64,000 bases of DNA from an uncultured Acidobacteriota bacterium (GTDB lineage: Bacteria > Acidobacteriota > Vicinamibacteria > Vicinamibacterales > CAVPJW01). Where the stretch lies: contig CAWGYQ010000007.1 in NCBI GenBank assembly GCA_963826865.1, forward strand, positions 278,665-342,664, read 5' to 3'. The notes below the pieces were generated by a model, which worked only from the letters and a program-made list of their open reading frames with translations, was not told the DNA's origin and ran no database searches. This document shows positions 1-64,000 of the stretch, one piece after another. The translations under genes and the position numbers were made by a program. How positions within the stretch are numbered: position 1 is the first letter of the stretch; every line of letters starts with the position of its first letter.

Positions 1-181
1 GAGCCTTGAGCGCGGACGGGTAGTGCGCCGGGACCCGCTGTTGGAATGACCACCGCCTCGGGGCCCGGTCCGGGGACGTTCACAGGAGAGGCCGCGGCCG
101 CGTCGAGGGGGCGGATCACGACGTCTCCCGCCTCGCCGAGCAGCAGCTGCTCGGGACCGTCAATCGGCTCAGGGTGGGCCG

Positions 182-949
182 TCAGAGCTTCAGGTACTCG
201 CGCAGGCGCTTGGTCTGCGACCGGCTGACCGGAATCTCCGTGGCCTTCACGTCCTTCATCCTGAGGATGTAGTTCCGACTGAACCAAGGCACTATCTCCT
301 TGATTTTATTGATATTAACCAGGTGCGAGCGATGCACTCTCCAGAACACCGCCGGATCGAGCCTCGCTTGGAGCTCGTCGAGCGTCCTGAAATTAGACGT
401 TCCTGAAAGTTGCCCTGTCACTATGTTAATCGACTCGTCGGCCAACGAGGCGTAGATGATTTCGTCGGCCTGGACCAGCAGGAACCGGTCGCCGACCCGG
501 ACGGCCAGCCTCTCCCGGCGGCTCTGACGCTCTGTCACCATCTGGACGATTCGTTCGAGCTGGTCTTTCAGCGGCCGCTCGGACGAGATCCGTCGTCGTG
601 CGCGCTCCAGGGCCTGCTCCAGCCGTGGCGCCTCGAGGGGCTTCAAAATGTAGTCAACGGCGTTGACCTCGAATGCCTCGATGGCATACTGATCGTAGGC
701 CGTGACGAAGATGATGTGGGCTGGCCTCTCGCCCTCCAGCAGCCGGCGCGCCACCTCGAACCCGGTCAGACCGGGCATCTGAATATCGAGAAACAGGACG
801 TCGGGAGAAACGCGCTCGACGAGGGCCAGCGCCTCGAGGCCGTTGGAGGCGCGTCCGACGATCTCGATCCCGCCCGTTTCTTCGAGCAGGAAGCAGAGTT
901 CATCGCAAGCATGCTGCTCGTCGTCGGCGACCACGGCGCGCAGGTTCAT
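182..949 (-). CDS. LytTR-family two-component response regulator (REC + LytTR DNA-binding domain)
   Basis: 255-aa ORF. Has an N-terminal receiver domain (VVADDE, LFLDIQMPGLTGFEV) and a C-terminal LytTR-type segment (FWRVHRSHLVNINKIKEI). Lies 4 nt downstream of the LytS-type kinase gene on the same strand. Confidence 0.9.
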   Translation of the reverse strand: MNLRAVVADDEQHACDELCFLLEETGGIEIVGRASNGLEALALVERVSPDVLFLDIQMPGLTGFEVARRLLEGERPAHIIFVTAYDQYAIEAFEVNAVDYILKPLEAPRLEQALERARRRISSERPLKDQLERIVQMVTERQSRRERLAVRVGDRFLLVQADEIIYASLADESINIVTGQLSGTSNFRTLDELQARLDPAVFWRVHRSHLVNINKIKEIVPWFSRNYILRMKDVKATEIPVSRSQTKRLREYLKL

Positions 950-953
950 GACA

Positions 954-2279
954 TCAAGCGGTCGCCCGCTCGGGCGAGAGGGACAGCTCCGGAATCTCGA
1001 TCCGGGCGCACGTGCCTTCCCCAGGGATGCTGCGAAGCTTGAGCTGGTAGGTGGCGCCGTAGATGACCCGCAGCCGCTCGTTGACGTTGTTCAACCCGAT
1101 GCCACCGCCGACGGCCGCGCCCAGACGCTCCTCGGTCATCCCGAGGCCGTCGTCGTCCACCTCGATGATCGCGTGACCGTTCTCGCGGCGGCTGCGGATG
1201 ACGAGGCGGCCGGCGCCGACTTTTCGCGAGAGGCCGTGTTTGATGGAGTTCTCGATGAGCGGCTGCAGGATCATGCTGGGCACGAGAATGTCGAGCGTGT
1301 CGGCGCCGATCTGTTTCTCGACGGTCAGACGGGGCCCGAACCGCACGACCTCGATATCGAGATATTCGTCCACCGCTTCCAGCTCTTCGCGCAGGGTCAC
1401 GAAGTGCTCGTGGCTGCGCAGCAGTTTCCTGAGCAGCCTCGACAGCTTGGTGATGAGCGTGCGGGCGGTTTCGGGCTCAGACCGGATGAGAGAAGAGATC
1501 GAGGTGAGCGTGTTGAACAAGAAATGAGGATTGATCTGGCTGGCCAGCGCCTCGATCCTGGCCGCCAGCAGCAGCTTCTCCTGCTCCTGCAGCCGATGCT
1601 CGATGCGGGCGTTGTTCCAGATCTTGATGGGTGTGGCAACAGCCAGCACGGCCGCCAGTACGACGAGCGCGGTCATCATCAGCGACGTGGAGCCGAGATA
1701 GAAGATCCGGCCGCTGCCGAACCGATGGCCGAGCGCGAGGCGGAGCAGTTCGAGCGCCACCGGCGCCACCAGAAGTGCGACCTGCCAATCGGTTGCAGGA
1801 CGACGAATGAACTGCCAGATGCGGCGGTGCAGCGAGGTCACGATGAACGGCGAAAAGTGCCAGATCTCTTCCTTCGGGCAGGCTTCCCGAATGCCGCCGC
1901 CCGCGAAGCCGCAGCCGACGGCAAAGGGAAGCGCGATCCATTCGCCGGCCATCGCGGCCGGAAAGCCCGCGAGGGCGCCGACCGTGGCGCCGGCGTAGGG
2001 ACCGGCGATCAATCCGGCGACAAAGGCGGCCTCCAGCGTGAGGTCGGCGGCGTCATAGCGAAGGAGAAGCCGGGCGACGACGCCCGCGGCCACGGGGATG
2101 CCGACAGCGGCCGAGAACACCAGTCGATCGTTCCAGGCCCGGCGCTCGAAGATCAGAATGTGACGGAAGCGCCGGTAACGGACGAGCACCGTTGCCAGGA
2201 GTGCGATCACGGCGATCTTGACCACGAGCGTGGTCAGCAGGAACTGTTCGGGCGAGAGGAACTTGGGTTCCTGAACCAC
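954..2279 (-). CDS. LytS/YehU-type sensor histidine kinase
   Basis: 441-aa ORF. The N-terminal half is multi-pass hydrophobic. It carries the LytS-family H-box region NPHFLFNTLTSISSLIR and ATPase G-boxes (DDGLGM, GGIGLNNVNERL). Confidence 0.9.
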   Translation of the reverse strand: MVQEPKFLSPEQFLLTTLVVKIAVIALLATVLVRYRRFRHILIFERRAWNDRLVFSAAVGIPVAAGVVARLLLRYDAADLTLEAAFVAGLIAGPYAGATVGALAGFPAAMAGEWIALPFAVGCGFAGGGIREACPKEEIWHFSPFIVTSLHRRIWQFIRRPATDWQVALLVAPVALELLRLALGHRFGSGRIFYLGSTSLMMTALVVLAAVLAVATPIKIWNNARIEHRLQEQEKLLLAARIEALASQINPHFLFNTLTSISSLIRSEPETARTLITKLSRLLRKLLRSHEHFVTLREELEAVDEYLDIEVVRFGPRLTVEKQIGADTLDILVPSMILQPLIENSIKHGLSRKVGAGRLVIRSRRENGHAIIEVDDDGLGMTEERLGAAVGGGIGLNNVNERLRVIYGATYQLKLRSIPGEGTCARIEIPELSLSPERATA

Positions 2280-2430
2280 GGAACTATCCTGATTTCACGT
2301 TCGCGATCGCGTGGAGGATCAACTCGTCGAATATACCGGCCGATTCTGAGGGTGTCAAACCAGAACGGCTTGAAATGCTATGATGTGAGGAACTTACGAG
2401 AGCCGGCGCGGCGCCTGCGCGCGGCCGCCG

Positions 2431-2898
2431 GTGGAGCCCTCAGCCGTGATTCGTCCATTCATCATCGGATTTGCGACGACGCTCAAGCACATCTTCAAGA
2501 AGCCGATCACGGTGAACTATCCGGAACAGAAGGTTCCGATGTTCCCCAAATATCGGGGCAAGCACGTGCTGATGCGCGACGAGCTCGGGCTCGAGAAATG
2601 CGTGGCCTGCGGTCTCTGCGCCGTGGCGTGCCCGGCCGATGCCATCTATCTCGAAGCCGCCGAGAACGACGGCACCGTGATGGCCGGTCCGCGCTACGCC
2701 TCCACGTACCAGATCCACAAGACGCGCTGCATCTTCTGCGGCTACTGCGAAGAGGCGTGTCCCGTGTCGGCGATCTTCATGGGCAAGGACTACGAACTCG
2801 CGGTGTACAGCAAGGACGACTTCATCTGGGACAAGACCGATCTGCTCGTGCCCGCTCAAACCGAGCCGGCCCCGACGTCCGGGGGCGCCGAACGCTAG
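2431..2898 (+). CDS. nuoI: NADH-quinone oxidoreductase subunit I-like 2x[4Fe-4S] ferredoxin
   Basis: 155-aa ORF with two CxxCxxCxxxCP clusters (CVACGLCAVACP, CIFCGYCEEACP) and a NuoI-type N-terminus (FKKPITVNYPEQK). GTG start, with an alternative GTG at 2446. No other nuo genes are adjacent. Confidence 0.8.
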   Translation: MEPSAVIRPFIIGFATTLKHIFKKPITVNYPEQKVPMFPKYRGKHVLMRDELGLEKCVACGLCAVACPADAIYLEAAENDGTVMAGPRYASTYQIHKTRCIFCGYCEEACPVSAIFMGKDYELAVYSKDDFIWDKTDLLVPAQTEPAPTSGGAER

Positions 2899-2989
2899 CT
2901 CTTCGTTCGGTCCGCCCCGTTCCAAGGCACAGGAATCAACCAATCTGTTCACAGAATCACCAGCCGGGCGACGAAGCACCGCGACATCC

Positions 2990-4828
2990 ATGAGCGCGTT
3001 CCTCGACGCGATCCGTGAGCGGGTGCTGGTTTGCGACGGTGCCGTGGGCACCATGCTGTACGCCAAGGGCGTCTTCATCAATCGGTGCTTCGACGGGCTC
3101 AACCTCACGCAGCCCGAGCTGGTGGCCGAGGTTCACCAGGAGTACCTCCGCGCCGGCGCCGATCTCATCGAGACCAACACGTTCGGCGCCAACCGCGTGA
3201 AGCTCGGAGGCTTCGGGCTGGGCGACCAGACTCGCGCCATCAACGAGCAGGGCGCCCGCATTGCGCGGCAGGCCGCGCGCGATCAGGCCTGGGTGGCGGG
3301 CGCCATGGGACCCCTCGGGGTGCGCATCGAGCCCTGGGGCAAGACAGGCGTCGACGAAGCGCGAGAGTTCTTCCGTGAGCAGGCCGAGGGGTTGCTCGCC
3401 GGTGGGGTCGATGTCTTCGTGCTCGAGACGTTCCGCGATCTGAACGAGATCGGGGCGGCCATCCACGCCGTGCGAAGCCTGTGCGACCTGCCCATCGTGG
3501 CGCAAATGACGACGGAAGAGGATGGGCACAGCCTGGATGGAACGCCGCCCGAGCGTTTCGGCCCGGAACTGGAGCGACTGGGCGCCTCGGTAATCGGCGT
3601 CAACTGCAGCGTCGGACCCGCGCCGATGCTCGAGACCATCGAGCGGCTGTCCAAGGTCACCGAGCTGCCGCTGGCCGCGCAGCCCAACGCCGGGAAGCCA
3701 CGCGACATCGAGGGCCGCAACATCTACCTCTGTTCTCCCGAGTACATGGCGTCCTACGCGCGGCGTTTCATCGCGCACGGCGTTCGGCTCGTCGGTGGAT
3801 GCTGCGGGACGACGCCAGAGCACATCCGCCAGATACGAATCGCGGTTCGCGCCATGAGGGTGGCGGCCCAACCGCCCGTGACGAGCTCGGTGGGCGGGCC
3901 TGTCGCCGACCAGCCCGTCGCGCCGGTGGCTCGCGGTGAGAAGTCACGGCTCGCGCACGAGCTCGCGCGCGGCCGGGTGGTGGTGGGCGTCGAGGTGCTG
4001 CCGCCGCGCGGGTTGCAGGTTCACGACGCGATCTCGCGTGCGCGCGCGTTGAAGATTCGCGGGGTGGACGTGGTGCACGTGCCGGATGGTCCGCGCGCCA
4101 CCGCGAGGCTGAGCGCACTCTCCATGTCGGTGTTGATCGAACAGCACGTCGGCATCGAGACCATGCTGCAGTACACCTGTCGCGACCGGAACATGCTGAG
4201 CATGCAGTCCGACCTTCTGGGTGCGCACGCGATGGGTCTGCGCAACCTGCTGATTGTGACCGGTGATCCTCCGCGCATGAGCACGTATCCGGACGCGACG
4301 GCTGTCTACGATGTCGACTCGATCGGGCTGACGAACATCGTGGCCCGCCTCAATCAGGGGCTCGACATCGGAGGCACGAGCATCGGGGAGCCGACCGCAT
4401 TCCATATCGGGGTCGCCGCCAACCCCTCGGCGCTGACGCTCGACGAAGAAGTCAAGCGCTTCCGCTACAAGGTGGAGGCCGGGGCCGAGTTTGCGGTGAC
4501 GCCGCCGGTCTTCGACGTGGGCGACGTCGAGACCTTCATCCGTCGAATCGAGGATGCACGGATCCCGATCATCGCCGGACTCTGGCCCTTCGAAAGTGCA
4601 CGGAACGCGGAGTTCCTCGCCAATGAAGTGCCCGGCGTGCGTGTGCCCGAGGAACTGCTCCGGCGCATGCGGCTGGCCGACAACCCCGAGGCTGCTTTGG
4701 CCGAGGGGGTCGCCATCGCCCGGGAGCTGGCGACCCGTCTCAAGGGGTTGGTCCAGGGCTTTCAGGTGTCGGCGCCCTCCGGTAACATCGAAGCCGCTCT
4801 CGCGGTCATCGAGGCCGTCGGGCGTTAG
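2990..4828 (+). CDS. Bifunctional homocysteine S-methyltransferase / 5,10-methylenetetrahydrofolate reductase (YitJ-like fusion)
   Basis: 612-aa ORF. The N-terminal Hcy-binding domain (DGAVGTMLY, ETNTFGAN, GGCCGTTPEHI) is fused to a MetF-type MTHFR domain in the C-terminal ~280 aa. Confidence 0.85.
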   Translation: MSAFLDAIRERVLVCDGAVGTMLYAKGVFINRCFDGLNLTQPELVAEVHQEYLRAGADLIETNTFGANRVKLGGFGLGDQTRAINEQGARIARQAARDQAWVAGAMGPLGVRIEPWGKTGVDEAREFFREQAEGLLAGGVDVFVLETFRDLNEIGAAIHAVRSLCDLPIVAQMTTEEDGHSLDGTPPERFGPELERLGASVIGVNCSVGPAPMLETIERLSKVTELPLAAQPNAGKPRDIEGRNIYLCSPEYMASYARRFIAHGVRLVGGCCGTTPEHIRQIRIAVRAMRVAAQPPVTSSVGGPVADQPVAPVARGEKSRLAHELARGRVVVGVEVLPPRGLQVHDAISRARALKIRGVDVVHVPDGPRATARLSALSMSVLIEQHVGIETMLQYTCRDRNMLSMQSDLLGAHAMGLRNLLIVTGDPPRMSTYPDATAVYDVDSIGLTNIVARLNQGLDIGGTSIGEPTAFHIGVAANPSALTLDEEVKRFRYKVEAGAEFAVTPPVFDVGDVETFIRRIEDARIPIIAGLWPFESARNAEFLANEVPGVRVPEELLRRMRLADNPEAALAEGVAIARELATRLKGLVQGFQVSAPSGNIEAALAVIEAVGR

Positions 4829-4899
4829 TGTTCGGGTTCGGCTTGCCGCGACGGGCGGGCGGTTATATAGTGCCCCAGCCTGTTCAGGCGGAGGACGAC

Positions 4900-5631
4900 A
4901 TGGCGTTGTTCGATCGTCACGACTCCGAGAGCGACCACATTGCCGGCGGATCCGACGTGGGTACCCGTGCGCTCTCCGCCACCTCCGTCGAAGGCGACTT
5001 CGTCAACGCCGTGTATGAGAACATCGCGTGGTTCTATGACGCGGCGTTCGGCAAGATGCTCCATCCAGGTCGGGTCGATGCCATTCACCGCATGAGCATC
5101 ACGCCTGGCGATCGCATCCTCGAGGTCGGCGTGGGCACGGGAATGAACGTGCCGCTCTACCCGGAGCATGCGATCGTCACCGGCATCGATTTGTCGGATT
5201 CGATGCTCGAGCGCGCCTACGAACGCGTCGATCGGCGTGGGCTGTCCAACGTCCGGCTGCTTCGCATGGACGCCGGCGCGATGAGCTTCCCCGACGAGTC
5301 CTTCGACATCGTCTACGCGCCGTACCTGATCAATGTCGTGCCCGACCCGCTGCAGGTGGCCCGCGAAATGTGGCGGGTCTGCAAACCGGGCGGCCGCATC
5401 ATCCTGCTCAATCACTTCCGCAGCACGAACCCGCTCATGTCGAAGCTCGAGGGGCTGTTGTCGCGCGTCACGGTCCATCTCGGGTTCCGCGCCGATTTCG
5501 ACCTGGCCGCGTTCCTCGCCCAGACCGGGTTTCACCCCATTTCCATCGAGAAGGTCAATTTCCCGCGCATCTGGCGGCTGGTCATCTGCGAGAAGGCGCC
5601 GCACGGCAGCGAAAAGCGCCTGTCGGCCTGA
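4900..5631 (+). CDS. Class I SAM-dependent methyltransferase
   Basis: SAM motif I is ILEVGVGTGMN, with later motifs such as PGGRIILLNHF. The ORF opens at GTG 4828, but ATG 4900 is preceded by GGAGGA (4890-4895), so the start is set there. Confidence 0.8.
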   Translation: MALFDRHDSESDHIAGGSDVGTRALSATSVEGDFVNAVYENIAWFYDAAFGKMLHPGRVDAIHRMSITPGDRILEVGVGTGMNVPLYPEHAIVTGIDLSDSMLERAYERVDRRGLSNVRLLRMDAGAMSFPDESFDIVYAPYLINVVPDPLQVAREMWRVCKPGGRIILLNHFRSTNPLMSKLEGLLSRVTVHLGFRADFDLAAFLAQTGFHPISIEKVNFPRIWRLVICEKAPHGSEKRLSA

Positions 5632-5637
5632 CCCGTC

Positions 5638-6930
5638 TCACGCGGAGTCGAACGGCCGCTCGGGCGACGCGCTCTGCGGCGTGAAGAGTTCGGCGCCGCT
5701 TTCGGTAATCACCATCTCGTCTTCCAGCCGCACTCCGAATTCCCCCCGCAGATAGATGCCAGGCTCGTCGCTGCACACCATACCAGGCACGAGCGGCAGC
5801 GTGTTGCCGCGAACCAGGTACGGCCACTCGTGCCCGTCCATGCCGATGCCGTGCCCGACGCGATGCGTGAAATAGCGGTAGCCCGGCCCGAAACCGGCAT
5901 CCTCGATCACGCGCCTCGCCGCGGCGTCCACCGCTTCGCAGGTGACGCCTGGCTTCGCCGCCGCCAGGGCGGCATCCTGCGCGCGCCGGTCCACGGCGAA
6001 GACTTCCTTGATGCGGGCGCTGGCGCGGCCGAGCACGAAGGTGCGGCTGATATCCGACTGGTAGCCGTCGGCTTCGCAACCCCCGTCGATCAGCACGAGG
6101 CTGCCTTCGCGGATCGTTTGCGCCGCCGTGGACCCATGGGGCAGCGCTGCATATTCGCCGACCTGCACGCTTGCCCCGCCGGCGAACCCGAGAGAGTCGT
6201 GCGCGGCGGAGACGAGCGCGGCGAAATCGTTCCGGGTCATTCCTTCGGCCAGCGCAAGGTAGGCGGCCTCATACGCCTTGAGCGTGACGGCTGACGCCAG
6301 ACGCATCAACTCGAGCTCGTGCGCGTCCTTGACCATCCGGCAGCCGGCCGTCACCGCGGTGGCGCTGGCGTGTATCAGTGCGGGCGCCGCCTTCCGAATC
6401 TCATCGCTGAAGACGAAGCGCACCGTTTCTTCCACGGCCAGCCGGCCTGTCCGGATGCCGCGATCGCGCAGGCCCTCGGAGACGCGATTGTACGGGCTCT
6501 CGTGTTCCTCCCACGTTCGCACGTCGGCCTGTCGATCGCCGAGCGGTCCCCCCTCCATCTGCTCGCGTGCCCGGTCCTCTTCGAACGCCGGGCAGACGAG
6601 GAACGCATCGCCACGGGCCGGGAGGACCGCCGCGAACAATCGCTCGCTCAGGCCCCATCGGATTCCGGTGAAGTATCTGAGCGATGTGCCACCGCAGAGC
6701 AGGAGGGCGTCAAGCCCTTGCTCACCGAGCAGGCGGCGAGCCTTCTCGAGACGGGCCCGCCGTTCGTCGGCCGTGATTGGCCGGATGCGGTCGCGCATCG
6801 AGGTCAGACTGGCGAGGGAAGGCGGCAACCGGTTGTCGGCCGACGGCGCCCGTTGTGCCCACGCGGGATTCGTGAGGGCCAGGGTGGTGGCCGCAGACCC
6901 CGCACCGAGAAACCGGCGGCGGCTGATCAT
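5638..6930 (-). CDS. M24-family Xaa-Pro aminopeptidase/prolidase with twin-arginine signal
   Basis: 430-aa ORF. Has a Tat-type N-terminus (SRRRFLGAGSAATTLALTNPAWA) and M24 pita-bread metal-ligand contexts (LIDGGCEADGYQSDISRT, HRVGHGIGMDGHEWP, SDEPGIY, RLEDEM). Confidence 0.85.
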   Translation of the reverse strand: MISRRRFLGAGSAATTLALTNPAWAQRAPSADNRLPPSLASLTSMRDRIRPITADERRARLEKARRLLGEQGLDALLLCGGTSLRYFTGIRWGLSERLFAAVLPARGDAFLVCPAFEEDRAREQMEGGPLGDRQADVRTWEEHESPYNRVSEGLRDRGIRTGRLAVEETVRFVFSDEIRKAAPALIHASATAVTAGCRMVKDAHELELMRLASAVTLKAYEAAYLALAEGMTRNDFAALVSAAHDSLGFAGGASVQVGEYAALPHGSTAAQTIREGSLVLIDGGCEADGYQSDISRTFVLGRASARIKEVFAVDRRAQDAALAAAKPGVTCEAVDAAARRVIEDAGFGPGYRYFTHRVGHGIGMDGHEWPYLVRGNTLPLVPGMVCSDEPGIYLRGEFGVRLEDEMVITESGAELFTPQSASPERPFDSA

Positions 6931-7020
6931 GAGGCGACTCCTTTGTCAAAATGGGGGCTAGGCCGGCGCCCGGGAAGCGACCGCCCGGCTGAGACGAAGT
7001 CAAACCGGTCTGCGCGGCGG

Positions 7021-9405
7021 CTACTCGAGCGGCGCGACGGGCTGGAGCGCGCGCGACGCCTCGCCAGCTGGCAGCGCCACGCGCAGCACCTCATCGAGCG
7101 CCTTGACGGGGACGAAGGTCATGTCCGCTCTGACCTCGGCCGGCAACTCGGCGAGATCCACAGTGTTCATGTCGGGGAGCACGAACGTATGGAGACCGGC
7201 CTGACGTGCGGCAAGAACCTTCTCGCGAATGCCGCCGACGGGGAGAACCAGGCCGCTCAGCGTAATCTCGCCGGTCATCGCCACGTCAGGCGCCACCGGC
7301 TGATTCCTGGCCGCCGAGAGAATCGCCGTCGCCATTGTCACGCCAGCCGAAGGCCCATCCTTCGGAATGGCGCCCGCGGGGATGTGCACGTGCAGGTCGC
7401 GGTGTTCCATGAAGTCGGGTGGGATTCCCAGCTCGAGCGCCTGCGAGCGAATGTGGCTGACGGCTGCACGCGCCGACTCCTGCATGACGGTGCCCAGCTG
7501 GCCCGTGAGGATGATGTTCTGGTGGCCGCCCGGCAGCAGGCTGGCCTCGATATAGAGCACGTCGCCGCCGCTCTCGGTCCACGCCACGCCGGTTGCGACG
7601 CCGGGCCTTGAGGTACGAAACGCGGTGTCACGCCGATAACGCGCCGGACCCAGGTAGTCGGCGACATTGGCTTCGTCAACGACGTCGGTCGTTTCGCCGG
7701 GTCCTCCCGCGCGCGTCGCGGCCCGCGCGGCAATTTTTCGCGCGACCGCCCCGATCTGCCGCTCCAGGTTGCGCACCCCCGCCTCGCGGGTGTACTCGGT
7801 GATGACGAGCCGCAGCGCGGTGTCAGTCATGTCGACGGCCGAGGCCGAAAGGCCGTGCTCCTGGAGCTGTCGAGGAATCAAGAAGCGTCTGGCGATGTGC
7901 ACCTTTTCTTCCTGGGTGTAGCCCGTCAGCGGAATCACTTCCATCCGATCGAGCAGCGCGGGGTGGACCGGGCCGAGTTGATTGGCGGTCGCGATGAACA
8001 GCACGCGCGACAGATCGAAGGGCATCTCGAGGTAGTGATCGCGGAACGAGTGGTTTTGAGCCGGGTCGAGAACCTCCAGCAGCGCGGCAGCCGGGTCGCC
8101 CTGGAACCCCACGCTCATCTTGTCGACTTCGTCCAGCATGAAGACGGGGTTCGCGGCGCCCGCCTGCTTCAAGGCATGAATGATCCGGCCCGGCATCGAC
8201 CCGATGTAGGTGCGCCGGTGCCCGCGAATCTCGGCTTCGTCTCTGACGCCCCCGAGCGAAATCCGGACAAACTTTCGATTCATCGCGCGCGCAATCGACT
8301 GACCGAGCGACGTCTTGCCCACACCGGGCGGCCCGACGAAGCACAGGATGGGTCCTCGCATGTCGCCCTTCAGCTTCCGCACGGCGAGGTGCTCGACGAT
8401 GCGGTCCTTGACCTTGTCGAGATCGTAGTGATCCTCGTCGAGCACGCGCCGCGCTTCGACCGGATCCAGGCGATCTTCAGTAGTGATCGACCAGGGAATC
8501 TCGAGCACCCAGTCGAGATACGTGCGGATCATCTGATACTCGGGCGAAGCCGGCGTCATCCGCTCGAGCCGATCCACTTCGCGTGTGACGATTGAGCCCA
8601 CCTGCTCGGGAAGGTTCGCTTCGCCGATGCGGCGGCGCAGCTCGACCGTTTCGGGTACCTGGCCCTCGCCGAGCTCGTCTTGAATCGCCTTGAGCTGCTG
8701 CCGCAGGTAGTACTGACGCTGCGCATCGGTCATTTCCTGCTGCGCTTGTGTCTCGATCTTGCCTTTCAGCTCGAGCAGCGCGATTTCCCGATTGAGCGCG
8801 CTCGCGACCCCGTTCAGCTTCAGCGTCAAATCGTCGGCCTCGAGCAGCTGCTGCTTGTCTTCCCCCTTCATGTCGAGCACGCTCGCCAGCATGTAACACA
8901 GGCGCAGAGGCTGATCCACGTGCATGACCAGACCGCTCAGTTCCTGCGCCAGACCGCCGGTCAGCGCCAAGGCGCGTTCCATTAGCTCGTGCAACCGGCG
9001 CATATAGGCGTCGACTTCGAGCGAGCGTTCTTCTTGCTCCGGACGAGTGGCGACCTCGGCTCGAAACGTGGCGCCGCTGCGCGTCAGGTTGACGGCTTCC
9101 GCGCGTGCCAGGCCCTCGACAATGACGTGAACGGCGCCGCCTGCCCTCGCCATCTGCCTGAGCACGGCGACCGTGCCGATTCGGCTGAGGTCTTCGGGTT
9201 GCGGGTCGTCGACGTCGGTGCGCTGCAGCAGCATCAGGACCATGCGGTCGGTCGCCAGCGCGCGGTTGATGCTCTCGATCGAGACCGGCCGGTTCACGGC
9301 CAGCGGCTGAATGGTCAGCGGGAAGACCACCGTGCCGCGCAGCGGCAGGACCGGGAGCTCGGATGGAATGGTGATGGAAGGCGATGCTGCCGCATGATCG
9401 GTCAT
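7021..9405 (-). CDS. lon: ATP-dependent Lon protease
   Basis: 794-aa ORF. Has a LON N-domain, Walker [10 protein letters not shown], Walker B FMLDEVDK, and a protease domain with [12 protein letters not shown] (catalytic Ser) and [10 protein letters not shown] (Lys). Confidence 0.97.
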
Positions 9406-9579
9406 TCTGGCGCTATTTCATCGCAAGGGGCCGACCGAGTCAACGACACACGGTCGGCTGCAGACGCGGGACATCACGGCGTCGAGTCATCTGCGAAGAC
9501 AGACGGACTGGCGGCGACGCAGGCGTCACGGGCCTGCACGGCGCAGGCTATGATGGACGGGAGGCGCCTGGAACCGCTC

Positions 9580-10899
9580 ATGTCTGCACCGATCGTTGCC
9601 ATCACCGGTATCGGCGTCGTCTCGCCGTTTGGCGTCGGGCGCGAGCGCTTCTGGGAATCAGTCAGCCGCGGCGAGAGCGGTACGCGCCCCATCACCGACT
9701 TCGACGCATCAGCGCTGCCGTGCCGGGTGGCCGCGCCCGTCCCTTCCGTCTCGTCGTGCGATGTTCCGCCGCTCGAGGGCGACCTCGAGACCGAGGCCAC
9801 CTCGCGTGCCGACCCCAAGCGCTACTCGAAGTCTGCGCTCATCGGCGTAATCGCCGCGCGGGAGGCCTGGACCGATGCCGGCCTGCGCGCGGACCATCCC
9901 TCGGCCGGCGTGCTGATTGGCAGCGGCGGCGGGGGCATCGATGTGGGCGAGCGCCAGTACTACGATTACTTCGTCGAAGGCGGGCGGAAGGTCACGCCTT
10001 ACGCCATCGCCATTTCAATCGTGGGCATGGTGTCGAGCGAGATTTCGATCTCGTTGGGTCTCCACGGAATCAGTCACGTGATGTCCTGTGGCTGCACGAG
10101 CTCGACCGACGCCATCGGCTATGCGTCGAGCTTGATTCGCTCCGGTCAGGAAGAGATCGTGCTGAGTGGCGGCGTCGATGCGTGCGTCACGCCTGGCATG
10201 CTGTTCGGCTTCTCACGCATGCGGGCAGTGTCCACCCGCTACAACGACCAGCCGGGTGCCGCGTCACGGCCATTCGACCGCGGTCGGGACGGATTCGTGC
10301 TGGGCGAGGGCGCATGGATGCTGGTGCTCGAGCGGGAGGATCGCGCGCGCGCTCGCGGCGCGCATGTCTATGCCACGGTGGATGGCTACGGGTCGACGTG
10401 CGATGCCTACCACCGTGTGCAGATGGCTCCCGATGGCGCCGAGATCGTTCGGGCCCTGAAGCTGGCCATCGAGCGATCGGGCCGGAGTTCCGGCGACATC
10501 GGGTACGTCAATTACCATGGCACGTCGACCGTGCTGAACGACGCCGTCGAATCGCGCTGCGTTCGCGCCGTTCTGGGCGCGGCGGCCGATCGCGTGCCCG
10601 GTTCGTCCACCAAGTCGATGATCGGCCATCCGCAGGGCGCCAGCGGCGCCGCAGGTGTGGTGACCAGCGCGCTCGCGCTGTCCCGCGGGTTCCTGCCCCC
10701 GACCATCAATCTGGACGAGCCCGATCCGAGCTGTGACATGGACTTTCTTCCCAACGTAGGCCGCAGAGCGGCGCCGGCGGCCGCGCTCTGCAACTGCCTC
10801 GGCTTCGGATCCAAAAACAGCGCGCTGGTGATCGGCGCACGTGTGCTGACGCCCGCCGATCGAACGCAGTATCGGTGGCCGCCCGACGCTCATGGATGA
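9580..10899 (+). CDS. Beta-ketoacyl-ACP synthase II-like condensing enzyme
   Basis: Ketosynthase similarity begins at MSAPIVAITGIGVVSPFG (ATG 9580, alternative ATG 9550). The upstream 590 nt of ORF 8989-10899 is antisense to lon and low-complexity. Has active-site Cys (SCGCTSS), His (AYHRV), His (YHGTSTVLND) and a GFGSKNSALV tail. Confidence 0.85.
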   Translation: MSAPIVAITGIGVVSPFGVGRERFWESVSRGESGTRPITDFDASALPCRVAAPVPSVSSCDVPPLEGDLETEATSRADPKRYSKSALIGVIAAREAWTDAGLRADHPSAGVLIGSGGGGIDVGERQYYDYFVEGGRKVTPYAIAISIVGMVSSEISISLGLHGISHVMSCGCTSSTDAIGYASSLIRSGQEEIVLSGGVDACVTPGMLFGFSRMRAVSTRYNDQPGAASRPFDRGRDGFVLGEGAWMLVLEREDRARARGAHVYATVDGYGSTCDAYHRVQMAPDGAEIVRALKLAIERSGRSSGDIGYVNYHGTSTVLNDAVESRCVRAVLGAAADRVPGSSTKSMIGHPQGASGAAGVVTSALALSRGFLPPTINLDEPDPSCDMDFLPNVGRRAAPAAALCNCLGFGSKNSALVIGARVLTPADRTQYRWPPDAHG

Positions 10900-12031
10900 T
10901 GTGCTGATCGTTGGAGCCGGTCCGGCCGGGGCCGTCGCGGCACTCCTGCTCGCGCGTGCAGGCGCGAGCGTGCGACTGATCGACCGCGCCGAGTTCCCTC
11001 GCGACAAACTGTGCGGCGACACGATCAACCCCGGCACACTGGCACTCCTCCAGGGGCTGGCTGTGGCGGGAGCGCTCGAACGGCGGGCCCTGAAGGTGGA
11101 CGGCATGCGGGTGACGGGTGCGAACGGCACCGTGGTCGACGGACGCTATCCCGGGCCGCTTCACGGGCTCGCGTTGACGCGCCGCGACTTTGATGCGCAT
11201 CTGCTCGGTCAGGCGATTGCTGCCGGCGCGCGCTTCGAGCGTATGCGCGTGCTCGAGGCCGTGGTCGAGCGCGGTGTCGTGACGGGCGCGCGCGCGCGGA
11301 CCGTCACCGGGCGTCCGGTCACCCTCGCGGCGCGGCTGACGGTGGCGGCTGATGGGCGTCGATCGACGCTGGCGTTCAATCTGGGACTGGCGTGGCACCC
11401 GCGCCGGCCGCGGCGCTGGGCCATTGGCGCGTACTACGAGGGCATCCAGGGATTGGGGCCGGTGGGCGAAATGCACGTGCGCGGGTCGCACTATCTGGGT
11501 GTGGCACCGTTGCCGGGCGACATCGCCAACGTGTGCCTGGTCACGGCCCTGGCCGATGGTCAATCGGCGCGCATGGACGTGCGCGGGCTGCTGGCCGACG
11601 CGATTCGTATCGATCCGTTGCTGGCGCCACGCTTCGTGCACGCGAAGGCCGTCACCACTCCCACCGTGCTCGGACCGCTCGCCGTCGAGACCAGGGCGGC
11701 GGGCATGCCCGGCCTGTTGCTGGCCGGCGACGCTGCCGGCTTCATCGATCCGATGACCGGTGATGGTTTGCGGTTTGCGATCAGGGGCGCGGAACTTGCC
11801 GCGAGTGCGGCGCTCGATGCGCTGGGATCGGGATCCCGCGATGCGCACATCCCATTGGCCCGGGCGAGGAGGACGTTCCTGGGCAAGCAACTGTTCAATC
11901 GAGTCCTGCGGCGGCTGGTGTCATCACCACTCTTGCCGGTGGCGGGGCATGCGGCGCGCGCGGCGCCAGGTCTGATCCGCACGACCATCCGGATCGCGGG
12001 TGACGTGCCTCGCCGCCGGGCCGGATCGTGA
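10892..12031 (+). CDS. FAD-dependent oxidoreductase, geranylgeranyl-reductase/UbiH-like family
   Basis: 379-aa ORF. Has the Rossmann motif VLIVGAGPAGAVAALLLARAG and the GD motif LLAGDAAGFIDPMTGDG. Its start overlaps the KAS stop by 8 nt (ATGGATGA). Confidence 0.8.
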   Translation: MDDVLIVGAGPAGAVAALLLARAGASVRLIDRAEFPRDKLCGDTINPGTLALLQGLAVAGALERRALKVDGMRVTGANGTVVDGRYPGPLHGLALTRRDFDAHLLGQAIAAGARFERMRVLEAVVERGVVTGARARTVTGRPVTLAARLTVAADGRRSTLAFNLGLAWHPRRPRRWAIGAYYEGIQGLGPVGEMHVRGSHYLGVAPLPGDIANVCLVTALADGQSARMDVRGLLADAIRIDPLLAPRFVHAKAVTTPTVLGPLAVETRAAGMPGLLLAGDAAGFIDPMTGDGLRFAIRGAELAASAALDALGSGSRDAHIPLARARRTFLGKQLFNRVLRRLVSSPLLPVAGHAARAAPGLIRTTIRIAGDVPRRRAGS

Positions 12032-12136
12032 CCCGACCGCGCGTCTCGTCCGAATCGCCGGCACGGCAGTCAAAAGGATGGCACCGGCGCGCTGCTTGCA
12101 CAGACGGTGTGCACCGAAGGGCCGTGATGGCTCAGC

Positions 12137-12142
12137 TATAAT
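12137..12142 (+). promoter_or_regulatory. Candidate -10 hexamer (TATAAT) for the MoxR/vWA cluster
   Basis: A perfect TATAAT ends 12 nt before ATG 12155, with no Shine-Dalgarno between them. That implies a very short or leaderless 5' UTR. I found no convincing -35. Confidence 0.35.
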
Positions 12143-12154
12143 GGCGACACCTCA

Positions 12155-14656
12155 ATGCTCAGCACGCGTCGACACCTCCGCCGCGTGGCGGCGGGAGCGG
12201 AGCGCTTTCCTTTGACGCTCAACGCGGTTGTGCTGTGTGCGGCAATTCTGGCCGCGCCGTTCTCGGCGGGCGATTCGAGCCCGCGGGCGGCGGGTCTGTC
12301 ATCGGTTGCGCCGGGACAGGCCGCGGCCAATCCCTCATCCCCCCTGGCTCGGGCGCTCGCCGCGATCAGTCGTGGGCAGTACGGCGAAGGGGAGCGGGCG
12401 CTCGTCGAGCTGGCCTCTCGCGATCCGGCAGGCGACGCGGCGCTCGAGCTGGGTCTGCTTCAGGCGATGTTGGGACGCCGAAGCGAGGCGACTGCGTCGT
12501 TCAATCGCATTCTCGACGCTCTGGACGGGCGCACGGACGTCCCGTCGCTGACGCGTGCCGGGCGGGCGGCTCGCGCGCTCGGCGAATTTCAGGACGCGAA
12601 CGCGTATTTCCGCCGGGCGGCGTCGCTGCTGCCGGATGATCCCGCCATCAACATCGCGTGGGGCGAGCTGTTTCTCGAAAAATACAACCGGCAGGAAGCG
12701 GCCCAATCGTTTCAGGCGGCGCTCGAGCGCGACCCGAAATCAGTGCGCGCGCAATTCGGACTGGCGCGCGCGATCGCCGAGGACAACCCCCCGGCCGCGC
12801 TGGAGCTGGCCAGCAAGGCGCTCCACGCCGATGGCACGTTCGTGCCTGCTCACGTGTTCGTCGCCGAGCTGCAGCTCGATGAAGGCCGGCGGAAGGAGGC
12901 CCGCGAATCGCTGGATCGGGCGCTAGCCATCAATCCGTCCAGCCTCGAGGCGCGCGCGGTGCTCGCCGGCATGGCCTACGTAGACGGCCGCACGCAGGAC
13001 TTCGACGCGGAGCTGTCGCGTGTGTTTGCCATCAACCCCCGGTACGGCGAGGTCTACCGCGTGGCCGCCGATCAGGCGGCGCGCAGCTATCGCTTCGACG
13101 AGGCCGTTGTGCTGGCACGGCGGGCGCTCGAGCTCGACGGTGACAACGTGCGGGCCAGTGCCGACATCGGCATGCACCTGCTCAGAACCGGCGACGAACC
13201 CGGCGCGCGGCGGGCGCTCGAGAGCGCGTTCGAGCGAGATCCCTACGACGTCGTCACCTTCAACCTGCTGGGGCTGCTCGACACGCTCGACAAGTTCGTC
13301 ACGATCACCGACGGCAACATCACGATGAAATTTCATGCGGATGAAGCCGCCGTGATGCAAGAGTATGCGTTGCCGCTGGCGAAGCAGGCGCTACAGGAAT
13401 TCTCGACGCGGTATCGCTTCCAGCCCGAGGGGCCACTCCTCATCGAGATGTTCCCGCGACACGACGACTTCGCCGTCCGGAACCTGGGGCTGCCGGGCAT
13501 GATTGGCGCACTCGGCGCGTGCTTCGGCCGCGTTGTCACGCTCGACTCGCCGCGCGCCAGGCCGCCTGGCACGTTCAATTGGGGCGCCACGCTCTGGCAC
13601 GAGCTGGCCCACGTGATCTCTCTGCAGATGTCCCGCCAGCGTGTGCCACGCTGGCTCACCGAGGGCATCTCCGGCTACGAGGAGACGCGGGCACGGAAGG
13701 AATGGGGGCGCGAGATGGAAGTGCCCTTCGCCGTCAGGCTGAAGCGCGGCGAGATCCTCAAGCTCCGCGACCTCAACTCGGGCTTCACCAATCCGCAGAC
13801 CATCGCATTGGCCTACTACGAGGCCGCGCTGCTGGTCGAACACATCGTCAAGACGTTCGGTGAGCCGCGATTGCATGCGTTGCTGCGCGCGTTCGGTGAG
13901 GGTCAGGAGACGGAAGCGGCTCTGATGTCCGCGCTCGGGGTGGACATCGATGCCCTGCAGTCGACGTTCGACAAGGCGCTCCAGACCCGGTTTGCCTCGC
14001 TCGGGCGTGTGCTCGAGACTCCCGAGGGTGTGAGTGGCGCATCCGTGGACGCGCTTCGCGCGCTGGCGTCGAGCCATCCCGAGAGCTACGGCGTCCAGAT
14101 CGCACTCGGCCAAGCTCTCTGGCGCGCGAAGGATACGTCTGGTGCCTTCACCGCGCTCGAACGGGCCGCCACGCTCGTGCCGATGGCGACGGGCGAGGAG
14201 AGCCCGCGTGCTCTCATGGCCGCGATGGCGATCGAGATGAAAGATCCCGCGCGTGCCGCCGCCGAGCTCGAGGCGCTCCTGGCGCACGATCACAGCAACG
14301 TCGAGGCGGCCCGCCGGCTGGCATCCCTCGTCGATCCGGCCGCGGATCCTGCCAGGGCAGCGGCAGCATTCGAGCGGATCATCGAGATCGATCCGTTCGA
14401 TGTGGGTGCGCACGCGTCGCTCGGACGGCTGGCGCTCGCGCGCCGTGACGCCGCCATCGCCCAGCGCGAGTTCCGCGTGGCCCTGGCTGTTGGCGCGCCG
14501 GATCCGGCCTCGCTCTACTGTGATCTCGCGGAGAGCTATCTGCTGACGGGCCGGGCGACCGACGCCAAGCGCCAGGCGCTTCAGGCCCTGGAGATCGCGC
14601 CGGCTTACCAGCGCGCGCAGGATCTGCTGCTCAAGATTGCCGATGGTGGGGTATGA
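12155..14656 (+). CDS. TPR-repeat protein with central MA-clan zinc-metallopeptidase-like domain
   Basis: 833-aa ORF. Has a hydrophobic N-terminal signal/anchor and TPR-like Ala/Leu-rich repeats in the N- and C-terminal thirds. The central part has HELAH (WHELAHVISLQ) followed by WLTEGISGYEE, resembling the Peptidase_MA_2 pattern. Confidence 0.75.
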   Translation: MLSTRRHLRRVAAGAERFPLTLNAVVLCAAILAAPFSAGDSSPRAAGLSSVAPGQAAANPSSPLARALAAISRGQYGEGERALVELASRDPAGDAALELGLLQAMLGRRSEATASFNRILDALDGRTDVPSLTRAGRAARALGEFQDANAYFRRAASLLPDDPAINIAWGELFLEKYNRQEAAQSFQAALERDPKSVRAQFGLARAIAEDNPPAALELASKALHADGTFVPAHVFVAELQLDEGRRKEARESLDRALAINPSSLEARAVLAGMAYVDGRTQDFDAELSRVFAINPRYGEVYRVAADQAARSYRFDEAVVLARRALELDGDNVRASADIGMHLLRTGDEPGARRALESAFERDPYDVVTFNLLGLLDTLDKFVTITDGNITMKFHADEAAVMQEYALPLAKQALQEFSTRYRFQPEGPLLIEMFPRHDDFAVRNLGLPGMIGALGACFGRVVTLDSPRARPPGTFNWGATLWHELAHVISLQMSRQRVPRWLTEGISGYEETRARKEWGREMEVPFAVRLKRGEILKLRDLNSGFTNPQTIALAYYEAALLVEHIVKTFGEPRLHALLRAFGEGQETEAALMSALGVDIDALQSTFDKALQTRFASLGRVLETPEGVSGASVDALRALASSHPESYGVQIALGQALWRAKDTSGAFTALERAATLVPMATGEESPRALMAAMAIEMKDPARAAAELEALLAHDHSNVEAARRLASLVDPAADPARAAAAFERIIEIDPFDVGAHASLGRLALARRDAAIAQREFRVALAVGAPDPASLYCDLAESYLLTGRATDAKRQALQALEIAPAYQRAQDLLLKIADGGV

Positions 14657-15456
14657 GGCGCCGGGCGACCCGCGTGGCCGTGGCCGCCGCGATCGCGGGT
14701 CTGCTGCAGAGCGGACTGCCGTGGCTGCTTGCCTCCGCGAGGGCGCAGTTCTTCGATCTCGACGCCGACCGTTTTGCCGGCCTCGAGTGGACGTTCGTCC
14801 GGATCCAGTATCACGCCATCTCGGACACCGCGAGAATGCGCTGGGAATACTGGGGCGACCCGTGGGCCATCGACGCGCCAGCCGCGGAACAGAACCTCTC
14901 GCGCCGACTCAAGACGGTGACGTCCATTCAGGTTCACGAGCCCATCGTGCTGACGCTCGAGGATCCCAGAATCTGGCAGTACCCGTGGCTGTACATCGTC
15001 GAGCCTGGCAATCTCGAGCTGACCGAGGCGGAGGTGCCAATCCTGAGAGAGTTCCTGCTGAGGGGCGGTACGCTCACCTTCGACGACTTTCACGGCCCGT
15101 ACGAATGGGAAATCCTGGTGCAGGAGCTCAAGAAAGTGTTTCCGGAACGCTCGATCGTAGACCTCGCACCGCCGCATCCCATCTTTTCGTCCTTCTACAC
15201 GGTGGAGCAGTATCCGCAGATTCCGGGCCTGGGCTCCTTCTTCAGCGGTCGGACGTGGGAGAAGGGCGGATATGTGCCACAGTTGCGTGCGGTGCTCGAC
15301 GACCGCGGGCGCCCCATGGTTCTCATCAACTGGAATACGGACATGGGTGATGGGTGGGAGTGGTCCAACGCCGAGGAGTATCCTGGCTACATCCGGTACA
15401 CCGCCGAGGCGTACCGCATGATGATCAATGAGATCTTGTACACGCTGACGCACTAA
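14653..15456 (+). CDS. DUF4159 domain-containing protein (secreted/periplasmic)
   Basis: 267-aa ORF with a signal peptide. Has motifs I associate with DUF4159 (EWTFVRIQY, AEQNLSRRLKTVTSI, PWLYIVEPGNLELTEAEVPILREFLLRGGTLTFDDFHG). ATGA overlap with the upstream gene. Confidence 0.7.
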   Translation: MRRRATRVAVAAAIAGLLQSGLPWLLASARAQFFDLDADRFAGLEWTFVRIQYHAISDTARMRWEYWGDPWAIDAPAAEQNLSRRLKTVTSIQVHEPIVLTLEDPRIWQYPWLYIVEPGNLELTEAEVPILREFLLRGGTLTFDDFHGPYEWEILVQELKKVFPERSIVDLAPPHPIFSSFYTVEQYPQIPGLGSFFSGRTWEKGGYVPQLRAVLDDRGRPMVLINWNTDMGDGWEWSNAEEYPGYIRYTAEAYRMMINEILYTLTH

Positions 15457-15518
15457 CAGCAGAAGCGCGCGTTCCGCGGTCGAGCGTTCCAGCACGCCGG
15501 GCCGACGCGAATGGCCGC

Positions 15519-16538
<1,020 letters not shown>

Positions 16539-16594
16539 CGGCACGATCGGGCGACAGCAGTCGCCCGCACGGGTCGAACAGAGCAGGGGTGCCG

Positions 16595-17513
16595 ATGAGA
16601 GCAGGACGAAATCGTCCCGGGGAACAGCAATTTCTCGACCCCACCGTGCTCGCGCGCATCGGGTCGCTCGAGCTGAAGGCGCGGACGATCGTCGAGGGCT
16701 TCCTCACCGGGCTGCATCGCAGCCCGTTCAAGGGATTCAGCGTCGAGTTCGCCGAGATACCGGCAGTACATGCCGGGCGATGACCTGTCGACGATCGATT
16801 GGAAAGTATTCGCGCGAAGCGACCGGTATTACGTCAAGAAGTACGAGGAGGAAACGAACCTCGAATGCCACCTCCTGCTCGACGTCAGTGCCTCGATGGG
16901 CTACGCCTCCGAGACGAGCGTCAGCAAGCTCGAGTACGGGTCGTATCTCGCGGCGGCGCTGGCCTACCTGATGCATCGCCAGCGCGACAGCGTGGCGTTC
17001 ATGGCGTTCGACGATCGCATCGTGCGCATGCTGCCGCCCAGTGCGAGGCCGGGCCACCTGCGATCGGTGCCTCCTGATGCTGGAACAGCTTCGAGATCGG
17101 CCAGCGGACCGACTGTTCGAAGCCGCTTCATCAGCTGGCTGAAGCGCTCAAGAAGCGAGGGCTGGTGATCCTGATCTCCGATTTGCTCGACGATCCGGAC
17201 CGCGTGATCGAAGGACTGAAGCATTTCCGGTTCAAGGGGACCGAAGTGGTGGTGTTTCACGTGCTCGATCGCAGCGAGTTGACGTTCCCGTTCGAGCGGG
17301 CCGCGCGCTTTCACGATCTGGAGAGCGACGAGGAAGTGATGGCCGTGCCCGCCGTCGTTCGGACCGGATATCTGAAGAGCATCGAAGGTCTCATTGACGC
17401 GGTACCGGCGGGAGCTGGGCGTGGTCGGCATCGACTACTGCCTGCTCGACACGTCGCAGCCCCTCGACTTCGCGCTCATGGCGTATCTCTCGACGCGCGG
17501 GCGGAGCCATTGA
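16595..17513 (+). pseudogene. DUF58 (MoxR-partner, vWA-like) gene interrupted by four single-base insertions
   Basis: The DUF58 signature is split across frames: SPFKGFSVEFAE | (Y)RQYMPGDDLSTIDWKVFAR ... ARPGHLRS | LLMLEQL | EIGQRTD...LVILISDLL ... GLIDA | YRRELGVVGIDYCLLDTSQPLDFALMAYL. Extra bases lie at about 16757, 17067-17070, 17089-17092 and 17401-17402. The length is 919 nt, and 919-4=915 is divisible by 3. Stop TGA at 17511-17513. Confidence 0.85.
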
Positions 17514-19419
17514 TGTTCGGGCTGGCGTTTCTCTCGCCGGCATTTCTTGCCGCGGCGACCGCCGTCGCCGTGCCCATTTTCATTCACCTGTTCCGCAGGC
17601 GCACCGAGGAGCAGATCCGGTTCAGTGCGGTGAAGTTTCTGAAGGACGCACCGGTGGAGCACGCGCGCCGTCGGAGAATCCGTGAGCTGCTGCTGCTGGC
17701 CCTTCGCGTCTCGGCGCTGGTGCTGCTGGCGCTGGCGTTTGCGCGGCCGTATTTTGCCAGCGCCGAGTCGGGGTTTGGCGCGCCGATCACGGTGGTCGCT
17801 GTGGATGTGTCGTACAGCATGTCCGCGCCGGGACAGTTCGCGCAGGGCGATGAGGCTCGCGGAGCAAGCCATCGATGGCGCCCCTGCGAGGCACCAGGTG
17901 AGCGTCGTCGCGTTTGCCGACGACGCCGAGGTCGTGACCCCGCCGACGTCGGCCCGGGGAGAAGCGCGCGCGGCGGTGGCTCGCCTGTCTCCCGGCGCCG
18001 GCGCCACGAGCTATCGCGCCGCGCTGGCTCGCGCGGAGAGGCGGCAGGGGAGACCGGACGCATCGTGCTGATCACCGACCTGCAGCAGAGCGGCTGGGCA
18101 GGGGGCGAGAGCGACGTGCTGCTGCCGCCAGGCGTGGCAATCGAGGTTGCCGACGTCGGCGGGGCAGGGGCAAATTTGGCCGTGATCGATCTGCGGCGCG
18201 AGGCCGGCGGTCTCTCGGCCCGTGTTCAGAACACGGGCGCGGCGCCGCACGAGGGGATTGTCCGGCTCATGGTGGACGACATGTTGACCTCCGAAGCGAA
18301 ATTCTCGGTGGCGCCGCATGCCGTCACCGACGCCCGCTTCGACGATTCGGATGCGACGAGCGGACTGGCCTCGGCGACCCTGACCGATCCGAACGGATTC
18401 GCCGCGGACAACACACGCTATCTGCTGCTCGATCCGCCTGTGCCGGTCACCGTCATGGCTGTCACCTCCGCCGCGAGCCCGGCGGACATCTTCTATCTCG
18501 AGCGGGCCCTCGCGAGCGGAGGCTACTCGAGTCCGTTCCGCGTCGTGAGCCGTGCCGCCGTGAGCTTTGAGGGGGTGGACCGGGCCTCGCTCCGTCCGTA
18601 TCCACTGCTGCTGGCTGCTCGGCACGCGAAATCTCGATCGGCGCGGACGCACGGCCATTCTCGACTACGTCCGGGACGGCGGCGCGCTCGCGATCGCTGT
18701 GGGTCCCGACGTGGAGCCGGACGTGGTGGCCGATCTTCCTGGGCGACGACCTCGCGGTGCGCATCGGGAGAACGCCGGCGTCGGAGCCATTGAGTTTCGC
18801 ACCGGTCGACGCGCGGCATCCGATTTTCCGTGCGTTCGGTCCGTCGGCCAGCAACCTGAGCCTGGTACGGTTCACGCGGTCCGCGGGCATCGCCGATGGC
18901 GGCCAGGGCCGGCGCCTCGCGGTATTCAGCGATGGCACGGGCGCGCTCGTCGAATACTCTGTCGGACAGGGTCGCGTTCTGGTGTTCGGATCGGATCTGA
19001 GTAACCGCTGGAACGATTTTCCGTTGCAGCCGACCTTCGTGCCCTTCGTGCACGAGATCATGCGGTATCTGACAGGGTCCGCGTTCGAGCGGACCGAGAT
19101 TCTGGTTGGCGATTTGCCGCCGGGTCTTCCGCGAAGACCGGGCTTGCCGTGACTCTCCCGGCCCGCGGCGCCCGGGCTCACGAGCGAACAGGCCGGCCGG
19201 CGGGTCGCCGTCAATGTGGATGTGCGCGAATCGGATCCCGCGCGGATGGGTCAACAGGATTTTCTGGCCTCGGTGAAGCGACTCGACCGGTCGTCCGCCA
19301 GCCCGGCGGACAGTCGCGGCCGGGATGACGAGGATCGTCAGCGCCTTTGGCAGTACGGCCTGGCCCTGATGATTGTAGGATTGGTGATCGAGGGCCTGCT
19401 GGGCAGCCGCGTGGCCTGA
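17513..19419 (+). pseudogene. BatA_N (aerotolerance-regulator N-terminal) / vWA / amidotransferase-like membrane protein gene with multiple frame breaks and an in-frame TGA
   Basis: The N-terminus MFGLAFLSPAFLAAATAVAVPIFIHLFRRR is BatA_N-like. The coding signal hops frames at about 17846, about 18030-18045, 18614 and 18738. There is either a TGA at 19150-19152 or clustered shifts at 19120-19200. Segments are recognisable in four track ORFs (17165.., 17682.., 18567.., 18757.., 19216..). The length of 1907 nt is not a multiple of 3. Confidence 0.8.
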
Positions 19420-19437
19420 GCGGGTCGTACGGCCGAC

Positions 19438-22400
19438 GTGGCCGAATCGGGGAGGATTGTGGCCGATCGCCCTGAGACGCTCGTTCGACTGATTGGCGCC
19501 GTCCGCCGTCGATGGATGACGGTGGCCTGCCTGCGTGCGGTGTCGCGCGCGGGCGCCGCGTCGGCGCTGCTCACGGCCGCCTGTCTCCTCGCCTATTTCC
19601 TCGTTCAACCCGACAAGCTGGCCCTCGTCGCGCTGGCGGTCGGTGTCCTTCTGGGGATCTCAGTGTGCTTTCTCGTCGCGGCCTGGCCGCTGCGGCGGAC
19701 CCCCGACAATCGACGGCTTGCGCGGTTCATCGAAGAGCGAGTACCGGAGCTCGACGATTCACTGGTGACGGCGGTCGAACTTCGTACGGCGGGCGAGCCG
19801 GGGTACGGCTCGGCGCTGCTCGATTCGTTCCTGCACGACGCCGATCGGCGCGCGGGGGAAATCGATGTCGAGCGCGTCATTCCACGCGCCAGACTCCGTC
19901 ACGCGTGGCTCGTCGCTGGTGGAAGTCTCGCGGCGTTGCTCACGGTCATGGTGTTCAGCCGGACACCGGCACGCCGAGCCTACGAGGCCGCGTCGGTGCA
20001 CGCGCTGCCATGGCGCGTCGCCATCGAGGTCACTCCGGGAAATGCCAGGGTCCGCGCGGGTCAACCCATCACCATCAGCGTCCGTTTGTCTGGTGCGGGC
20101 ACGGTGCTCAGTCCGATGCTCCGGCTCGAGAACGAAGAGGGACGCGAGCTGCAGATGCGCCGCGACGGTGGTGACGATCGCTTCAGCCTGACGATCGAGG
20201 ACGTGCGACGCTCGTTCGACTATCGCGTGGAGGCGGGAACGCTGTCCTCGCCCACCTTTACCGTCACGGCCCTTCGTCCACCCAGGGTTTCACGGATTGA
20301 CTTGCGCTACGAGTATCCAGCCGGTCTCGGCCTCCCGGCGCGCACCGAGGAGGATTCCGGCGATATCTACGCGCCGCCGGGTACTCGCGTCCGCCTCCGG
20401 GTTCGTGCTGACAAGCCAATCGTCCAGGGGGAGTTGAAGATGGCCGGCGCCGGCGACCTCCAGCTGGCTGCGGTCGCCCCCGATGTGCTGGAAGGCGAGC
20501 TGCGGGTGGCCGGTGACGGCTCGTATCGCGTCTCCCTCGCTGACAGCGACGGTCTCGAGAGTGAGGGCGAGACCGAGTACTTCATTCGCACGCTCGACGA
20601 TCGTCCGCCCGAAGTGCGCATCGTCAAGCCTGCTGCCGATCGGCAGGTGACGCGGCTCGAAGAAGTGGCCATCGACGCACAGGCCGCCGACGACTACGGG
20701 ATCGAGCGGTTCGAGCTGGTCTATTCGGTACGCGGCCGGGCCGAGAAGGTGCTCCCCCTGACCGACCGTGTCTCCGGAACCAGTGTCTCGGGCTCGCGGA
20801 CGCTCTATCTCGAAGAAATGGATGTTCAGCCCGGTGATTTCGTCACCTACTACGCGCGCGCACGCGATGTGGCGAAGGGGCGCCGATCGACAGAAGGGCG
20901 CAGCGACATTTTCTTTCTCGAAGTGAAGCCCTACGACGAACAGTTCGTGTCGGCCGAGAGCCAGGGCATGCGTGCCGGCGCCAACAGCCGGTCGCTCGAG
21001 GAGCTCGCCGCAGCGCAGAAGAACATCATCATCGCGACCTGGAAGCTCGATCGGCGATCCGTCTCCGGCCGATCGAGGCAGGACATTCTGTCGGTCGCCG
21101 GTGCGCAAACCGCGCTGCGCGAACGCGCGGCCGGCATGGTCCGCCAGGTGAGCAGGTTTGGAGGCGACCGGCGCGGGTCGTTCAATCCGACCACCCCCAC
21201 TGAGCAGGATCCGATGAGTCTCGCCGTGCAGGCCATGAGCTCTGCGGAAGAGGCTCTGGGAACACTGAAGACCTCGGCCGCCATCCCGCACGAGATGGAA
21301 GCGCTGAATCAACTGCTCAGGGCCCAGGCGGACGTGCGCCGTCGCCAGGTTGCGCGTCAGTCGAATGGTGGGGGAGGCGGTGGCAGCAACCGCCCCACCC
21401 AGGATCTCTCGGCGCTCTTCGATCGTGAGCTTCAGCGTCAGCAGGAGACGAACTACGAGACGCCAACGAGCGCCGCCGCCAACGAGGACACCCCGGACGA
21501 CTCGAACCAGCCGCTCGACAAGATTCGTGAGCTGGCGCGTCGGCAGAACGAGATGAGCCGGGAGCAGCAGGAGTTGGCCCGGCAACAGACCACGATCGAC
21601 GCTGACGAGCTGAAGCGGCGACTTGAACGGTTGACTCGCGAGCAATCGGAGTTGCGGCGCGAGGCCGAGGAGCTCGCGCGCGAGCTCTCGCAGCAGCAGC
21701 CGGCCGAGCAGCAGACTCAGCAGAGGGTGGACGGCCAGCGGGGGCAGCCACGGCAGCCAGGGCAACAGGGACAACAGGGACAACAGGGACAACAGGGACA
21801 ACAAGGACAACAGGGGCAACAGGGCCAGCAGGGGCAACAGGGCCAGCAAGGTCAGGGGCAGGGGGGGGAGCAGACTCGAGGACCGGGCGGACAGGGTTCG
21901 CAGGCTGGCGGAGCCGCGCTGCGCGAGGCGTCAGAAGACATGCAGGGGGCGGCCAGCAATCTGCGTCGCCAGGATCCGGGGCAAGCGAGCGAACGCAGTG
22001 GCCGCGCGCTCGAAAAGCTTCGGGCGCTCGAACGTCAGCTCCATGCGCGCCAACCCGACAATCGGCGCCGTGCGCTCGGTGACCTGCAGCTCGAGGCGCG
22101 CCAGCTCGCGGATTCGCAGCGGCAGATGGCGGGCGAGCTGCAGCGGACTGGCCAGTCACCGACTGCGGAGACGTTGCGCCGGCTGGCGGGTGAAAAGGAG
22201 CGGCTTGCCGACCGCGTGCAGCGCTTCGAGCAATCCGTGAAGGACCTGGAAGGCACCGCCCGCTCGGACGAAGAGCGCGGGACGATTGGTGACGTCACGG
22301 CGGAGCTCACAGAACAGCAGATCGAACGTCGGCTGCGCGAGTCTTCCGACACGATGCGGCAGGAGGCCCAAGCGGCGGCCGGCTCGGGTGAGCGGAGAAC

Positions 22401-23061
22401 GCCTGGCAAGAACGGTGTCGGCGACAAGAACGCGCAAGGTGCCAGCGACAAGGCTGCGCGGGCGGCCGACCGTCGCCTGCAGGACGAGCAGGAGTTGACA
22501 CGCGCCTTCGAGCGCGTGGCCGAGCGCATGGGCGCCGCCGGCGGCGAGCGTGACGGAGAAACGCGCAAGCTCTCAGAGCAGCTGGCGCGGGCAAGAGAGC
22601 TGCGCGAGCGCCTGTCGGGGATCGAGGAGCAAATGCGGCAGGGCCGTTCCGCCGGGCAGGAGAATGGATCGCCGACTGGCCAGGATGGTTCCGCCGCCTC
22701 TGACGCGTCTCTTTTGAAGGAAGAATACGCGCGTCAGCTCGCGCAGGCCCGGGATCTCCTGGGGTCGCCCCCGGGTCAGGGCTCGATGCAGGGCGGCCGG
22801 GGATCCACGCCTGAGAAATGGGAGCCGAGCGTCTCTGCGCCAGGGACCGAGGCGTTCAAGCAGGACTTCTCCGATTGGAACGTGCTGCGTCGTGACATCA
22901 ATCTTGCCCTGGAGCGGTTCGAGGCGTCGTTGTCCAGCCGCCTGCAGGAGAAAGAAACCCGCGATCGTCTGAGCGCCGGCGCCGATGATCGGGCACCAGA
23001 CGCCTATCGCGCGCTCATCGATCAGTACTTCCGCTCGCTGGCTTCGCCGTCGAAGCCCTGA
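19438..23061 (+). CDS. Large membrane-anchored coiled-coil protein, DUF4175-like
   Basis: Intact 1207-aa ORF with a GTG start. Has two N-terminal TM helices (LLTAACLLAYFLV, LALVALAVGVLLGISVCFLVAAW), a beta-rich middle, and a long Q/E/R-rich coiled-coil with a (GQQ)n tract. The family call rests on memory of MoxR/Bat neighbourhoods, not on a search. Confidence 0.65.
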   Translation: MAESGRIVADRPETLVRLIGAVRRRWMTVACLRAVSRAGAASALLTAACLLAYFLVQPDKLALVALAVGVLLGISVCFLVAAWPLRRTPDNRRLARFIEERVPELDDSLVTAVELRTAGEPGYGSALLDSFLHDADRRAGEIDVERVIPRARLRHAWLVAGGSLAALLTVMVFSRTPARRAYEAASVHALPWRVAIEVTPGNARVRAGQPITISVRLSGAGTVLSPMLRLENEEGRELQMRRDGGDDRFSLTIEDVRRSFDYRVEAGTLSSPTFTVTALRPPRVSRIDLRYEYPAGLGLPARTEEDSGDIYAPPGTRVRLRVRADKPIVQGELKMAGAGDLQLAAVAPDVLEGELRVAGDGSYRVSLADSDGLESEGETEYFIRTLDDRPPEVRIVKPAADRQVTRLEEVAIDAQAADDYGIERFELVYSVRGRAEKVLPLTDRVSGTSVSGSRTLYLEEMDVQPGDFVTYYARARDVAKGRRSTEGRSDIFFLEVKPYDEQFVSAESQGMRAGANSRSLEELAAAQKNIIIATWKLDRRSVSGRSRQDILSVAGAQTALRERAAGMVRQVSRFGGDRRGSFNPTTPTEQDPMSLAVQAMSSAEEALGTLKTSAAIPHEMEALNQLLRAQADVRRRQVARQSNGGGGGGSNRPTQDLSALFDRELQRQQETNYETPTSAAANEDTPDDSNQPLDKIRELARRQNEMSREQQELARQQTTIDADELKRRLERLTREQSELRREAEELARELSQQQPAEQQTQQRVDGQRGQPRQPGQQGQQGQQGQQGQQGQQGQQGQQGQQGQQGQGQGGEQTRGPGGQGSQAGGAALREASEDMQGAASNLRRQDPGQASERSGRALEKLRALERQLHARQPDNRRRALGDLQLEARQLADSQRQMAGELQRTGQSPTAETLRRLAGEKERLADRVQRFEQSVKDLEGTARSDEERGTIGDVTAELTEQQIERRLRESSDTMRQEAQAAAGSGERRTPGKNGVGDKNAQGASDKAARAADRRLQDEQELTRAFERVAERMGAAGGERDGETRKLSEQLARARELRERLSGIEEQMRQGRSAGQENGSPTGQDGSAASDASLLKEEYARQLAQARDLLGSPPGQGSMQGGRGSTPEKWEPSVSAPGTEAFKQDFSDWNVLRRDINLALERFEASLSSRLQEKETRDRLSAGADDRAPDAYRALIDQYFRSLASPSKP
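21760..21861 (+). repeat. 9-bp tandem repeat (GGN CAA CAG)x~10 encoding (GQQ)n
   Basis: Read directly: ggg caa cag gga caa cag gga caa cag gga ... ggc cag caa ggt cag ggg cag. It is in frame within the 1207-aa ORF (PGQQGQQGQQ...GQGQGG). Confidence 0.95.
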
Positions 23062-23097
23062 GCTGTGGCCGTCGCGCCACGAGGTTGAGCCCTCCGC

Positions 23098-25314
23098 GTG
23101 CAGTTCTCGTACTCTCTACCGTGGTGGGTCTGGCCCCTGATACTGATCGGGGTCGTCGCGATGGCGCGTGGCGCCTACGTGCGACGGGCTCTTCCTCTAT
23201 CATCGCGGCAGCGCCATCTGCTGACCGCGTTGCGCTCGCTCACCCTGCTCGTGCTCGTCGGGCTGCTGTTGCGGCCCGTCAAGCTGGTGATGCCGGCCTC
23301 TCCGCCGGATGCCATCGTTGCCATTCTCGTGGACACCTCGCGCAGCATGGCACTCGCCGATGCCGGCGGGCAGCGCCGCATCGATCGGGCAGGCGCACTG
23401 GCGACACAGCTTGCGGGCGACCTCGGTCGAGAGTTTCAGGTCGAGGTGTTGACGTTTGGCGAGAAGCTGGCGCCGCACGGCGGTTCGGAGTTCGTGGCCG
23501 ACGGGCGTCGCTCTGACCTTGTCGGCGCGCTGCGTGATACGCGGAAGCGTTACGAGGGAAAGTCCGTCGCGGGAATGGTGATCGTCTCCGATGGCGGCGA
23601 CACCAGCACCGGCGAATTGGCCACCGCCGTCGACCGGACGGCCCCGCCGGTGTTTGCGATTGGCATCGGATCGCCTTCGATTGCGCGCGACCGCGAGGTG
23701 TTGAGCCTCACCGCCGGTGATGCGACGCTGCCCGGCTCGGTCATCGACCTCAATGTGTCAGCGGTCAGTCATGGCTTCCCAGGGGCACCGATCGAGATGC
23801 GCGTCTTGGCCAATGGCCGGTCGATTGAGGTGCGACGGGTCACGCCCCCGCGTGACGGCTCGCCGGTGCACGAGGTGTTTCGAGTGTCACCGGATCGGAG
23901 CTCGGCAACCCTGTACACGGTCGAGATCCCCGCCAGCCCGGACGAGCTCGCTCCCGAGAACAACCGCCGGACCGTGCTCGTCAGCCCGCCTGGGCGCAAG
24001 CGCCGCCTGCTGCTCGTCGAGGGCGCGCCCGGCTTCGAACACAGCTTTCTCAAGCGGGCCTGGGCCGAAGATGAGGGCTTCGAGATCGATTCGGTGGTGA
24101 AGAAGGGGAAGAACGATCAGGGCGTCAGTACCTTTCTCGTGCAAGGAGACGCGTCCCGCTCGGCCAGTCTGGTTACCGGATATCCGACGACCAGGGAGGC
24201 GCTCTTTGCCTACGACACCGTCGTGTTCGGGAACGTCGAGGCCGAATTGCTCACACGCGATCAGCTCGTCATGACGGCGGCATTCGTGGCCGAACGTGGC
24301 GGCGGGCTGCTCGCGCTCGGCGCGCGCACGTTCCAGAATCGTGGCCTGCTCGGGACGCCGATTGAGGAAGTGCTCCCGTTGCACCTCAACGAGCGAGCGC
24401 CTGGAATCCTGCGCACCTCCGCGCAGGATGTCGGCGATTCGAACAAGGTGTTTCTCACCGACGAGGGCGCGACCCATCCGATGATGCGCATCGCGCTGGA
24501 TCCGGGCGAGAATCGCCGCCGATGGGCTGCACTTCCGGCTCTGGCCTCGAGCACGGCCCTGGGAGGGCCGCGTCCAGGAGCCCAGGTGCTGGCGGTCGCC
24601 TCCGTGCCTGGCGTCCCGTCGCGTCCGATCGTGGCGATTCAGCGATACGGCCGCGGACGGTCCATGATATTTGCCGGCGAAGCCGCATGGCGGTGGCGCA
24701 TGATGCTGCCGGCCTCCGACCGCAGCTATGAGACGTTCTGGCGGCAGGTGGCACGATGGATGTCGACCAGCGCTCCCGACCCGGTGAGCCTGGCAGTGCC
24801 CGCGGCGGCGACGCCGGGAGAAGCGGTCACGCTCGACCTGGTGGTCCGTGATCGAGCGTTTTCCACCGTCCCTGATGCGAATACGATGCTCAGGATTGTG
24901 GCGCCCGATGCATCGACGCGCGAGACGCGCCCCGTGCTGGCCGACGCCGCCAGCGGGCGATACACCGCCGTCGTCACGCCGGATCGCCCGGGGGTCTACC
25001 GCGTCAATGCGGAGGCACGCGCGGGGACGCGGATCCTCGGCGCGCCGGTCGCCTGGCTTCTCGTGGGTGGCGCCGACCGTGAGCTGACCGATCCGCGTCT
25101 GAATGAGGAAGTGTTGCGACGAACGGCCGAGGCTACCGGCGGTCGCTATCTCGCCGGCGACGAAACGGCGGAGCTTGGCGCCTTGCTTCGCAGCCGGCGT
25201 GGTGCCGTCACTCCCGAGCGGCGCGAAATCTGGCATAGCCCGTGGACGATAGGATTGGTTCTGATGCTGCTCAGCGCTGAGTGGGCGCTACGGCGCCGGT
25301 GGGGGATGCGGTGA
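23098..25314 (+). CDS. vWA-domain membrane protein (BatB/BatA-like, C-terminal TM anchor)
   Basis: Intact 738-aa ORF. Has N-terminal TM helices, a vWA MIDAS context (AILVDTSRSMALAD), an amidotransferase-like middle region and a C-terminal TM (PWTIGLVLMLLSAEWALRRRW). Confidence 0.75.
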   Translation: MQFSYSLPWWVWPLILIGVVAMARGAYVRRALPLSSRQRHLLTALRSLTLLVLVGLLLRPVKLVMPASPPDAIVAILVDTSRSMALADAGGQRRIDRAGALATQLAGDLGREFQVEVLTFGEKLAPHGGSEFVADGRRSDLVGALRDTRKRYEGKSVAGMVIVSDGGDTSTGELATAVDRTAPPVFAIGIGSPSIARDREVLSLTAGDATLPGSVIDLNVSAVSHGFPGAPIEMRVLANGRSIEVRRVTPPRDGSPVHEVFRVSPDRSSATLYTVEIPASPDELAPENNRRTVLVSPPGRKRRLLLVEGAPGFEHSFLKRAWAEDEGFEIDSVVKKGKNDQGVSTFLVQGDASRSASLVTGYPTTREALFAYDTVVFGNVEAELLTRDQLVMTAAFVAERGGGLLALGARTFQNRGLLGTPIEEVLPLHLNERAPGILRTSAQDVGDSNKVFLTDEGATHPMMRIALDPGENRRRWAALPALASSTALGGPRPGAQVLAVASVPGVPSRPIVAIQRYGRGRSMIFAGEAAWRWRMMLPASDRSYETFWRQVARWMSTSAPDPVSLAVPAAATPGEAVTLDLVVRDRAFSTVPDANTMLRIVAPDASTRETRPVLADAASGRYTAVVTPDRPGVYRVNAEARAGTRILGAPVAWLLVGGADRELTDPRLNEEVLRRTAEATGGRYLAGDETAELGALLRSRRGAVTPERREIWHSPWTIGLVLMLLSAEWALRRRWGMR

Positions 25315-26273
25315 TCACCCGCCAGATTGGATGGCTCCTGCTGATCGTGCTGCTTGCCCCTTCTGTGCAGGCGGCCGAGCGCTACGCGCTCCTCGTCGTC
25401 GGCGCATCGGGCGAGCCGAAGTATCGTGAGAGCTATGACAAATGGCACGACTCGCTGGTCGGGGCGCTGCGCGACCGGCTCGGATTGGCTGCCGATCGCA
25501 TCGTGTCGCTCAAGGATCACGGCGTGCCGGAGACCCAGCTCGCCACCGCCGCCAATGTGACGGGCACCCTCGGGTCGCTTCGCGGACGCCTTCAAGGCGA
25601 CGACCTCTTGCTCATCGTTCTCATCGGGCACGGCAGTTTCGATGGTGATACCGCCAAGTTCAACCTCGTGGGGCCGGACCTGGACGCCTCGCGATGGAAC
25701 GCACTGCTCCGCGGCATGCCGGGCCGGCTGGCCATTGTCAATACGACTGGCGCCAGCTTCCCGTTTCTCGCCGAGCTCTCCGGCCGCGACCGGGTGATCA
25801 TCACGGCAACCGACTCGGCCGCGCAGCGGTTCGACACCGTATTTCCGGAGTTCTTCGTCCAGGCCTTTGCCGGCGAGGGAAGCGATCTCGACAAGAACGG
25901 TCGCATCTCGCTGTGGGAAGCCTTCAGCTACGCCAGCGTCGCCGTCAAGCAGTGGTACGAGCAGCGTGGTCAGCTGGCCACCGAGCGCTCGGTGCTCGAC
26001 GACGACGGCGACGGTACGGGGAAGGAGGCGGGGGCACCTGGCCCCGACGGTGCGCTGGCGCGCGCCATGTATCTGGACCCGGACGTCCCCGCCGCTGTCA
26101 GTGGCGACAGTCAGCTGGCAGAGTTGTACCGTCGTCGCGCGGCGCTCGAGGCCGAGATCGAGGGCCTCAAGGCGAAGAAGACGGACATGCCCGAACAGGA
26201 GTATCTGGATCAGCTCGAGAAGCTTGCTGTGGAGCTCGCCAGGGTCTCTCGGGAGATTCGATCGCGATCCTGA
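25281..26273 (+). CDS. Secreted caspase/legumain (C13)-like fold protein, catalytic Cys apparently absent
   Basis: 330-aa ORF. An alternative GTG start at 25311 overlaps the upstream stop (GTGA). Has a signal peptide (LLLIVLLAPSVQAAE). The His-Gly strand LLIVLIGHGSFDG is retained, but the expected Cys strand reads LAIVNTTGASFPF. The C-terminal part is a coiled coil. Confidence 0.45.
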   Translation: MGATAPVGDAVITRQIGWLLLIVLLAPSVQAAERYALLVVGASGEPKYRESYDKWHDSLVGALRDRLGLAADRIVSLKDHGVPETQLATAANVTGTLGSLRGRLQGDDLLLIVLIGHGSFDGDTAKFNLVGPDLDASRWNALLRGMPGRLAIVNTTGASFPFLAELSGRDRVIITATDSAAQRFDTVFPEFFVQAFAGEGSDLDKNGRISLWEAFSYASVAVKQWYEQRGQLATERSVLDDDGDGTGKEAGAPGPDGALARAMYLDPDVPAAVSGDSQLAELYRRRAALEAEIEGLKAKKTDMPEQEYLDQLEKLAVELARVSREIRSRS

Positions 26274-26282
26274 TCGAACGGC

Positions 26283-26972
26283 TCACCACTCGAGACGGCG
26301 GCGCGCGTGGGGTCGAAGAATCGCGATGCCGATCACGCCCGACGCAAATCCAGCCAGACTCGACCAGAAGGCGATTCCACCCGCCTCGGCGGTGGTTCGG
26401 GCCATCGATCCGGGGCCCGCGAAGAACTGCACGAGAACCCAGACGCCGAGAAAAAAACTGGCCGGCAGCTCGATGATGTCCCACAACACGACGAACGGCA
26501 GGAACGTCAGCACGCGCGAGTGAGGGAACATCAGGAAGTACGCGCCCAGCACTCCGGCAATCGCCCCGCTCGCGCCGACCATCGGCACCGTCGAGTCCGG
26601 AGATGCGGCTAGGTGAGCGAGCGCCGCGGCACTGCCGCAGAACACATAGAACATCAGGTAGCGACCGCGCCCCAGTCGATCCTCGACGTTGTCGCCGAAG
26701 ATCCAGAGGCACAGCATGTTTCCCGCGAAGTGCAGCCAGCCGGCGTGCAGGAACTGCGCGGTGAGCACGGTCGGCCAGGCGAAGCTCGCGGGAACCACGC
26801 CGTAGATCGTCAGGATTCGCTGCAGCGATTCCGGTGAGCGCTGAATCTGAAAGAGCCAGACGAGCGTATTGGCTGCGATGAGCCCAATCGTGATGAGCGG
26901 CGCGCCGCCAGACGGGATCACGTCACGAAGAGGAATCACGTCCTGAGTATAATGAACCGCCCGCCTATCCAT
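26283..26972 (-). CDS. Rhomboid-family intramembrane serine protease
   Basis: 229-aa polytopic ORF with WLHFAGNMLCLWIFG and the catalytic GASGAIAGVLGAYF (GxSG) and His (MFPHSRV) contexts. Confidence 0.9.
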   Translation of the reverse strand: MDRRAVHYTQDVIPLRDVIPSGGAPLITIGLIAANTLVWLFQIQRSPESLQRILTIYGVVPASFAWPTVLTAQFLHAGWLHFAGNMLCLWIFGDNVEDRLGRGRYLMFYVFCGSAAALAHLAASPDSTVPMVGASGAIAGVLGAYFLMFPHSRVLTFLPFVVLWDIIELPASFFLGVWVLVQFFAGPGSMARTTAEAGGIAFWSSLAGFASGVIGIAILRPHARRRLEW

Positions 26973-27003
26973 TGCGCGTCCGAGAACGACTGGGATTCTG
27001 ATT

Positions 27004-27288
27004 GTGAAGTGTCAGCACTGCGGTACCGAGATCGCGGACAAGGCGCTCATCTGCTTTCGGTGCGGCGCGGCGACATCGACGCCGCGGATTCAGCCACCCG
27101 CCTCTCGCCCCCGAAGGGGCCGGGCGCGTCTCCTTCCGGCCACACTGGCGCTGGCAACCCTGGCCCTGGCGGGCATCTTCATGGGCCGTGCCGGCGACGA
27201 GGCGATGCCGCTGTACATCGAGTGGGCCATCGCAGTGCTCGCGGTCGCGACGGTGGTGAGCTGGCTGGCCGCACGACGGCGAGGATGA
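27004..27288 (+). CDS. Zinc-ribbon membrane protein
   Basis: 94-aa ORF with a GTG start. Has CxxC...CxxC (KCQHCGTEIADKALICFRCG) followed by two hydrophobic helices. Confidence 0.55.
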   Translation: MKCQHCGTEIADKALICFRCGAATSTPRIQPPASRPRRGRARLLPATLALATLALAGIFMGRAGDEAMPLYIEWAIAVLAVATVVSWLAARRRG

Positions 27289-27376
27289 GCCCCGGAAGGT
27301 TGCGCCCCAGATTCCGAATCAGCTAACATGCGACCCCTGCTGACGTTGATCCATTCCACACGCCCGGACACCGCCC

Positions 27377-28990
27377 ATGCCTGAAGCGCGACTGGAAGTC
27401 GTCGACGCGCTCGGCCGGCGTATCGTCCCCGTCGACAAGGAAATCTTCGCCATCGGCCGGCGCACGGGCAACGACCTCAGGCTCGTCGGCAGCGACGTCT
27501 CGCGCGACCACGCCGAGATCGCGCGTGAAAGCGATAAATACGTCATTCGCGATCGTGGGTCGCGCTACGGGACCTTCGTCAACGGCGACTCGGTCGTCGA
27601 GAAAATCCTGACCCACGGCGATCAGATCCGGATCGGGCGAAGCGGCGGCGCCGAGCTCGTGTTCCTGGTCGACGATGTCGGACCCTCGATTGAGCGGACC
27701 ACGACATCGGCGGTGGGCGACCTGCGTCAGATTTCCGCGCTGCTCGAGGGCCTGCGCGCCCTCGGATCCGGCCGTGTCCTCGACGAGGTGTTGGCCCTCG
27801 TGATGGACTCGGCCATCGAGGTCACCGGAGCCGAACGCGGTTTCATCATGCTCGCCGGGGCAGAAGGGGCCCTCGAGTTCAAGATGGCCCGCGCGCGAGG
27901 GAAGGTCACGCTGCCGGGCAAGACGTTCGAGACGAGCCGCAAGATTCCCGAAGAGGTGTTCGCGACGGGCGAAGAGCGCATCGTCGCCGACCTGCTCGAC
28001 GGGGACCTGGCCAACGTCCACATGGGGACGGTGGCCCTCGGCATCCGCCACGTCCTCTGTACGCCGCTGCGCCTCGTGCGGTACGTCGATCGGGCCGATT
28101 CGGCGCCGGAGCCGAAACGCATCGGCGTCCTCTATCTCGACAGCCGCGAGCGCGGATCGTTGCTTTCGAAGGCGACTCGTGGCGCGCTCGAGACGCTCGC
28201 GACCGAAGCGGCGGTGGCCATCGAGAACGCACGGCTCTATCGCGACAACATCGACAAGGCGCGGATCGAGCAGGAAATGAAGATCGCCGCCGACATTCAG
28301 CGGGCGCTGCTGCCCGATGCCAAGCACGTCGGCGCGTACTTCAGTGCCGTGGCCGACTCGGTGCCGTGCCGGTCGATTGGGGGCGACTTCTACGATTACA
28401 TCGACATGCCCGGTGGCGAGTTCGCGTTCGCCCTGGGAGACGTGGCCGGGAAAGGGGCGCCGGCAGCGCTCCTGACCGCAGTCATCCAGGGGATCTTCTC
28501 GGCTCAGGGCTATTCGGGCGCCTCGCCGTCGCAAACCGTCACGCGAGTGAATCAGGCGCTGATCCGCCGCGCCATCGAATCGCGGTTCGCCACCATCCTC
28601 TACGGCGTTCTCACGCGCGAGGGCAAGCTGGCGTACTGCAATGCCGGTCACAATCCCCCGTTTCTGATTGGCACCGCCGGCGGCGTGCGGCGTCTCGAGA
28701 AGGGCGGGCTGATCGTCGGGTTGTTCGAGCACGCGACCTTCGACGAGGAAACGCTGCAGCTCGACCCGGGCGACGTGCTCGTCGTGTTCAGCGACGGCGT
28801 CACCGAGGCCCTCAACGTGGCCGGCGAAGAGTTCGGCGAGGAACGGCTGCTGGCCTGCATCGAGGCCCATCGTCAGAACGATCTGTCCAATCTTCTCTCC
28901 GCCATTTTCAAGGATGTTCGCGACTTCGCTTCAGGGGCCATGCAGAGCGACGACATCACGGCGCTCGTGCTGAAGTATGTGGGGCCCTAG
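27377..28990 (+). CDS. FHA-GAF-PP2C (SpoIIE-type) serine/threonine phosphatase
   Basis: 537-aa ORF. Has an FHA domain (IGRRTGNDLRLVGSDVSRDHAEI...GSRYGTFVNG), a central GAF-like region, and a PP2C/SpoIIE domain (GGDFYDYI, ALGDVAGKGAPAALL, FSDGVTEA, DDITALVL). Confidence 0.9.
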   Translation: MPEARLEVVDALGRRIVPVDKEIFAIGRRTGNDLRLVGSDVSRDHAEIARESDKYVIRDRGSRYGTFVNGDSVVEKILTHGDQIRIGRSGGAELVFLVDDVGPSIERTTTSAVGDLRQISALLEGLRALGSGRVLDEVLALVMDSAIEVTGAERGFIMLAGAEGALEFKMARARGKVTLPGKTFETSRKIPEEVFATGEERIVADLLDGDLANVHMGTVALGIRHVLCTPLRLVRYVDRADSAPEPKRIGVLYLDSRERGSLLSKATRGALETLATEAAVAIENARLYRDNIDKARIEQEMKIAADIQRALLPDAKHVGAYFSAVADSVPCRSIGGDFYDYIDMPGGEFAFALGDVAGKGAPAALLTAVIQGIFSAQGYSGASPSQTVTRVNQALIRRAIESRFATILYGVLTREGKLAYCNAGHNPPFLIGTAGGVRRLEKGGLIVGLFEHATFDEETLQLDPGDVLVVFSDGVTEALNVAGEEFGEERLLACIEAHRQNDLSNLLSAIFKDVRDFASGAMQSDDITALVLKYVGP

Positions 28991-28996
28991 GCGGCT

Positions 28997-29278
28997 GTGA
29001 TGCGGAAGCGCGGCTGGCTGCTCCTGGCGGTCGGGTTCGTCGCCTGGCACGTCGTGTTCGATCTGCAAGTCGAGTATTTCGCCACGCGCTTCGTTGCCCA
29101 GCAGGAGTTGGCGGCGCAGGGAATTGGCCACTTCGTGCCGATGGACGACGCGATGCGGCCGGCGGTCACCCTGAGTGCGCTCATCGCGTCGGCGTGGAGC
29201 GTTGTCGCCATGGCGCTCTCGTCTGTGGTGACACGCTCCACCAATCGCGCTCGTCTCCGTTTCACCCGCGCGTCCTGA
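28997..29278 (+). CDS. Small hypothetical membrane protein
   Basis: 93-aa ORF with a GTG start and two hydrophobic segments. I recognise no similarity. It fills the gap between neighbouring genes on the same strand. Confidence 0.4.
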   Translation: MMRKRGWLLLAVGFVAWHVVFDLQVEYFATRFVAQQELAAQGIGHFVPMDDAMRPAVTLSALIASAWSVVAMALSSVVTRSTNRARLRFTRAS

Positions 29279-29317
29279 CGGCCGTCTCCGAGCCGCGCGC
29301 ATTTCGGACGATCGGCG

Positions 29318-30535
29318 ATGGATCAGCCGCTCATCTACGACTGGAACCGGGCTGAGACGCCGTTCCAGCCTCGTGCCGTCGAGCTCGACGACGAGACGCT
29401 GCGCGACGGCCTGCAGTCGCCATCGATCCGGACGCCCACCATCGAGCAGAAGCTCGAGATTCTCCACTTCATCGACCGCCTGGGTATCGAGACCGCCGAC
29501 ATCGGCCTCCCCGGAGCAGGCCCGCATGTGGCGCGTGATGCCGAGCGGCTGGCCCGCGAGATTGGCGCCAGCCGGCTCAGAGTGAAGGCCAATTGCGCGG
29601 CCAGGACGGTCGTCGCCGACATCAGGCCCATCGCCGAGATCGTCCAGCGCACCGGCGTGCCGATCGAGTGCTGCACCTTCATCGGGTCCAGTCCCATCCG
29701 GCGCTACACCGAGGATTGGACCGTGGAGCACCTCGAGCGGCTCACCGACGAGGCCGTGCGCTTCGCCGTCGGCGAAGGCCTCACGGTGATGTATGTCACC
29801 GAGGACACCACACGCGCGGATCCCGAGTCGCTGCGACGGCTGTACGCGGCGGCCATTCGCGCCGGCGCGGCACGCATCTGCATCGCCGATACGGTGGGCC
29901 ATGCTACGCCGGCCGGGGCGGCCGCGGTGGTGCGGTTCGTGGCCGGCGTGATTCAGGACCTCGGAGGCGGTGTGGGCATCGACTGGCACGGCCACCGCGA
30001 CCGGGACCTCGCAATTGCCAACTGCCTGGCCGCCCTGGACGCGGGGGCGACGCGGCTCCACGCCTCGGCTCTGGGAATCGGCGAGCGGGTCGGGAACACG
30101 CCGATGGATCTGCTGCTGGTGAACCTGGTGCTCATGGGCTATCTCGATCGCGATCTGTCGGAGCTCGGGGCGTACTGCCGCGCGGTATCGGAGGCGTGCG
30201 ACATCCAGATCCCGGCGAACTATCCGGTCGTCGGGCGCGACGCGTTCCGGACCGCGACAGGCGTGCATGCCGCGGCCGTGATGAAGGCCTACCGCAAGGG
30301 TGACCGTGAACTGCTCGACAAGATCTACTCCGGCGTACCGGCGAGGCTGGTCGGTCGTGAGCAGACAGTGGAGGTCGGGCCGATGTCGGGCCGCTCGAAC
30401 GTGGTCTTCTGGCTGGAGCGTCGCGGGATCGAGGCCACCGAACAACTCGTCGATTCCATATTCGCGAGCGCGAAGACCTCGCCGACCGTGCTCACCGAAG
30501 AGGAAATTTTCGCCCTCGTGCGCCAGACGAACTGA
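29318..30535 (+). CDS. 2-isopropylmalate synthase/homocitrate synthase family (HMGL-like) protein lacking the LeuA regulatory domain
   Basis: 405-aa ORF. Has the DRE-TIM barrel motifs ELDDETLRDGLQSPS and DWHGHRDRDLAIANCLAALDAGA. There is no C-terminal LeuA dimerisation or allosteric domain. Confidence 0.8.
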   Translation: MDQPLIYDWNRAETPFQPRAVELDDETLRDGLQSPSIRTPTIEQKLEILHFIDRLGIETADIGLPGAGPHVARDAERLAREIGASRLRVKANCAARTVVADIRPIAEIVQRTGVPIECCTFIGSSPIRRYTEDWTVEHLERLTDEAVRFAVGEGLTVMYVTEDTTRADPESLRRLYAAAIRAGAARICIADTVGHATPAGAAAVVRFVAGVIQDLGGGVGIDWHGHRDRDLAIANCLAALDAGATRLHASALGIGERVGNTPMDLLLVNLVLMGYLDRDLSELGAYCRAVSEACDIQIPANYPVVGRDAFRTATGVHAAAVMKAYRKGDRELLDKIYSGVPARLVGREQTVEVGPMSGRSNVVFWLERRGIEATEQLVDSIFASAKTSPTVLTEEEIFALVRQTN

Positions 30536-30544
30536 CCGGTCAGC

Positions 30545-31459
30545 TCATCGTCCAGAGCGCCCAGCACCGATCAACTTCGCTTCGATCGCCGGCAGAGCCT
30601 CGAGCAGCACATCGCCCACCACCTGCAGGCTCCGTGCGCTGATCTGATCGAGCGTGTCGTTCGGGGTATGCCAGGCCGCGTAGTCGAGGTCAATCAGATC
30701 CACCGCGGGAACGCCTGCCTGCAGGAACGGCACGTGATCGTCCTCGATGAGCGTCGTCTCGTCGAGAAAATACCGTGACAGCTCGAGACGCCGCGCCGAG
30801 GCCCACAGGAGATCCGTGAGCCAGGGGGTGGAGTGTCCCTCGCGCCGGATGTTGAGGTGGCGCTCGCCGATCATGTCCACGAGGATCAGGGCGCGGAGCG
30901 ACGCGAGCGTTCCGCTCTTTCGGGCGGCCTCGACGTAGTGCCGGCTGCCGTAGGTGTGATCGGTTCCGGTCCATTCGACGACGGCTTCCTCGCCATCGAG
31001 GAAGAGCAGCTCGACGGTCAGCGGATTCGCGCGGGCGCGCAGCACCCGAGCCAGTTCCAGCAGGAACGCTGCGCTCGATCCCCCGTCGTTGGCGCCAACG
31101 AACCGGACTTGGCGGAAAAGCTTCGTGTCGTAGTGGCCGGCAATGACGAGCCGCTCCGGGCGCGCGCCCTGAATGGTGGCCGTCAGGTTGACCATCCGCA
31201 GCGTCCCGAGCGGTGTCGCGGCGTCGAAGGTCTGCTCGACGGGGCGAATACCGAGTGCGGAGAGCTGGTCGGTGATGTAGCGCCGTGCGTCGGCCAGGCC
31301 CGCCGACCCGGCTGGCCTTGGTCCAATCGTCACCAACTGTCGGACGTGCTCATAGGCGCGGCCACCGTCGAATCCCGGCGGGGGTTGGACCTGAGGAACG
31401 GCCGCCGACAGGCCTGACGCTGAGGCCAGCGCCACGACGCCGGCCTTCAACCAGCTCAT
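30545..31459 (-). CDS. M28-family zinc aminopeptidase (secreted)
   Basis: Starts at [16 protein letters not shown] (ATG 31459), overlapping the gltA stop as ATGA. M28 ligand contexts are [31 protein letters not shown] and WHTPNDT. The track fuses it to gltA as a 733-aa ORF. Confidence 0.85.
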
Positions 31460-32746
31460 CCCTTGCGCTGCTCCATGGGCACGAACGTCCGCGGATTCTC
31501 CCCGATGTAGATCTGCCGCGGCCGCGCGATCTTCTGCTCTGGGTCCAGGAGCATTTCCTCCCACTGCGCGATCCACCCGGCCGTGCGCGGAATCGCAAAG
31601 AGCACGGGGAACATCTCGAGCGGGAAGCCCATGGCCTGATAGATCAGCCCCGAATAGAAGTCCACGTTCGGATACAGCTTGCGCGTCACGAAGTAGTCGT
31701 CCTGCAGGGCGATCCGCTCGAGCTCGAGCGCGATCTCGAGCAGCGGGTTGCGGCCCGTGACGGTGAACACCAGATCCGCGATGCGCTTGATCACCTTGGC
31801 GCGCGGGTCGTACGACTTGTACACGCGGTGGCCGAATCCCATCAGGCGGCCTTCGCCGTCCTTGACGCGCTTGATGAAGTCGGGAACGTTCTTGACGGTG
31901 CCGATTTCCTCGAGCATCCGGAGCACCGCCTCGTTGGCGCCGCCGTGCAAGGGTCCGTAGAGTGCCGCTGCGGCGGCGGCCAGCGCCGAGTACGGGATCG
32001 ACGTGCGAGCTGCCGACGTTGCGCATGGCCGAGGTGCTGCAGTTCTGCTCGTGATCGGCGTGGAGAATGAAGAGCACGTCCAGTGCCTTCTCGAGCACGG
32101 GGTTCGGCTGGTACTTCAGCTCGGTCATCTTGAACAGCATGTTCAGGAAGTTGCCCGTGAAGCTCAAATCGTTGTCCGGGTACACATACGGGCGTCCGAT
32201 GCTGTGGCGGTAGGCGTAGGCCGCGATGCTCGGCACCTTGGCGATGAGGCGATGTGTCTGGCGCCCACGCGCGCGCTCGTCGAAGATGTCCTTCGCGTCG
32301 GGGTAGAAGGTGGACAGCGCTCCGACCGTGCTCAGAAAGATGCCCATCGGGTGGGCGTCGTATTGAAATCCCTCCATGAACTTCTTGATGTTTTCATGGA
32401 GCATGGTGTGCATCGTGATCTCGTACACCCATGACTTCATCTGGGAGGCGGTCGGAAGCTCGCCGAAGAGAATCAGATAGGCGGTCTCGAGATAGTTGCT
32501 GTCTTCCGCGAGTTGCTCGATAGGGTAGCCGCGGTAGAGGAGCACGCCGTTGTCGCCATCGATGAAGGTGATTCGGCTTCGACACGCGGCGGTGTTGAGC
32601 AGGGCCGGATCGTAGGTCATCAATCCGAAGTCTTCCGGCGAGGCCTTGATCTGCCGAAGATCCATGGCACGAATGGTCTCGTCCTGGATGGGGATTTCGT
32701 ACTGCTTTCCGGTGCGGTTGTCGGTGATGGTCAGCGTGTCGGCCAT
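31456..32746 (-). pseudogene. gltA: Citrate synthase with one single-base insertion (possible sequencing error)
   Basis: The N-terminal 250 aa (…[24 protein letters not shown]) and the C-terminal 164 aa (from ATG 31950; homology continues upstream as [24 protein letters not shown]…PRQIYIG) lie in frames offset by 1. The extra base maps to plus-strand c at 31993 (ccc[g]tac on the coding strand). The length is 1291 nt. Confidence 0.9.
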
Positions 32747-32773
32747 GGTGTCTGAGCTGCTGATGTGAACCCG

Positions 32774-33004
32774 CTATTCGCTCGGCTCGTGACGCTCGTC
32801 CGGCGGGAGGACGGGCTCGCCAGGCACCCGGTAGCGGTCGCCAGCCCAGCGCGCGAGATCCTGCAGCTTGCATCGCTCGCTGCAGAACGGTCGCCACGTC
32901 GGGGAGGCGGGCTGCTTCCGGCAGAAAACGCAGACGAGATCCGGCTCGACGATCGGCGCCTCGCGCTCGTCCACCACGTTCCGCGTCATTCTAAGGTGTG
33001 GCAC
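32774..33004 (-). CDS. yacG: DNA gyrase inhibitor YacG-like zinc-finger protein
   Basis: 76-aa ORF. Has CVFCRKQ...[15 protein letters not shown], the YacG zinc-ribbon pattern. The start could be an internal Met. Confidence 0.75.
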
Positions 33005-33077
33005 GCGAGCCCAGCAAGCACGGCGCCTGCGGACCCGGAACGCCGGCAGCCGGCCGGCCCGAACTCGTCGGCGGGCC

Positions 33078-33758
33078 TCAGAGCTCCGGCGCGTCCCCGC
33101 TGTGATGCCGGACGTCCTTGGCGGACACCATGAAGATGACGTCCTCGGCCACGTTGGTCGCGTGATCGCCGATGCGCTCGAGGTGGCGCGAGATGAGAAT
33201 CAGGTCGAGCGAGGGCTCGATCGTGGCGGTGTCCTGCAGCATGTAGGTGAGCAGCTCACGGAAGATCTGGGTCTTCAGGGCGTCGAGCTCGTCGTCCCGG
33301 TTGAGCACCTGGCGGGCGAGTGTCGTATCGCGCCGGACATAGGCGTCGAGCGCATCTCGCAACATGCCCTGCGCGATGTTCCCCATGCGCGGAATGTCAA
33401 TCAGCTTCTTGACCGGTGGGTGCTGGGCGTAACGACGGGCGGCTTCCGCGATGTTGACCGCGAGATCCCCGACGCGCTCCAGATCCGTGTTGATCTTGAC
33501 GGCCGCGACGATGGCGCGAAGATCCACGGCCATCGGCTGGTACAGCGCCAGGAGCTGGAAGGCACGCCGGTCGAGCTCGATGTGCAGATGGTTGATCGGC
33601 TCGTCGCCAACCATGACCTGCTCGATCAACCGGGCGTCACGGCTGGCGAGCGCGTCGACCGCCAGCTGAACGCGCTCCTCGGCCAGGCCGCCCATGGTCA
33701 ACAGCCGCTCTTTGAGCGTCGCCAGCTCCTCCAGGAAGTGCGGAACCACCCGTTCCAT
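33078..33758 (-). CDS. phoU: Phosphate signaling complex protein PhoU
   Basis: 226-aa ORF with two PhoU repeats ([14 protein letters not shown] and [18 protein letters not shown]). Lies directly downstream of pstB. Confidence 0.95.
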
Positions 33759-33772
33759 CTATGCCCTCGTTG

Positions 33773-34600
33773 TTAGCCGAATCGGCCGGTCACGTAGTCT
33801 TCTGTCAGCTTTTCGGCCGGGGCCGTGAAAATCTGTCCGGTCCGGTCGTACTCGATCAGTTTCCCGAGCCAGAAAAACGCGGTGTAGTCGGAAACCCTGG
33901 CCGCCTGCTGCATATTGTGGGTGACGATGACGATCGTGTAGTCGCGCTTCAGCGTGTAAATCAGTTCCTCGATGTGCTGCGTCGCGATCGGGTCGAGCGC
34001 CGACGCGGGCTCGTCCATCAGCAGGATTTCGGGACGCACGGCCAGCGCGCGAGCGATGCACAGCCGCTGTTGCTGACCGCCTGAGAGCGCCAGCGCCGAG
34101 TCGTGGAGCCGATCGCTCACTTCGTCCCAGAGCGCCGCCTGTTTGAGGCTCTCTTCCACGCGCGCCGCGGTCTCCGACCGCGAGCCGGCCATGCCATTGA
34201 TGCGCAGGCCATAGGCGATGTTCTCGAAAATGGTCTTTGGAAACGGGTTCGACTTCTGGAAGACCATGCCGACGCGGCGCCGAAGCTGGACGACATCCAC
34301 GCCAGGGCCGTAGACATCGGTGCCGTCGATGAGCACCCGTCCCTCCACGCGCGTGTCAGCAATGATGTCGTTCATCCGGTTCAGCGTGCGCAGGAAGGTG
34401 CTCTTGCCACAACCCGAGGGGCCGATGAATGCCGTGACCAGGTTGGCGCGAATCTCGATGCTGATCTGATGGAGCGCCGCCTTCGGGCCGTAGAAGAAAT
34501 CGAGGTTCTGCACCGCGATCTTCACGGGCTTGCTGCCGGTGTCCTCGGTGGCCCGGGTGGCTATGCCGCTGAGCGACGCGACGCTCGACGTGGGCGTCAT
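33773..34600 (-). CDS. pstB: Phosphate ABC transporter ATP-binding protein PstB
   Basis: Start set at ATG 34600 (MTPTSS…), overlapping the pstA stop (ATGA). Has Walker [10 protein letters not shown], the signature [14 protein letters not shown] and Walker B ILLMDEP. The upstream extension in the track ORF is low-complexity. Confidence 0.95.
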
Positions 34601-35502
34601 GACCACCGCCGGCGCTGATAGCGGTCGCGCAGCCAGATGGCCGTGGCGTTCATGGCCAGCAGCAGCACGAGCAGCACGATGATGCCGGCCGCCGCGTTCT
34701 GCGCGAAATCGGCCTGTGGACGCGACACCCAGTTGAAGATTTGGATTGGCAGCACCGTGAACGGCGACCACGGGCCATCGGGCAGGAACGGCACGTAGGT
34801 CAGGGCGCCGATCGCGATGAGCGGCGCCGTTTCGCCGATGGCCCGGGACATGGCCAGGATCAGTCCGGTGAGGATGCCCGGCGCGGCAACCGGCAGCACC
34901 TGGTACCAAATCGTCTGCCACTTGGTCGCGCCCAGCGCGTACGAGCCCTCTCTCAGAGAGGGCGGCACGGCTCGAATCGCCTCGCGCGTCGCGAGGATGA
35001 TGACCGGCAGCGCCAGTAGGGCAAGCGTCGCGGCGCCTGCCAGCACGCTGCGCCCGAGGGCCAGCGTGCGGACGAACAACCCGAGTCCGAGCAGACCGTA
35101 GATGATCGAGGGTACCGCGGCCAGGTTCGAGATATTGATCTCGATGAGCCGCGCCAGGCGGCTCCGCCCGCCGTACTCCTCGAGGTAGATCGCGGCGGCA
35201 ATGCCAATCGGCATCGCGATGAGCCCGGTCAGCGCAATCACGTAGAGGCTGCCGACCAACGCGGGAAGGATGCCCGCCATCGACGCGCGTCGCGACGGAT
35301 AGCTGGTGAGAAACTGCCAGCTGAGCCGCCCGAGGCCGTCACTGGCGACGTCCCACAGGAGCGCTGCCAGCGACCCGAGCGCCATGGCCAGGATGATGAC
35401 CGTGAGGATCTCGAACAACGGATCCTGCAGCCGGCGCCACAGCGTGCGGCCGTAACGGCCGCGGCCGGCGGCCATGCTCACCGACATCGTCTCGCTCGTC
35501 AC
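34597..35502 (-). CDS. pstA: Phosphate ABC transporter permease PstA
   Basis: 301-aa polytopic ORF with the EAA-loop region [16 protein letters not shown]. Lies between pstC and pstB. Confidence 0.95.
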
Positions 35503-36374
35503 GCGTATTCCTCGCGGTAGCGCTCACGCAGCCACGTGCTGACCAGGTTCAACGTGAACGTGCTGAAGAAGAGCAGCATGCCGACGGCGAAGATCGTGCG
35601 GTACTCGAGCGTTCCGGCCGGCGTGTCGCCGAGACTGACCTGGACGATGTAAGCCGTGAGCGTTTCGACAGGCACCAGCGGGTTGAGCGTCAGGCGCGGC
35701 TGCTGGCCGGCGGCAATCGCCACAATCATGGTTTCGCCGACGGCCCGCGACACCGCCAGGATGAATGCCGCGGTAATGCCAGAAAAGGCCGCGGGCACGA
35801 CCACCCCAAGCGTGGACTGCATACGGGTGGCGCCGAGCGCGTACGCGCCCTCACGCAGGCCGTTGGGAACGCCGTGCATGGCGTCCTCCGAGAGCGACGC
35901 CACGAGCGGCAGAATCATGATCCCCATGACGATGCCAGGACTGAGCGCGTTGAACCCGGAAAGACCGGGCACGAACCGCTGGAGGAGCGGTGTCACGAAG
36001 AGCAGCGCGAAATAGCCGTAGACCACTGTTGGAATGCCCGCCAGGATTTCAAGCATCGGCTTGATAGTGCGCCGCACACCCGGCTTGGCGAACTCGCTGA
36101 GGTAGATCGCGCTCAAGAGACCAGCGGGCAGTGCGACGATCATGGCAATGCCTGACACCAACATCGTGCCGGCAACCAGAGGCAGGACGCCGAACCGCTT
36201 CGTCGCGAACAGCGGGGTCCACTCGACACCGGTCAGGAACTCGACGATGGACACCTCCCGGAAGAACGCCAGGGTTTCGGCGAGCAGGACGACCACGATA
36301 CCGGCGGTGGTGAGGATCGACACCAATGCGCACACGAAGAGCAGGCGCTCGATCAGGGGTTCGATCCGCTTCAT
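35499..36374 (-). CDS. pstC: Phosphate ABC transporter permease PstC
   Basis: 291-aa polytopic ORF with the EAA loop [15 protein letters not shown]. It overlaps both pstS and pstA by 4 nt. Confidence 0.95.
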
Positions 36375-37405
36375 CGCTCGCGCGCCAGCAGATCCTCTAT
36401 CGTGACGCCGACGTTCGAGCCGCTCTCGAACACACTGCCGACCTTGAGCTTCTGGAATCGCTCGGAGGCCAGCTGGTAGCCCGCGTCGCCCAGGGGCACG
36501 TAGCCGACCTCACGAACGAGCGCCGGGGCCTCGTTCAGGTAGTAGTCGACGAACGCCTTCACCTCCGGGCGCTCGACGGAGCGGCGAGCGCCGTAGATGA
36601 AGATGGGTCGTGAGAGTGGCTGATAAGTGCCGTTCTTCACGGTGTCGGCGGTCGGCGCGATGGGGCCCTTGCCGTTGTCATCCTTGCCGTCGTCCACAGG
36701 CACGAGCTTGAGCTTGTCGTGATTGGCCTCGTAGTACGCGAAGCCGAAGAAGCCGAGCGCCAGTTCGTCGTTCGCGATGCCCTGGACGAGCACGTTGTCG
36801 TCCTCGCTCGACGTGAAGTCGCCCCGGCTCGCCTTTGCCTTGCCGACGATTGCCTCGGTGAAATAGTCGTAGGTGCCCGAATCCACCCCGGCGCCGAACA
36901 GATGTATCTCGCGATCGGGCCAGCCCGTGCGAATCTGGCTCCAGCGCGTGATCTTTTCCTGGGCCTCCGGCGCCCACAATTTGCGGAGCTCGGCGACGGT
37001 CATCGACTCCGCCCATGTGTTCTTGGGATTGACCACGATGGCCAGGCCGTCGTACGCGACCGGCAGCTCGATGAAGCTGATGTTTCCTGCCGCGCAGGCC
37101 GCTCGTTCGCTGGCGCTGATCGGACGCGACGCGTCGGCCACGTCGATTTCGCCGCGGCAGAATTTCTGGAAACCGCCGCCGGTGCCCGAAATGCCAACCG
37201 TCACCTTCGTTCCGGGATTGGCGCGCTGGAACTCTTCAGCCACGGCTTCGGTGATGGGATAGACGGTGCTCGATCCGTCCACGGTGATGATCTGCGGATC
37301 GACGCCGGTCGTGGCACCGGGAGCGGGCGCACCGCCTCCGCAGCCGGCTGTCAGCACCGCGGCGAGCCCGAGGGACAAGGGCATGCCTGGCAAACGTATG
37401 CTCAT
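36371..37405 (-). CDS. pstS: Phosphate-binding lipoprotein PstS
   Basis: Start set at ATG 37405 ([24 protein letters not shown], lipobox). Has periplasmic-binding motifs DGSSTVYP and [10 protein letters not shown]. Confidence 0.9.
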
Positions 37406-37479
37406 AGGTCTCAGCCTACTCGGGCGCGATTTCCCGGTGGTTTCGCTGGTGTTAAATTCGTGTAACAGCGGGCGCCACG

Positions 37480-38526
37480 CTAGAAACGGCCGGTTCGGCG
37501 CAGCGTGTCGAGCACGTTGTAGGTCGCCACGACGTCGAACCGGTGGTCGATGGGCACCAAAAAGTCGTTCTCGAAGGCTTTCGTGTAGAACGTCGTGACG
37601 GTCAGCCAGGGCGCCACCGCCCACGCGGTCATCACGAACACACGCTGACCCTGCAAAAAGCGGTCCGAGTTGAGCGCCGGGTAGTGCTGATCGATGGTCG
37701 TATAGCCGAGGACCGCGCGAAAATTACGCGCGAGCTGGCGCTCGCCCGACAACGACAAGCCGCCAGCCGGCTGCTCGCGCCACCGCTGGTACGCCTCCAG
37801 GCGGAAAGTCCCAAACGACGGCGTCCATGCCACACCGGCTCTCATCGTGCGCTCGCCGTCGGCGGCGGTGAAGTCGGTTGACCACGTGATCTGTTTGCTC
37901 AGCCGCTTCTGAAGGAGACCGTGGTAGTAATTCGGATCGTCGAACCCGTCGAAGCGTCCGAAGGCGTTGGGTTGGGAGAAATCGCTGAGCCTGGCGCTTG
38001 TCAGGCTGACCTGGTCGAACCAGATATCCTCCGGCCGCATGATCTGCACTCGCTCACCCACGAGATATCCATCCTCGTCATAGGTCGTGATCTCGGTGCT
38101 TTCCCCCCGAACCACGTACACGCTGCCGATCTGGACTTCGATCCCCTTGACGAGTGACAGCCCGCCGAAGAAGTGGCGGACCCTCACCGTGCCCACGGGG
38201 TCACCGGTACCGATGCCCGTGTTGTTCCAGCTGCTCACGAAGCTCGTGCCCGATGTCATGTTGCCGTGCACGTAATAGCGCCCCCCGTCGTCGAACTTGA
38301 ACCGGGCGCGGAGCTGCGTGCGGTACTGCTGCTGGTTGTTGATCAGCCGGCCCGTACTGTCCTCATACACCCGGTAGCGTGTCCCGATTGACGCGGTCTC
38401 GAACAGGAGCCATCGCCGGATCGCCGGATCGGGTCGGGGAGGGGCGGGTTGGGTCTGACCGAAGACGGGGACCGCCGACGCGACGACAAGGCACGCGGCG
38501 GCGAGGCCGCGCGCGACTCTCGACAC
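37480..38526 (-). CDS. Outer-membrane beta-barrel porin-like protein upstream of pstS (possible phosphate-selective porin)
   Basis: Start set at GTG 38526 ([24 protein letters not shown] signal). Has alternating amphipathic strands rich in Y/F/W/G and a C-terminus ending ...RRTGRF. Any role in phosphate uptake is inferred from position only. Confidence 0.6.
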
Positions 38527-38573
38527 GGCGGCAATTGTAGTGCGGGCAGGTTTGGGGGGCCAGCCTGACGAGG

Positions 38574-39347
38574 TCAGCTCGCGGGGTTCACCGGTTCTGG
38601 TGCGTTGTCCGTGGTTGTGAGGAATTCCTGTACCTGACGACGGAGCTCGTCCTGGATCGTGTCGACGTCGCGACGGGCGTCGAGGACTCGGAAGTGGAAC
38701 TCTTCGGCCATCGAGGTGTACTCGCGAAGCAGCTTGCTCTGATAGGCGCGGAAGCTGTCGTAGATATCGTCCCCGTGCTTCAGATCCATGCCCGATTCCC
38801 AGAAGTCCATTCCGCCCGACTGCAGGACACGACGGATCAGCGTATCCACGTCTACTTTCAGATAGAAGACCAGGTGCGGGGCAATGCCAAAGCCGTACAG
38901 GCTGCGCAGCCACGCCCGGTCCACGCCGCGCACGCCGGCCCGCGCGAGCGCCGAGAAGATATAGCGATCGGCAAGGACGATGAACCCGGCCTTGAGCGCC
39001 GGAATGATCTCTTTTTCGAGGCGGTCTGCGAAGTCGGTGGCGTAGAGCAGCACGAAGGTGAGCTTGTTGAGCGTGTTACTCGACTTGGCGAGCTCGATCG
39101 TGGGCTGCATCAGCTCCGATCGCGTCCACCCGGTTTCGACGACGCCGTAGCCCTGCACCTCGAGCCATTCCCTGAGTCGGTCGATTTGAGTGGTCCGGCC
39201 GACGCCGTCGGTGCCCTCGATGGCGATGAGTTTTCCGGGATAGCCATCGATCGGCAGGTAGGGCAGTCCGTCGCCGTAGTATCGGCCGGGCTGTATGCCG
39301 CTGGTGGCGACGTCAGTCGGTTGTTCCGGTTCGTCGCTCATCGGCAT
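38574..39347 (-). CDS. Thymidylate-kinase-like P-loop protein, Walker A Lys replaced by Arg
   Basis: 257-aa ORF. Has IAIEGTDGVGRTTQ (GxxGxGR-T), LYATDFADRL and LADRYIFSALA. It is a clear paralog of the upstream gene, and its start overlaps that gene by 35 nt. Confidence 0.75.
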   Translation of the reverse strand: MPMSDEPEQPTDVATSGIQPGRYYGDGLPYLPIDGYPGKLIAIEGTDGVGRTTQIDRLREWLEVQGYGVVETGWTRSELMQPTIELAKSSNTLNKLTFVLLYATDFADRLEKEIIPALKAGFIVLADRYIFSALARAGVRGVDRAWLRSLYGFGIAPHLVFYLKVDVDTLIRRVLQSGGMDFWESGMDLKHGDDIYDSFRAYQSKLLREYTSMAEEFHFRVLDARRDVDTIQDELRRQVQEFLTTTDNAPEPVNPAS

Positions 39348-40008
39348 TCTCCAGGTATCGCGAGATCAATCGTCGTACGATGCGCTGCTGCTCCGTGATG
39401 CTGGCTGAGGCGTCCACCACCGCGAGGCCCGACTCCTCGACGATCCGATCGTATTCCTCGAGCACCTTGCTCTGGAACAGGCGAAAGCTCTCGACCGGGT
39501 TGGTGCTCCAGCCCATATCCATGCCGGCCTCATAGAACTTCAGCTTCACGCGGCGCGCCAGCAAACGGTCGAGCGAGACCGCGATCGGTACGCGGAAGTA
39601 GAGCGTCATGTCCGGCTTCACCGCGAAGCTGTAGAGGGCCCGGACCCAGTTACGATCGACGCCGCGGGCCACGTCGCGCGCGAAGGCCGTGTAGGCGTAG
39701 CGGTCGGCGAGCACGATCATCCCGGCCTTGAGCGGCGGAATGATCTTGTAGAGCAACCGATCAGCGAAGTCGGTTGCGTGAAGCAGGCTGAAGGTCATCG
39801 GCGTGAGGGCGTTCTTCTTCTTGCCGGTCTTGGTGGCGGCCTTGACCAGCGCCGACGAGTTCCACTCGGTCACGAACACGCGGTGTCCGGCGTTGTCCAG
39901 CCACTTGGCGAGCAGCCCCAGCTGCGTCGTTTTTCCCGACCCGTCGATCCCCTCGACGACGAACAGCTTGCCGGGATACTCGTGTGGCGTTGTCAGTATG
40001 TTCAGCAT
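39313..40008 (-). CDS. Thymidylate-kinase-like P-loop kinase
   Basis: 231-aa ORF. Has FVVEGIDGSGKTTQ (canonical Walker A), LHATDFADRL and LADRYAYTAFA (DRY-type). It lacks the TREPGGT motif of canonical Tmk (reads VTEWNSS). Confidence 0.8.
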   Translation of the reverse strand: MLNILTTPHEYPGKLFVVEGIDGSGKTTQLGLLAKWLDNAGHRVFVTEWNSSALVKAATKTGKKKNALTPMTFSLLHATDFADRLLYKIIPPLKAGMIVLADRYAYTAFARDVARGVDRNWVRALYSFAVKPDMTLYFRVPIAVSLDRLLARRVKLKFYEAGMDMGWSTNPVESFRLFQSKVLEEYDRIVEESGLAVVDASASITEQQRIVRRLISRYLENADERRTGTTD

Positions 40009-41548
40009 GGCTTGCTCCGATGGCCTCGACGACGACCGGCTTGCCGACCAGCTGCTCGAACGGCTCGATGTGCCGTCCGGCGGCCCAGACTTCCAGCTCG
40101 GCGTCTCCGGCGGTGCGGACCTTCAATCGATATTTGGCGCCACGGTCCTGGAGTTCGACCGCGGCGATGGTTTGGGCATGGCTTCGATCCAGACCCTCGG
40201 CCAGCCTCAGGATGGCCGAGAGGGTTCGGACGGTGCGCCGCAGCTTTCCCGAGAGCTTGCCGTAGCCGTCATGCACCTTCTTGGGCGTAGCACTCCGGTG
40301 ATAACGTGCAACGAGGCCAATCACCTCGATCTCCTCCGGCTCGAACCCGCGAAGGTCGCCGTTCTTGATCAGGTAGTACCAGTGCTTGTGATGCCGGGGA
40401 TAGCTGATATGGACCCCGACGTCGTGCAGGAGAGCTGCGAAGTCGAGCCACTCGCGCTCCCGATCGCCGAGTCCATGAACGGGCTTGGTCTGATCGAAGA
40501 GCCCGAGCGCGAGCTTGGTGACCTGCGTGGCGTGCTCCGGCCAGTAACTGCAACGCTCGGCGAGCTCGATGCTGCTGCGGCGCCTGATATCGGGATAGCG
40601 ATCCACCTGCGCAATGTGCTGCTTGTTACGCCGGATGTAATCGATGATCAGTCCTTCGCGCAGCGCCAGATCGCAGAGCGTGAACTCGCTGGCGCCCAGC
40701 ATTCGAAGCATGGTGTCGAACAGCGCGGCGCCCGCCACGACGAGATCCGCGCGGCGTGGGTCTTGGCCTGGAATCTTGAGCCGCTCCTGCAGATTGAGCT
40801 GCACGACCGACTTGCGAAACTTGTGAAGCTGCTTGGCAGGAATGCGAAGGTTGCGCAGATCGTTCGGCACGCTGCCGCGCATCTCCATGGCACACACGGC
40901 GCCGAGGCTCAGGATCGTGCCCGAAGTGCCGATGACCCGATCGTACCCGGCGGCTACGATCTGCCGGAGGTGCTCGCCAAGCTCACTGGTGACGTGCTTC
41001 ACCAGGCGGCGTTCGTCCTTGCCGGTAATCGGGTCGGTGCGCACGAATTTTTCGGTCAGCCGAATGACGCCCAACTTGAAGCTCTTGGCGAGCTGCACGG
41101 CTGACGCGGTGCCCAGCGTGACCTCGACGCTGCCTCCCCCGATGTCGATGACCACGGCCGTCGAGCCACTCACGTCGACGCCGTAGACGGCGGCCAGATG
41201 GATGAGGCGGGCTTCCTCGGTCCCGGAAATGATCTGAGGACGGATGCCTGTCTGGCGTTCGATCGCGGCCAGGAACTCGCCGCCGTTTTCCGCCTCGCGT
41301 GTGGCGCTCGTTGCGGCTGCTAGGATGTGATCGACTCGGTGCGACTCGGCCAGCAGGCGAAATTTCGCGAGCGCGTGCAGAGCCGCGCCCATCGCTTCGG
41401 CCGTCAGCTTTCGGCCACCGAGGCCGCCAGCCCCCAGCCGGACCATCTCCTTCTCGCGATCGATGACCTCGAACGACAGATCGGGACGGACCTGGACCAC
41501 AATCATGTGGACCGAGTTCGTCCCGATGTCGATAGCCGCTATCCGCAT
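39761..41548 (-). CDS. ppx: Exopolyphosphatase / guanosine pentaphosphate phosphohydrolase (Ppx/GppA) with HD domain; 3' end uncertain
   Basis: Has ASKHA motifs IAAIDIGTNSVHM and VIDIGGGSVE, and an HD region (LLHDVGVHISYPRHHKH). Recognisable sequence ends near ...GKPVVVEAIG (about 40020). The last ~80 aa are Arg-rich and overlap the next gene by 248 nt. An alternative frame stops at 40002-40004. Confidence 0.85.
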   Translation of the reverse strand: MRIAAIDIGTNSVHMIVVQVRPDLSFEVIDREKEMVRLGAGGLGGRKLTAEAMGAALHALAKFRLLAESHRVDHILAAATSATREAENGGEFLAAIERQTGIRPQIISGTEEARLIHLAAVYGVDVSGSTAVVIDIGGGSVEVTLGTASAVQLAKSFKLGVIRLTEKFVRTDPITGKDERRLVKHVTSELGEHLRQIVAAGYDRVIGTSGTILSLGAVCAMEMRGSVPNDLRNLRIPAKQLHKFRKSVVQLNLQERLKIPGQDPRRADLVVAGAALFDTMLRMLGASEFTLCDLALREGLIIDYIRRNKQHIAQVDRYPDIRRRSSIELAERCSYWPEHATQVTKLALGLFDQTKPVHGLGDREREWLDFAALLHDVGVHISYPRHHKHWYYLIKNGDLRGFEPEEIEVIGLVARYHRSATPKKVHDGYGKLSGKLRRTVRTLSAILRLAEGLDRSHAQTIAAVELQDRGAKYRLKVRTAGDAELEVWAAGRHIEPFEQLVGKPVVVEAIGASHAEHTDNATRVSRQAVRRRGDRRVGKNDAAGAARQVAGQRRTPRVRDRVELVGAGQGRHQDRQEEERPHADDLQPASRNRLR

Positions 41549-41611
41549 GTGAACGTTGGAGTTATTGGATGACTGGCACGCGGTTGCGCCAGCGCGTGAG
41601 GCCTATCTATA

Positions 41612-42688
41612 ATGGCAAGCGCCGTTGCTCGTCGGTCTTCCGAAACTGGCCTCTCGGCGAATCCTACCATGAACCTCCGTCCGCTCTCCGATGCGCTCTG
41701 GCGTAAACGGTCGCGTGCATTGCTCAAGTCGTGGCCAGGGCTCTTGGACGGTGATGACGAAGCGCTGCACAAGGTACGCGTCGCGTCGCGACGCATTCGC
41801 GAGGCCCTTCCAATCCTCGTGAGCGGCGGCAATGGCAAGGTCAAGAAAGCGCGTCGCCAGGTTCGACGCATCACGCGCGTACTCGGGCCCGTTCGCGAGC
41901 TCGATGTCGCGCTGGCGGCGCTCGCCAAGCTCGAACAGGAGCGGCCCACGCTGGGGCGTGCCATCGAACAGGTGCGTGAGCGGATTGCGGCGGATCGCGC
42001 CGAACACCGCGCCAGGCTCGTCGAGGAGATCGGAAAAGTCGATATCAAGAAGCTGAACCGGCGAATCGACGCGCTCGTCGACGCATCGGACGAGCGACGC
42101 ATGCAGGGCGCGAAAGACGCGACGGCCTGGCGCGCCGTTCTCGCCGCCAGGGTTGCGCGGCGGGCCGAGGCGCTTCGACGTGCGATTGATCGCGCCGGCT
42201 CCATCTACCTACCCGATCGCCTTCACGCGGTCCGTGTGGCCGTCAAGAAGCTCCGCTACGCTGTGGAGCTCACGCAGGAGGCGGATCGGTCGCGCCACAC
42301 CCGCGCCCTGGCGACGCTCAGAGGCGTGCAGGACACGCTGGGGCGCCTCCACGATCTGGAAGTTCTCGGCGATCGCGTGCGATCGCTGGAAGGGTCGCTC
42401 AAGCCGTCCGCGCACACGGCGCTTGGAAACCTCAACGCGCTGGTGCGCTTGATCGAGGACGACTGCCGCGAGCTGCATGCCGCCTACGTGGCGCGCCGCG
42501 ACGCGTTGCTCGACGTCGCCGCGGCCTCGGCCTCCGAGCTCGGACACGCCCTCGCGGTGGCCTCGCCGCGCCCAGTGCGCGTCCTCGCCTCGCGCAGCGG
42601 CCGGACCGGCAGCACCGGTCGAAGCTCCGCTGCTGATGCGGGATCGTTCGGAGCGTCCGGCCGCGACGGGCGTGGTGTCGATGGCTGA
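41612..42688 (+). CDS. CHAD domain-containing protein
   Basis: 358-aa ORF with repeated CHAD helices carrying conserved H/R/K (LHKVRVASRRIREAL, LHAVRVAVKKLRYAVEL). ATG 41612 sits inside a TATAAT hexamer, so ATG 41669 (MNLRPLS) is an alternative start. Confidence 0.85.
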   Translation: MASAVARRSSETGLSANPTMNLRPLSDALWRKRSRALLKSWPGLLDGDDEALHKVRVASRRIREALPILVSGGNGKVKKARRQVRRITRVLGPVRELDVALAALAKLEQERPTLGRAIEQVRERIAADRAEHRARLVEEIGKVDIKKLNRRIDALVDASDERRMQGAKDATAWRAVLAARVARRAEALRRAIDRAGSIYLPDRLHAVRVAVKKLRYAVELTQEADRSRHTRALATLRGVQDTLGRLHDLEVLGDRVRSLEGSLKPSAHTALGNLNALVRLIEDDCRELHAAYVARRDALLDVAAASASELGHALAVASPRPVRVLASRSGRTGSTGRSSAADAGSFGASGRDGRGVDG

Positions 42689-43187
42689 GCGAATCGAGCT
42701 GTACCTCATCCGGCACGGACTGGCGGCCGAGCGCGGACCTGAATACCCCGACGACACCAAGAGACCCCTGACGACGAAGGGCATCACGCGCCTCAAGCGC
42801 GAGGCCTGTGCGCTGGTGGAGCTCGACATCACATTCGACGCCATCTTGACGAGTCCGCTTGTCCGCTGCCGCCAGACGGCCGAGGTCTTCGCGTCAACCC
42901 TGCAGTCCAAGCCTTCCATTATGAATGTCGATGCGTTGGCCCCCGGCGGCACCTTCGGCGCGATCGTCGACGAGCTCGCGCGGCACACACGACGCGAGCG
43001 TCTCGCGCTCGTCGGACACGAGCCCGACCTCGGGCAGCTGGCCGCCCGCCTGATCGGCGCGAAGCGCTCGCTCGAGTTCAAGAAGGGCGCCATCTGTCGC
43101 ATCGACGTGACGGCCCTGCCGCCGACCGGACCCGGGAGCCTGGCCTGGTTCGCCACGCCGAAAATGCTGCGGGTCATCGGCAAGTAG
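42681..43187 (+). CDS. sixA: Phosphohistidine phosphatase SixA
   Basis: Start set at ATG 42681 (MAERIELYLIRHG), overlapping the CHAD stop by 8 nt. Has the RHG motif, SPLVRCRQTA and LVGHEPDL. Confidence 0.85.
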   Translation: MAERIELYLIRHGLAAERGPEYPDDTKRPLTTKGITRLKREACALVELDITFDAILTSPLVRCRQTAEVFASTLQSKPSIMNVDALAPGGTFGAIVDELARHTRRERLALVGHEPDLGQLAARLIGAKRSLEFKKGAICRIDVTALPPTGPGSLAWFATPKMLRVIGK

Positions 43188-43195
43188 CACCGTCC

Positions 43196-44096
43196 GTGCA
43201 CGTCGCCGTCATTGTCAATCCCATCGCCGGATCCCGGGGTCGCGACGCCGGGAGGTCCCGCGCGGAGCTGGCCACGCGTCTGCTCGCCGACGCGGGCGCC
43301 AGTCACGAGATCCTGGTGACCGAGCGGGGGGGCCATGCGCGAGAGTTGGCCGAGGGCGCCGTGCGTCGCGGCGCGACGGTGGTGTGTGCGTGGGGCGGTG
43401 ACGGGACCGTGAACGAGGTGGCGACGACCCTCGTCGGCGGTCATGTGCCGCTCGCGATCGTTCCCGCCGGCTCTGGCAACGGGCTTGCCCGCGAACTGGG
43501 CGTACCCTTCGCACCTGCCGAGGCATTGAAGCTGGCTCTCGGCGCCGCCGAATGCCGCATCGATGTGGGGGAGTTCGGCGGGCGGCGGTTCATGAACATG
43601 GCGGGCGTCGGATTCGACGCGGCCGTCTCGGCGCGCTTCGCGGCGGGCAAGCGCCGGGGCTTCGTGCGCTACCTGTCGATTGCCGCCACGGGGATGCGAT
43701 CCTATCGGCCGGCACGATACGACGTGGCGGTCGATGGCGTGACGACGAGCGTCGTCGCGTGGATGATCGTGCTCGCCAACTCGCGACAGTACCGGCAGCG
43801 GCGCCATCATCGCGCCGGGGGCGAAGCCCGACGACGGCCAGCTCGAGCTGGTAGTCGTGCACGACCAGCCGGCATGGCGCATTGCCGCCAGAAGCATCGA
43901 CCTGTTTCGGGGGACCCTCGATGAGCGATCCGGAGTGAGCTTCCGGGCGATTGAGAAGGTCAGCATCACCGGTGACACCCCGCTCGTGTTTCATGTGGAT
44001 GGCGAACCGGTGGAGGGTGGCCGGACGCTGGACGCGACCATTCATCCCAAGGCGCTCAGCGTGAAAGTGCCCGTCGGCTACTCGACGAAGCGGTAG
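43196..44096 (+). pseudogene. YegS/BmrU-type lipid (diacylglycerol) kinase with one single-base insertion
   Basis: Has DAGK_cat motifs VIVNPIAGSRG, GGDGTVNEV and PAGSGNGLAR. The frame breaks at cag tac[c] ggc agc (43792/43793), after which the sequence ...GSGAIIAPGAKPDDGQLELVVV... continues into track ORF 43857-44096. The length is 901 nt. Confidence 0.85.
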
Positions 44097-44767
44097 CCGA
44101 GTCCGACAATGGTCTCGATTTGCCGGCCCGCGGCGCCGAGCTTGCCGCGAAGCCGTCCGACGTGGACGTCGACCGATCGCGTCTCGACCAGCCGATCGCA
44201 TCCCCACACGCGCTCCAGCAGACGGTCGCGCGAGAGCACGCGATTCTTGTTCTCGACCAGATACCGCAGCAGCTCGAACTCGCGCCTCGTCAGGCGAATG
44301 GACGTGCCGTCGACGGCGATGGCGACGGCGTCGAAGTCCGCCGTCAGATGGCGTCCCTGATACGTGGCGGGTCGCGGGCCGTTTGGTGTCTGCCCGCGAC
44401 GGAGGACGGCCCGCACCCGGGCCACCAGCTCGGCGAGGCTGAAGGGCTTGGTGACGTAGTCGTCGGCGCCCAGCTCCAGCCCGGCCACGCGGTCGGACTC
44501 GCTCGTTCGGGCCGTTAACATGATGATGGGCAGATTGGCCGTCGTCGGGCGGGAGCGGAGGATGCGGCAGACTTCCATGCCGTCCAGGAATGGCAGATTC
44601 AGATCGAGGATCACGAGGTCGGGAGGCGACTCGACAACGGACTTGAGTGCGGCCGCGCCGGTGCCGGCGATCTCAGCTTCCAGATCACCCCGCCGCTCGA
44701 GCGTGTGCTTGATGAGCCCGGCAATGTCGTGCTCGTCCTCGACGACCAGCACGCGCGATTTGTTCAC
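44078..44767 (-). CDS. OmpR/PhoB-family response regulator (no adjacent kinase)
   Basis: Has REC (VLVVEDEHDIA, LVILDLNLPFLDG) plus a winged helix (LTRREFELLRYLVEN, VDVHVGRLRGKL). Start set at GTG 44767, which is preceded by AGGAG 5 nt upstream. The ORF opens at 44836. Confidence 0.85.
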   Translation of the reverse strand: MNKSRVLVVEDEHDIAGLIKHTLERRGDLEAEIAGTGAAALKSVVESPPDLVILDLNLPFLDGMEVCRILRSRPTTANLPIIMLTARTSESDRVAGLELGADDYVTKPFSLAELVARVRAVLRRGQTPNGPRPATYQGRHLTADFDAVAIAVDGTSIRLTRREFELLRYLVENKNRVLSRDRLLERVWGCDRLVETRSVDVHVGRLRGKLGAAGRQIETIVGLGYRFVE

Positions 44768-44922
44768 ATGGTCTCCTGGCAGCGCGCTCCTCACGGCCAT
44801 TGCCGCAGTCCGGTAGCGCCACACCGACGGTACCACTCGCGCATTTCGGTTGCGTGACCTTCGCGTTAAATCTGGGTTAAGACTCTGACGTACGGCGCAG
44901 TCCTGTCTCGGCCGGCTTCCTC

Positions 44923-44951
44923 TTGACCACGCGCTTCAATATTTCTACGCT
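44923..44951 (+). promoter_or_regulatory. Candidate sigma70-type promoter TTGACC-N17-TACGCT
   Basis: TTGACC (44923-44928) is separated by 17 nt from TACGCT (44946-44951). It lies 25 nt upstream of ATG 44976. Confidence 0.4.
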
Positions 44952-44975
44952 CTGCGTGGCTGCTTCGAGCCGCCG

Positions 44976-45827
44976 ATGCACTCGAGGCCATGGAAGCCCC
45001 TGGATCATCCAATGCACAGACTTCGTTTCACGGGAACTTGTGACGAGAGTGAGTTCACATCACGGTGTCGCGAACTCCCGTGGTGGTACCACAGTTATTA
45101 CTTCGATAACGGGTTCACGCAACGTGGCGATTACGATATCGGCCGCGATATAGGAGGCTATGGGTTTCCGGAAGACATGTCTGGCATGTCTGTTCTGGAC
45201 ATCGGGACGGGAGCTGGCTGGTTTGCGACCTATTTCGAGCAACATGGCGCCACGGTCATCACGGTCGATGCGCGAGGCCACTGCGATTTCGACGTCTTTG
45301 GCCGTGCCGAGTATCCGGATGTCACCGCCGAGAAGTCTGCACCCGATCGAATCCTGCCCGATGGCAGTCCGATCTACTACAGCCCTGTAAGCCAGGGATT
45401 CTGGATAATGAAGGATATTCTCGGCCTCAAAGCGGAGTATGTGAACAGCCGTGTCTACGAGGTCGGGCAGAAATTGAAGGGACGGAAGTTCGACCTGATT
45501 TTCATGGGCGCCGTGTTGATGCACCTTCGTGACCCGATCGGGGCGCTCATGGCCCTTCGTCCATTGTGCGCGGATAGATTGATCGCGACCTCCTTTCTGA
45601 CAGGGGGGGACGACGAACCCCCGATGATGCGTATGTTTGAAGCTGATCTGTTTACATGGTGGCTGCCGAACAAGCGCTGCTTGTTGAGGTGGTTCAGTGC
45701 CGGCGGCTTTTCGCGCATAGAGGCGGATGGTGTTCTGGATCTCACTGTCGACAAACCGTTCATCAATAGCGCCGGATACCCAAGCGCGGCGAATCAGACG
45801 CTCGCTCTGGTCAACGCGTACGTCTGA
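44976..45827 (+). CDS. DUF1698/CmoB-like class I SAM-dependent methyltransferase (lower-GC gene)
   Basis: 283-aa ORF. Has WWYHSYYFDNGFTQRGDYDIG followed by SAM motif I VLDIGTGAGWFATYFEQHGATVITVD. Its codons are visibly richer in A/T at the third position than those of neighbouring genes. Confidence 0.75.
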   Translation: MHSRPWKPLDHPMHRLRFTGTCDESEFTSRCRELPWWYHSYYFDNGFTQRGDYDIGRDIGGYGFPEDMSGMSVLDIGTGAGWFATYFEQHGATVITVDARGHCDFDVFGRAEYPDVTAEKSAPDRILPDGSPIYYSPVSQGFWIMKDILGLKAEYVNSRVYEVGQKLKGRKFDLIFMGAVLMHLRDPIGALMALRPLCADRLIATSFLTGGDDEPPMMRMFEADLFTWWLPNKRCLLRWFSAGGFSRIEADGVLDLTVDKPFINSAGYPSAANQTLALVNAYV

Positions 45828-45988
45828 AGTCAAGGGGCCAGCATGGTCATGACCGAGGCACGAAGGAGCCGGGCTCCGTCACTCGGATCGCAGCGCGAGC
45901 ATCGGATCAAGCCGCGCCGCGCGCCTCAGCATCCGCAGGGCGTAGACCACGTCACGCCCGAATTCGCCAAGGCGATCTGTGTGTGCGC

Positions 45989-46101
45989 TCAAGGCGTGTC
46001 GTCCTTCGATGTGACATCCATCACCCGGGTCACGGCATGGGCGAGCTCGTTCACCGAGTCCGGCCGATCGGCGCCGATGTTGAACACCTGGTCGAGCGCC
46101 G
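45989..46101 (-). pseudogene. C-terminal remnant of an NAD-dependent epimerase/dehydratase-like gene
   Basis: The minus-strand reading directly after the glgC stop gives ALDQVFNIGADRPDSVNELAHAVTRVMDVTSKDDTP*. This resembles the xVFNIGxxxxxSVNELA segment of SDR epimerases. There is no start codon and no N-terminal Rossmann part. Confidence 0.35.
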
Positions 46102-47373
<1,272 letters not shown>

Positions 47374-47427
47374 AGGGCTAGGTCGAAGGCCGGCGCGATT
47401 CGATCAGAGAGCGGACGAAGCCAGCCG

Positions 47428-48564
47428 TCACGGTACGGCGGCCTCCGCGGGCGGGACGAGCAGCGCGATTGGTCGGCCCGCCGCGGGATTGTGTTCCGAG
47501 TAGTCGAATCCCAGGAGCGCGGCCATCGTGGCCGCGATCTGATTCTGGTAGAGAGGTGTGAGGGTTGCCCATTCACCGCGCCGTTCGCTGTCCGGAGAAG
47601 CCAGAACGAGCCAGATGTTCTCGGCGCCGCTGATCCGGGCGCCGTGGCTGTGCCAGTCGCGCCCGCGCATGCCACGTCCGTGATCCGTCGTGACGACCAG
47701 CGCTGTCGTTCCCCGATACTGATCGATCGACTGGAGCGTGTCCCAGAGCTGACGGAGATAGCCGTCGAGGTGCGCCAGCGATTCGAGCACCCGATCATAG
47801 CGCTTGATGTGGGCCCAGTCGTCGGTTTCGTCGAACGCGATATAGAGCACACGCGGACGGGTGGTTTCCAGGTACGCGCGCGCGAAGCGGAACGTCAAGG
47901 CATCGTAGCGGACGTCTTCCCAGGTGTTGGGAATTTCGGCCTGCAGGTCGCTCAGCGCGCGCACGACGGGATCGGGATGGTCGAACGGCTCGGGCCCGGC
48001 GCTCACGGTGGTGGTGCCGGGCGTGTGCTCGACGATTTGGCGAAACGTGCCCCAGGATCCAAACGTCGCGATCTCCCGCTGGTCGAGGCCCATCTTCGTG
48101 CGCAGGTATTCCAGGACGGTCGCATACGGGTTCTGAAGCGGCTCGTTGCCCTTGATGACGTCGTCGTGCGGCTGGCCCGTCAGGATCTCCGAGTACCCCG
48201 GGTATGACACACGGTGACGATTCGTCACGAGGACACGGCTGCCGCGTCGTTCGTTGCCCGCAATCGATCCGTGCTCGCGGAGCAGCGTGTCCCAGAGAAA
48301 CGGCATGAGGCGGCGGCGCCTGTCCTCGGGAGTCGGAGCGTCGAAGCGAGCCGTGATAGCGGTGTAGAGCTTTCGGATCGCGGGCGTACTCTCAGCGCTC
48401 GCTGCGTCGAGAATCTGCCGGTCGAGCCCGCCGAAGATCTCCTGCGTGCGCACGCCATCGAACGTCACGAGCACGAGGTTCTGTGTGCGCCGTTGGGTCG
48501 TGACCCCAGTGCCAGCCACGATCACCAGCGCAAGCATTCCCCCGAGCCAGAGTCCTCTTCTCAT
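47428..48564 (-). CDS. Alkaline-phosphatase-superfamily enzyme (type I phosphodiesterase/nucleotide pyrophosphatase-like), secreted
   Basis: Start set at MRRGLWLGGMLALVIVAG. Has LVLVTFDGVR near the N-terminus and VVTTDHGRG...WHSHG near the C-terminus, typical of AP-superfamily metal sites. Confidence 0.7.
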   Translation of the reverse strand: MRRGLWLGGMLALVIVAGTGVTTQRRTQNLVLVTFDGVRTQEIFGGLDRQILDAASAESTPAIRKLYTAITARFDAPTPEDRRRRLMPFLWDTLLREHGSIAGNERRGSRVLVTNRHRVSYPGYSEILTGQPHDDVIKGNEPLQNPYATVLEYLRTKMGLDQREIATFGSWGTFRQIVEHTPGTTTVSAGPEPFDHPDPVVRALSDLQAEIPNTWEDVRYDALTFRFARAYLETTRPRVLYIAFDETDDWAHIKRYDRVLESLAHLDGYLRQLWDTLQSIDQYRGTTALVVTTDHGRGMRGRDWHSHGARISGAENIWLVLASPDSERRGEWATLTPLYQNQIAATMAALLGFDYSEHNPAAGRPIALLVPPAEAAVP

Positions 48565-48734
48565 ATCTGCACCTCGTGGCGCATCGCGGCACGCCGGCAC
48601 AGCTTACCGCAGGGTCAACTTTTTACGTCGACTTCATCCTGTCGAGGCGGACTCGTTACCGACGGGCTTCAAACTGCGGGCATGGCGAGGTCTCTGGCAC
48701 TCGCTCGATCGCATCCTGGGCAGGGCGCCAGGCA

Positions 48735-49473
48735 GTGACGCTCGTATGCAGCGTCATTGTCTGTGCATTCAACGAAGAACGGCACATTGAAGCGTGCCTT
48801 CACTCGCTGCTCGCGCAGACTCGCCGCCCGGACGAAGTCCTCGTCGTCAACAACGCCAGTACCGATCGCACGGCCGAGCTCGCGGGCCGCATTCCCGGCA
48901 TCCGGGTCGTGAGCGAACCGCGCAAAGGCCTGGTCCTGGCTCGTGAAGCCGGCCGGCGTGCGGCATCCGGCGACGTGCTCGCCTACGTGGACGCCGACTG
49001 TCGAGCGCCGCTCTACTGGCTGGAGCGCGTCGAGCAACATTTCATCGCGGCGGGGTGTCTCGCCGCCGTCAGCGGGGGATATCGCTTCTACGACTGGGAT
49101 CTCGCCAGCCGCGTGCTCGTGCGCGCCTACGACCATCTGGTGGCGCCCATCGGTCATTTCCTGGTTCAGGACGTACTGCGATTGGGCGCAATTCTTTACG
49201 GTGGCAACTTTGCGGTCAGACGGCGCGCGCTCGAGGCGATTGGCGGCTTCGACACCTCCATCGATTTTCACGGCGAGGACACCAATCTCGGGCGACGCCT
49301 TGCCGCGGTCGGCCGCGTGCGGTTGAGCCACCGCTGCTATCTGTACACGTCGGCCCGACGGTATCGGGCGATGGGCCGCGCGCGCGTATTCCGTCTGTCA
49401 CTTCGCAAACTTCTGCTCAGAAATCCTGCGGCATCGTCCCGCGGATCGCACGCATCTGGACGTGAGGACCTGA
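48735..49473 (+). CDS. Family 2 glycosyltransferase; probable frame switch near 49372-49386
   Basis: GTG start (VTLVCSVIVCAFNEERHI). Has GT2 motifs NNASTDRT, YVDADC and GGNFAVRR. After ...SARRYRAMGR the track frame turns low-complexity and overlaps the PHP gene. The +1 frame reads AYSVCHFANFCSEILRHRPADRTHLDVRT* and stops at 49471-49473, 1 nt before ATG 49475. Confidence 0.7.
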
Positions 49474-49474
49474 G

Positions 49475-50221
49475 ATGCCGGGATACGAGCCGTTTCTGTT
49501 GTGCGATTTTCATGTCCACACGCAGTGGAGCGACGGCCGTCTGACGATCCGGGACGTCGTGGATCTCTACGGGCAGACGGGCCGCTTCGACGTGATCGCC
49601 ATCACCGACCACATTCTGCAGAAACGAGATCTCCTTGCGCGCGCGGGGCGGCTCGCCACGCTGGGATACCGGCGGTTCTCGCTGACCGAGGACCGGTTTC
49701 GAGCCTATCTGCAGGAAATCGCGGACGAGGGGCGTCGTGCTCGGCGCGAATATGGGCTCGTCGTCATCCCCGGGGCGGAGATTACCCAGAACCACCTGCG
49801 CCCGCGCAAGAACGCGCACATCATCGCACTCGACATCAAACAGTTCATCAGCGCGGATCAGGATGCCGAGGCCATCCTGAAGGAGATCAGGCGGCAGGAC
49901 GCCGTGAGCATCGCCTGCCATCCTCACCATCGCACCACCAGGCGCATCGAGATCAGCACCTGCTATCTCTGGGACCACCGCAAGCAACTCTCGAATCTCG
50001 TGGACGTCTGGGAGGCAGCGAACCGCGACGACTTGTTCTCGGTGACGAGCCTGAAACATTACCCTTACGTCGCGAACAGCGACTTTCACAAGCCCAAGCA
50101 TCTGTACTCGTGGAAGACGTTGTTGAGGTGCCGCAAGGACTGGGAGTCCATCAAGGCTGCGCTCAGGGCCAACGTAGACATTGCCATTACCCTGTACCGG
50201 AATGGTTCATGCGCGGCCTGA
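49475..50221 (+). CDS. PHP-domain metal-dependent phosphoesterase
   Basis: 248-aa ORF. Has CDFHVHTQWSDG (HxH), VIAITDH and IACHPHH. Confidence 0.8.
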   Translation: MPGYEPFLLCDFHVHTQWSDGRLTIRDVVDLYGQTGRFDVIAITDHILQKRDLLARAGRLATLGYRRFSLTEDRFRAYLQEIADEGRRARREYGLVVIPGAEITQNHLRPRKNAHIIALDIKQFISADQDAEAILKEIRRQDAVSIACHPHHRTTRRIEISTCYLWDHRKQLSNLVDVWEAANRDDLFSVTSLKHYPYVANSDFHKPKHLYSWKTLLRCRKDWESIKAALRANVDIAITLYRNGSCAA

Positions 50222-50291
50222 GGGGGAGCTGGGTGCGCCGGACGCCAGCCCGTGCTAGAAATGGCTTGCGCCCTTCGCGGCGCGCGCCGTT

Positions 50292-51641
50292 GTGCCCTCC
50301 ACTGCTCCCCGTCGTCTGCCCGGACCACGCGATCTTTTCTTCGACGTGCGCCATTTGCAGGCGCTGCAGCGCGACCCGCTCGAATTCCTGACCGGCCTGA
50401 CCAACAGATTCGGCGACGCGGTGGGCTTGCGTGTCGGCCCCCGCCTGGTCGCGCTCTTCCGACATCCCGAGGCGATCGAAGAGGTGCTCGTGAAGCGCGA
50501 CCGCTTCTTCACGAAGGGCCGGGCTCTGCAGCGAGCCAAGCGCGTGCTCGGTGAAGGGCTCCTCACGAGCGAGGGCGCGCATCATCTCCGGCAGAGACGT
50601 CTCGCTCAGCCGGCCTTCCATCGGGACCGCATCGCAACGTATGCCGACAGCATGGCAAGTCTCGCAGCACAGTGGTCGAACCTGTGGCGCCACGGCGAGC
50701 GCTATGACATCGCCGCCGAGATGAACCGTGTCACGCTGGCCATCGTCACGCGCACCTTGTTCGGGGCCGACATTGGCGATCGTGCCGCGGAGGTGCGCGA
50801 TGCCCTGACGACGGTCATCGAAATGTTCGACCTTCAGGCCTCGCCGGTGACGGAATGGCTGGACCGCTTCCCGCTGCCACGGGTTCGCAGGTTCCGTGCC
50901 GCACAGGCGAAGTTGGATGCCGTCATCTACCGACTCATCGCCGATCGGCGCAACCAACCCGGCGACGGGTCAGACCTGCTGTCGCTCCTGCTCGCCGCGC
51001 GAGATGTGGCGGACGACGGCGAGGGCATGACGGACCAGCAACTTCGCGACGAGGCGATTACGGTCTTCCTGGCTGGCCACGAGACCACGGCAAATGCCTT
51101 GACCTGGACCTGGTGGCTCCTCGGTGGGCACCCCGCGGTCGAGCGTCAGTTCCATGCGGAGTTGGCCAATGCACTCGGCGGCCGGGTGCCGGGCATCGAC
51201 GACGTGGCCCGCCTCGGCTACACGCGAATGATTCTCGCCGAGGCCATGCGTCTCTATCCTCCAGCCTGGCTGATCGGCCGCCGTGCGGTCCAGGATGTCG
51301 AGATTGGAGGCTTCCGCGTGCGCGCGGGATCCATCGTGCTGGTCAGCCAGTGGATCACGCAGCGCGACGAGCGCTTTTTCTCCAATCCAGGTGCGTTCGT
51401 GCCAGAGCGGTGGAGTGGTGACGAGCTCCCGGCACGCCCGCGATATGCGTATTTTCCGTTCGGAGGCGGGAGTCGCGTCTGTATCGGCGAGTCGTTTGCA
51501 TGGATGGAGGGAGTTCTTGCGCTGGCGACGATAGGGCAGAGATGGAGACTGGTTCGGACTGACGAGTCGCCGGTTCGACTGTCGCCGAAGATCACCCTTC
51601 GGCCAGATGGTCCGCTCTGGATGGCCGCAGAGCGCCGGTGA
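50292..51641 (+). CDS. Cytochrome P450
   Basis: 449-aa ORF. Has the I-helix FLAGHETTA, the ExxR motif (EAMRLYPP) and the heme loop FPFGGGSRVCIGESFA. Confidence 0.95.
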   Translation: MPSTAPRRLPGPRDLFFDVRHLQALQRDPLEFLTGLTNRFGDAVGLRVGPRLVALFRHPEAIEEVLVKRDRFFTKGRALQRAKRVLGEGLLTSEGAHHLRQRRLAQPAFHRDRIATYADSMASLAAQWSNLWRHGERYDIAAEMNRVTLAIVTRTLFGADIGDRAAEVRDALTTVIEMFDLQASPVTEWLDRFPLPRVRRFRAAQAKLDAVIYRLIADRRNQPGDGSDLLSLLLAARDVADDGEGMTDQQLRDEAITVFLAGHETTANALTWTWWLLGGHPAVERQFHAELANALGGRVPGIDDVARLGYTRMILAEAMRLYPPAWLIGRRAVQDVEIGGFRVRAGSIVLVSQWITQRDERFFSNPGAFVPERWSGDELPARPRYAYFPFGGGSRVCIGESFAWMEGVLALATIGQRWRLVRTDESPVRLSPKITLRPDGPLWMAAERR

Positions 51642-51961
51642 GTCGCTTCGATTGCGCGCCGGCGTTACAAAGAATTTACAGGCTGGCGCTTGACCTTCTA
51701 CAGAATCAGCGCCCTTGTTTTGACGGTGTCAGCTCAACCGGTGGAGTGGCGATGGACCTCGTGAAGCGCATTCTCGACGGAGGGCACGTCCGGCAAATCG
51801 TCGTCCGGCACGCGGCCCGCTTGGGCTGGGACGTCTCAGAAGAGATGGACAGCCAGGTGCTGCGCGCGGTGCACTGTGAGGACTGGCACCGGGTCGAGCG
51901 GATGCTCAGTGTATTCGAGCTGACGGCGCGCGAGTTTGAGGCCGATTCCGTCGAACGCTGA
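51638..51961 (+). CDS. Hypothetical protein (weak call)
   Basis: 107-aa ORF whose GTG start overlaps the P450 stop, with an internal ATG at 51752. I recognise no similarity, and the local GC is lower. Confidence 0.3.
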   Translation: MSRFDCAPALQRIYRLALDLLQNQRPCFDGVSSTGGVAMDLVKRILDGGHVRQIVVRHAARLGWDVSEEMDSQVLRAVHCEDWHRVERMLSVFELTAREFEADSVER

Positions 51962-51978
51962 GCCCGCTTCTCCATTCA

Positions 51979-52009
51979 AAAAAAGCGCCAGCTGCCCTGA
52001 GGGTCAGCA
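51979..52009 (-). terminator. Candidate rho-independent terminator (minus strand)
   Basis: On the minus strand, GCTGACCCTCAGGGCAGC (a 7-bp stem with one bulge and a 3-nt loop) is followed by tggcgc and then T7 (the plus-strand A-run at 51979-51985). The 6-nt spacer weakens the call. Confidence 0.35.
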
Positions 52010-52087
52010 ACCGCCCACCGATGTCTGCAAACGCTACAGTCGCTGAAGCTCCGACCCCTCGTCGATGCGGCGATGCCGCCATCATCA

Positions 52088-52300
52088 TTAGAAGTTGAAG
52101 CGTAGCCCGAGCTGGCCGTCTCGGTGACGCGCCCTCGGCTGCGGGTCGAAGTCGAACGTCAGCTCCCGGTTTCTCTTCGACATACCCACCTCGAGCGCCT
52201 GGCCGCCGTTCGTCATTCCACAACTCTCGCGAAGAGAGCCGGCTGTTTTGATGGAGCCGCGACGAATGAGCCAAATGCGTGTCAATTCGGGTTCGGCCAC
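52088..52300 (-). pseudogene. Possible remnant of an outer-membrane beta-barrel gene (C-terminal strands only)
   Basis: 70-aa ORF ending ...ELTFDFDPQPRARHRDGQLGLRFNF*, an OMP-type terminal strand ending in Phe. The N-terminal 40 aa do not look like a barrel or a signal peptide. Confidence 0.3.
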
Positions 52301-52387
52301 CGCCGTGAGGCGAACATACGGTAACCGTGATGTGACGAAACGGTTAAATCGAGTACAATTTCACGGATTTTTTTGATAGGAGTACGC

Positions 52388-53008
52388 TTGCGTTTTCGCC
52401 TCATCCCGCGCAACGAGAAATTCTTTGCCGACTTCGTGTCGTTTTCGGAAGAGCTCCGGGCCGGCGCCCGCCTGCTCGAGGAGATGCTCGCCGGCGACCA
52501 GCCGCGCTGGGACAAGGCGGAGGAGGTGAAGGAAATCGAGCACCGCTGCGACAACCTCACCCACGAGATCATTCAGCGGCTCAACCGCTCGTTCATCACG
52601 CCGATTGACCGCGAGGACATCTATGCCCTCGCCAAGTCGCTCGACGACATCATGGACGCGATTGACGATTCGGCCACGGCGCTCCGGATCTACCAGATTG
52701 CGCACGTGCGGTTTGGCGCCCGCGAGATGGCTCACATCATCTCAGCGTCGACGGACCAGGTGCAGATGGCGCTGGCCGCCATGGAGCGCCATCGCGACGG
52801 GGTGCGCGAACGGACTGTGGAGATCAACCGCTTGGAGAACGAAGCCGATCGGCTGCATCAGAAGGCGCTCAGCCGTCTGTTCGACGAGGAGCGTGACCCG
52901 ATCGCGGTCATCAAGTGGAAGGAGATTCTGGATTTTCTCGAAAGCGCCACCGATCGCTGCGAGGACGTCGCGAACGTGCTCGAAGGCGTCGTCGTCAAGC
53001 ACGCCTGA
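52388..53008 (+). CDS. DUF47 (PhoU-like, YkaA/PitR-type) phosphate transport regulator
   Basis: The conserved N-terminus RFRLIPRNEKFF begins at TTG 52388, which is preceded by AGGAG (52378-52382). The track ORF opens at TTG 52373. The gene lies 6 nt upstream of pitA, the usual pairing. Confidence 0.85.
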   Translation: MRFRLIPRNEKFFADFVSFSEELRAGARLLEEMLAGDQPRWDKAEEVKEIEHRCDNLTHEIIQRLNRSFITPIDREDIYALAKSLDDIMDAIDDSATALRIYQIAHVRFGAREMAHIISASTDQVQMALAAMERHRDGVRERTVEINRLENEADRLHQKALSRLFDEERDPIAVIKWKEILDFLESATDRCEDVANVLEGVVVKHA

Positions 53009-53014
53009 GATCGG

Positions 53015-54016
53015 ATGGACACTCAGCTGATCCTCGTCGGGGCGATCATCCTGGTCGCGCTCATTTTCGACTACATCAACGGCTTTCACGACGCCGCCAA
53101 TTCGATTGCGACCGTGGTGTCCACGCGGGTGCTCACGCCAGGCAAGGCGGTGGTGTGGGCCGCCTTCTTCAACTTCGTGGCGGCCTTCGGATTCGGCACG
53201 GCCGTCGCCAGCACCGTCGGCGCCGGCATGATCGACATCAACGTCGTCACCTTTGCCGTGATTTTCTCCGGGCTCGTCGGCGCCATCGTCTGGGACCTCA
53301 TCACGTGGTATTTCGGGCTGCCCACCAGCTCCTCGCACGCGCTGATCGGCGGCTACGCCGGCGCCGCCATCACCCGCGCCGGCTTCTCGGCGATCATCGT
53401 CTCGGGATGGACGAAGACGCTGATCTTCATCGTGCTGGCTCCGCTCATCGGCCTCGTGCTCGGGTTCCTGCTGATGGTGTCGATCTTCTGGATGATGCGA
53501 TCGGTTCGTCCCTCAAGGGTGGACGCCTCGTTTCGACGCCTCCAGCTCGGGTCGGCGGCGCTCTACAGCCTCGGCCATGGGGCCAACGACGCACAGAAGA
53601 CCATGGGTATCATCGCCGGCGCGCTCTTTGCGGGCGGCTATCTCCAGGTCTTCGAGATTCCGTTCTGGGTCGTGCTGGCAGCGCACGCCGCCATCGCGCT
53701 GGGCACGCTCTCGGGCGGATGGCGGATCATTCATACGATGGGTTCGAAGATCACGAAGCTGCAGCCGGTGGGCGGGTTCGCAGCCGAGACGGCCGGTGCG
53801 ATCACGCTGTTTACCGCCACCAGTCTCGGCGTACCCGTCAGCACCACCCACACCATCACCGGCGCGATCGTCGGAGTCGGGTCGGTGCGCCGGATGTCCG
53901 CCGTACGGTGGGGAGTGGCCGGCCGAATCGTCTGGGCGTGGATTCTGACCATTCCAGCCGCCGCGCTCATTTCCGCCGCGACGTTTTCGCTGTTGAGGCT
54001 CGCCGGCGCCAGCTAG
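53015..54016 (+). CDS. pitA: Inorganic phosphate transporter, PiT family
   Basis: 333-aa polytopic ORF with both PiT signatures (NGFHDAANSIATVVST and LGHGANDAQKTMGII). Confidence 0.95.
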   Translation: MDTQLILVGAIILVALIFDYINGFHDAANSIATVVSTRVLTPGKAVVWAAFFNFVAAFGFGTAVASTVGAGMIDINVVTFAVIFSGLVGAIVWDLITWYFGLPTSSSHALIGGYAGAAITRAGFSAIIVSGWTKTLIFIVLAPLIGLVLGFLLMVSIFWMMRSVRPSRVDASFRRLQLGSAALYSLGHGANDAQKTMGIIAGALFAGGYLQVFEIPFWVVLAAHAAIALGTLSGGWRIIHTMGSKITKLQPVGGFAAETAGAITLFTATSLGVPVSTTHTITGAIVGVGSVRRMSAVRWGVAGRIVWAWILTIPAAALISAATFSLLRLAGAS

Positions 54017-54028
54017 TAGCGGGTCGGG

Positions 54029-55828
54029 TCACGTCTCGACGTGCGCGGGCCTCGAGCCCGTCGATTCCGGCTCGTCCCGCATGGGCAGACGCACGACGAA
54101 CGTCGCCCCCCCGCCCGGCCGATTGGTGGCTTCCACACGCCCGCCGTGGAGCTCCACGAGATGGCGAACGATAGCCAGACCGAGACCGGTGCCCCCCGGA
54201 TCGCGGCTCCGCGACTTGTCCACGCGATAGAAACGCTCGAAGACGCGTCGCAGATCTCCCTCGGGTAGGCCGGGACCTTCATCCGACACGCGGATTTCGA
54301 TCTGGTCACGCAGCGGAATCGCCTCGAGCAGGATGCGCGACCGTTCGGGCGAGTAGGTCGACGCGTTCTGGACCAGGTTGCGTATCACGTCGTGCAGCTT
54401 GCCGGCATCCGCCATCACTCGGGTGGCCGAGGAGTCGAGGCGCATCTCGACGTGCTGTTCTTTCGCTGAGAGCGGCGCGGCCAGCTCGGTGACGACACCG
54501 CTCAGGAGCGTGTCGAGCTCGCAGGGCACGAGATCCAACACTTCATGACCGGCGTCCAGCCGCGCGAGCCGCAGGAGGTCCTTGACCAGGCGCTCCATCC
54601 GGGTCGTGTGCCGCGAGATGATTTCGAGAAAGCTGCGACGTTCGTCCCCATCGGGCGGATCGTCGAGCAACGCCTCCACGTAGCCTCGGATGGCCGTCAG
54701 TGGTGTCCGCAGCTCGTGGGACACGTTGGCGACGAAGTCGCGCCGAACCTGATCGGCGCGGCGCAAATCGGTGATGTCATGCAGCACGAGTACGGCGCCG
54801 TGCCCTGACGAGGATCGCACCGGGGCGGCGCGAGCCACGAAGGTGCGCGTGTCGGCGGCGAGCGCGACTTCCAGGCCCGCCGGAGCCTGGCCCTGCAATG
54901 CGGCACCAACCTGCGCGGCGATACCGGGATGCCGCACGGCTTCCAGGTAGTGCCGTCGATCGCCGCTCTCCGTTAGCATCAGCATGCGCCGCGCGGCGTC
55001 ATTGACGAGCTCCAGCCGGCCATGGTCGTCCACGACCAGCACTCCTTCGACCATCCCCGACAGAATGGCCTGCATGCGCGCGCGATCGCGCCCGAGCTCG
55101 TCCAGGCGCCGCGACAGCTCGCTGACCGTGCCATCGAGCGCACGCGCCACCATGCCCAGCTCGTCGTCGCCCACATCGGCCGGTGCGCGTGGAATCTCGC
55201 CCTGCGCGTAGCGACGCGCGGCATCGGCGATGGCCTGCACGCGGCGGCCGAGAGGTGCGGAAAAGGCCAGGGCGACCACGGCGGCCGCGGCGAGGGCCCC
55301 TGCAAGTGCGCCCAGCGTGGCATTTCGGATCGCCCGCTGCTGGCGGTCGATATCGGTCAGCGGAACAGCGAGCCGCACGATCGCAATCGAAGCGTGTCTG
55401 ACCGGCGCCGCGACATAGAGCAGGTCGGCATCGACTGTGGTGCTGTAGCGTCTCGTGATCCCAATGCCGCGTTCACGCGCCGCGACGATTTCGGGGCGGT
55501 CATTGTGGTTCTCGAACCGATCCAGATCGGGCCCGTCTCCAGCGGAGTCCGCTACGACGTGACCATCAGGACCGATCAAGGTCACTCGTGCGCCCACGTA
55601 TTGGGCGATGCGATCGGCTTCGTCGTCGAGATCAGTTGACGACGAGACTGGTTCGCGGTGGGCGAGCAGTTCCGCCGCGAGGCGTACCTCGGACACCAGG
55701 TTGCTCTCCGTGCTGGCGAGCGTCTGCCGACCGACCCATCGCGACATGAGCACGGACGCCATCCCGAGACCCACGAGGGCGGCCGACAGGGCGGCAATGA
55801 AGAGTCGCGCTCGAAAGCCAAGCCTCAT
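54029..55828 (-). CDS. PhoR-like sensor histidine kinase (TM-HAMP-PAS-HisKA-HATPase)
   Basis: Start set at ATG 55828 ([22 protein letters not shown]). Has the H-box [15 protein letters not shown], the N-box [11 protein letters not shown] and G-boxes DEGPGLP and [10 protein letters not shown]. Lies 16 nt downstream of the response-regulator gene. Confidence 0.9.
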
Positions 55829-55844
55829 CGGAGTCGTGCCGCCC

Positions 55845-56537
55845 TCATCGCGGCGGAGCCGGATCCTGGAGCTTGTAGCCGAACTGCTTGACGGTGACGA
55901 TCGCCTGCTGCAGCATCGGCAGCTTCTCACGCAGCCGCCGCACGTGGACGTCGACCGTGCGAGTGCCGCCGGTATACCGGTAGCCCCAGACATCCGACAG
56001 CAGCAGGTCGCGCGAAAGCAGACGACCCCGATGGCGCAGGAAATACTCGAGCAACGTGAATTCCTTGGCCGTGAGCTGCACGTCCTTGTGATGGTCGGTC
56101 ACGATGTGCCGGTCGCCGTCCAGGACAATGGTGCCGTAGCGAATCAGCGCAGAGGAATCGGCGGATCGTCCCGCCCGGCGGAGCAGCGCACGGACCCGCG
56201 CCACCAGCTCGTTCGGGCTGAACGGCTTGGTCAGATAGTCGTCAGCGCCGAGCTCCAGGCCGCCGATGCGGTCGGACTCCTCGGCTTTGGCCGTCACCAT
56301 GATGATTGGCACGGCGGCGGTGGTCCGGTCGCTGCGAAGAGCCCGGCAGATATCGAAGCCGTCCACGTCCGGCAGCATGAGATCGAGGACGAGAATGTCG
56401 GGGGGGCGCCGTCGCACCTGCGCGACAACGTCGCGGCCGGAGTGGACGACATCGGTCGTGTAGCCGGCCTTCTGCAGGTACCGGTCGATGAGGGCCGCGA
56501 TATCAGCGTCGTCTTCGACGACAAGCGCGCGTGGCAT
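55845..56537 (-). CDS. PhoB/OmpR-family response regulator
   Basis: 230-aa ORF. Has REC ([24 protein letters not shown]) and a winged helix ([27 protein letters not shown]). Confidence 0.9.
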
Positions 56538-56571
56538 GAGGCTCAGGGCATCGTGGACATCGTGGTCGCTG

Positions 56572-57282
56572 TCAGCCGCCGACGGCCCGGCCCGTCAGCC
56601 ACCGGAGAGGCGCGCCTCGGAGCGTGCGCCGAAGATCATCATCCGCCTGATACGGCCTGTCGGGAACCACCCGCGCCTGGACTCGAAGATCGACCGTCCG
56701 ACCGAGAAAGGGATCGGGCACGATCGTCAACGTGTCGCCAGAGAGTATAAACCGGTGCTCCCGGTCGTCGTGCGGTTCCTTCCAGCCATTGCAGAAGACG
56801 AGCGACGCCAGGTCTGCCAGACGGAGCAGGTCGTATGCGCGATCGAACGATCGGCGCGGCGCGCCAGTCAGGGCGCCGGCTGCGGCGAGCCACCGATCGC
56901 GCGCGGTCGTCAGGCGCTCGAAGAACGAGGACCAGCCGGGCTCGCTCGCGAAATGCGCATAGATGGTGAGCGCATGCTGAGCGATGAGGGCGCCCGCAAG
57001 AGGATGGCACATCCCGAGTCGCGCCGCCGCGCGCGGCCACATCGCCTGGCGAGTGGATTCGGGCGCCGTGACGAAGTCAGCCGGACGCCCGTTTGCCAGC
57101 ACCGTGGGGCGCGTATCCGATTCGAGCCAGCCGTTGTCGTGCTGGCGCGTGGCATACAACAGGACCGCCCGCCAGTCGCCCACTGCATCCGTGCCCCAGC
57201 GCTCGAGGATTTCAGCGGCCAGGGCTGCGTGATCAGGTTGAGTGATCAGCCAGAGCTCCTCGCCCGCCGGTCGCACAATCAC
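56572..57282 (-). CDS. DUF3891-like protein
   Basis: 236-aa ORF. The N-terminus ...WLITQPDHAALAAEILERWG matches my memory of the DUF3891 family. No search was possible. Confidence 0.55.
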   Translation of the reverse strand: MIVRPAGEELWLITQPDHAALAAEILERWGTDAVGDWRAVLLYATRQHDNGWLESDTRPTVLANGRPADFVTAPESTRQAMWPRAAARLGMCHPLAGALIAQHALTIYAHFASEPGWSSFFERLTTARDRWLAAAGALTGAPRRSFDRAYDLLRLADLASLVFCNGWKEPHDDREHRFILSGDTLTIVPDPFLGRTVDLRVQARVVPDRPYQADDDLRRTLRGAPLRWLTGRAVGG

Positions 57283-57456
57283 GGCGGGATCATAGCCCCG
57301 GGCTCTGTCTCATCGATAGGACCAGCGGTTGAGCCAGGGCGAGGACACTCCTGCCGGCAACGATCGCCAGATCAGTTGAAATCGCGCCAACTTCGCGTGC
57401 GCGCGACTGAGCGCCCTGGCATCATCTTTGACAAGACCCTGGCAAGGAGGCGGACG

Positions 57457-57990
57457 ATGCGAAACCTGATTGCGGTTGCGGTCGGCGCGCTGATCGTCGG
57501 CGTTACTGTCACCGCCCTCGCGCTGAGCAGACCGTCGAGCGACCAGCTTGGTGCGAACTATCTGGGCCCGGAAGGCACGATGGTGGCCTGCGAGCCCGGG
57601 CAGCGTGCAATTGTGCGACGTCTCCAGAGCGCAGAAGGGCGCGAGCTGGTTGAATGCGTCACCGCCGACCCGCGATTCTACGAGCCGGGCACGGCGTTCG
57701 TGCCCACGTCTCTCAGCCGAGGCGGCAGTGACATTCAGATCGTCCGGACCGCCACGCCCGTGGTGGAGCGGGCTCCCGTGGTCGAGCGTCAGGTGATCTA
57801 TCGTGACGCACCCGTTCGCCGCGACACGCCGACGCGCTCGTGGCAGAAGAGTGCGCTCATCATCGGTGGATCGGCCGGGGCCGGCGCTGGAGTCGGCGCG
57901 GCCGTCGGCGGAAAGAAAGGCGCCCTCATCGGCGCGGCAATCGGAGGAGGAGCGGCGACGATCTACGATCAAGTCACGCGGCGACGCTAG
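57457..57990 (+). CDS. Small secreted/membrane protein with C-terminal glycine-zipper
   Basis: ATG 57457 is preceded by AAGGAGG (57444-57450). Has an N-terminal TM/signal segment (LIAVAVGALIVGVTVTALAL). The C-terminus reads IIGGSAGAGAGVGAAVGGKKGALIGAAIGGGAATIY. The upstream 970 nt of the track ORF is antisense to other genes. Confidence 0.6.
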   Translation: MRNLIAVAVGALIVGVTVTALALSRPSSDQLGANYLGPEGTMVACEPGQRAIVRRLQSAEGRELVECVTADPRFYEPGTAFVPTSLSRGGSDIQIVRTATPVVERAPVVERQVIYRDAPVRRDTPTRSWQKSALIIGGSAGAGAGVGAAVGGKKGALIGAAIGGGAATIYDQVTRRR

Positions 57991-58061
57991 GTGGTCACGG
58001 CCAAATGAGCCGTCACCGCCGGGGCGGACGGGAACGGGCGCGACCGGAAGTACCATAAGGC

Positions 58062-59096
58062 ATGCCCCGTTCCCGTCCGTTGGCTCTCACCCTGTCGTTC
58101 ATCGGCCTTATCCTTGTCGGGCTTCCGACAGCTGCTCCGCAGTCAGGAGTCGACGGCCGCGGCCCACAGGTAGGCCAGCTCGTTCCAGACTTTGCGGGTC
58201 AGGATCAGACTGGCCGGAACCAGACACAGACGACGATTCTCGGTCCCAACGGCGCAGTCCTGGTCTTCCTGCGTTCGGCGGACTGGTGCCCGTATTGCCG
58301 CACGCAGCTCGTCGACCTTCAGCGCGGGTACGAGTCGCTTCGCGCCAACGGCTTGGGGCTCGCGGTCATCAGCTACGATTCGCCGGCGGTTCTGACCGAG
58401 GCTGCGTCGCGGTTCGGCATTACCTTCCCGCTCATCTCCGATCCGCGGTCGGCCATCATCAAGCGCTACGGCCTGCTGAGCGACCAATACTCACCAGGAG
58501 ATCGGGCCTACGGGGTACCGGACCCCGGCACCTTCGTGATCGATCGAACCGGCAAGGTCACCTCGCGGCATTTCGGTGATCAGTACCAGGATCGCGTGAC
58601 GGTTGGAAGCCTTTTGGTCAGGATGGGCGCACCGGCCGGTGCCACGGGCAAGCCGATCATGGCGGACTATCTGCGGATCACGCCATCGGCGAGTGCCGCG
58701 GCCGTGGCGCCGGGACAGAGGTTTTCGCTCGTCCTCGACGTGACGCCCGCACCGCGCATCCACGTCTACGCACCCGGCAACGCCGACTACATCCCCATCA
58801 ACTTGCGCGTGGCGCCGAGCCCGTTGCTCGAGCTTCACGAAGCCGAGTACCCGGAGGGCGAGGAATACCTGTTCGAACCGTTGAACGAGCGCGTGCAGGT
58901 CTACCAGAAGCCCTTTCGGGTCATTCAGGACGTCACCCTCGGCGCGACAGCCGAGGCGCAGGCGGCCATCAGTCGGGCGAGCGAGCTTCGAATCGAGGGC
59001 GAGGTCGAGTATCAGGCCTGCGACGAAAACGTGTGCTTTTCTCCCCGGACCGTCAAGGTCACCTGGACGGTCGCCGTGCAGGCGCTGGCGCGCTGA
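58062..59096 (+). CDS. Redoxin (AhpC/TSA-thioredoxin-like) fused to a DsbD-N-terminal-like domain
   Basis: 344-aa ORF with a signal peptide. Has LVFLRSADWCPYCRTQL (CxxC) in a peroxiredoxin-like fold. The C-terminal beta-sandwich-like region ends with YQACDENVCFSP. Confidence 0.75.
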   Translation: MPRSRPLALTLSFIGLILVGLPTAAPQSGVDGRGPQVGQLVPDFAGQDQTGRNQTQTTILGPNGAVLVFLRSADWCPYCRTQLVDLQRGYESLRANGLGLAVISYDSPAVLTEAASRFGITFPLISDPRSAIIKRYGLLSDQYSPGDRAYGVPDPGTFVIDRTGKVTSRHFGDQYQDRVTVGSLLVRMGAPAGATGKPIMADYLRITPSASAAAVAPGQRFSLVLDVTPAPRIHVYAPGNADYIPINLRVAPSPLLELHEAEYPEGEEYLFEPLNERVQVYQKPFRVIQDVTLGATAEAQAAISRASELRIEGEVEYQACDENVCFSPRTVKVTWTVAVQALAR

Positions 59097-59149
59097 GACC
59101 ACCGCACAACACGGCCACGGCGACGGCCGAGGGACCGGAGTTCGACGAT

Positions 59150-60874
59150 TCAGTTCGTCCGCTCGACCGGTTCCTCGAACAGCTCGCGCTCGAGGCCCAC
59201 GGTCTTCCACTCTGAGGCGTCCCGCCGGAAATACACGGTGATAGGCGCCATCCATTCCGGATGGTCGGGATGCATGCTGCTGATTCTCAGCGCCGCGAAC
59301 TCGCTGTCATGGAGTAAGGGCGGCACGAGGATGCCCGGAGTCGTGGACTGTGTCTCGTCGCCAACGGGCCTCGTGATTCCAGTGGCGTTGTCGAAGCTGG
59401 ACCAGGCATACCAGTACGACAAAGCGGGAGTGGCCACCCCCGCGTCGACGGCGGCATTTCGAAAGCTCAGCGAGCCGTTCGCAGCGAGCGAGAAATCCAC
59501 CAGCGGATTGAGCTGATTGAGCCAGAGCCGGCACACCTTGTCACGGCGCTCGATGAGCACATCGGTGAGGTAGTCGGTGACTGCCGGGTCGGTGAATTCT
59601 CCCACCCCCACGAGGGCGCGAATCGCGTCGTCGGAGAACGCCGCCACGCGGCGCGCAGCCCAGAAGAGATCGTCCGCGCGGGCGTTCTCGTACGCCGGGT
59701 TCGGATAGTCCGGTTTCCACATCGCTGGTTGAAAGTAATCGGATTCGATTCGCCCGGCCGCAGGCAGATCGGGGTACTTCACCTTGAGCCACGGCCGGAC
59801 ATACAGGCCCAGCGTGAGCATGGTCAGCAGCGTCGGGCGCCGCTCCCAGACGTACTCGTTTCCGGGCCGCCGGCTCTGGGCCGCAATGCTGCCGCTCCCG
59901 AGCGTGGACCCGAAATCGAGCAGGTGGTGTTTGACGAGGCGACGGCCGCCGGTGTCGACGAGCGCGTCGAACGAGTTGCTGCTGCGCCATTCGTCGTGGT
60001 TGACCCAGGCGGCGAGCACGCGGATCCCGCGCAACTCGCGACGGTGTTCGTGAGGGAAGATGTCGTTCGGATCGTCCGATCGCGTGCCGTGGTAACGGAA
60101 CGGGCCCAGCGGCTTGCCTGCGACCGCGCGGCTGGCCACCATGCGGTACGATCCGTCGCTTTTCTGCGCGACGCGGCGGAACAACTCGTCGAGATCGCGC
60201 TGCTGAACATTGTGGACATGGCCGTCGGCTCGAGTGACCTGCGCGCCCGGTTCGATCACCAGATCGCTCGGTCTGAGCGTGGTGATGTAGTTTTCCGGAA
60301 CGTGGTAGCCGAAGGCGTGGAAGATCTTGGTCGAGATCACCTCGGCGCCCGTCGCCATTTCAGGGTTCGTCGGCGGATCGAACTTCACGAAGTAGATCTC
60401 GCCGAGGGAGTCGCGGAGGGTCATGCCTGGCGAGATCCCCTCGTTCTTGCCCGAGATGACGGTCAATTTTCCTGGAGCCGGACCCTCGCCGGTATCGGGT
60501 CCCCTGACCAGCTCCTCGAGCGTCAGGGGCCGCATGACGAGTCGATTGGTGAACCAGCTCGAGTCGGGGACCTCGTCGAGCGTGTTCAAATTCATCGCCC
60601 GCCGCGGTGTGCGGTCGCCGGCGGTGCCGAAACTGTTCTCGAAGAAGTCGAACGAGCCGCTGACATCCCAGGCCTGAACCATGGAGGCATCTTCTGTCTC
60701 AGGATCGCGCGCGAGGGGGTCGTCAGGATAGAAGCGTGGCGTATTGGCGCGGGCGCCATCGCCCGCGGCCATGAGCAGCGCAACGCAAAGTAAGGCAAGA
60801 AGCGCACTCGCGTGCGCCGCGCGTCGTGTGCACCGGCTTTCGTTCGGCTCGGGCCTGCTCATGGCGATGTTCAA
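59150..60874 (-). CDS. Large secreted protein of unknown family (copy 1), with HD..N / DFG kinase-like motif pair
   Basis: 574-aa ORF. The TTG start at 60874 overlaps the upstream stop, and there is an alternative ATG at 60862. Has a signal peptide (ALLALLCVALLMAAGDGARA). Conserved blocks are FYPDDP, LDEVPDSSWFTNR and DPPTNPEMATGAE. Later comes LAAWVNHDEWRSSNSF...KHHLLDFGSTLGSG. Confidence 0.6.
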   Translation of the reverse strand: MNIAMSRPEPNESRCTRRAAHASALLALLCVALLMAAGDGARANTPRFYPDDPLARDPETEDASMVQAWDVSGSFDFFENSFGTAGDRTPRRAMNLNTLDEVPDSSWFTNRLVMRPLTLEELVRGPDTGEGPAPGKLTVISGKNEGISPGMTLRDSLGEIYFVKFDPPTNPEMATGAEVISTKIFHAFGYHVPENYITTLRPSDLVIEPGAQVTRADGHVHNVQQRDLDELFRRVAQKSDGSYRMVASRAVAGKPLGPFRYHGTRSDDPNDIFPHEHRRELRGIRVLAAWVNHDEWRSSNSFDALVDTGGRRLVKHHLLDFGSTLGSGSIAAQSRRPGNEYVWERRPTLLTMLTLGLYVRPWLKVKYPDLPAAGRIESDYFQPAMWKPDYPNPAYENARADDLFWAARRVAAFSDDAIRALVGVGEFTDPAVTDYLTDVLIERRDKVCRLWLNQLNPLVDFSLAANGSLSFRNAAVDAGVATPALSYWYAWSSFDNATGITRPVGDETQSTTPGILVPPLLHDSEFAALRISSMHPDHPEWMAPITVYFRRDASEWKTVGLERELFEEPVERTN

Positions 60875-62076
60875 AATACCGGTCCGAACTTGAAGAACAC
60901 CTGGGTCCCCTCCTGGGCGCCGGTGGCGATGTCTACGCGGAAGAAGACCGCCTTGGACGTGCTCAGCCGGAAACCGATCCCCACGGCCGATTCGAGATCC
61001 TGCAGGTCGAGGTGCCGATAGTCGTCGGTGACTTTCCCGGCATCGACGAACAGTGCCATGTCGAGGCCCGACAACACTTCCCAGCGGTATTCCGCGTTCA
61101 GGACGAGGGCATTCTCGTCACGATAGCGGAACTCGTTCAGGCTGCGCACCGTATAGGCGCCGCCGATCGTGGGCAGCATGTAGAACGGAATCGAATTGCC
61201 CGGCGCATTGTTCGTCATCAAGACCATGCCGCGCAGCACGAAGACGCGCTTCTTGTCGAACACCGGGACGAAATGCAACGCCTGGGCGGTAAAGCGGTTG
61301 AACGTGTAGCGGTGGAAGTCCTGGTCCTTCAAATTGGCGAAGTCGACTCGATAGTGCACGCCGCTTCGAGCGTTCCTCGGCTCATCCCGCGAATCGACGT
61401 CCACGAAGAACGACATGTGGCGGTAGTCTGGCTGGTCCGCCAGACCGGGAGCCGTCGTGTCGTCGAAGATCTGCTCGATTGAAGGCATCGCGGTATCGGT
61501 GCCCGGGTCGATGTTCACGTTCAGCACGCCCAGCTGGATGCCGGTGCTCATCCAGGAGACGGGTCTGAAGCCGGCGGTCCCCATGTACCCGAGGCCCTCA
61601 TAGAGATAGTTGCTTCGGTTCTCTTCCAGCGAGTCGCTGCCGATCCCGAAGTAGTCTTCCTGGGGATTGTGCTGGGCCCTCACATGGAGGCCGAAGAGCA
61701 GTCGATCCTGGTACACGCTCGGGAAGTCGATCTGGGCCTCGGCGAGCCGGTAGCCCTTCGCCGTGAAGGCCGTGGAGGTCTTGAAGAGGCCCTGAGTCTC
61801 GAAGAGATGCACGCGGAAGCCGACGCCGACGGCGAATCCTGAGCCGGTGGAGAGGCCACCGAAGCGGGGGTAGAACCCGTTGCCGTTGATCAGACGCTCG
61901 GCCAGACGGCCGCGTTTGGCATGGAGTAGGAGGCGCTCGATGCGTCCCGGCTTGTAGGGCTCGAGCTGGCGGGCCTTCTCCTGGCGGAGCTGTTCAAGCG
62001 CCTGCTCCCGGGTGTCTTGAGCCCTGGCAGGGACGGCGGCCAGCAGGAGGGCCGCCATCGCGACCACGCGACGCAT
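60871..62076 (-). CDS. Omp85/surface-antigen (D15)-type outer-membrane beta-barrel without POTRA domains (copy 1)
   Basis: Start set at ATG 62076 (MRRVVAMAALLLAAVPARAQD signal). Has a short coiled-coil and then the barrel. Omp85-type C-terminal motifs are IGGAYTVRSLNEFRYRDENALVLNAEYRW, ALFVDAGKV and a terminal ...FFKFGPVF. Confidence 0.75.
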   Translation of the reverse strand: MRRVVAMAALLLAAVPARAQDTREQALEQLRQEKARQLEPYKPGRIERLLLHAKRGRLAERLINGNGFYPRFGGLSTGSGFAVGVGFRVHLFETQGLFKTSTAFTAKGYRLAEAQIDFPSVYQDRLLFGLHVRAQHNPQEDYFGIGSDSLEENRSNYLYEGLGYMGTAGFRPVSWMSTGIQLGVLNVNIDPGTDTAMPSIEQIFDDTTAPGLADQPDYRHMSFFVDVDSRDEPRNARSGVHYRVDFANLKDQDFHRYTFNRFTAQALHFVPVFDKKRVFVLRGMVLMTNNAPGNSIPFYMLPTIGGAYTVRSLNEFRYRDENALVLNAEYRWEVLSGLDMALFVDAGKVTDDYRHLDLQDLESAVGIGFRLSTSKAVFFRVDIATGAQEGTQVFFKFGPVF

Positions 62077-62133
62077 CTCAGTGACGACTGTAATTGACCG
62101 AGCCGACGCCCTGCAAGCGCGGTGTTCGCTGGC

Positions 62134-62163
62134 TTGACACACGTGGACAGGCCCGCGTACGCT
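62134..62163 (+). promoter_or_regulatory. Candidate sigma70-type promoter TTGACA-N18-TACGCT in the divergent intergenic region
   Basis: TTGACA (62134-62139) and TACGCT (62158-62163) lie about 40 nt upstream of ATG 62204, which has GGAGG at 62195-62199. Confidence 0.4.
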
Positions 62164-62203
62164 TTCCTGTTTTCATGTCGTTTTTTGTGTCCCTGGAGGT
62201 TTG

Positions 62204-63418
62204 ATGATTCGCTGGGGCCCGCTCGGGCTCAGCGCCGCCCTAATCCTCGCCATTCCGATCCCGGCCGCCAACGCACAATCGCGACAGGAGGAGATCGCGC
62301 AGCAGCGCCAGAAGAAGGCCGAGGCGCTTCAGCCCCCCTCGCGAAACGTGTTCGAAGCCGTCGTGTTCGCCATCGAGGACGACATGATCCTCGATCGGAT
62401 TCTGAACCCGACGCGGAACTTCTATCCGCAGATCGGGGGCTTGGGCGAGGGAGCCGGCTTCGGCGGAGGTCCGGGTTACCGTTTTCTGATCGACGCCGTG
62501 GATTTCCGGGCGTCGGCGGCCTATTCGTTCAAAGACTACTGGTTCGCCGAGGTGCGGGCGCTCTTTCCTCACCTCGCCAACGATTGGCTCGTCGCGGAGT
62601 TTCGCGCCCGGCGCCGGTCGGCGCCGCAGGAGGATTTCTACGGTGTGGGTCCCGATTCCTCCGTCGACGATCGGTCGAATTTCGCCCTGCACGAAACGCT
62701 CGTGAGCGGGGCGGCCGCGCTGCAGCCCATCTCGCGGTTCCTGCTGGGAGGGCGCGTCGAGTACATCAACCCCAACATCGGGTCGGGCACCGACTCGCTC
62801 TTTCCTTCGACCGACGAGGTCTTCACGCCGGCCGATACGCCCGGGCTCGATGAGCAACCCGAGTTCGTCCGCACGCAGGGCTTCATCACATTCGATTACG
62901 GCGACCCTCCGCTCAATCCGGTCTTTGGCGGCCGCTACACCGTGACCGTGAACCGGTACCAGGATCGGAATCTCGATGCGTATTCATTCAACCGGATCGA
63001 CGTGGACCTGAGGCAGTACATCCCGTTCCTGCTGCGGAGCCACGTCATCGCCCTGCGAGGGTATCTGTCAGTGTCGAATCCGGACGAGGGCCACGAGGTG
63101 CCGTTCTATCTCCAGCCGATGCTGGGTGGCGCCTACTCGGCCCGCGGCTTCCGCTCGTTCCGCTTCCGCGATCGCAATCTGCTGCTCCTCCAGGCAGAGT
63201 ACCGGTGGGACATCAACGCGCTGATGACCGGTGCGCTCTTCTGCGACGCCGGCAAGGTGGCGCGGCGACAGAAGGACCTCGATTTCGAGGATATGAAAAG
63301 CGACTGTGGCTTCGGCGTTCGGTTCGGTACCAGGCAGGGCGTCAAGATGCGGCTCGATCTGGCGCTCGGGAGCGGCGAGGGCACGCGCTTTCTGTGGAGA
63401 TTCGACAATGTGTTTTAG
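62204..63418 (+). CDS. Omp85/surface-antigen (D15)-type outer-membrane beta-barrel without POTRA domains (copy 2)
   Basis: The ATG at 62204 follows GGAGG. Has a signal peptide (LSAALILAIPIPAANA), a coiled-coil and then the barrel. Motifs are LGGAYSARGFRSFRFRDRNLLLLQAEYRW, ALFCDAGKV and a terminal ...LWRFDNVF. It is a paralog of 60871-62076. Confidence 0.75.
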   Translation: MIRWGPLGLSAALILAIPIPAANAQSRQEEIAQQRQKKAEALQPPSRNVFEAVVFAIEDDMILDRILNPTRNFYPQIGGLGEGAGFGGGPGYRFLIDAVDFRASAAYSFKDYWFAEVRALFPHLANDWLVAEFRARRRSAPQEDFYGVGPDSSVDDRSNFALHETLVSGAAALQPISRFLLGGRVEYINPNIGSGTDSLFPSTDEVFTPADTPGLDEQPEFVRTQGFITFDYGDPPLNPVFGGRYTVTVNRYQDRNLDAYSFNRIDVDLRQYIPFLLRSHVIALRGYLSVSNPDEGHEVPFYLQPMLGGAYSARGFRSFRFRDRNLLLLQAEYRWDINALMTGALFCDAGKVARRQKDLDFEDMKSDCGFGVRFGTRQGVKMRLDLALGSGEGTRFLWRFDNVF

Positions 63419-64000
63419 GCACCGGCTGAAGCTGACGTCCGGGCGCGGCGCGGTGGGTGCCGCTCTCCTCGGACTGTCGCTTGCCCCCATCCTGTCCGGC
63501 GCGGCGCCGAAGTTCTATCCCGACGACCCTATTGCCGTCGACCGGGACACGCTGCTCGATGCCACGGGGACCCGGTCCATGGAGCTCAGCCAGGGATACG
63601 ACTTTCTCGAGAATACCTATGCCTCGCCGGGAGACGCCAGTCCAATTCGCGCGCTGAACGTCAATACGATTGATGAGGTCCCTGATTCGAGCTGGTTCAC
63701 CAACCGCATCGGCCATCGTCCGCTGTCGCTGGCCGAGATTGCGCGCGGCCCGGACAAGTTCGAGACCCTGAATATCGGTGAGTGGGTGGCTGTCGCCGGC
63801 AAGCCCACCGGGTTCCAGCCAGGCTTCCGGGCCATGGATGCGCGGAATCCCGGACAACTTTATCAACTTGAAGTCGATCCGCCGTCAAACCCGGAGATGG
63901 CTTCCGGCGCCGAGATGATCGGCACCGCCGCCTATCACGCGCTCGGCTACAACGTCGTCGACAACTACGTCGTGTACATCCGTCGTGAACAGGTGACCAT
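63408..64000 (+). CDS. Large secreted protein of unknown family (copy 2), 5' partial - runs off the window
   Basis: Not in the ORF track because there is no stop before the window end. ATG 63408 overlaps the upstream barrel gene by 11 nt. It reads MCFRHRLKLTSGRGAVGAALLGLSLAPILSGAAPKFYPDDPIAVD...NTIDEVPDSSWFTNR...DPPSNPEMASGAEMIG. By eye this is roughly half identical to the N-terminus of 59150-60874. Confidence 0.7.
   Translation, partial: MCFRHRLKLTSGRGAVGAALLGLSLAPILSGAAPKFYPDDPIAVDRDTLLDATGTRSMELSQGYDFLENTYASPGDASPIRALNVNTIDEVPDSSWFTNRIGHRPLSLAEIARGPDKFETLNIGEWVAVAGKPTGFQPGFRAMDARNPGQLYQLEVDPPSNPEMASGAEMIGTAAYHALGYNVVDNYVVYIRREQVT

Follow-up and report, generated by a model that had tools for sequence, protein, structure and literature searches.

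In BamA, TamA and TpsB, the barrel is preceded by one to five POTRA domains located in the periplasm, a compartment generally taken to be without ATP and kinases. In two-partner secretion (type Vb; FhaC/FHA, CdiB/CdiA), an Omp85-superfamily barrel and a Sec-exported partner are encoded in one operon, while type Vd PlpD and the Omp85-metalloprotease fusions couple a globular enzyme functionally to an Omp85 barrel, with the enzyme fused N-terminally via POTRA. Two reports (Heinz & Lithgow 2014, PMC4104836; Leptospira LIC12252/12254/12258, PMC11358297) describe a further, POTRA-less class, the noNterm Omp85 proteins, as barrel-only proteins of ~400 aa with a signal peptide that occur as several paralogs per genome in environmental bacteria.

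Among kinase folds outside the cytosol, CtkA (H. pylori JHP940) is an exported bacterial kinase related to HipA/HipT, and the HipA-type catalytic loop reads D-x-H-x-K-N. In eukaryotes, Fam20C and Fam20A are signal-peptide kinase-fold proteins of the Golgi that form an active/atypical paralog pair and need nucleotide transport into their compartment. In free-living bacteria, nucleotide transporters fused as NTT-HEAT(-cNBD) have been described (Major et al. 2017, PMC5381601).

Here, we describe a locus that shares features with each of these systems. Within a 64-kb window (the whole stretch of DNA that was analyzed, 64,000 nucleotides) from a soil Acidobacterium, ORF analysis identified two divergent two-gene cassettes, B1-X1 on the minus strand and B2-X2 on the plus strand, each a barrel gene (B) followed by a gene for a larger protein (X). 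As in two-partner secretion, an Omp85-superfamily barrel that keeps its lock motifs (loop-6 Arg and F-x-D-x-G) shares an operon with a putatively Sec-exported partner; unlike there, B is without POTRA and X, a predicted compact kinase-fold protein, is without a TPS or beta-helix region (Pfam found no TPS haemagglutination activity domain in X1, X2 or 63 relatives). In contrast to the PlpD and metalloprotease enzymes, X is a separate downstream gene without POTRA and of another enzyme class. B resembles the noNterm barrels but has a strictly conserved downstream partner, which was not reported for the Leptospira or Cytophagales proteins.

Divergent barrel-partner cassettes

The cassettes diverge from a short spacer and, as the earlier note had said, the ORF starts place an overlap of 4 nt between B1 and X1 (the B1 stop over the X1 start) and of 11 nt between B2 and X2. 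X1 has an alternative start at an ATG in codon 5. The B1 ORF spans 60871-62142 on the minus strand with ATG 62076 as its likely start, from which the N-terminus reads MRRVVAMAALLLAAVPARA/QD; the B2 ATG at 62204 is preceded by GGAGG 4 nt to its 5' side. Both cassette promoters presumably lie in the spacer, within which we found no match to the sigma-70 consensus and none to Rfam. This spacer is ~96% identical to that of a relative, L002, so the pair is too close for footprinting.

Features of the two cassettes, in coordinates of the window
Feature	Position	Strand	Description
X1	59150-60874	-	574 aa, TTG start; signal-peptide protein with predicted kinase fold
B1	60871-62076	-	401-aa POTRA-less Omp85 barrel
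Intergenic spacer	62077-62203		127 bp between B1 and B2
B2	62204-63418 (start 62201 or 62204)	+	404-405-aa POTRA-less Omp85 barrel
X2	63408-64000	+	N-terminal 197 codons; cut at the window end

The only Pfam family that B1 and B2 matched was Omp85 (PF01103), with 40.6 and 48.6 bits at a gathering score of 24, and POTRA families gave no Pfam match even at E <= 1. In either protein, the first barrel strand begins only ~45 residues into the mature chain, and in B1 these residues form a charged, helix-like segment behind the signal peptide. The description of these barrels as POTRA-less Omp85 proteins was thus borne out. B1 further scored 100.7 bits against NCBIfam NF047779, under that model's cut-off; BamA, TamA and TamL models reached 20-26 bits against cut-offs of 297-625, and Pfam found no DUF5982 in the barrels. 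All 120 barrel homologs among the matches listed measured about 400-460 aa, most with PF01103 only. Using the lid-lock definition of a loop-6 (V/I)RG(F/Y) Arg and a beta-13 F-x-D-x-G (PMC4490367, PMC11358297), we found both columns, as well as the C-terminal Phe, conserved across 181 aligned barrels; B2 carries ARGF and FCDAG, and B1 carries VRSL, in which the loop-6 Arg is kept, and FVDAG. By profile and lock motifs, B1 and B2 belong to the Omp85 superfamily.

In 75 of 76 Acidobacteriota loci, the gene immediately 5' of X, in the same orientation, is B, so the barrel-partner synteny is kept in other genomes. This B-X pairing is conserved across the phylum and was previously undescribed.

The X family and its predicted fold

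X1 and X2 had no sequence match in Pfam, NCBIfam or the PDB, and no well-characterized non-kinase family was found to match X. When clustered at 90% identity, the family comprises at least 7,600 clusters, with X ~57-60% identical across many Vicinamibacterales, and belongs to a very abundant, little-understood soil phylum. An N-terminal hydrophobic h-region was present in 159 of 161 full-length homologs, from which we infer export, with a Sec signal peptide probably cleaved just before FYPDDP. All sequence blocks quoted in the earlier note are present: X1 and X2 have FYPDDP, (L/I)DEVPDSSWFTNR and DPP(T/S)NPEMA(T/S)GAE in common, and X1 carries AAWVNHDEWRSSN and HHLLDFGSTLG, with 20 residues from N300 to D320.

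The family consensus holds its motifs in kinase order: a beta3 Lys, H293-x-D295-x-(R/K)297-x-x-N300, and D320-F-G. Among 113 diverse representatives, conservation amounted to 96 for K164, 107 for D166, 78 for H293, 95 for D295, 87 for R/K297, 99 for N300, 110 for H316 and 109 for D320. The corresponding X1 residues are K143, K164, D166, E172, E178, H293, E295, R297, N300, H316 and D320-F-G. The proposal of an HxD...N catalytic loop plus DFG therefore stands for the family as a whole, but D294 of X1 is the wrong residue, as it falls in a variable column and the consensus Asp position is occupied by Glu295, a Glu that is shared by the clade of X1. The full-length orthologue of X2 (L002:10001-11668, 91% identical) keeps HDDSRAIN and DFGS, which extends the conservation of the H-D...N and DFG residues from the homologs to copy 2. 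X2 has a Glu in place of the beta3 Lys (LYQLEVD, vs IYFVKFD in X1), a substitution that had been raised as a caveat to a simple kinase reading; this E164, where X1 has K164 with E172/E178, marks a whole subclade. Yet another subclade combines Q/S/T164 with V/I178 and also lacks the loop His. Given these three variant groups, canonical ATP handling is not universal in X. K143, of the G-K-x-x-G block singled out in the note, is the Lys retained in every motif-variant X that we examined. The most invariant block of the family, G-T-R-x-D-D-P-N-D-x-x-P-H-E-x-R-R-E-L-R, is not a kinase motif.

An AlphaFold (AF2) model of X (pLDDT 94, pTM 0.91) displayed beta1-3, alphaC, alphaE, loop, hairpin and DFG in kinase order, and predicts for X1 a kinase-like core at ~130-345, a helical region and a C-terminal beta-sandwich at 458-563. 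In Foldseek searches of the PDB, the best match was H. pylori CtkA (E 1.7e-4, probability 1.0, TM 0.52), followed in order by Fam20C/A (E ~4e-3), HipT/HipA, Rio2 and PINK1; the TM-scores are moderate, the 0.5 being normalized to CtkA. An earlier, poorer model matched kinase folds as well. At the sequence level, weak matches to HipA_2 occurred in 4 of 63 relatives (E >= 7.9e-4) and one to HipA_C in a single relative (0.026, under the cut-off), whereas Pfam matched neither HipA/CtkA profile (PF07804, PF20613) to the X proteins of the window, and hhalign of X against E. coli HipA returned nothing. Neither profile-sequence nor profile-profile comparison gave a match to kinases at significance; in the nonsignificant hhalign comparison with Hanks kinases, K164 aligned with VAVK, HxDxRxxN with HRDIKPxN, and DFG with DFG. 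The model thus favors the kinase-like reading of the earlier note, and X is predicted to have a bilobal protein-kinase-like fold. It differs from CtkA/HipA in its ePK-like catalytic loop (H-x-D-x-K/R-x-x-N) and in an added N-terminal wrap, a DDPND...RR block and the C-terminal helical and beta-sandwich domains. From Fam20, whose fold similarity is weaker, it differs in being bacterial and having a barrel partner, and we read this likeness as functional analogy rather than as membership. X would accordingly be a previously unnamed protein-kinase-like family, closest in predicted fold to CtkA/HipA and Fam20, that adds to the kinase-like superfamily.

Gene neighborhood and proposed function

In many loci, the cassettes have further genes close by. 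Of 75 loci, 20 had NTT/TLC-type genes no more than 6 kb from the cassette, in most cases contiguous with it in the same orientation and, reciprocally, 21 of 80 loci collected with the short NTT contained X; no NTT-like gene was found within the 64-kb window. These neighbors are distant family members (27-65 bits against a TIGR00769 cut-off of 387). The long TLC-like ones combine TLC with HEAT repeats and have a cNMP-binding gene behind them, exactly the architecture of the NTT-HEAT fusions, here as accessory neighbors outside the window cassettes and in a linkage to B-X that was previously undescribed. PAP2 followed X in 8 loci, a metallophosphoesterase was near the cassette in 8, and a membrane Hanks (Ser/Thr) kinase in 13; the phosphatases that adjoin cassettes have signal peptides. 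In the window, the cassettes adjoin Pho-regulon genes (a PhoR/PhoB-like two-component system, PhoU_div, PHO4 and pstSCAB), a linkage limited to the window and the relatives L001/L007 and L002 and not shared even by further loci of the X1 type (L009 and L010, for example).

These data suggest a model in which each cassette would encode, as one operon, an envelope module of two components. B would form a 16-strand-type POTRA-less Omp85 barrel in the outer membrane, and X, exported via Sec, would act as an atypical protein-kinase-like enzyme in which K143, with K164 in most members, could hold the nucleotide phosphates, while D/E295, R/K297, N300 and D320 (DFG) could catalyze transfer of a nucleotide-derived phosphoryl or related group to an envelope substrate. 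B might dock X to the periplasmic side of the outer membrane or thread it to the surface. In the extended clusters, NTT/TLC exchangers might deliver ATP to the periplasm against ADP, and the signal-peptide phosphatases (PAP2, metallophosphoesterase) might reverse the modification by X. Catalysis by X, ATP as the donor, the direction of NTT transport, physical contact between B and X, and the substrate are all points that we infer. We see about an even chance that X acts outside the cytoplasm as a kinase-fold phosphotransferase with a barrel partner of its own, possibly fed with ATP by NTT transporters; the full arrangement of a dedicated system for ATP-dependent phosphorylation beyond the cytoplasmic membrane, with X held or exported by B, fuelled by NTT and opposed by PAP2/metallophosphatases, we put forward tentatively and judge unlikely as a whole. 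We know of no ATP supply to the bacterial periplasm, and ATP there would be of no help to an X that B had exported to the surface. If true, such ATP-fed phosphorylation would be the bacterial equivalent of the pairing of Fam20C with an ATP transporter in the secretory pathway, and would give a first function to the noNterm Omp85 class and to the NTT-HEAT transporters of free-living bacteria. More generally, B-X cassettes may point to phosphate transfer taking place beyond the cytoplasm. They offer a first handle on these two orphan classes, and their conserved barrel partner and frequent ties to nucleotide exchangers and exported phosphatases make periplasmic or surface phosphorylation directly testable.

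The same neighbors could instead serve phosphorus or nucleotide scavenging under Pho control, where B passes organophosphates or nucleotides across the outer membrane, X binds or processes nucleotides or phosphoesters in the periplasm, the phosphatases free phosphate and NTT proteins import, in line with the Pho genes at the cassettes of the window and two relatives, with the signal-peptide metallophosphoesterases and PAP2 that follow X elsewhere, and with every characterized NTT being an importer (PMC5381601). We regard this as rather unlikely, since the Pho linkage is so restricted and the conserved D295, N300 and D320 indicate catalysis beyond binding. To our knowledge, an Omp85 barrel whose loop-6 lock is intact does not serve as a solute channel, and no scavenging role is known for a kinase fold. 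A true two-partner-type secretion, in which B moves X to the surface or medium as an exo-enzyme or adhesin-like factor, comparable to PlpD or TpsA cargo and perhaps acting on substrates outside the cell (antibiotics or polysaccharide, for instance), would explain the barrel-then-cargo order in nearly all loci, the co-divergence of the cassettes, the conserved motif at the very N-terminus of mature X, and its modelled Ig-like C-terminal beta-sandwich, typical of surface proteins; Omp85 enzyme passengers also exist in the patatin and metalloprotease subfamilies (PMC4104836, as cited in PMC11358297). Such secretion nevertheless appears distinctly improbable for a barrel without POTRA and a compact 540-aa globular protein without a TPS domain, all the more as an external enzyme would be without an ATP source, yet X conserves its nucleotide-handling residues and is linked to NTT genes. 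The frequent linkage to inner-membrane NTT-type transporters and signal-peptide phosphatases renders a periplasmic site at least as well supported as the surface display that the earlier note had suggested.

Loss of the beta3 Lys, alphaC Glu or loop His in several subclades, together with the Glu at the catalytic Asp position of X1, could also fit a noncatalytic, pseudokinase-type scaffold or ligand sensor on B, whose motifs are kept for binding only, as do the Fam20A and SidJ-type precedents among the structural neighbors. Nearly all members, the variant subclades included, nonetheless retain D295 (or Glu), N300 and D320, as is typical of active enzymes, which makes this reading very unlikely. 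We give hardly any credence to X as a HipA/CtkA-like toxin kinase that is sent to competitors through B in a CDI-like manner: the folds closest to it, CtkA and HipA/HipT, belong to toxins or effectors, and CDI systems do use Omp85 TpsB exporters, but X is followed by variable or convergent genes rather than by a conserved small immunity gene, lacks a long filamentous delivery domain and, unlike polymorphic toxins, is vertically conserved and co-diverges with B.

Duplication of the cassettes

In BLASTP comparisons, B1 and B2 were 35% identical over 396 aa (E 5e-79), and X1 and X2 45% identical over 187 aa (E 4e-53). Across 61 cassettes, the pairwise identities of B and X correlated (r = 0.84), and the paralogs were congruent. 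The cassettes were thus duplicated as whole units, long ago, in agreement with the old, retained duplication of diverged paralogs that the window alone had suggested. Under the phosphotransferase model, the K-type X1 and the E-type X2 would be diverged specialists or an active/regulatory pair, which may parallel Fam20C/Fam20A. A close relative carries a third B-X cassette.

Coupling of barrel and partner genes

Comparison of the loci, read together with a predicted structure, shows a conserved operon in which a POTRA-less Omp85-type barrel (B1 and B2 in the window) is paired with a putative signal-peptide protein of kinase fold (X1 and X2) that is predicted to retain metal- and phosphate-handling residues. 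Among 76 genome loci retrieved with the X2 fragment as query, 75 had a barrel ORF immediately preceding X and reading in the same direction, the sole exception being a weak partial X match, so that the pairing proposed in the earlier note extends across genomes. The pairwise identities of barrels and of X proteins were correlated (Pearson 0.84 over 61 cassettes).

In the window, ORF analysis returned the same four gene positions as the earlier note had given, and the 127-bp spacer and the overlaps of 4 and 11 nt, which depend on the assigned start codons, were reproduced with the chosen starts. B1 and B2 share 35% identity (E 5e-79), and X1 and X2 share 45% over the 187 available residues (E 4e-53). 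The 64-kb window holds no additional B or X copies, and the intergenic spacer yielded no consensus promoter, Rfam family match or informative conservation. Copy 2 was completed through an X2 orthologue (91% identical) from the locus of a relative, L002, and not from the window's own extension; this orthologue keeps both the H-x-D...N and the DFG motifs. In L002, the divergent pair (X1 and B1 leftward, B2 and X2 rightward) is followed by a third cassette, B3-X3, whose barrel is split across two reading frames (a frameshift, a pseudogene or a long-read assembly error). X2 is closest to X3 among the paralogs (56%), as B2 is to B3 (43%), and the cassette therefore duplicates as a unit. Divergent double cassettes also occur in two other loci (L021 and L067), and several genomes supply more than one separate B-X locus.

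Both barrels exceeded the Pfam Omp85 threshold and matched no other Pfam family, while their scores for BamA, TamA, TamL and the barrel-only NCBIfam model NF047779 fell far under the cut-offs. Only ~45 mature residues, charged and helix-like, precede the first barrel strand, which leaves no room for a POTRA domain, as the earlier note had held. The barrel relatives listed were ~400-460 aa long (nearly all 400-420) and carried PF01103 alone; "BamA," the name that automatic pipelines give them, is a misnomer. An alignment of 181 barrels displayed a conserved loop-6 Arg, a strand 13 F-x-D-x-G motif and a C-terminal Phe, and such Omp85 lid-lock features are known from FhaC and from Leptospira noNterm paralogs (PMC4490367, PMC11358297). 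Being barrel-only with lid-lock features, B1 and B2 are, as judged from sequence, members of the default "noNterm" Omp85 class of Heinz and Lithgow, a class without an assigned function so far (PMC4104836, cited in PMC11358297).

All four proteins begin with a basic segment, then a hydrophobic stretch and an A-x-A-type signal. Since a hydrophobic 12-mer (a heuristic score, not SignalP) lies within ~30 residues N-terminal to the FYPDDP motif in 159 of 161 full-length X homologs, this motif is predicted to sit a few residues from the mature N-terminus of X. In P0195, an Omp85 fragment scoring below the threshold precedes X; this apparent natural fusion of barrel and X is probably an artefact of a frameshift or of gene calling.

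Features of the window and of related loci (+ and -, strands)
Feature	Locus	Coordinates	Strand	Remarks
X1	window	59150-60874	-	ORF, 574 aa
B1	window	60871-62076	-	ORF, 401 aa from ATG; protein starts with MRRVVAMAALLLAAVPARA followed by QD
B2	window	62204-63418	+	ORF; GGAGG before start
X2	window	from 63408 past window end	+	partial ORF
AhpC/TSA-redoxin + DsbD_N-like fusion	window	58062-59096	+	signal peptide; convergent with X1
Phosphate-regulon-like block	window	52373-57282		
DUF3891	window	56572-57282	-	
OmpR-type regulator	window	55845-56537	-	PhoB-like
PAS-HisKA-HATPase kinase	window	54029-55993	-	PhoR-like
PHO4/Pit	window	53015-54016	+	
PhoU_div	window	52373-53008	+	
Cytochrome P450	window	50292-51641	+	upstream of phosphate block
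Family-2 glycosyltransferase	window	48576-49544	+	upstream of phosphate block
Alkaline-phosphatase-superfamily protein	window	47428-48600	-	Phosphodiest/Sulfatase matches; upstream of phosphate block
Two ORFs similar to L001 pstC and pstA permeases	window	34600-36509	-	
B3-X3	L002	11514-14584		third cassette, downstream of X2
Hanks-type kinase	L006	5688-7343		beside NTT
Hanks-type kinase	L039	11620-13299		beside NTT
Hanks-type kinase	L029	14460-16130		beside NTT
Metallophosphoesterase	L028	4480-5706		after X
Metallophosphoesterase	L131	15329-16579		after X
Metallophosphoesterase	L154	2476-4044		after X

Predicted fold and motifs of X

The sequence blocks quoted in the earlier note, which could not assign them to a named family, were all found in the X proteins, and searches with X1 of Pfam, NCBIfam and PDB sequences returned nothing meaningful. 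The X family is nevertheless very large: with sequences grouped at 90% identity, no fewer than 7,616 clusters matched, "hypothetical" wherever named; at 50% identity, 3,746 representatives matched X, 1,043 of them with E below 1e-30. The named sources are Acidobacteriota (Vicinamibacterales, Bryobacterales, Solibacteraceae and "Marinacidobacterales"). At the sequence level, the evidence for a kinase relation is thin but consistent: Pfam HipA_2 weakly matched 4 of 63 X relatives and HipA_C one. A profile of 63 X sequences gave only spurious Armadillo-design matches in the PDB, and an hhalign comparison of the X profile with Escherichia coli HipA yielded no match. Aligned with a Hanks-kinase profile, X placed all three motifs in register at a non-significant E of 0.14, for which reason we set this comparison aside. 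Four long X members (P0153, P0214, P0178 and P0138) carry C-terminal extensions of 200-600 aa that resemble one another and lack a Pfam match.

A first AF2 model of X, for which 35 close homologs had been aligned, had low confidence around the catalytic residues (pLDDT 72) and gave non-significant Foldseek matches to the same kinds of kinase-fold protein as the second model, which replaced it. The second, based on a diverse 63-sequence alignment, reached pLDDT 94 and pTM 0.91. Its best PDB match was Helicobacter pylori CtkA (E 1.7e-4, probability 1.0, target TM 0.52), followed by Fam20C/Fam20A, HipT/HipA, Rio2, PINK1 and SidJ, a list that therefore consists almost purely of kinase folds. The model starts with three predicted N-lobe strands, K164 being on the third (X1 numbering throughout); a helix (173-188), two further strands, a long loop, a helix (279-291), a loop (292-300), a hairpin (301-318) and D320-F-G follow, an order of predicted elements that is that of a kinase. 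Across 113 diverse representatives, the catalytic loop follows the eukaryotic-type pattern H-x-D-x-(R/K)-x-x-N (H293 in 78, D295 in 95, R/K297 in 87 and N300 in 99), and H316 (110), D320 (109), K164 (96) and D166 (107) are likewise kept. The kinase-like arrangement that the earlier note had recognized thus agrees with both fold and motif columns. We conclude that X is a distinct, unnamed kinase-like family outside HipA/CtkA.

The X proteins depart from a canonical kinase in several respects. Where the consensus has Asp295, X1 has Glu (HDE), and so do its orthologues in Vicinamibacterales. In the X2 subclade, Glu replaces the beta3 Lys, the difference from X1 that the earlier note had reported and that the translations display, with all remaining motifs kept; both extra X copies of L002 fall in this subclade, X3 having Glu at that position like X2. 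Another subclade has jointly lost Lys164, helix Glu178 and His293 and keeps D295, K297, N300 and D320. The upstream Lys that the earlier note had singled out in its G-K block, K143 in the G-K-x-x-G turn between strands one and two, was present in every motif-variant X examined. WNK kinases are a precedent for an alternatively placed phosphate-binding Lys, and by analogy K143 may be the functional one. The most invariant stretch, G-T-R-x-D-D-P-N-D-x-x-P-H-E-x-R-R-E-L-R (263-282, with D268, D271, H275, R279 and R282 100% conserved), is without a kinase counterpart; positioned before the helix leading into the catalytic loop, it may be a substrate site.

Neighboring genes and possible roles

The flanking ORFs of 75 loci were clustered, and each cluster was annotated by its Pfam and NCBIfam matches. 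Near B-X lay TLC/NTT-type nucleotide transporters (20 loci), Hanks Ser/Thr kinases whose N-terminal part has 5-6 membrane helices (13), calcineurin-like phosphoesterases (8) and cNMP-binding proteins (7); PAP2 phosphatases (8) immediately followed X, except in L031, where the PAP2 gene came after the NTT gene following X. The transporters are of two types, a short one with 12 helices and NTT-HEAT, and are mostly on the same strand as B-X and contiguous with it, and the phosphatases adjoining X have signal peptides. In a reverse test with the short NTT as query, X was present in 21 of 80 metagenome loci (12 of the 37 that were at least 8 kb long), with a recurrent order of NTT-HEAT, kinase, short NTT, B, X and PAP2. 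NTT-HEAT(-cNBD) proteins exist, uncharacterised, in free-living bacteria (PMC5381601).

We infer that X is a putative active transferase of the cell envelope and that B would be physically associated with it. Together with the accessory genes, this suggests a coherent system in which X would be the kinase, a PAP2 protein or metallophosphoesterase the phosphatase, and an NTT-type exchanger the nucleotide supply; facing a periplasm without ATP, the exchanger would run outward. Such a system speaks for an X that is periplasmic and docked to the barrel more than for one displayed at the surface, TPS-like export being the less probable alternative. The boldest form of this reading, in which phosphorylation in the periplasm is fuelled by such a supply, strikes us as improbable. 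The main rival of the transferase reading is a role of B-X in phosphorus or nucleotide scavenging, into which the Pho context of the window, the neighboring phosphatases and the importer activity of characterised NTTs all fit, but in which neither the kinase fold nor the barrel would have a part to play. That X is a pseudokinase is less likely given its retained catalytic residues, and a toxin is likewise the less likely reading, as B-X loci lack an immunity gene and X is conserved vertically. Full-text searches of the literature turned up neither the barrel-X pairing nor the X family, the nearest reports being those on noNterm Omp85 proteins (PMC4490367, PMC11358297) and NTT-HEAT fusions (PMC5381601); the components belong to known superfamilies, and their combination and implied site of action are new.

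Two groups of neighbors have features of their own. The Hanks-type kinases beside NTT genes (in L006, L039, L029 and others) have an unusual layout, with 5-6 predicted membrane helices before the kinase domain. The metallophosphoesterases after X in L028, L131 and L154 have in common a signal peptide and an N-terminal Y-x-Y-V-G...L-L-A-W-G-T...G-N-T-I-G segment, which is without a Pfam match and which we take to resemble the purple acid phosphatase N-domain.

Surroundings of the cassettes in the window

The 64-kb window contains no NTT, PAP2, metallophosphoesterase, Hanks-kinase or cNMP-binding gene. The cassette here adjoins the AhpC/DsbD_N protein, DUF3891, the PhoR/PhoB-like pair, PhoU_div and PHO4. 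Apart from the window, L001/L007 and L002 were the only loci with this Pho-block order beside B-X, and linkage to the Pho regulon was accordingly rejected as a general B-X property. The two permease-like ORFs suggest a pst operon ~17 kb from the window's PhoU/PHO4 genes. In L001, a DsbD_N-only homolog occupies the site of the window's AhpC/DsbD_N protein.
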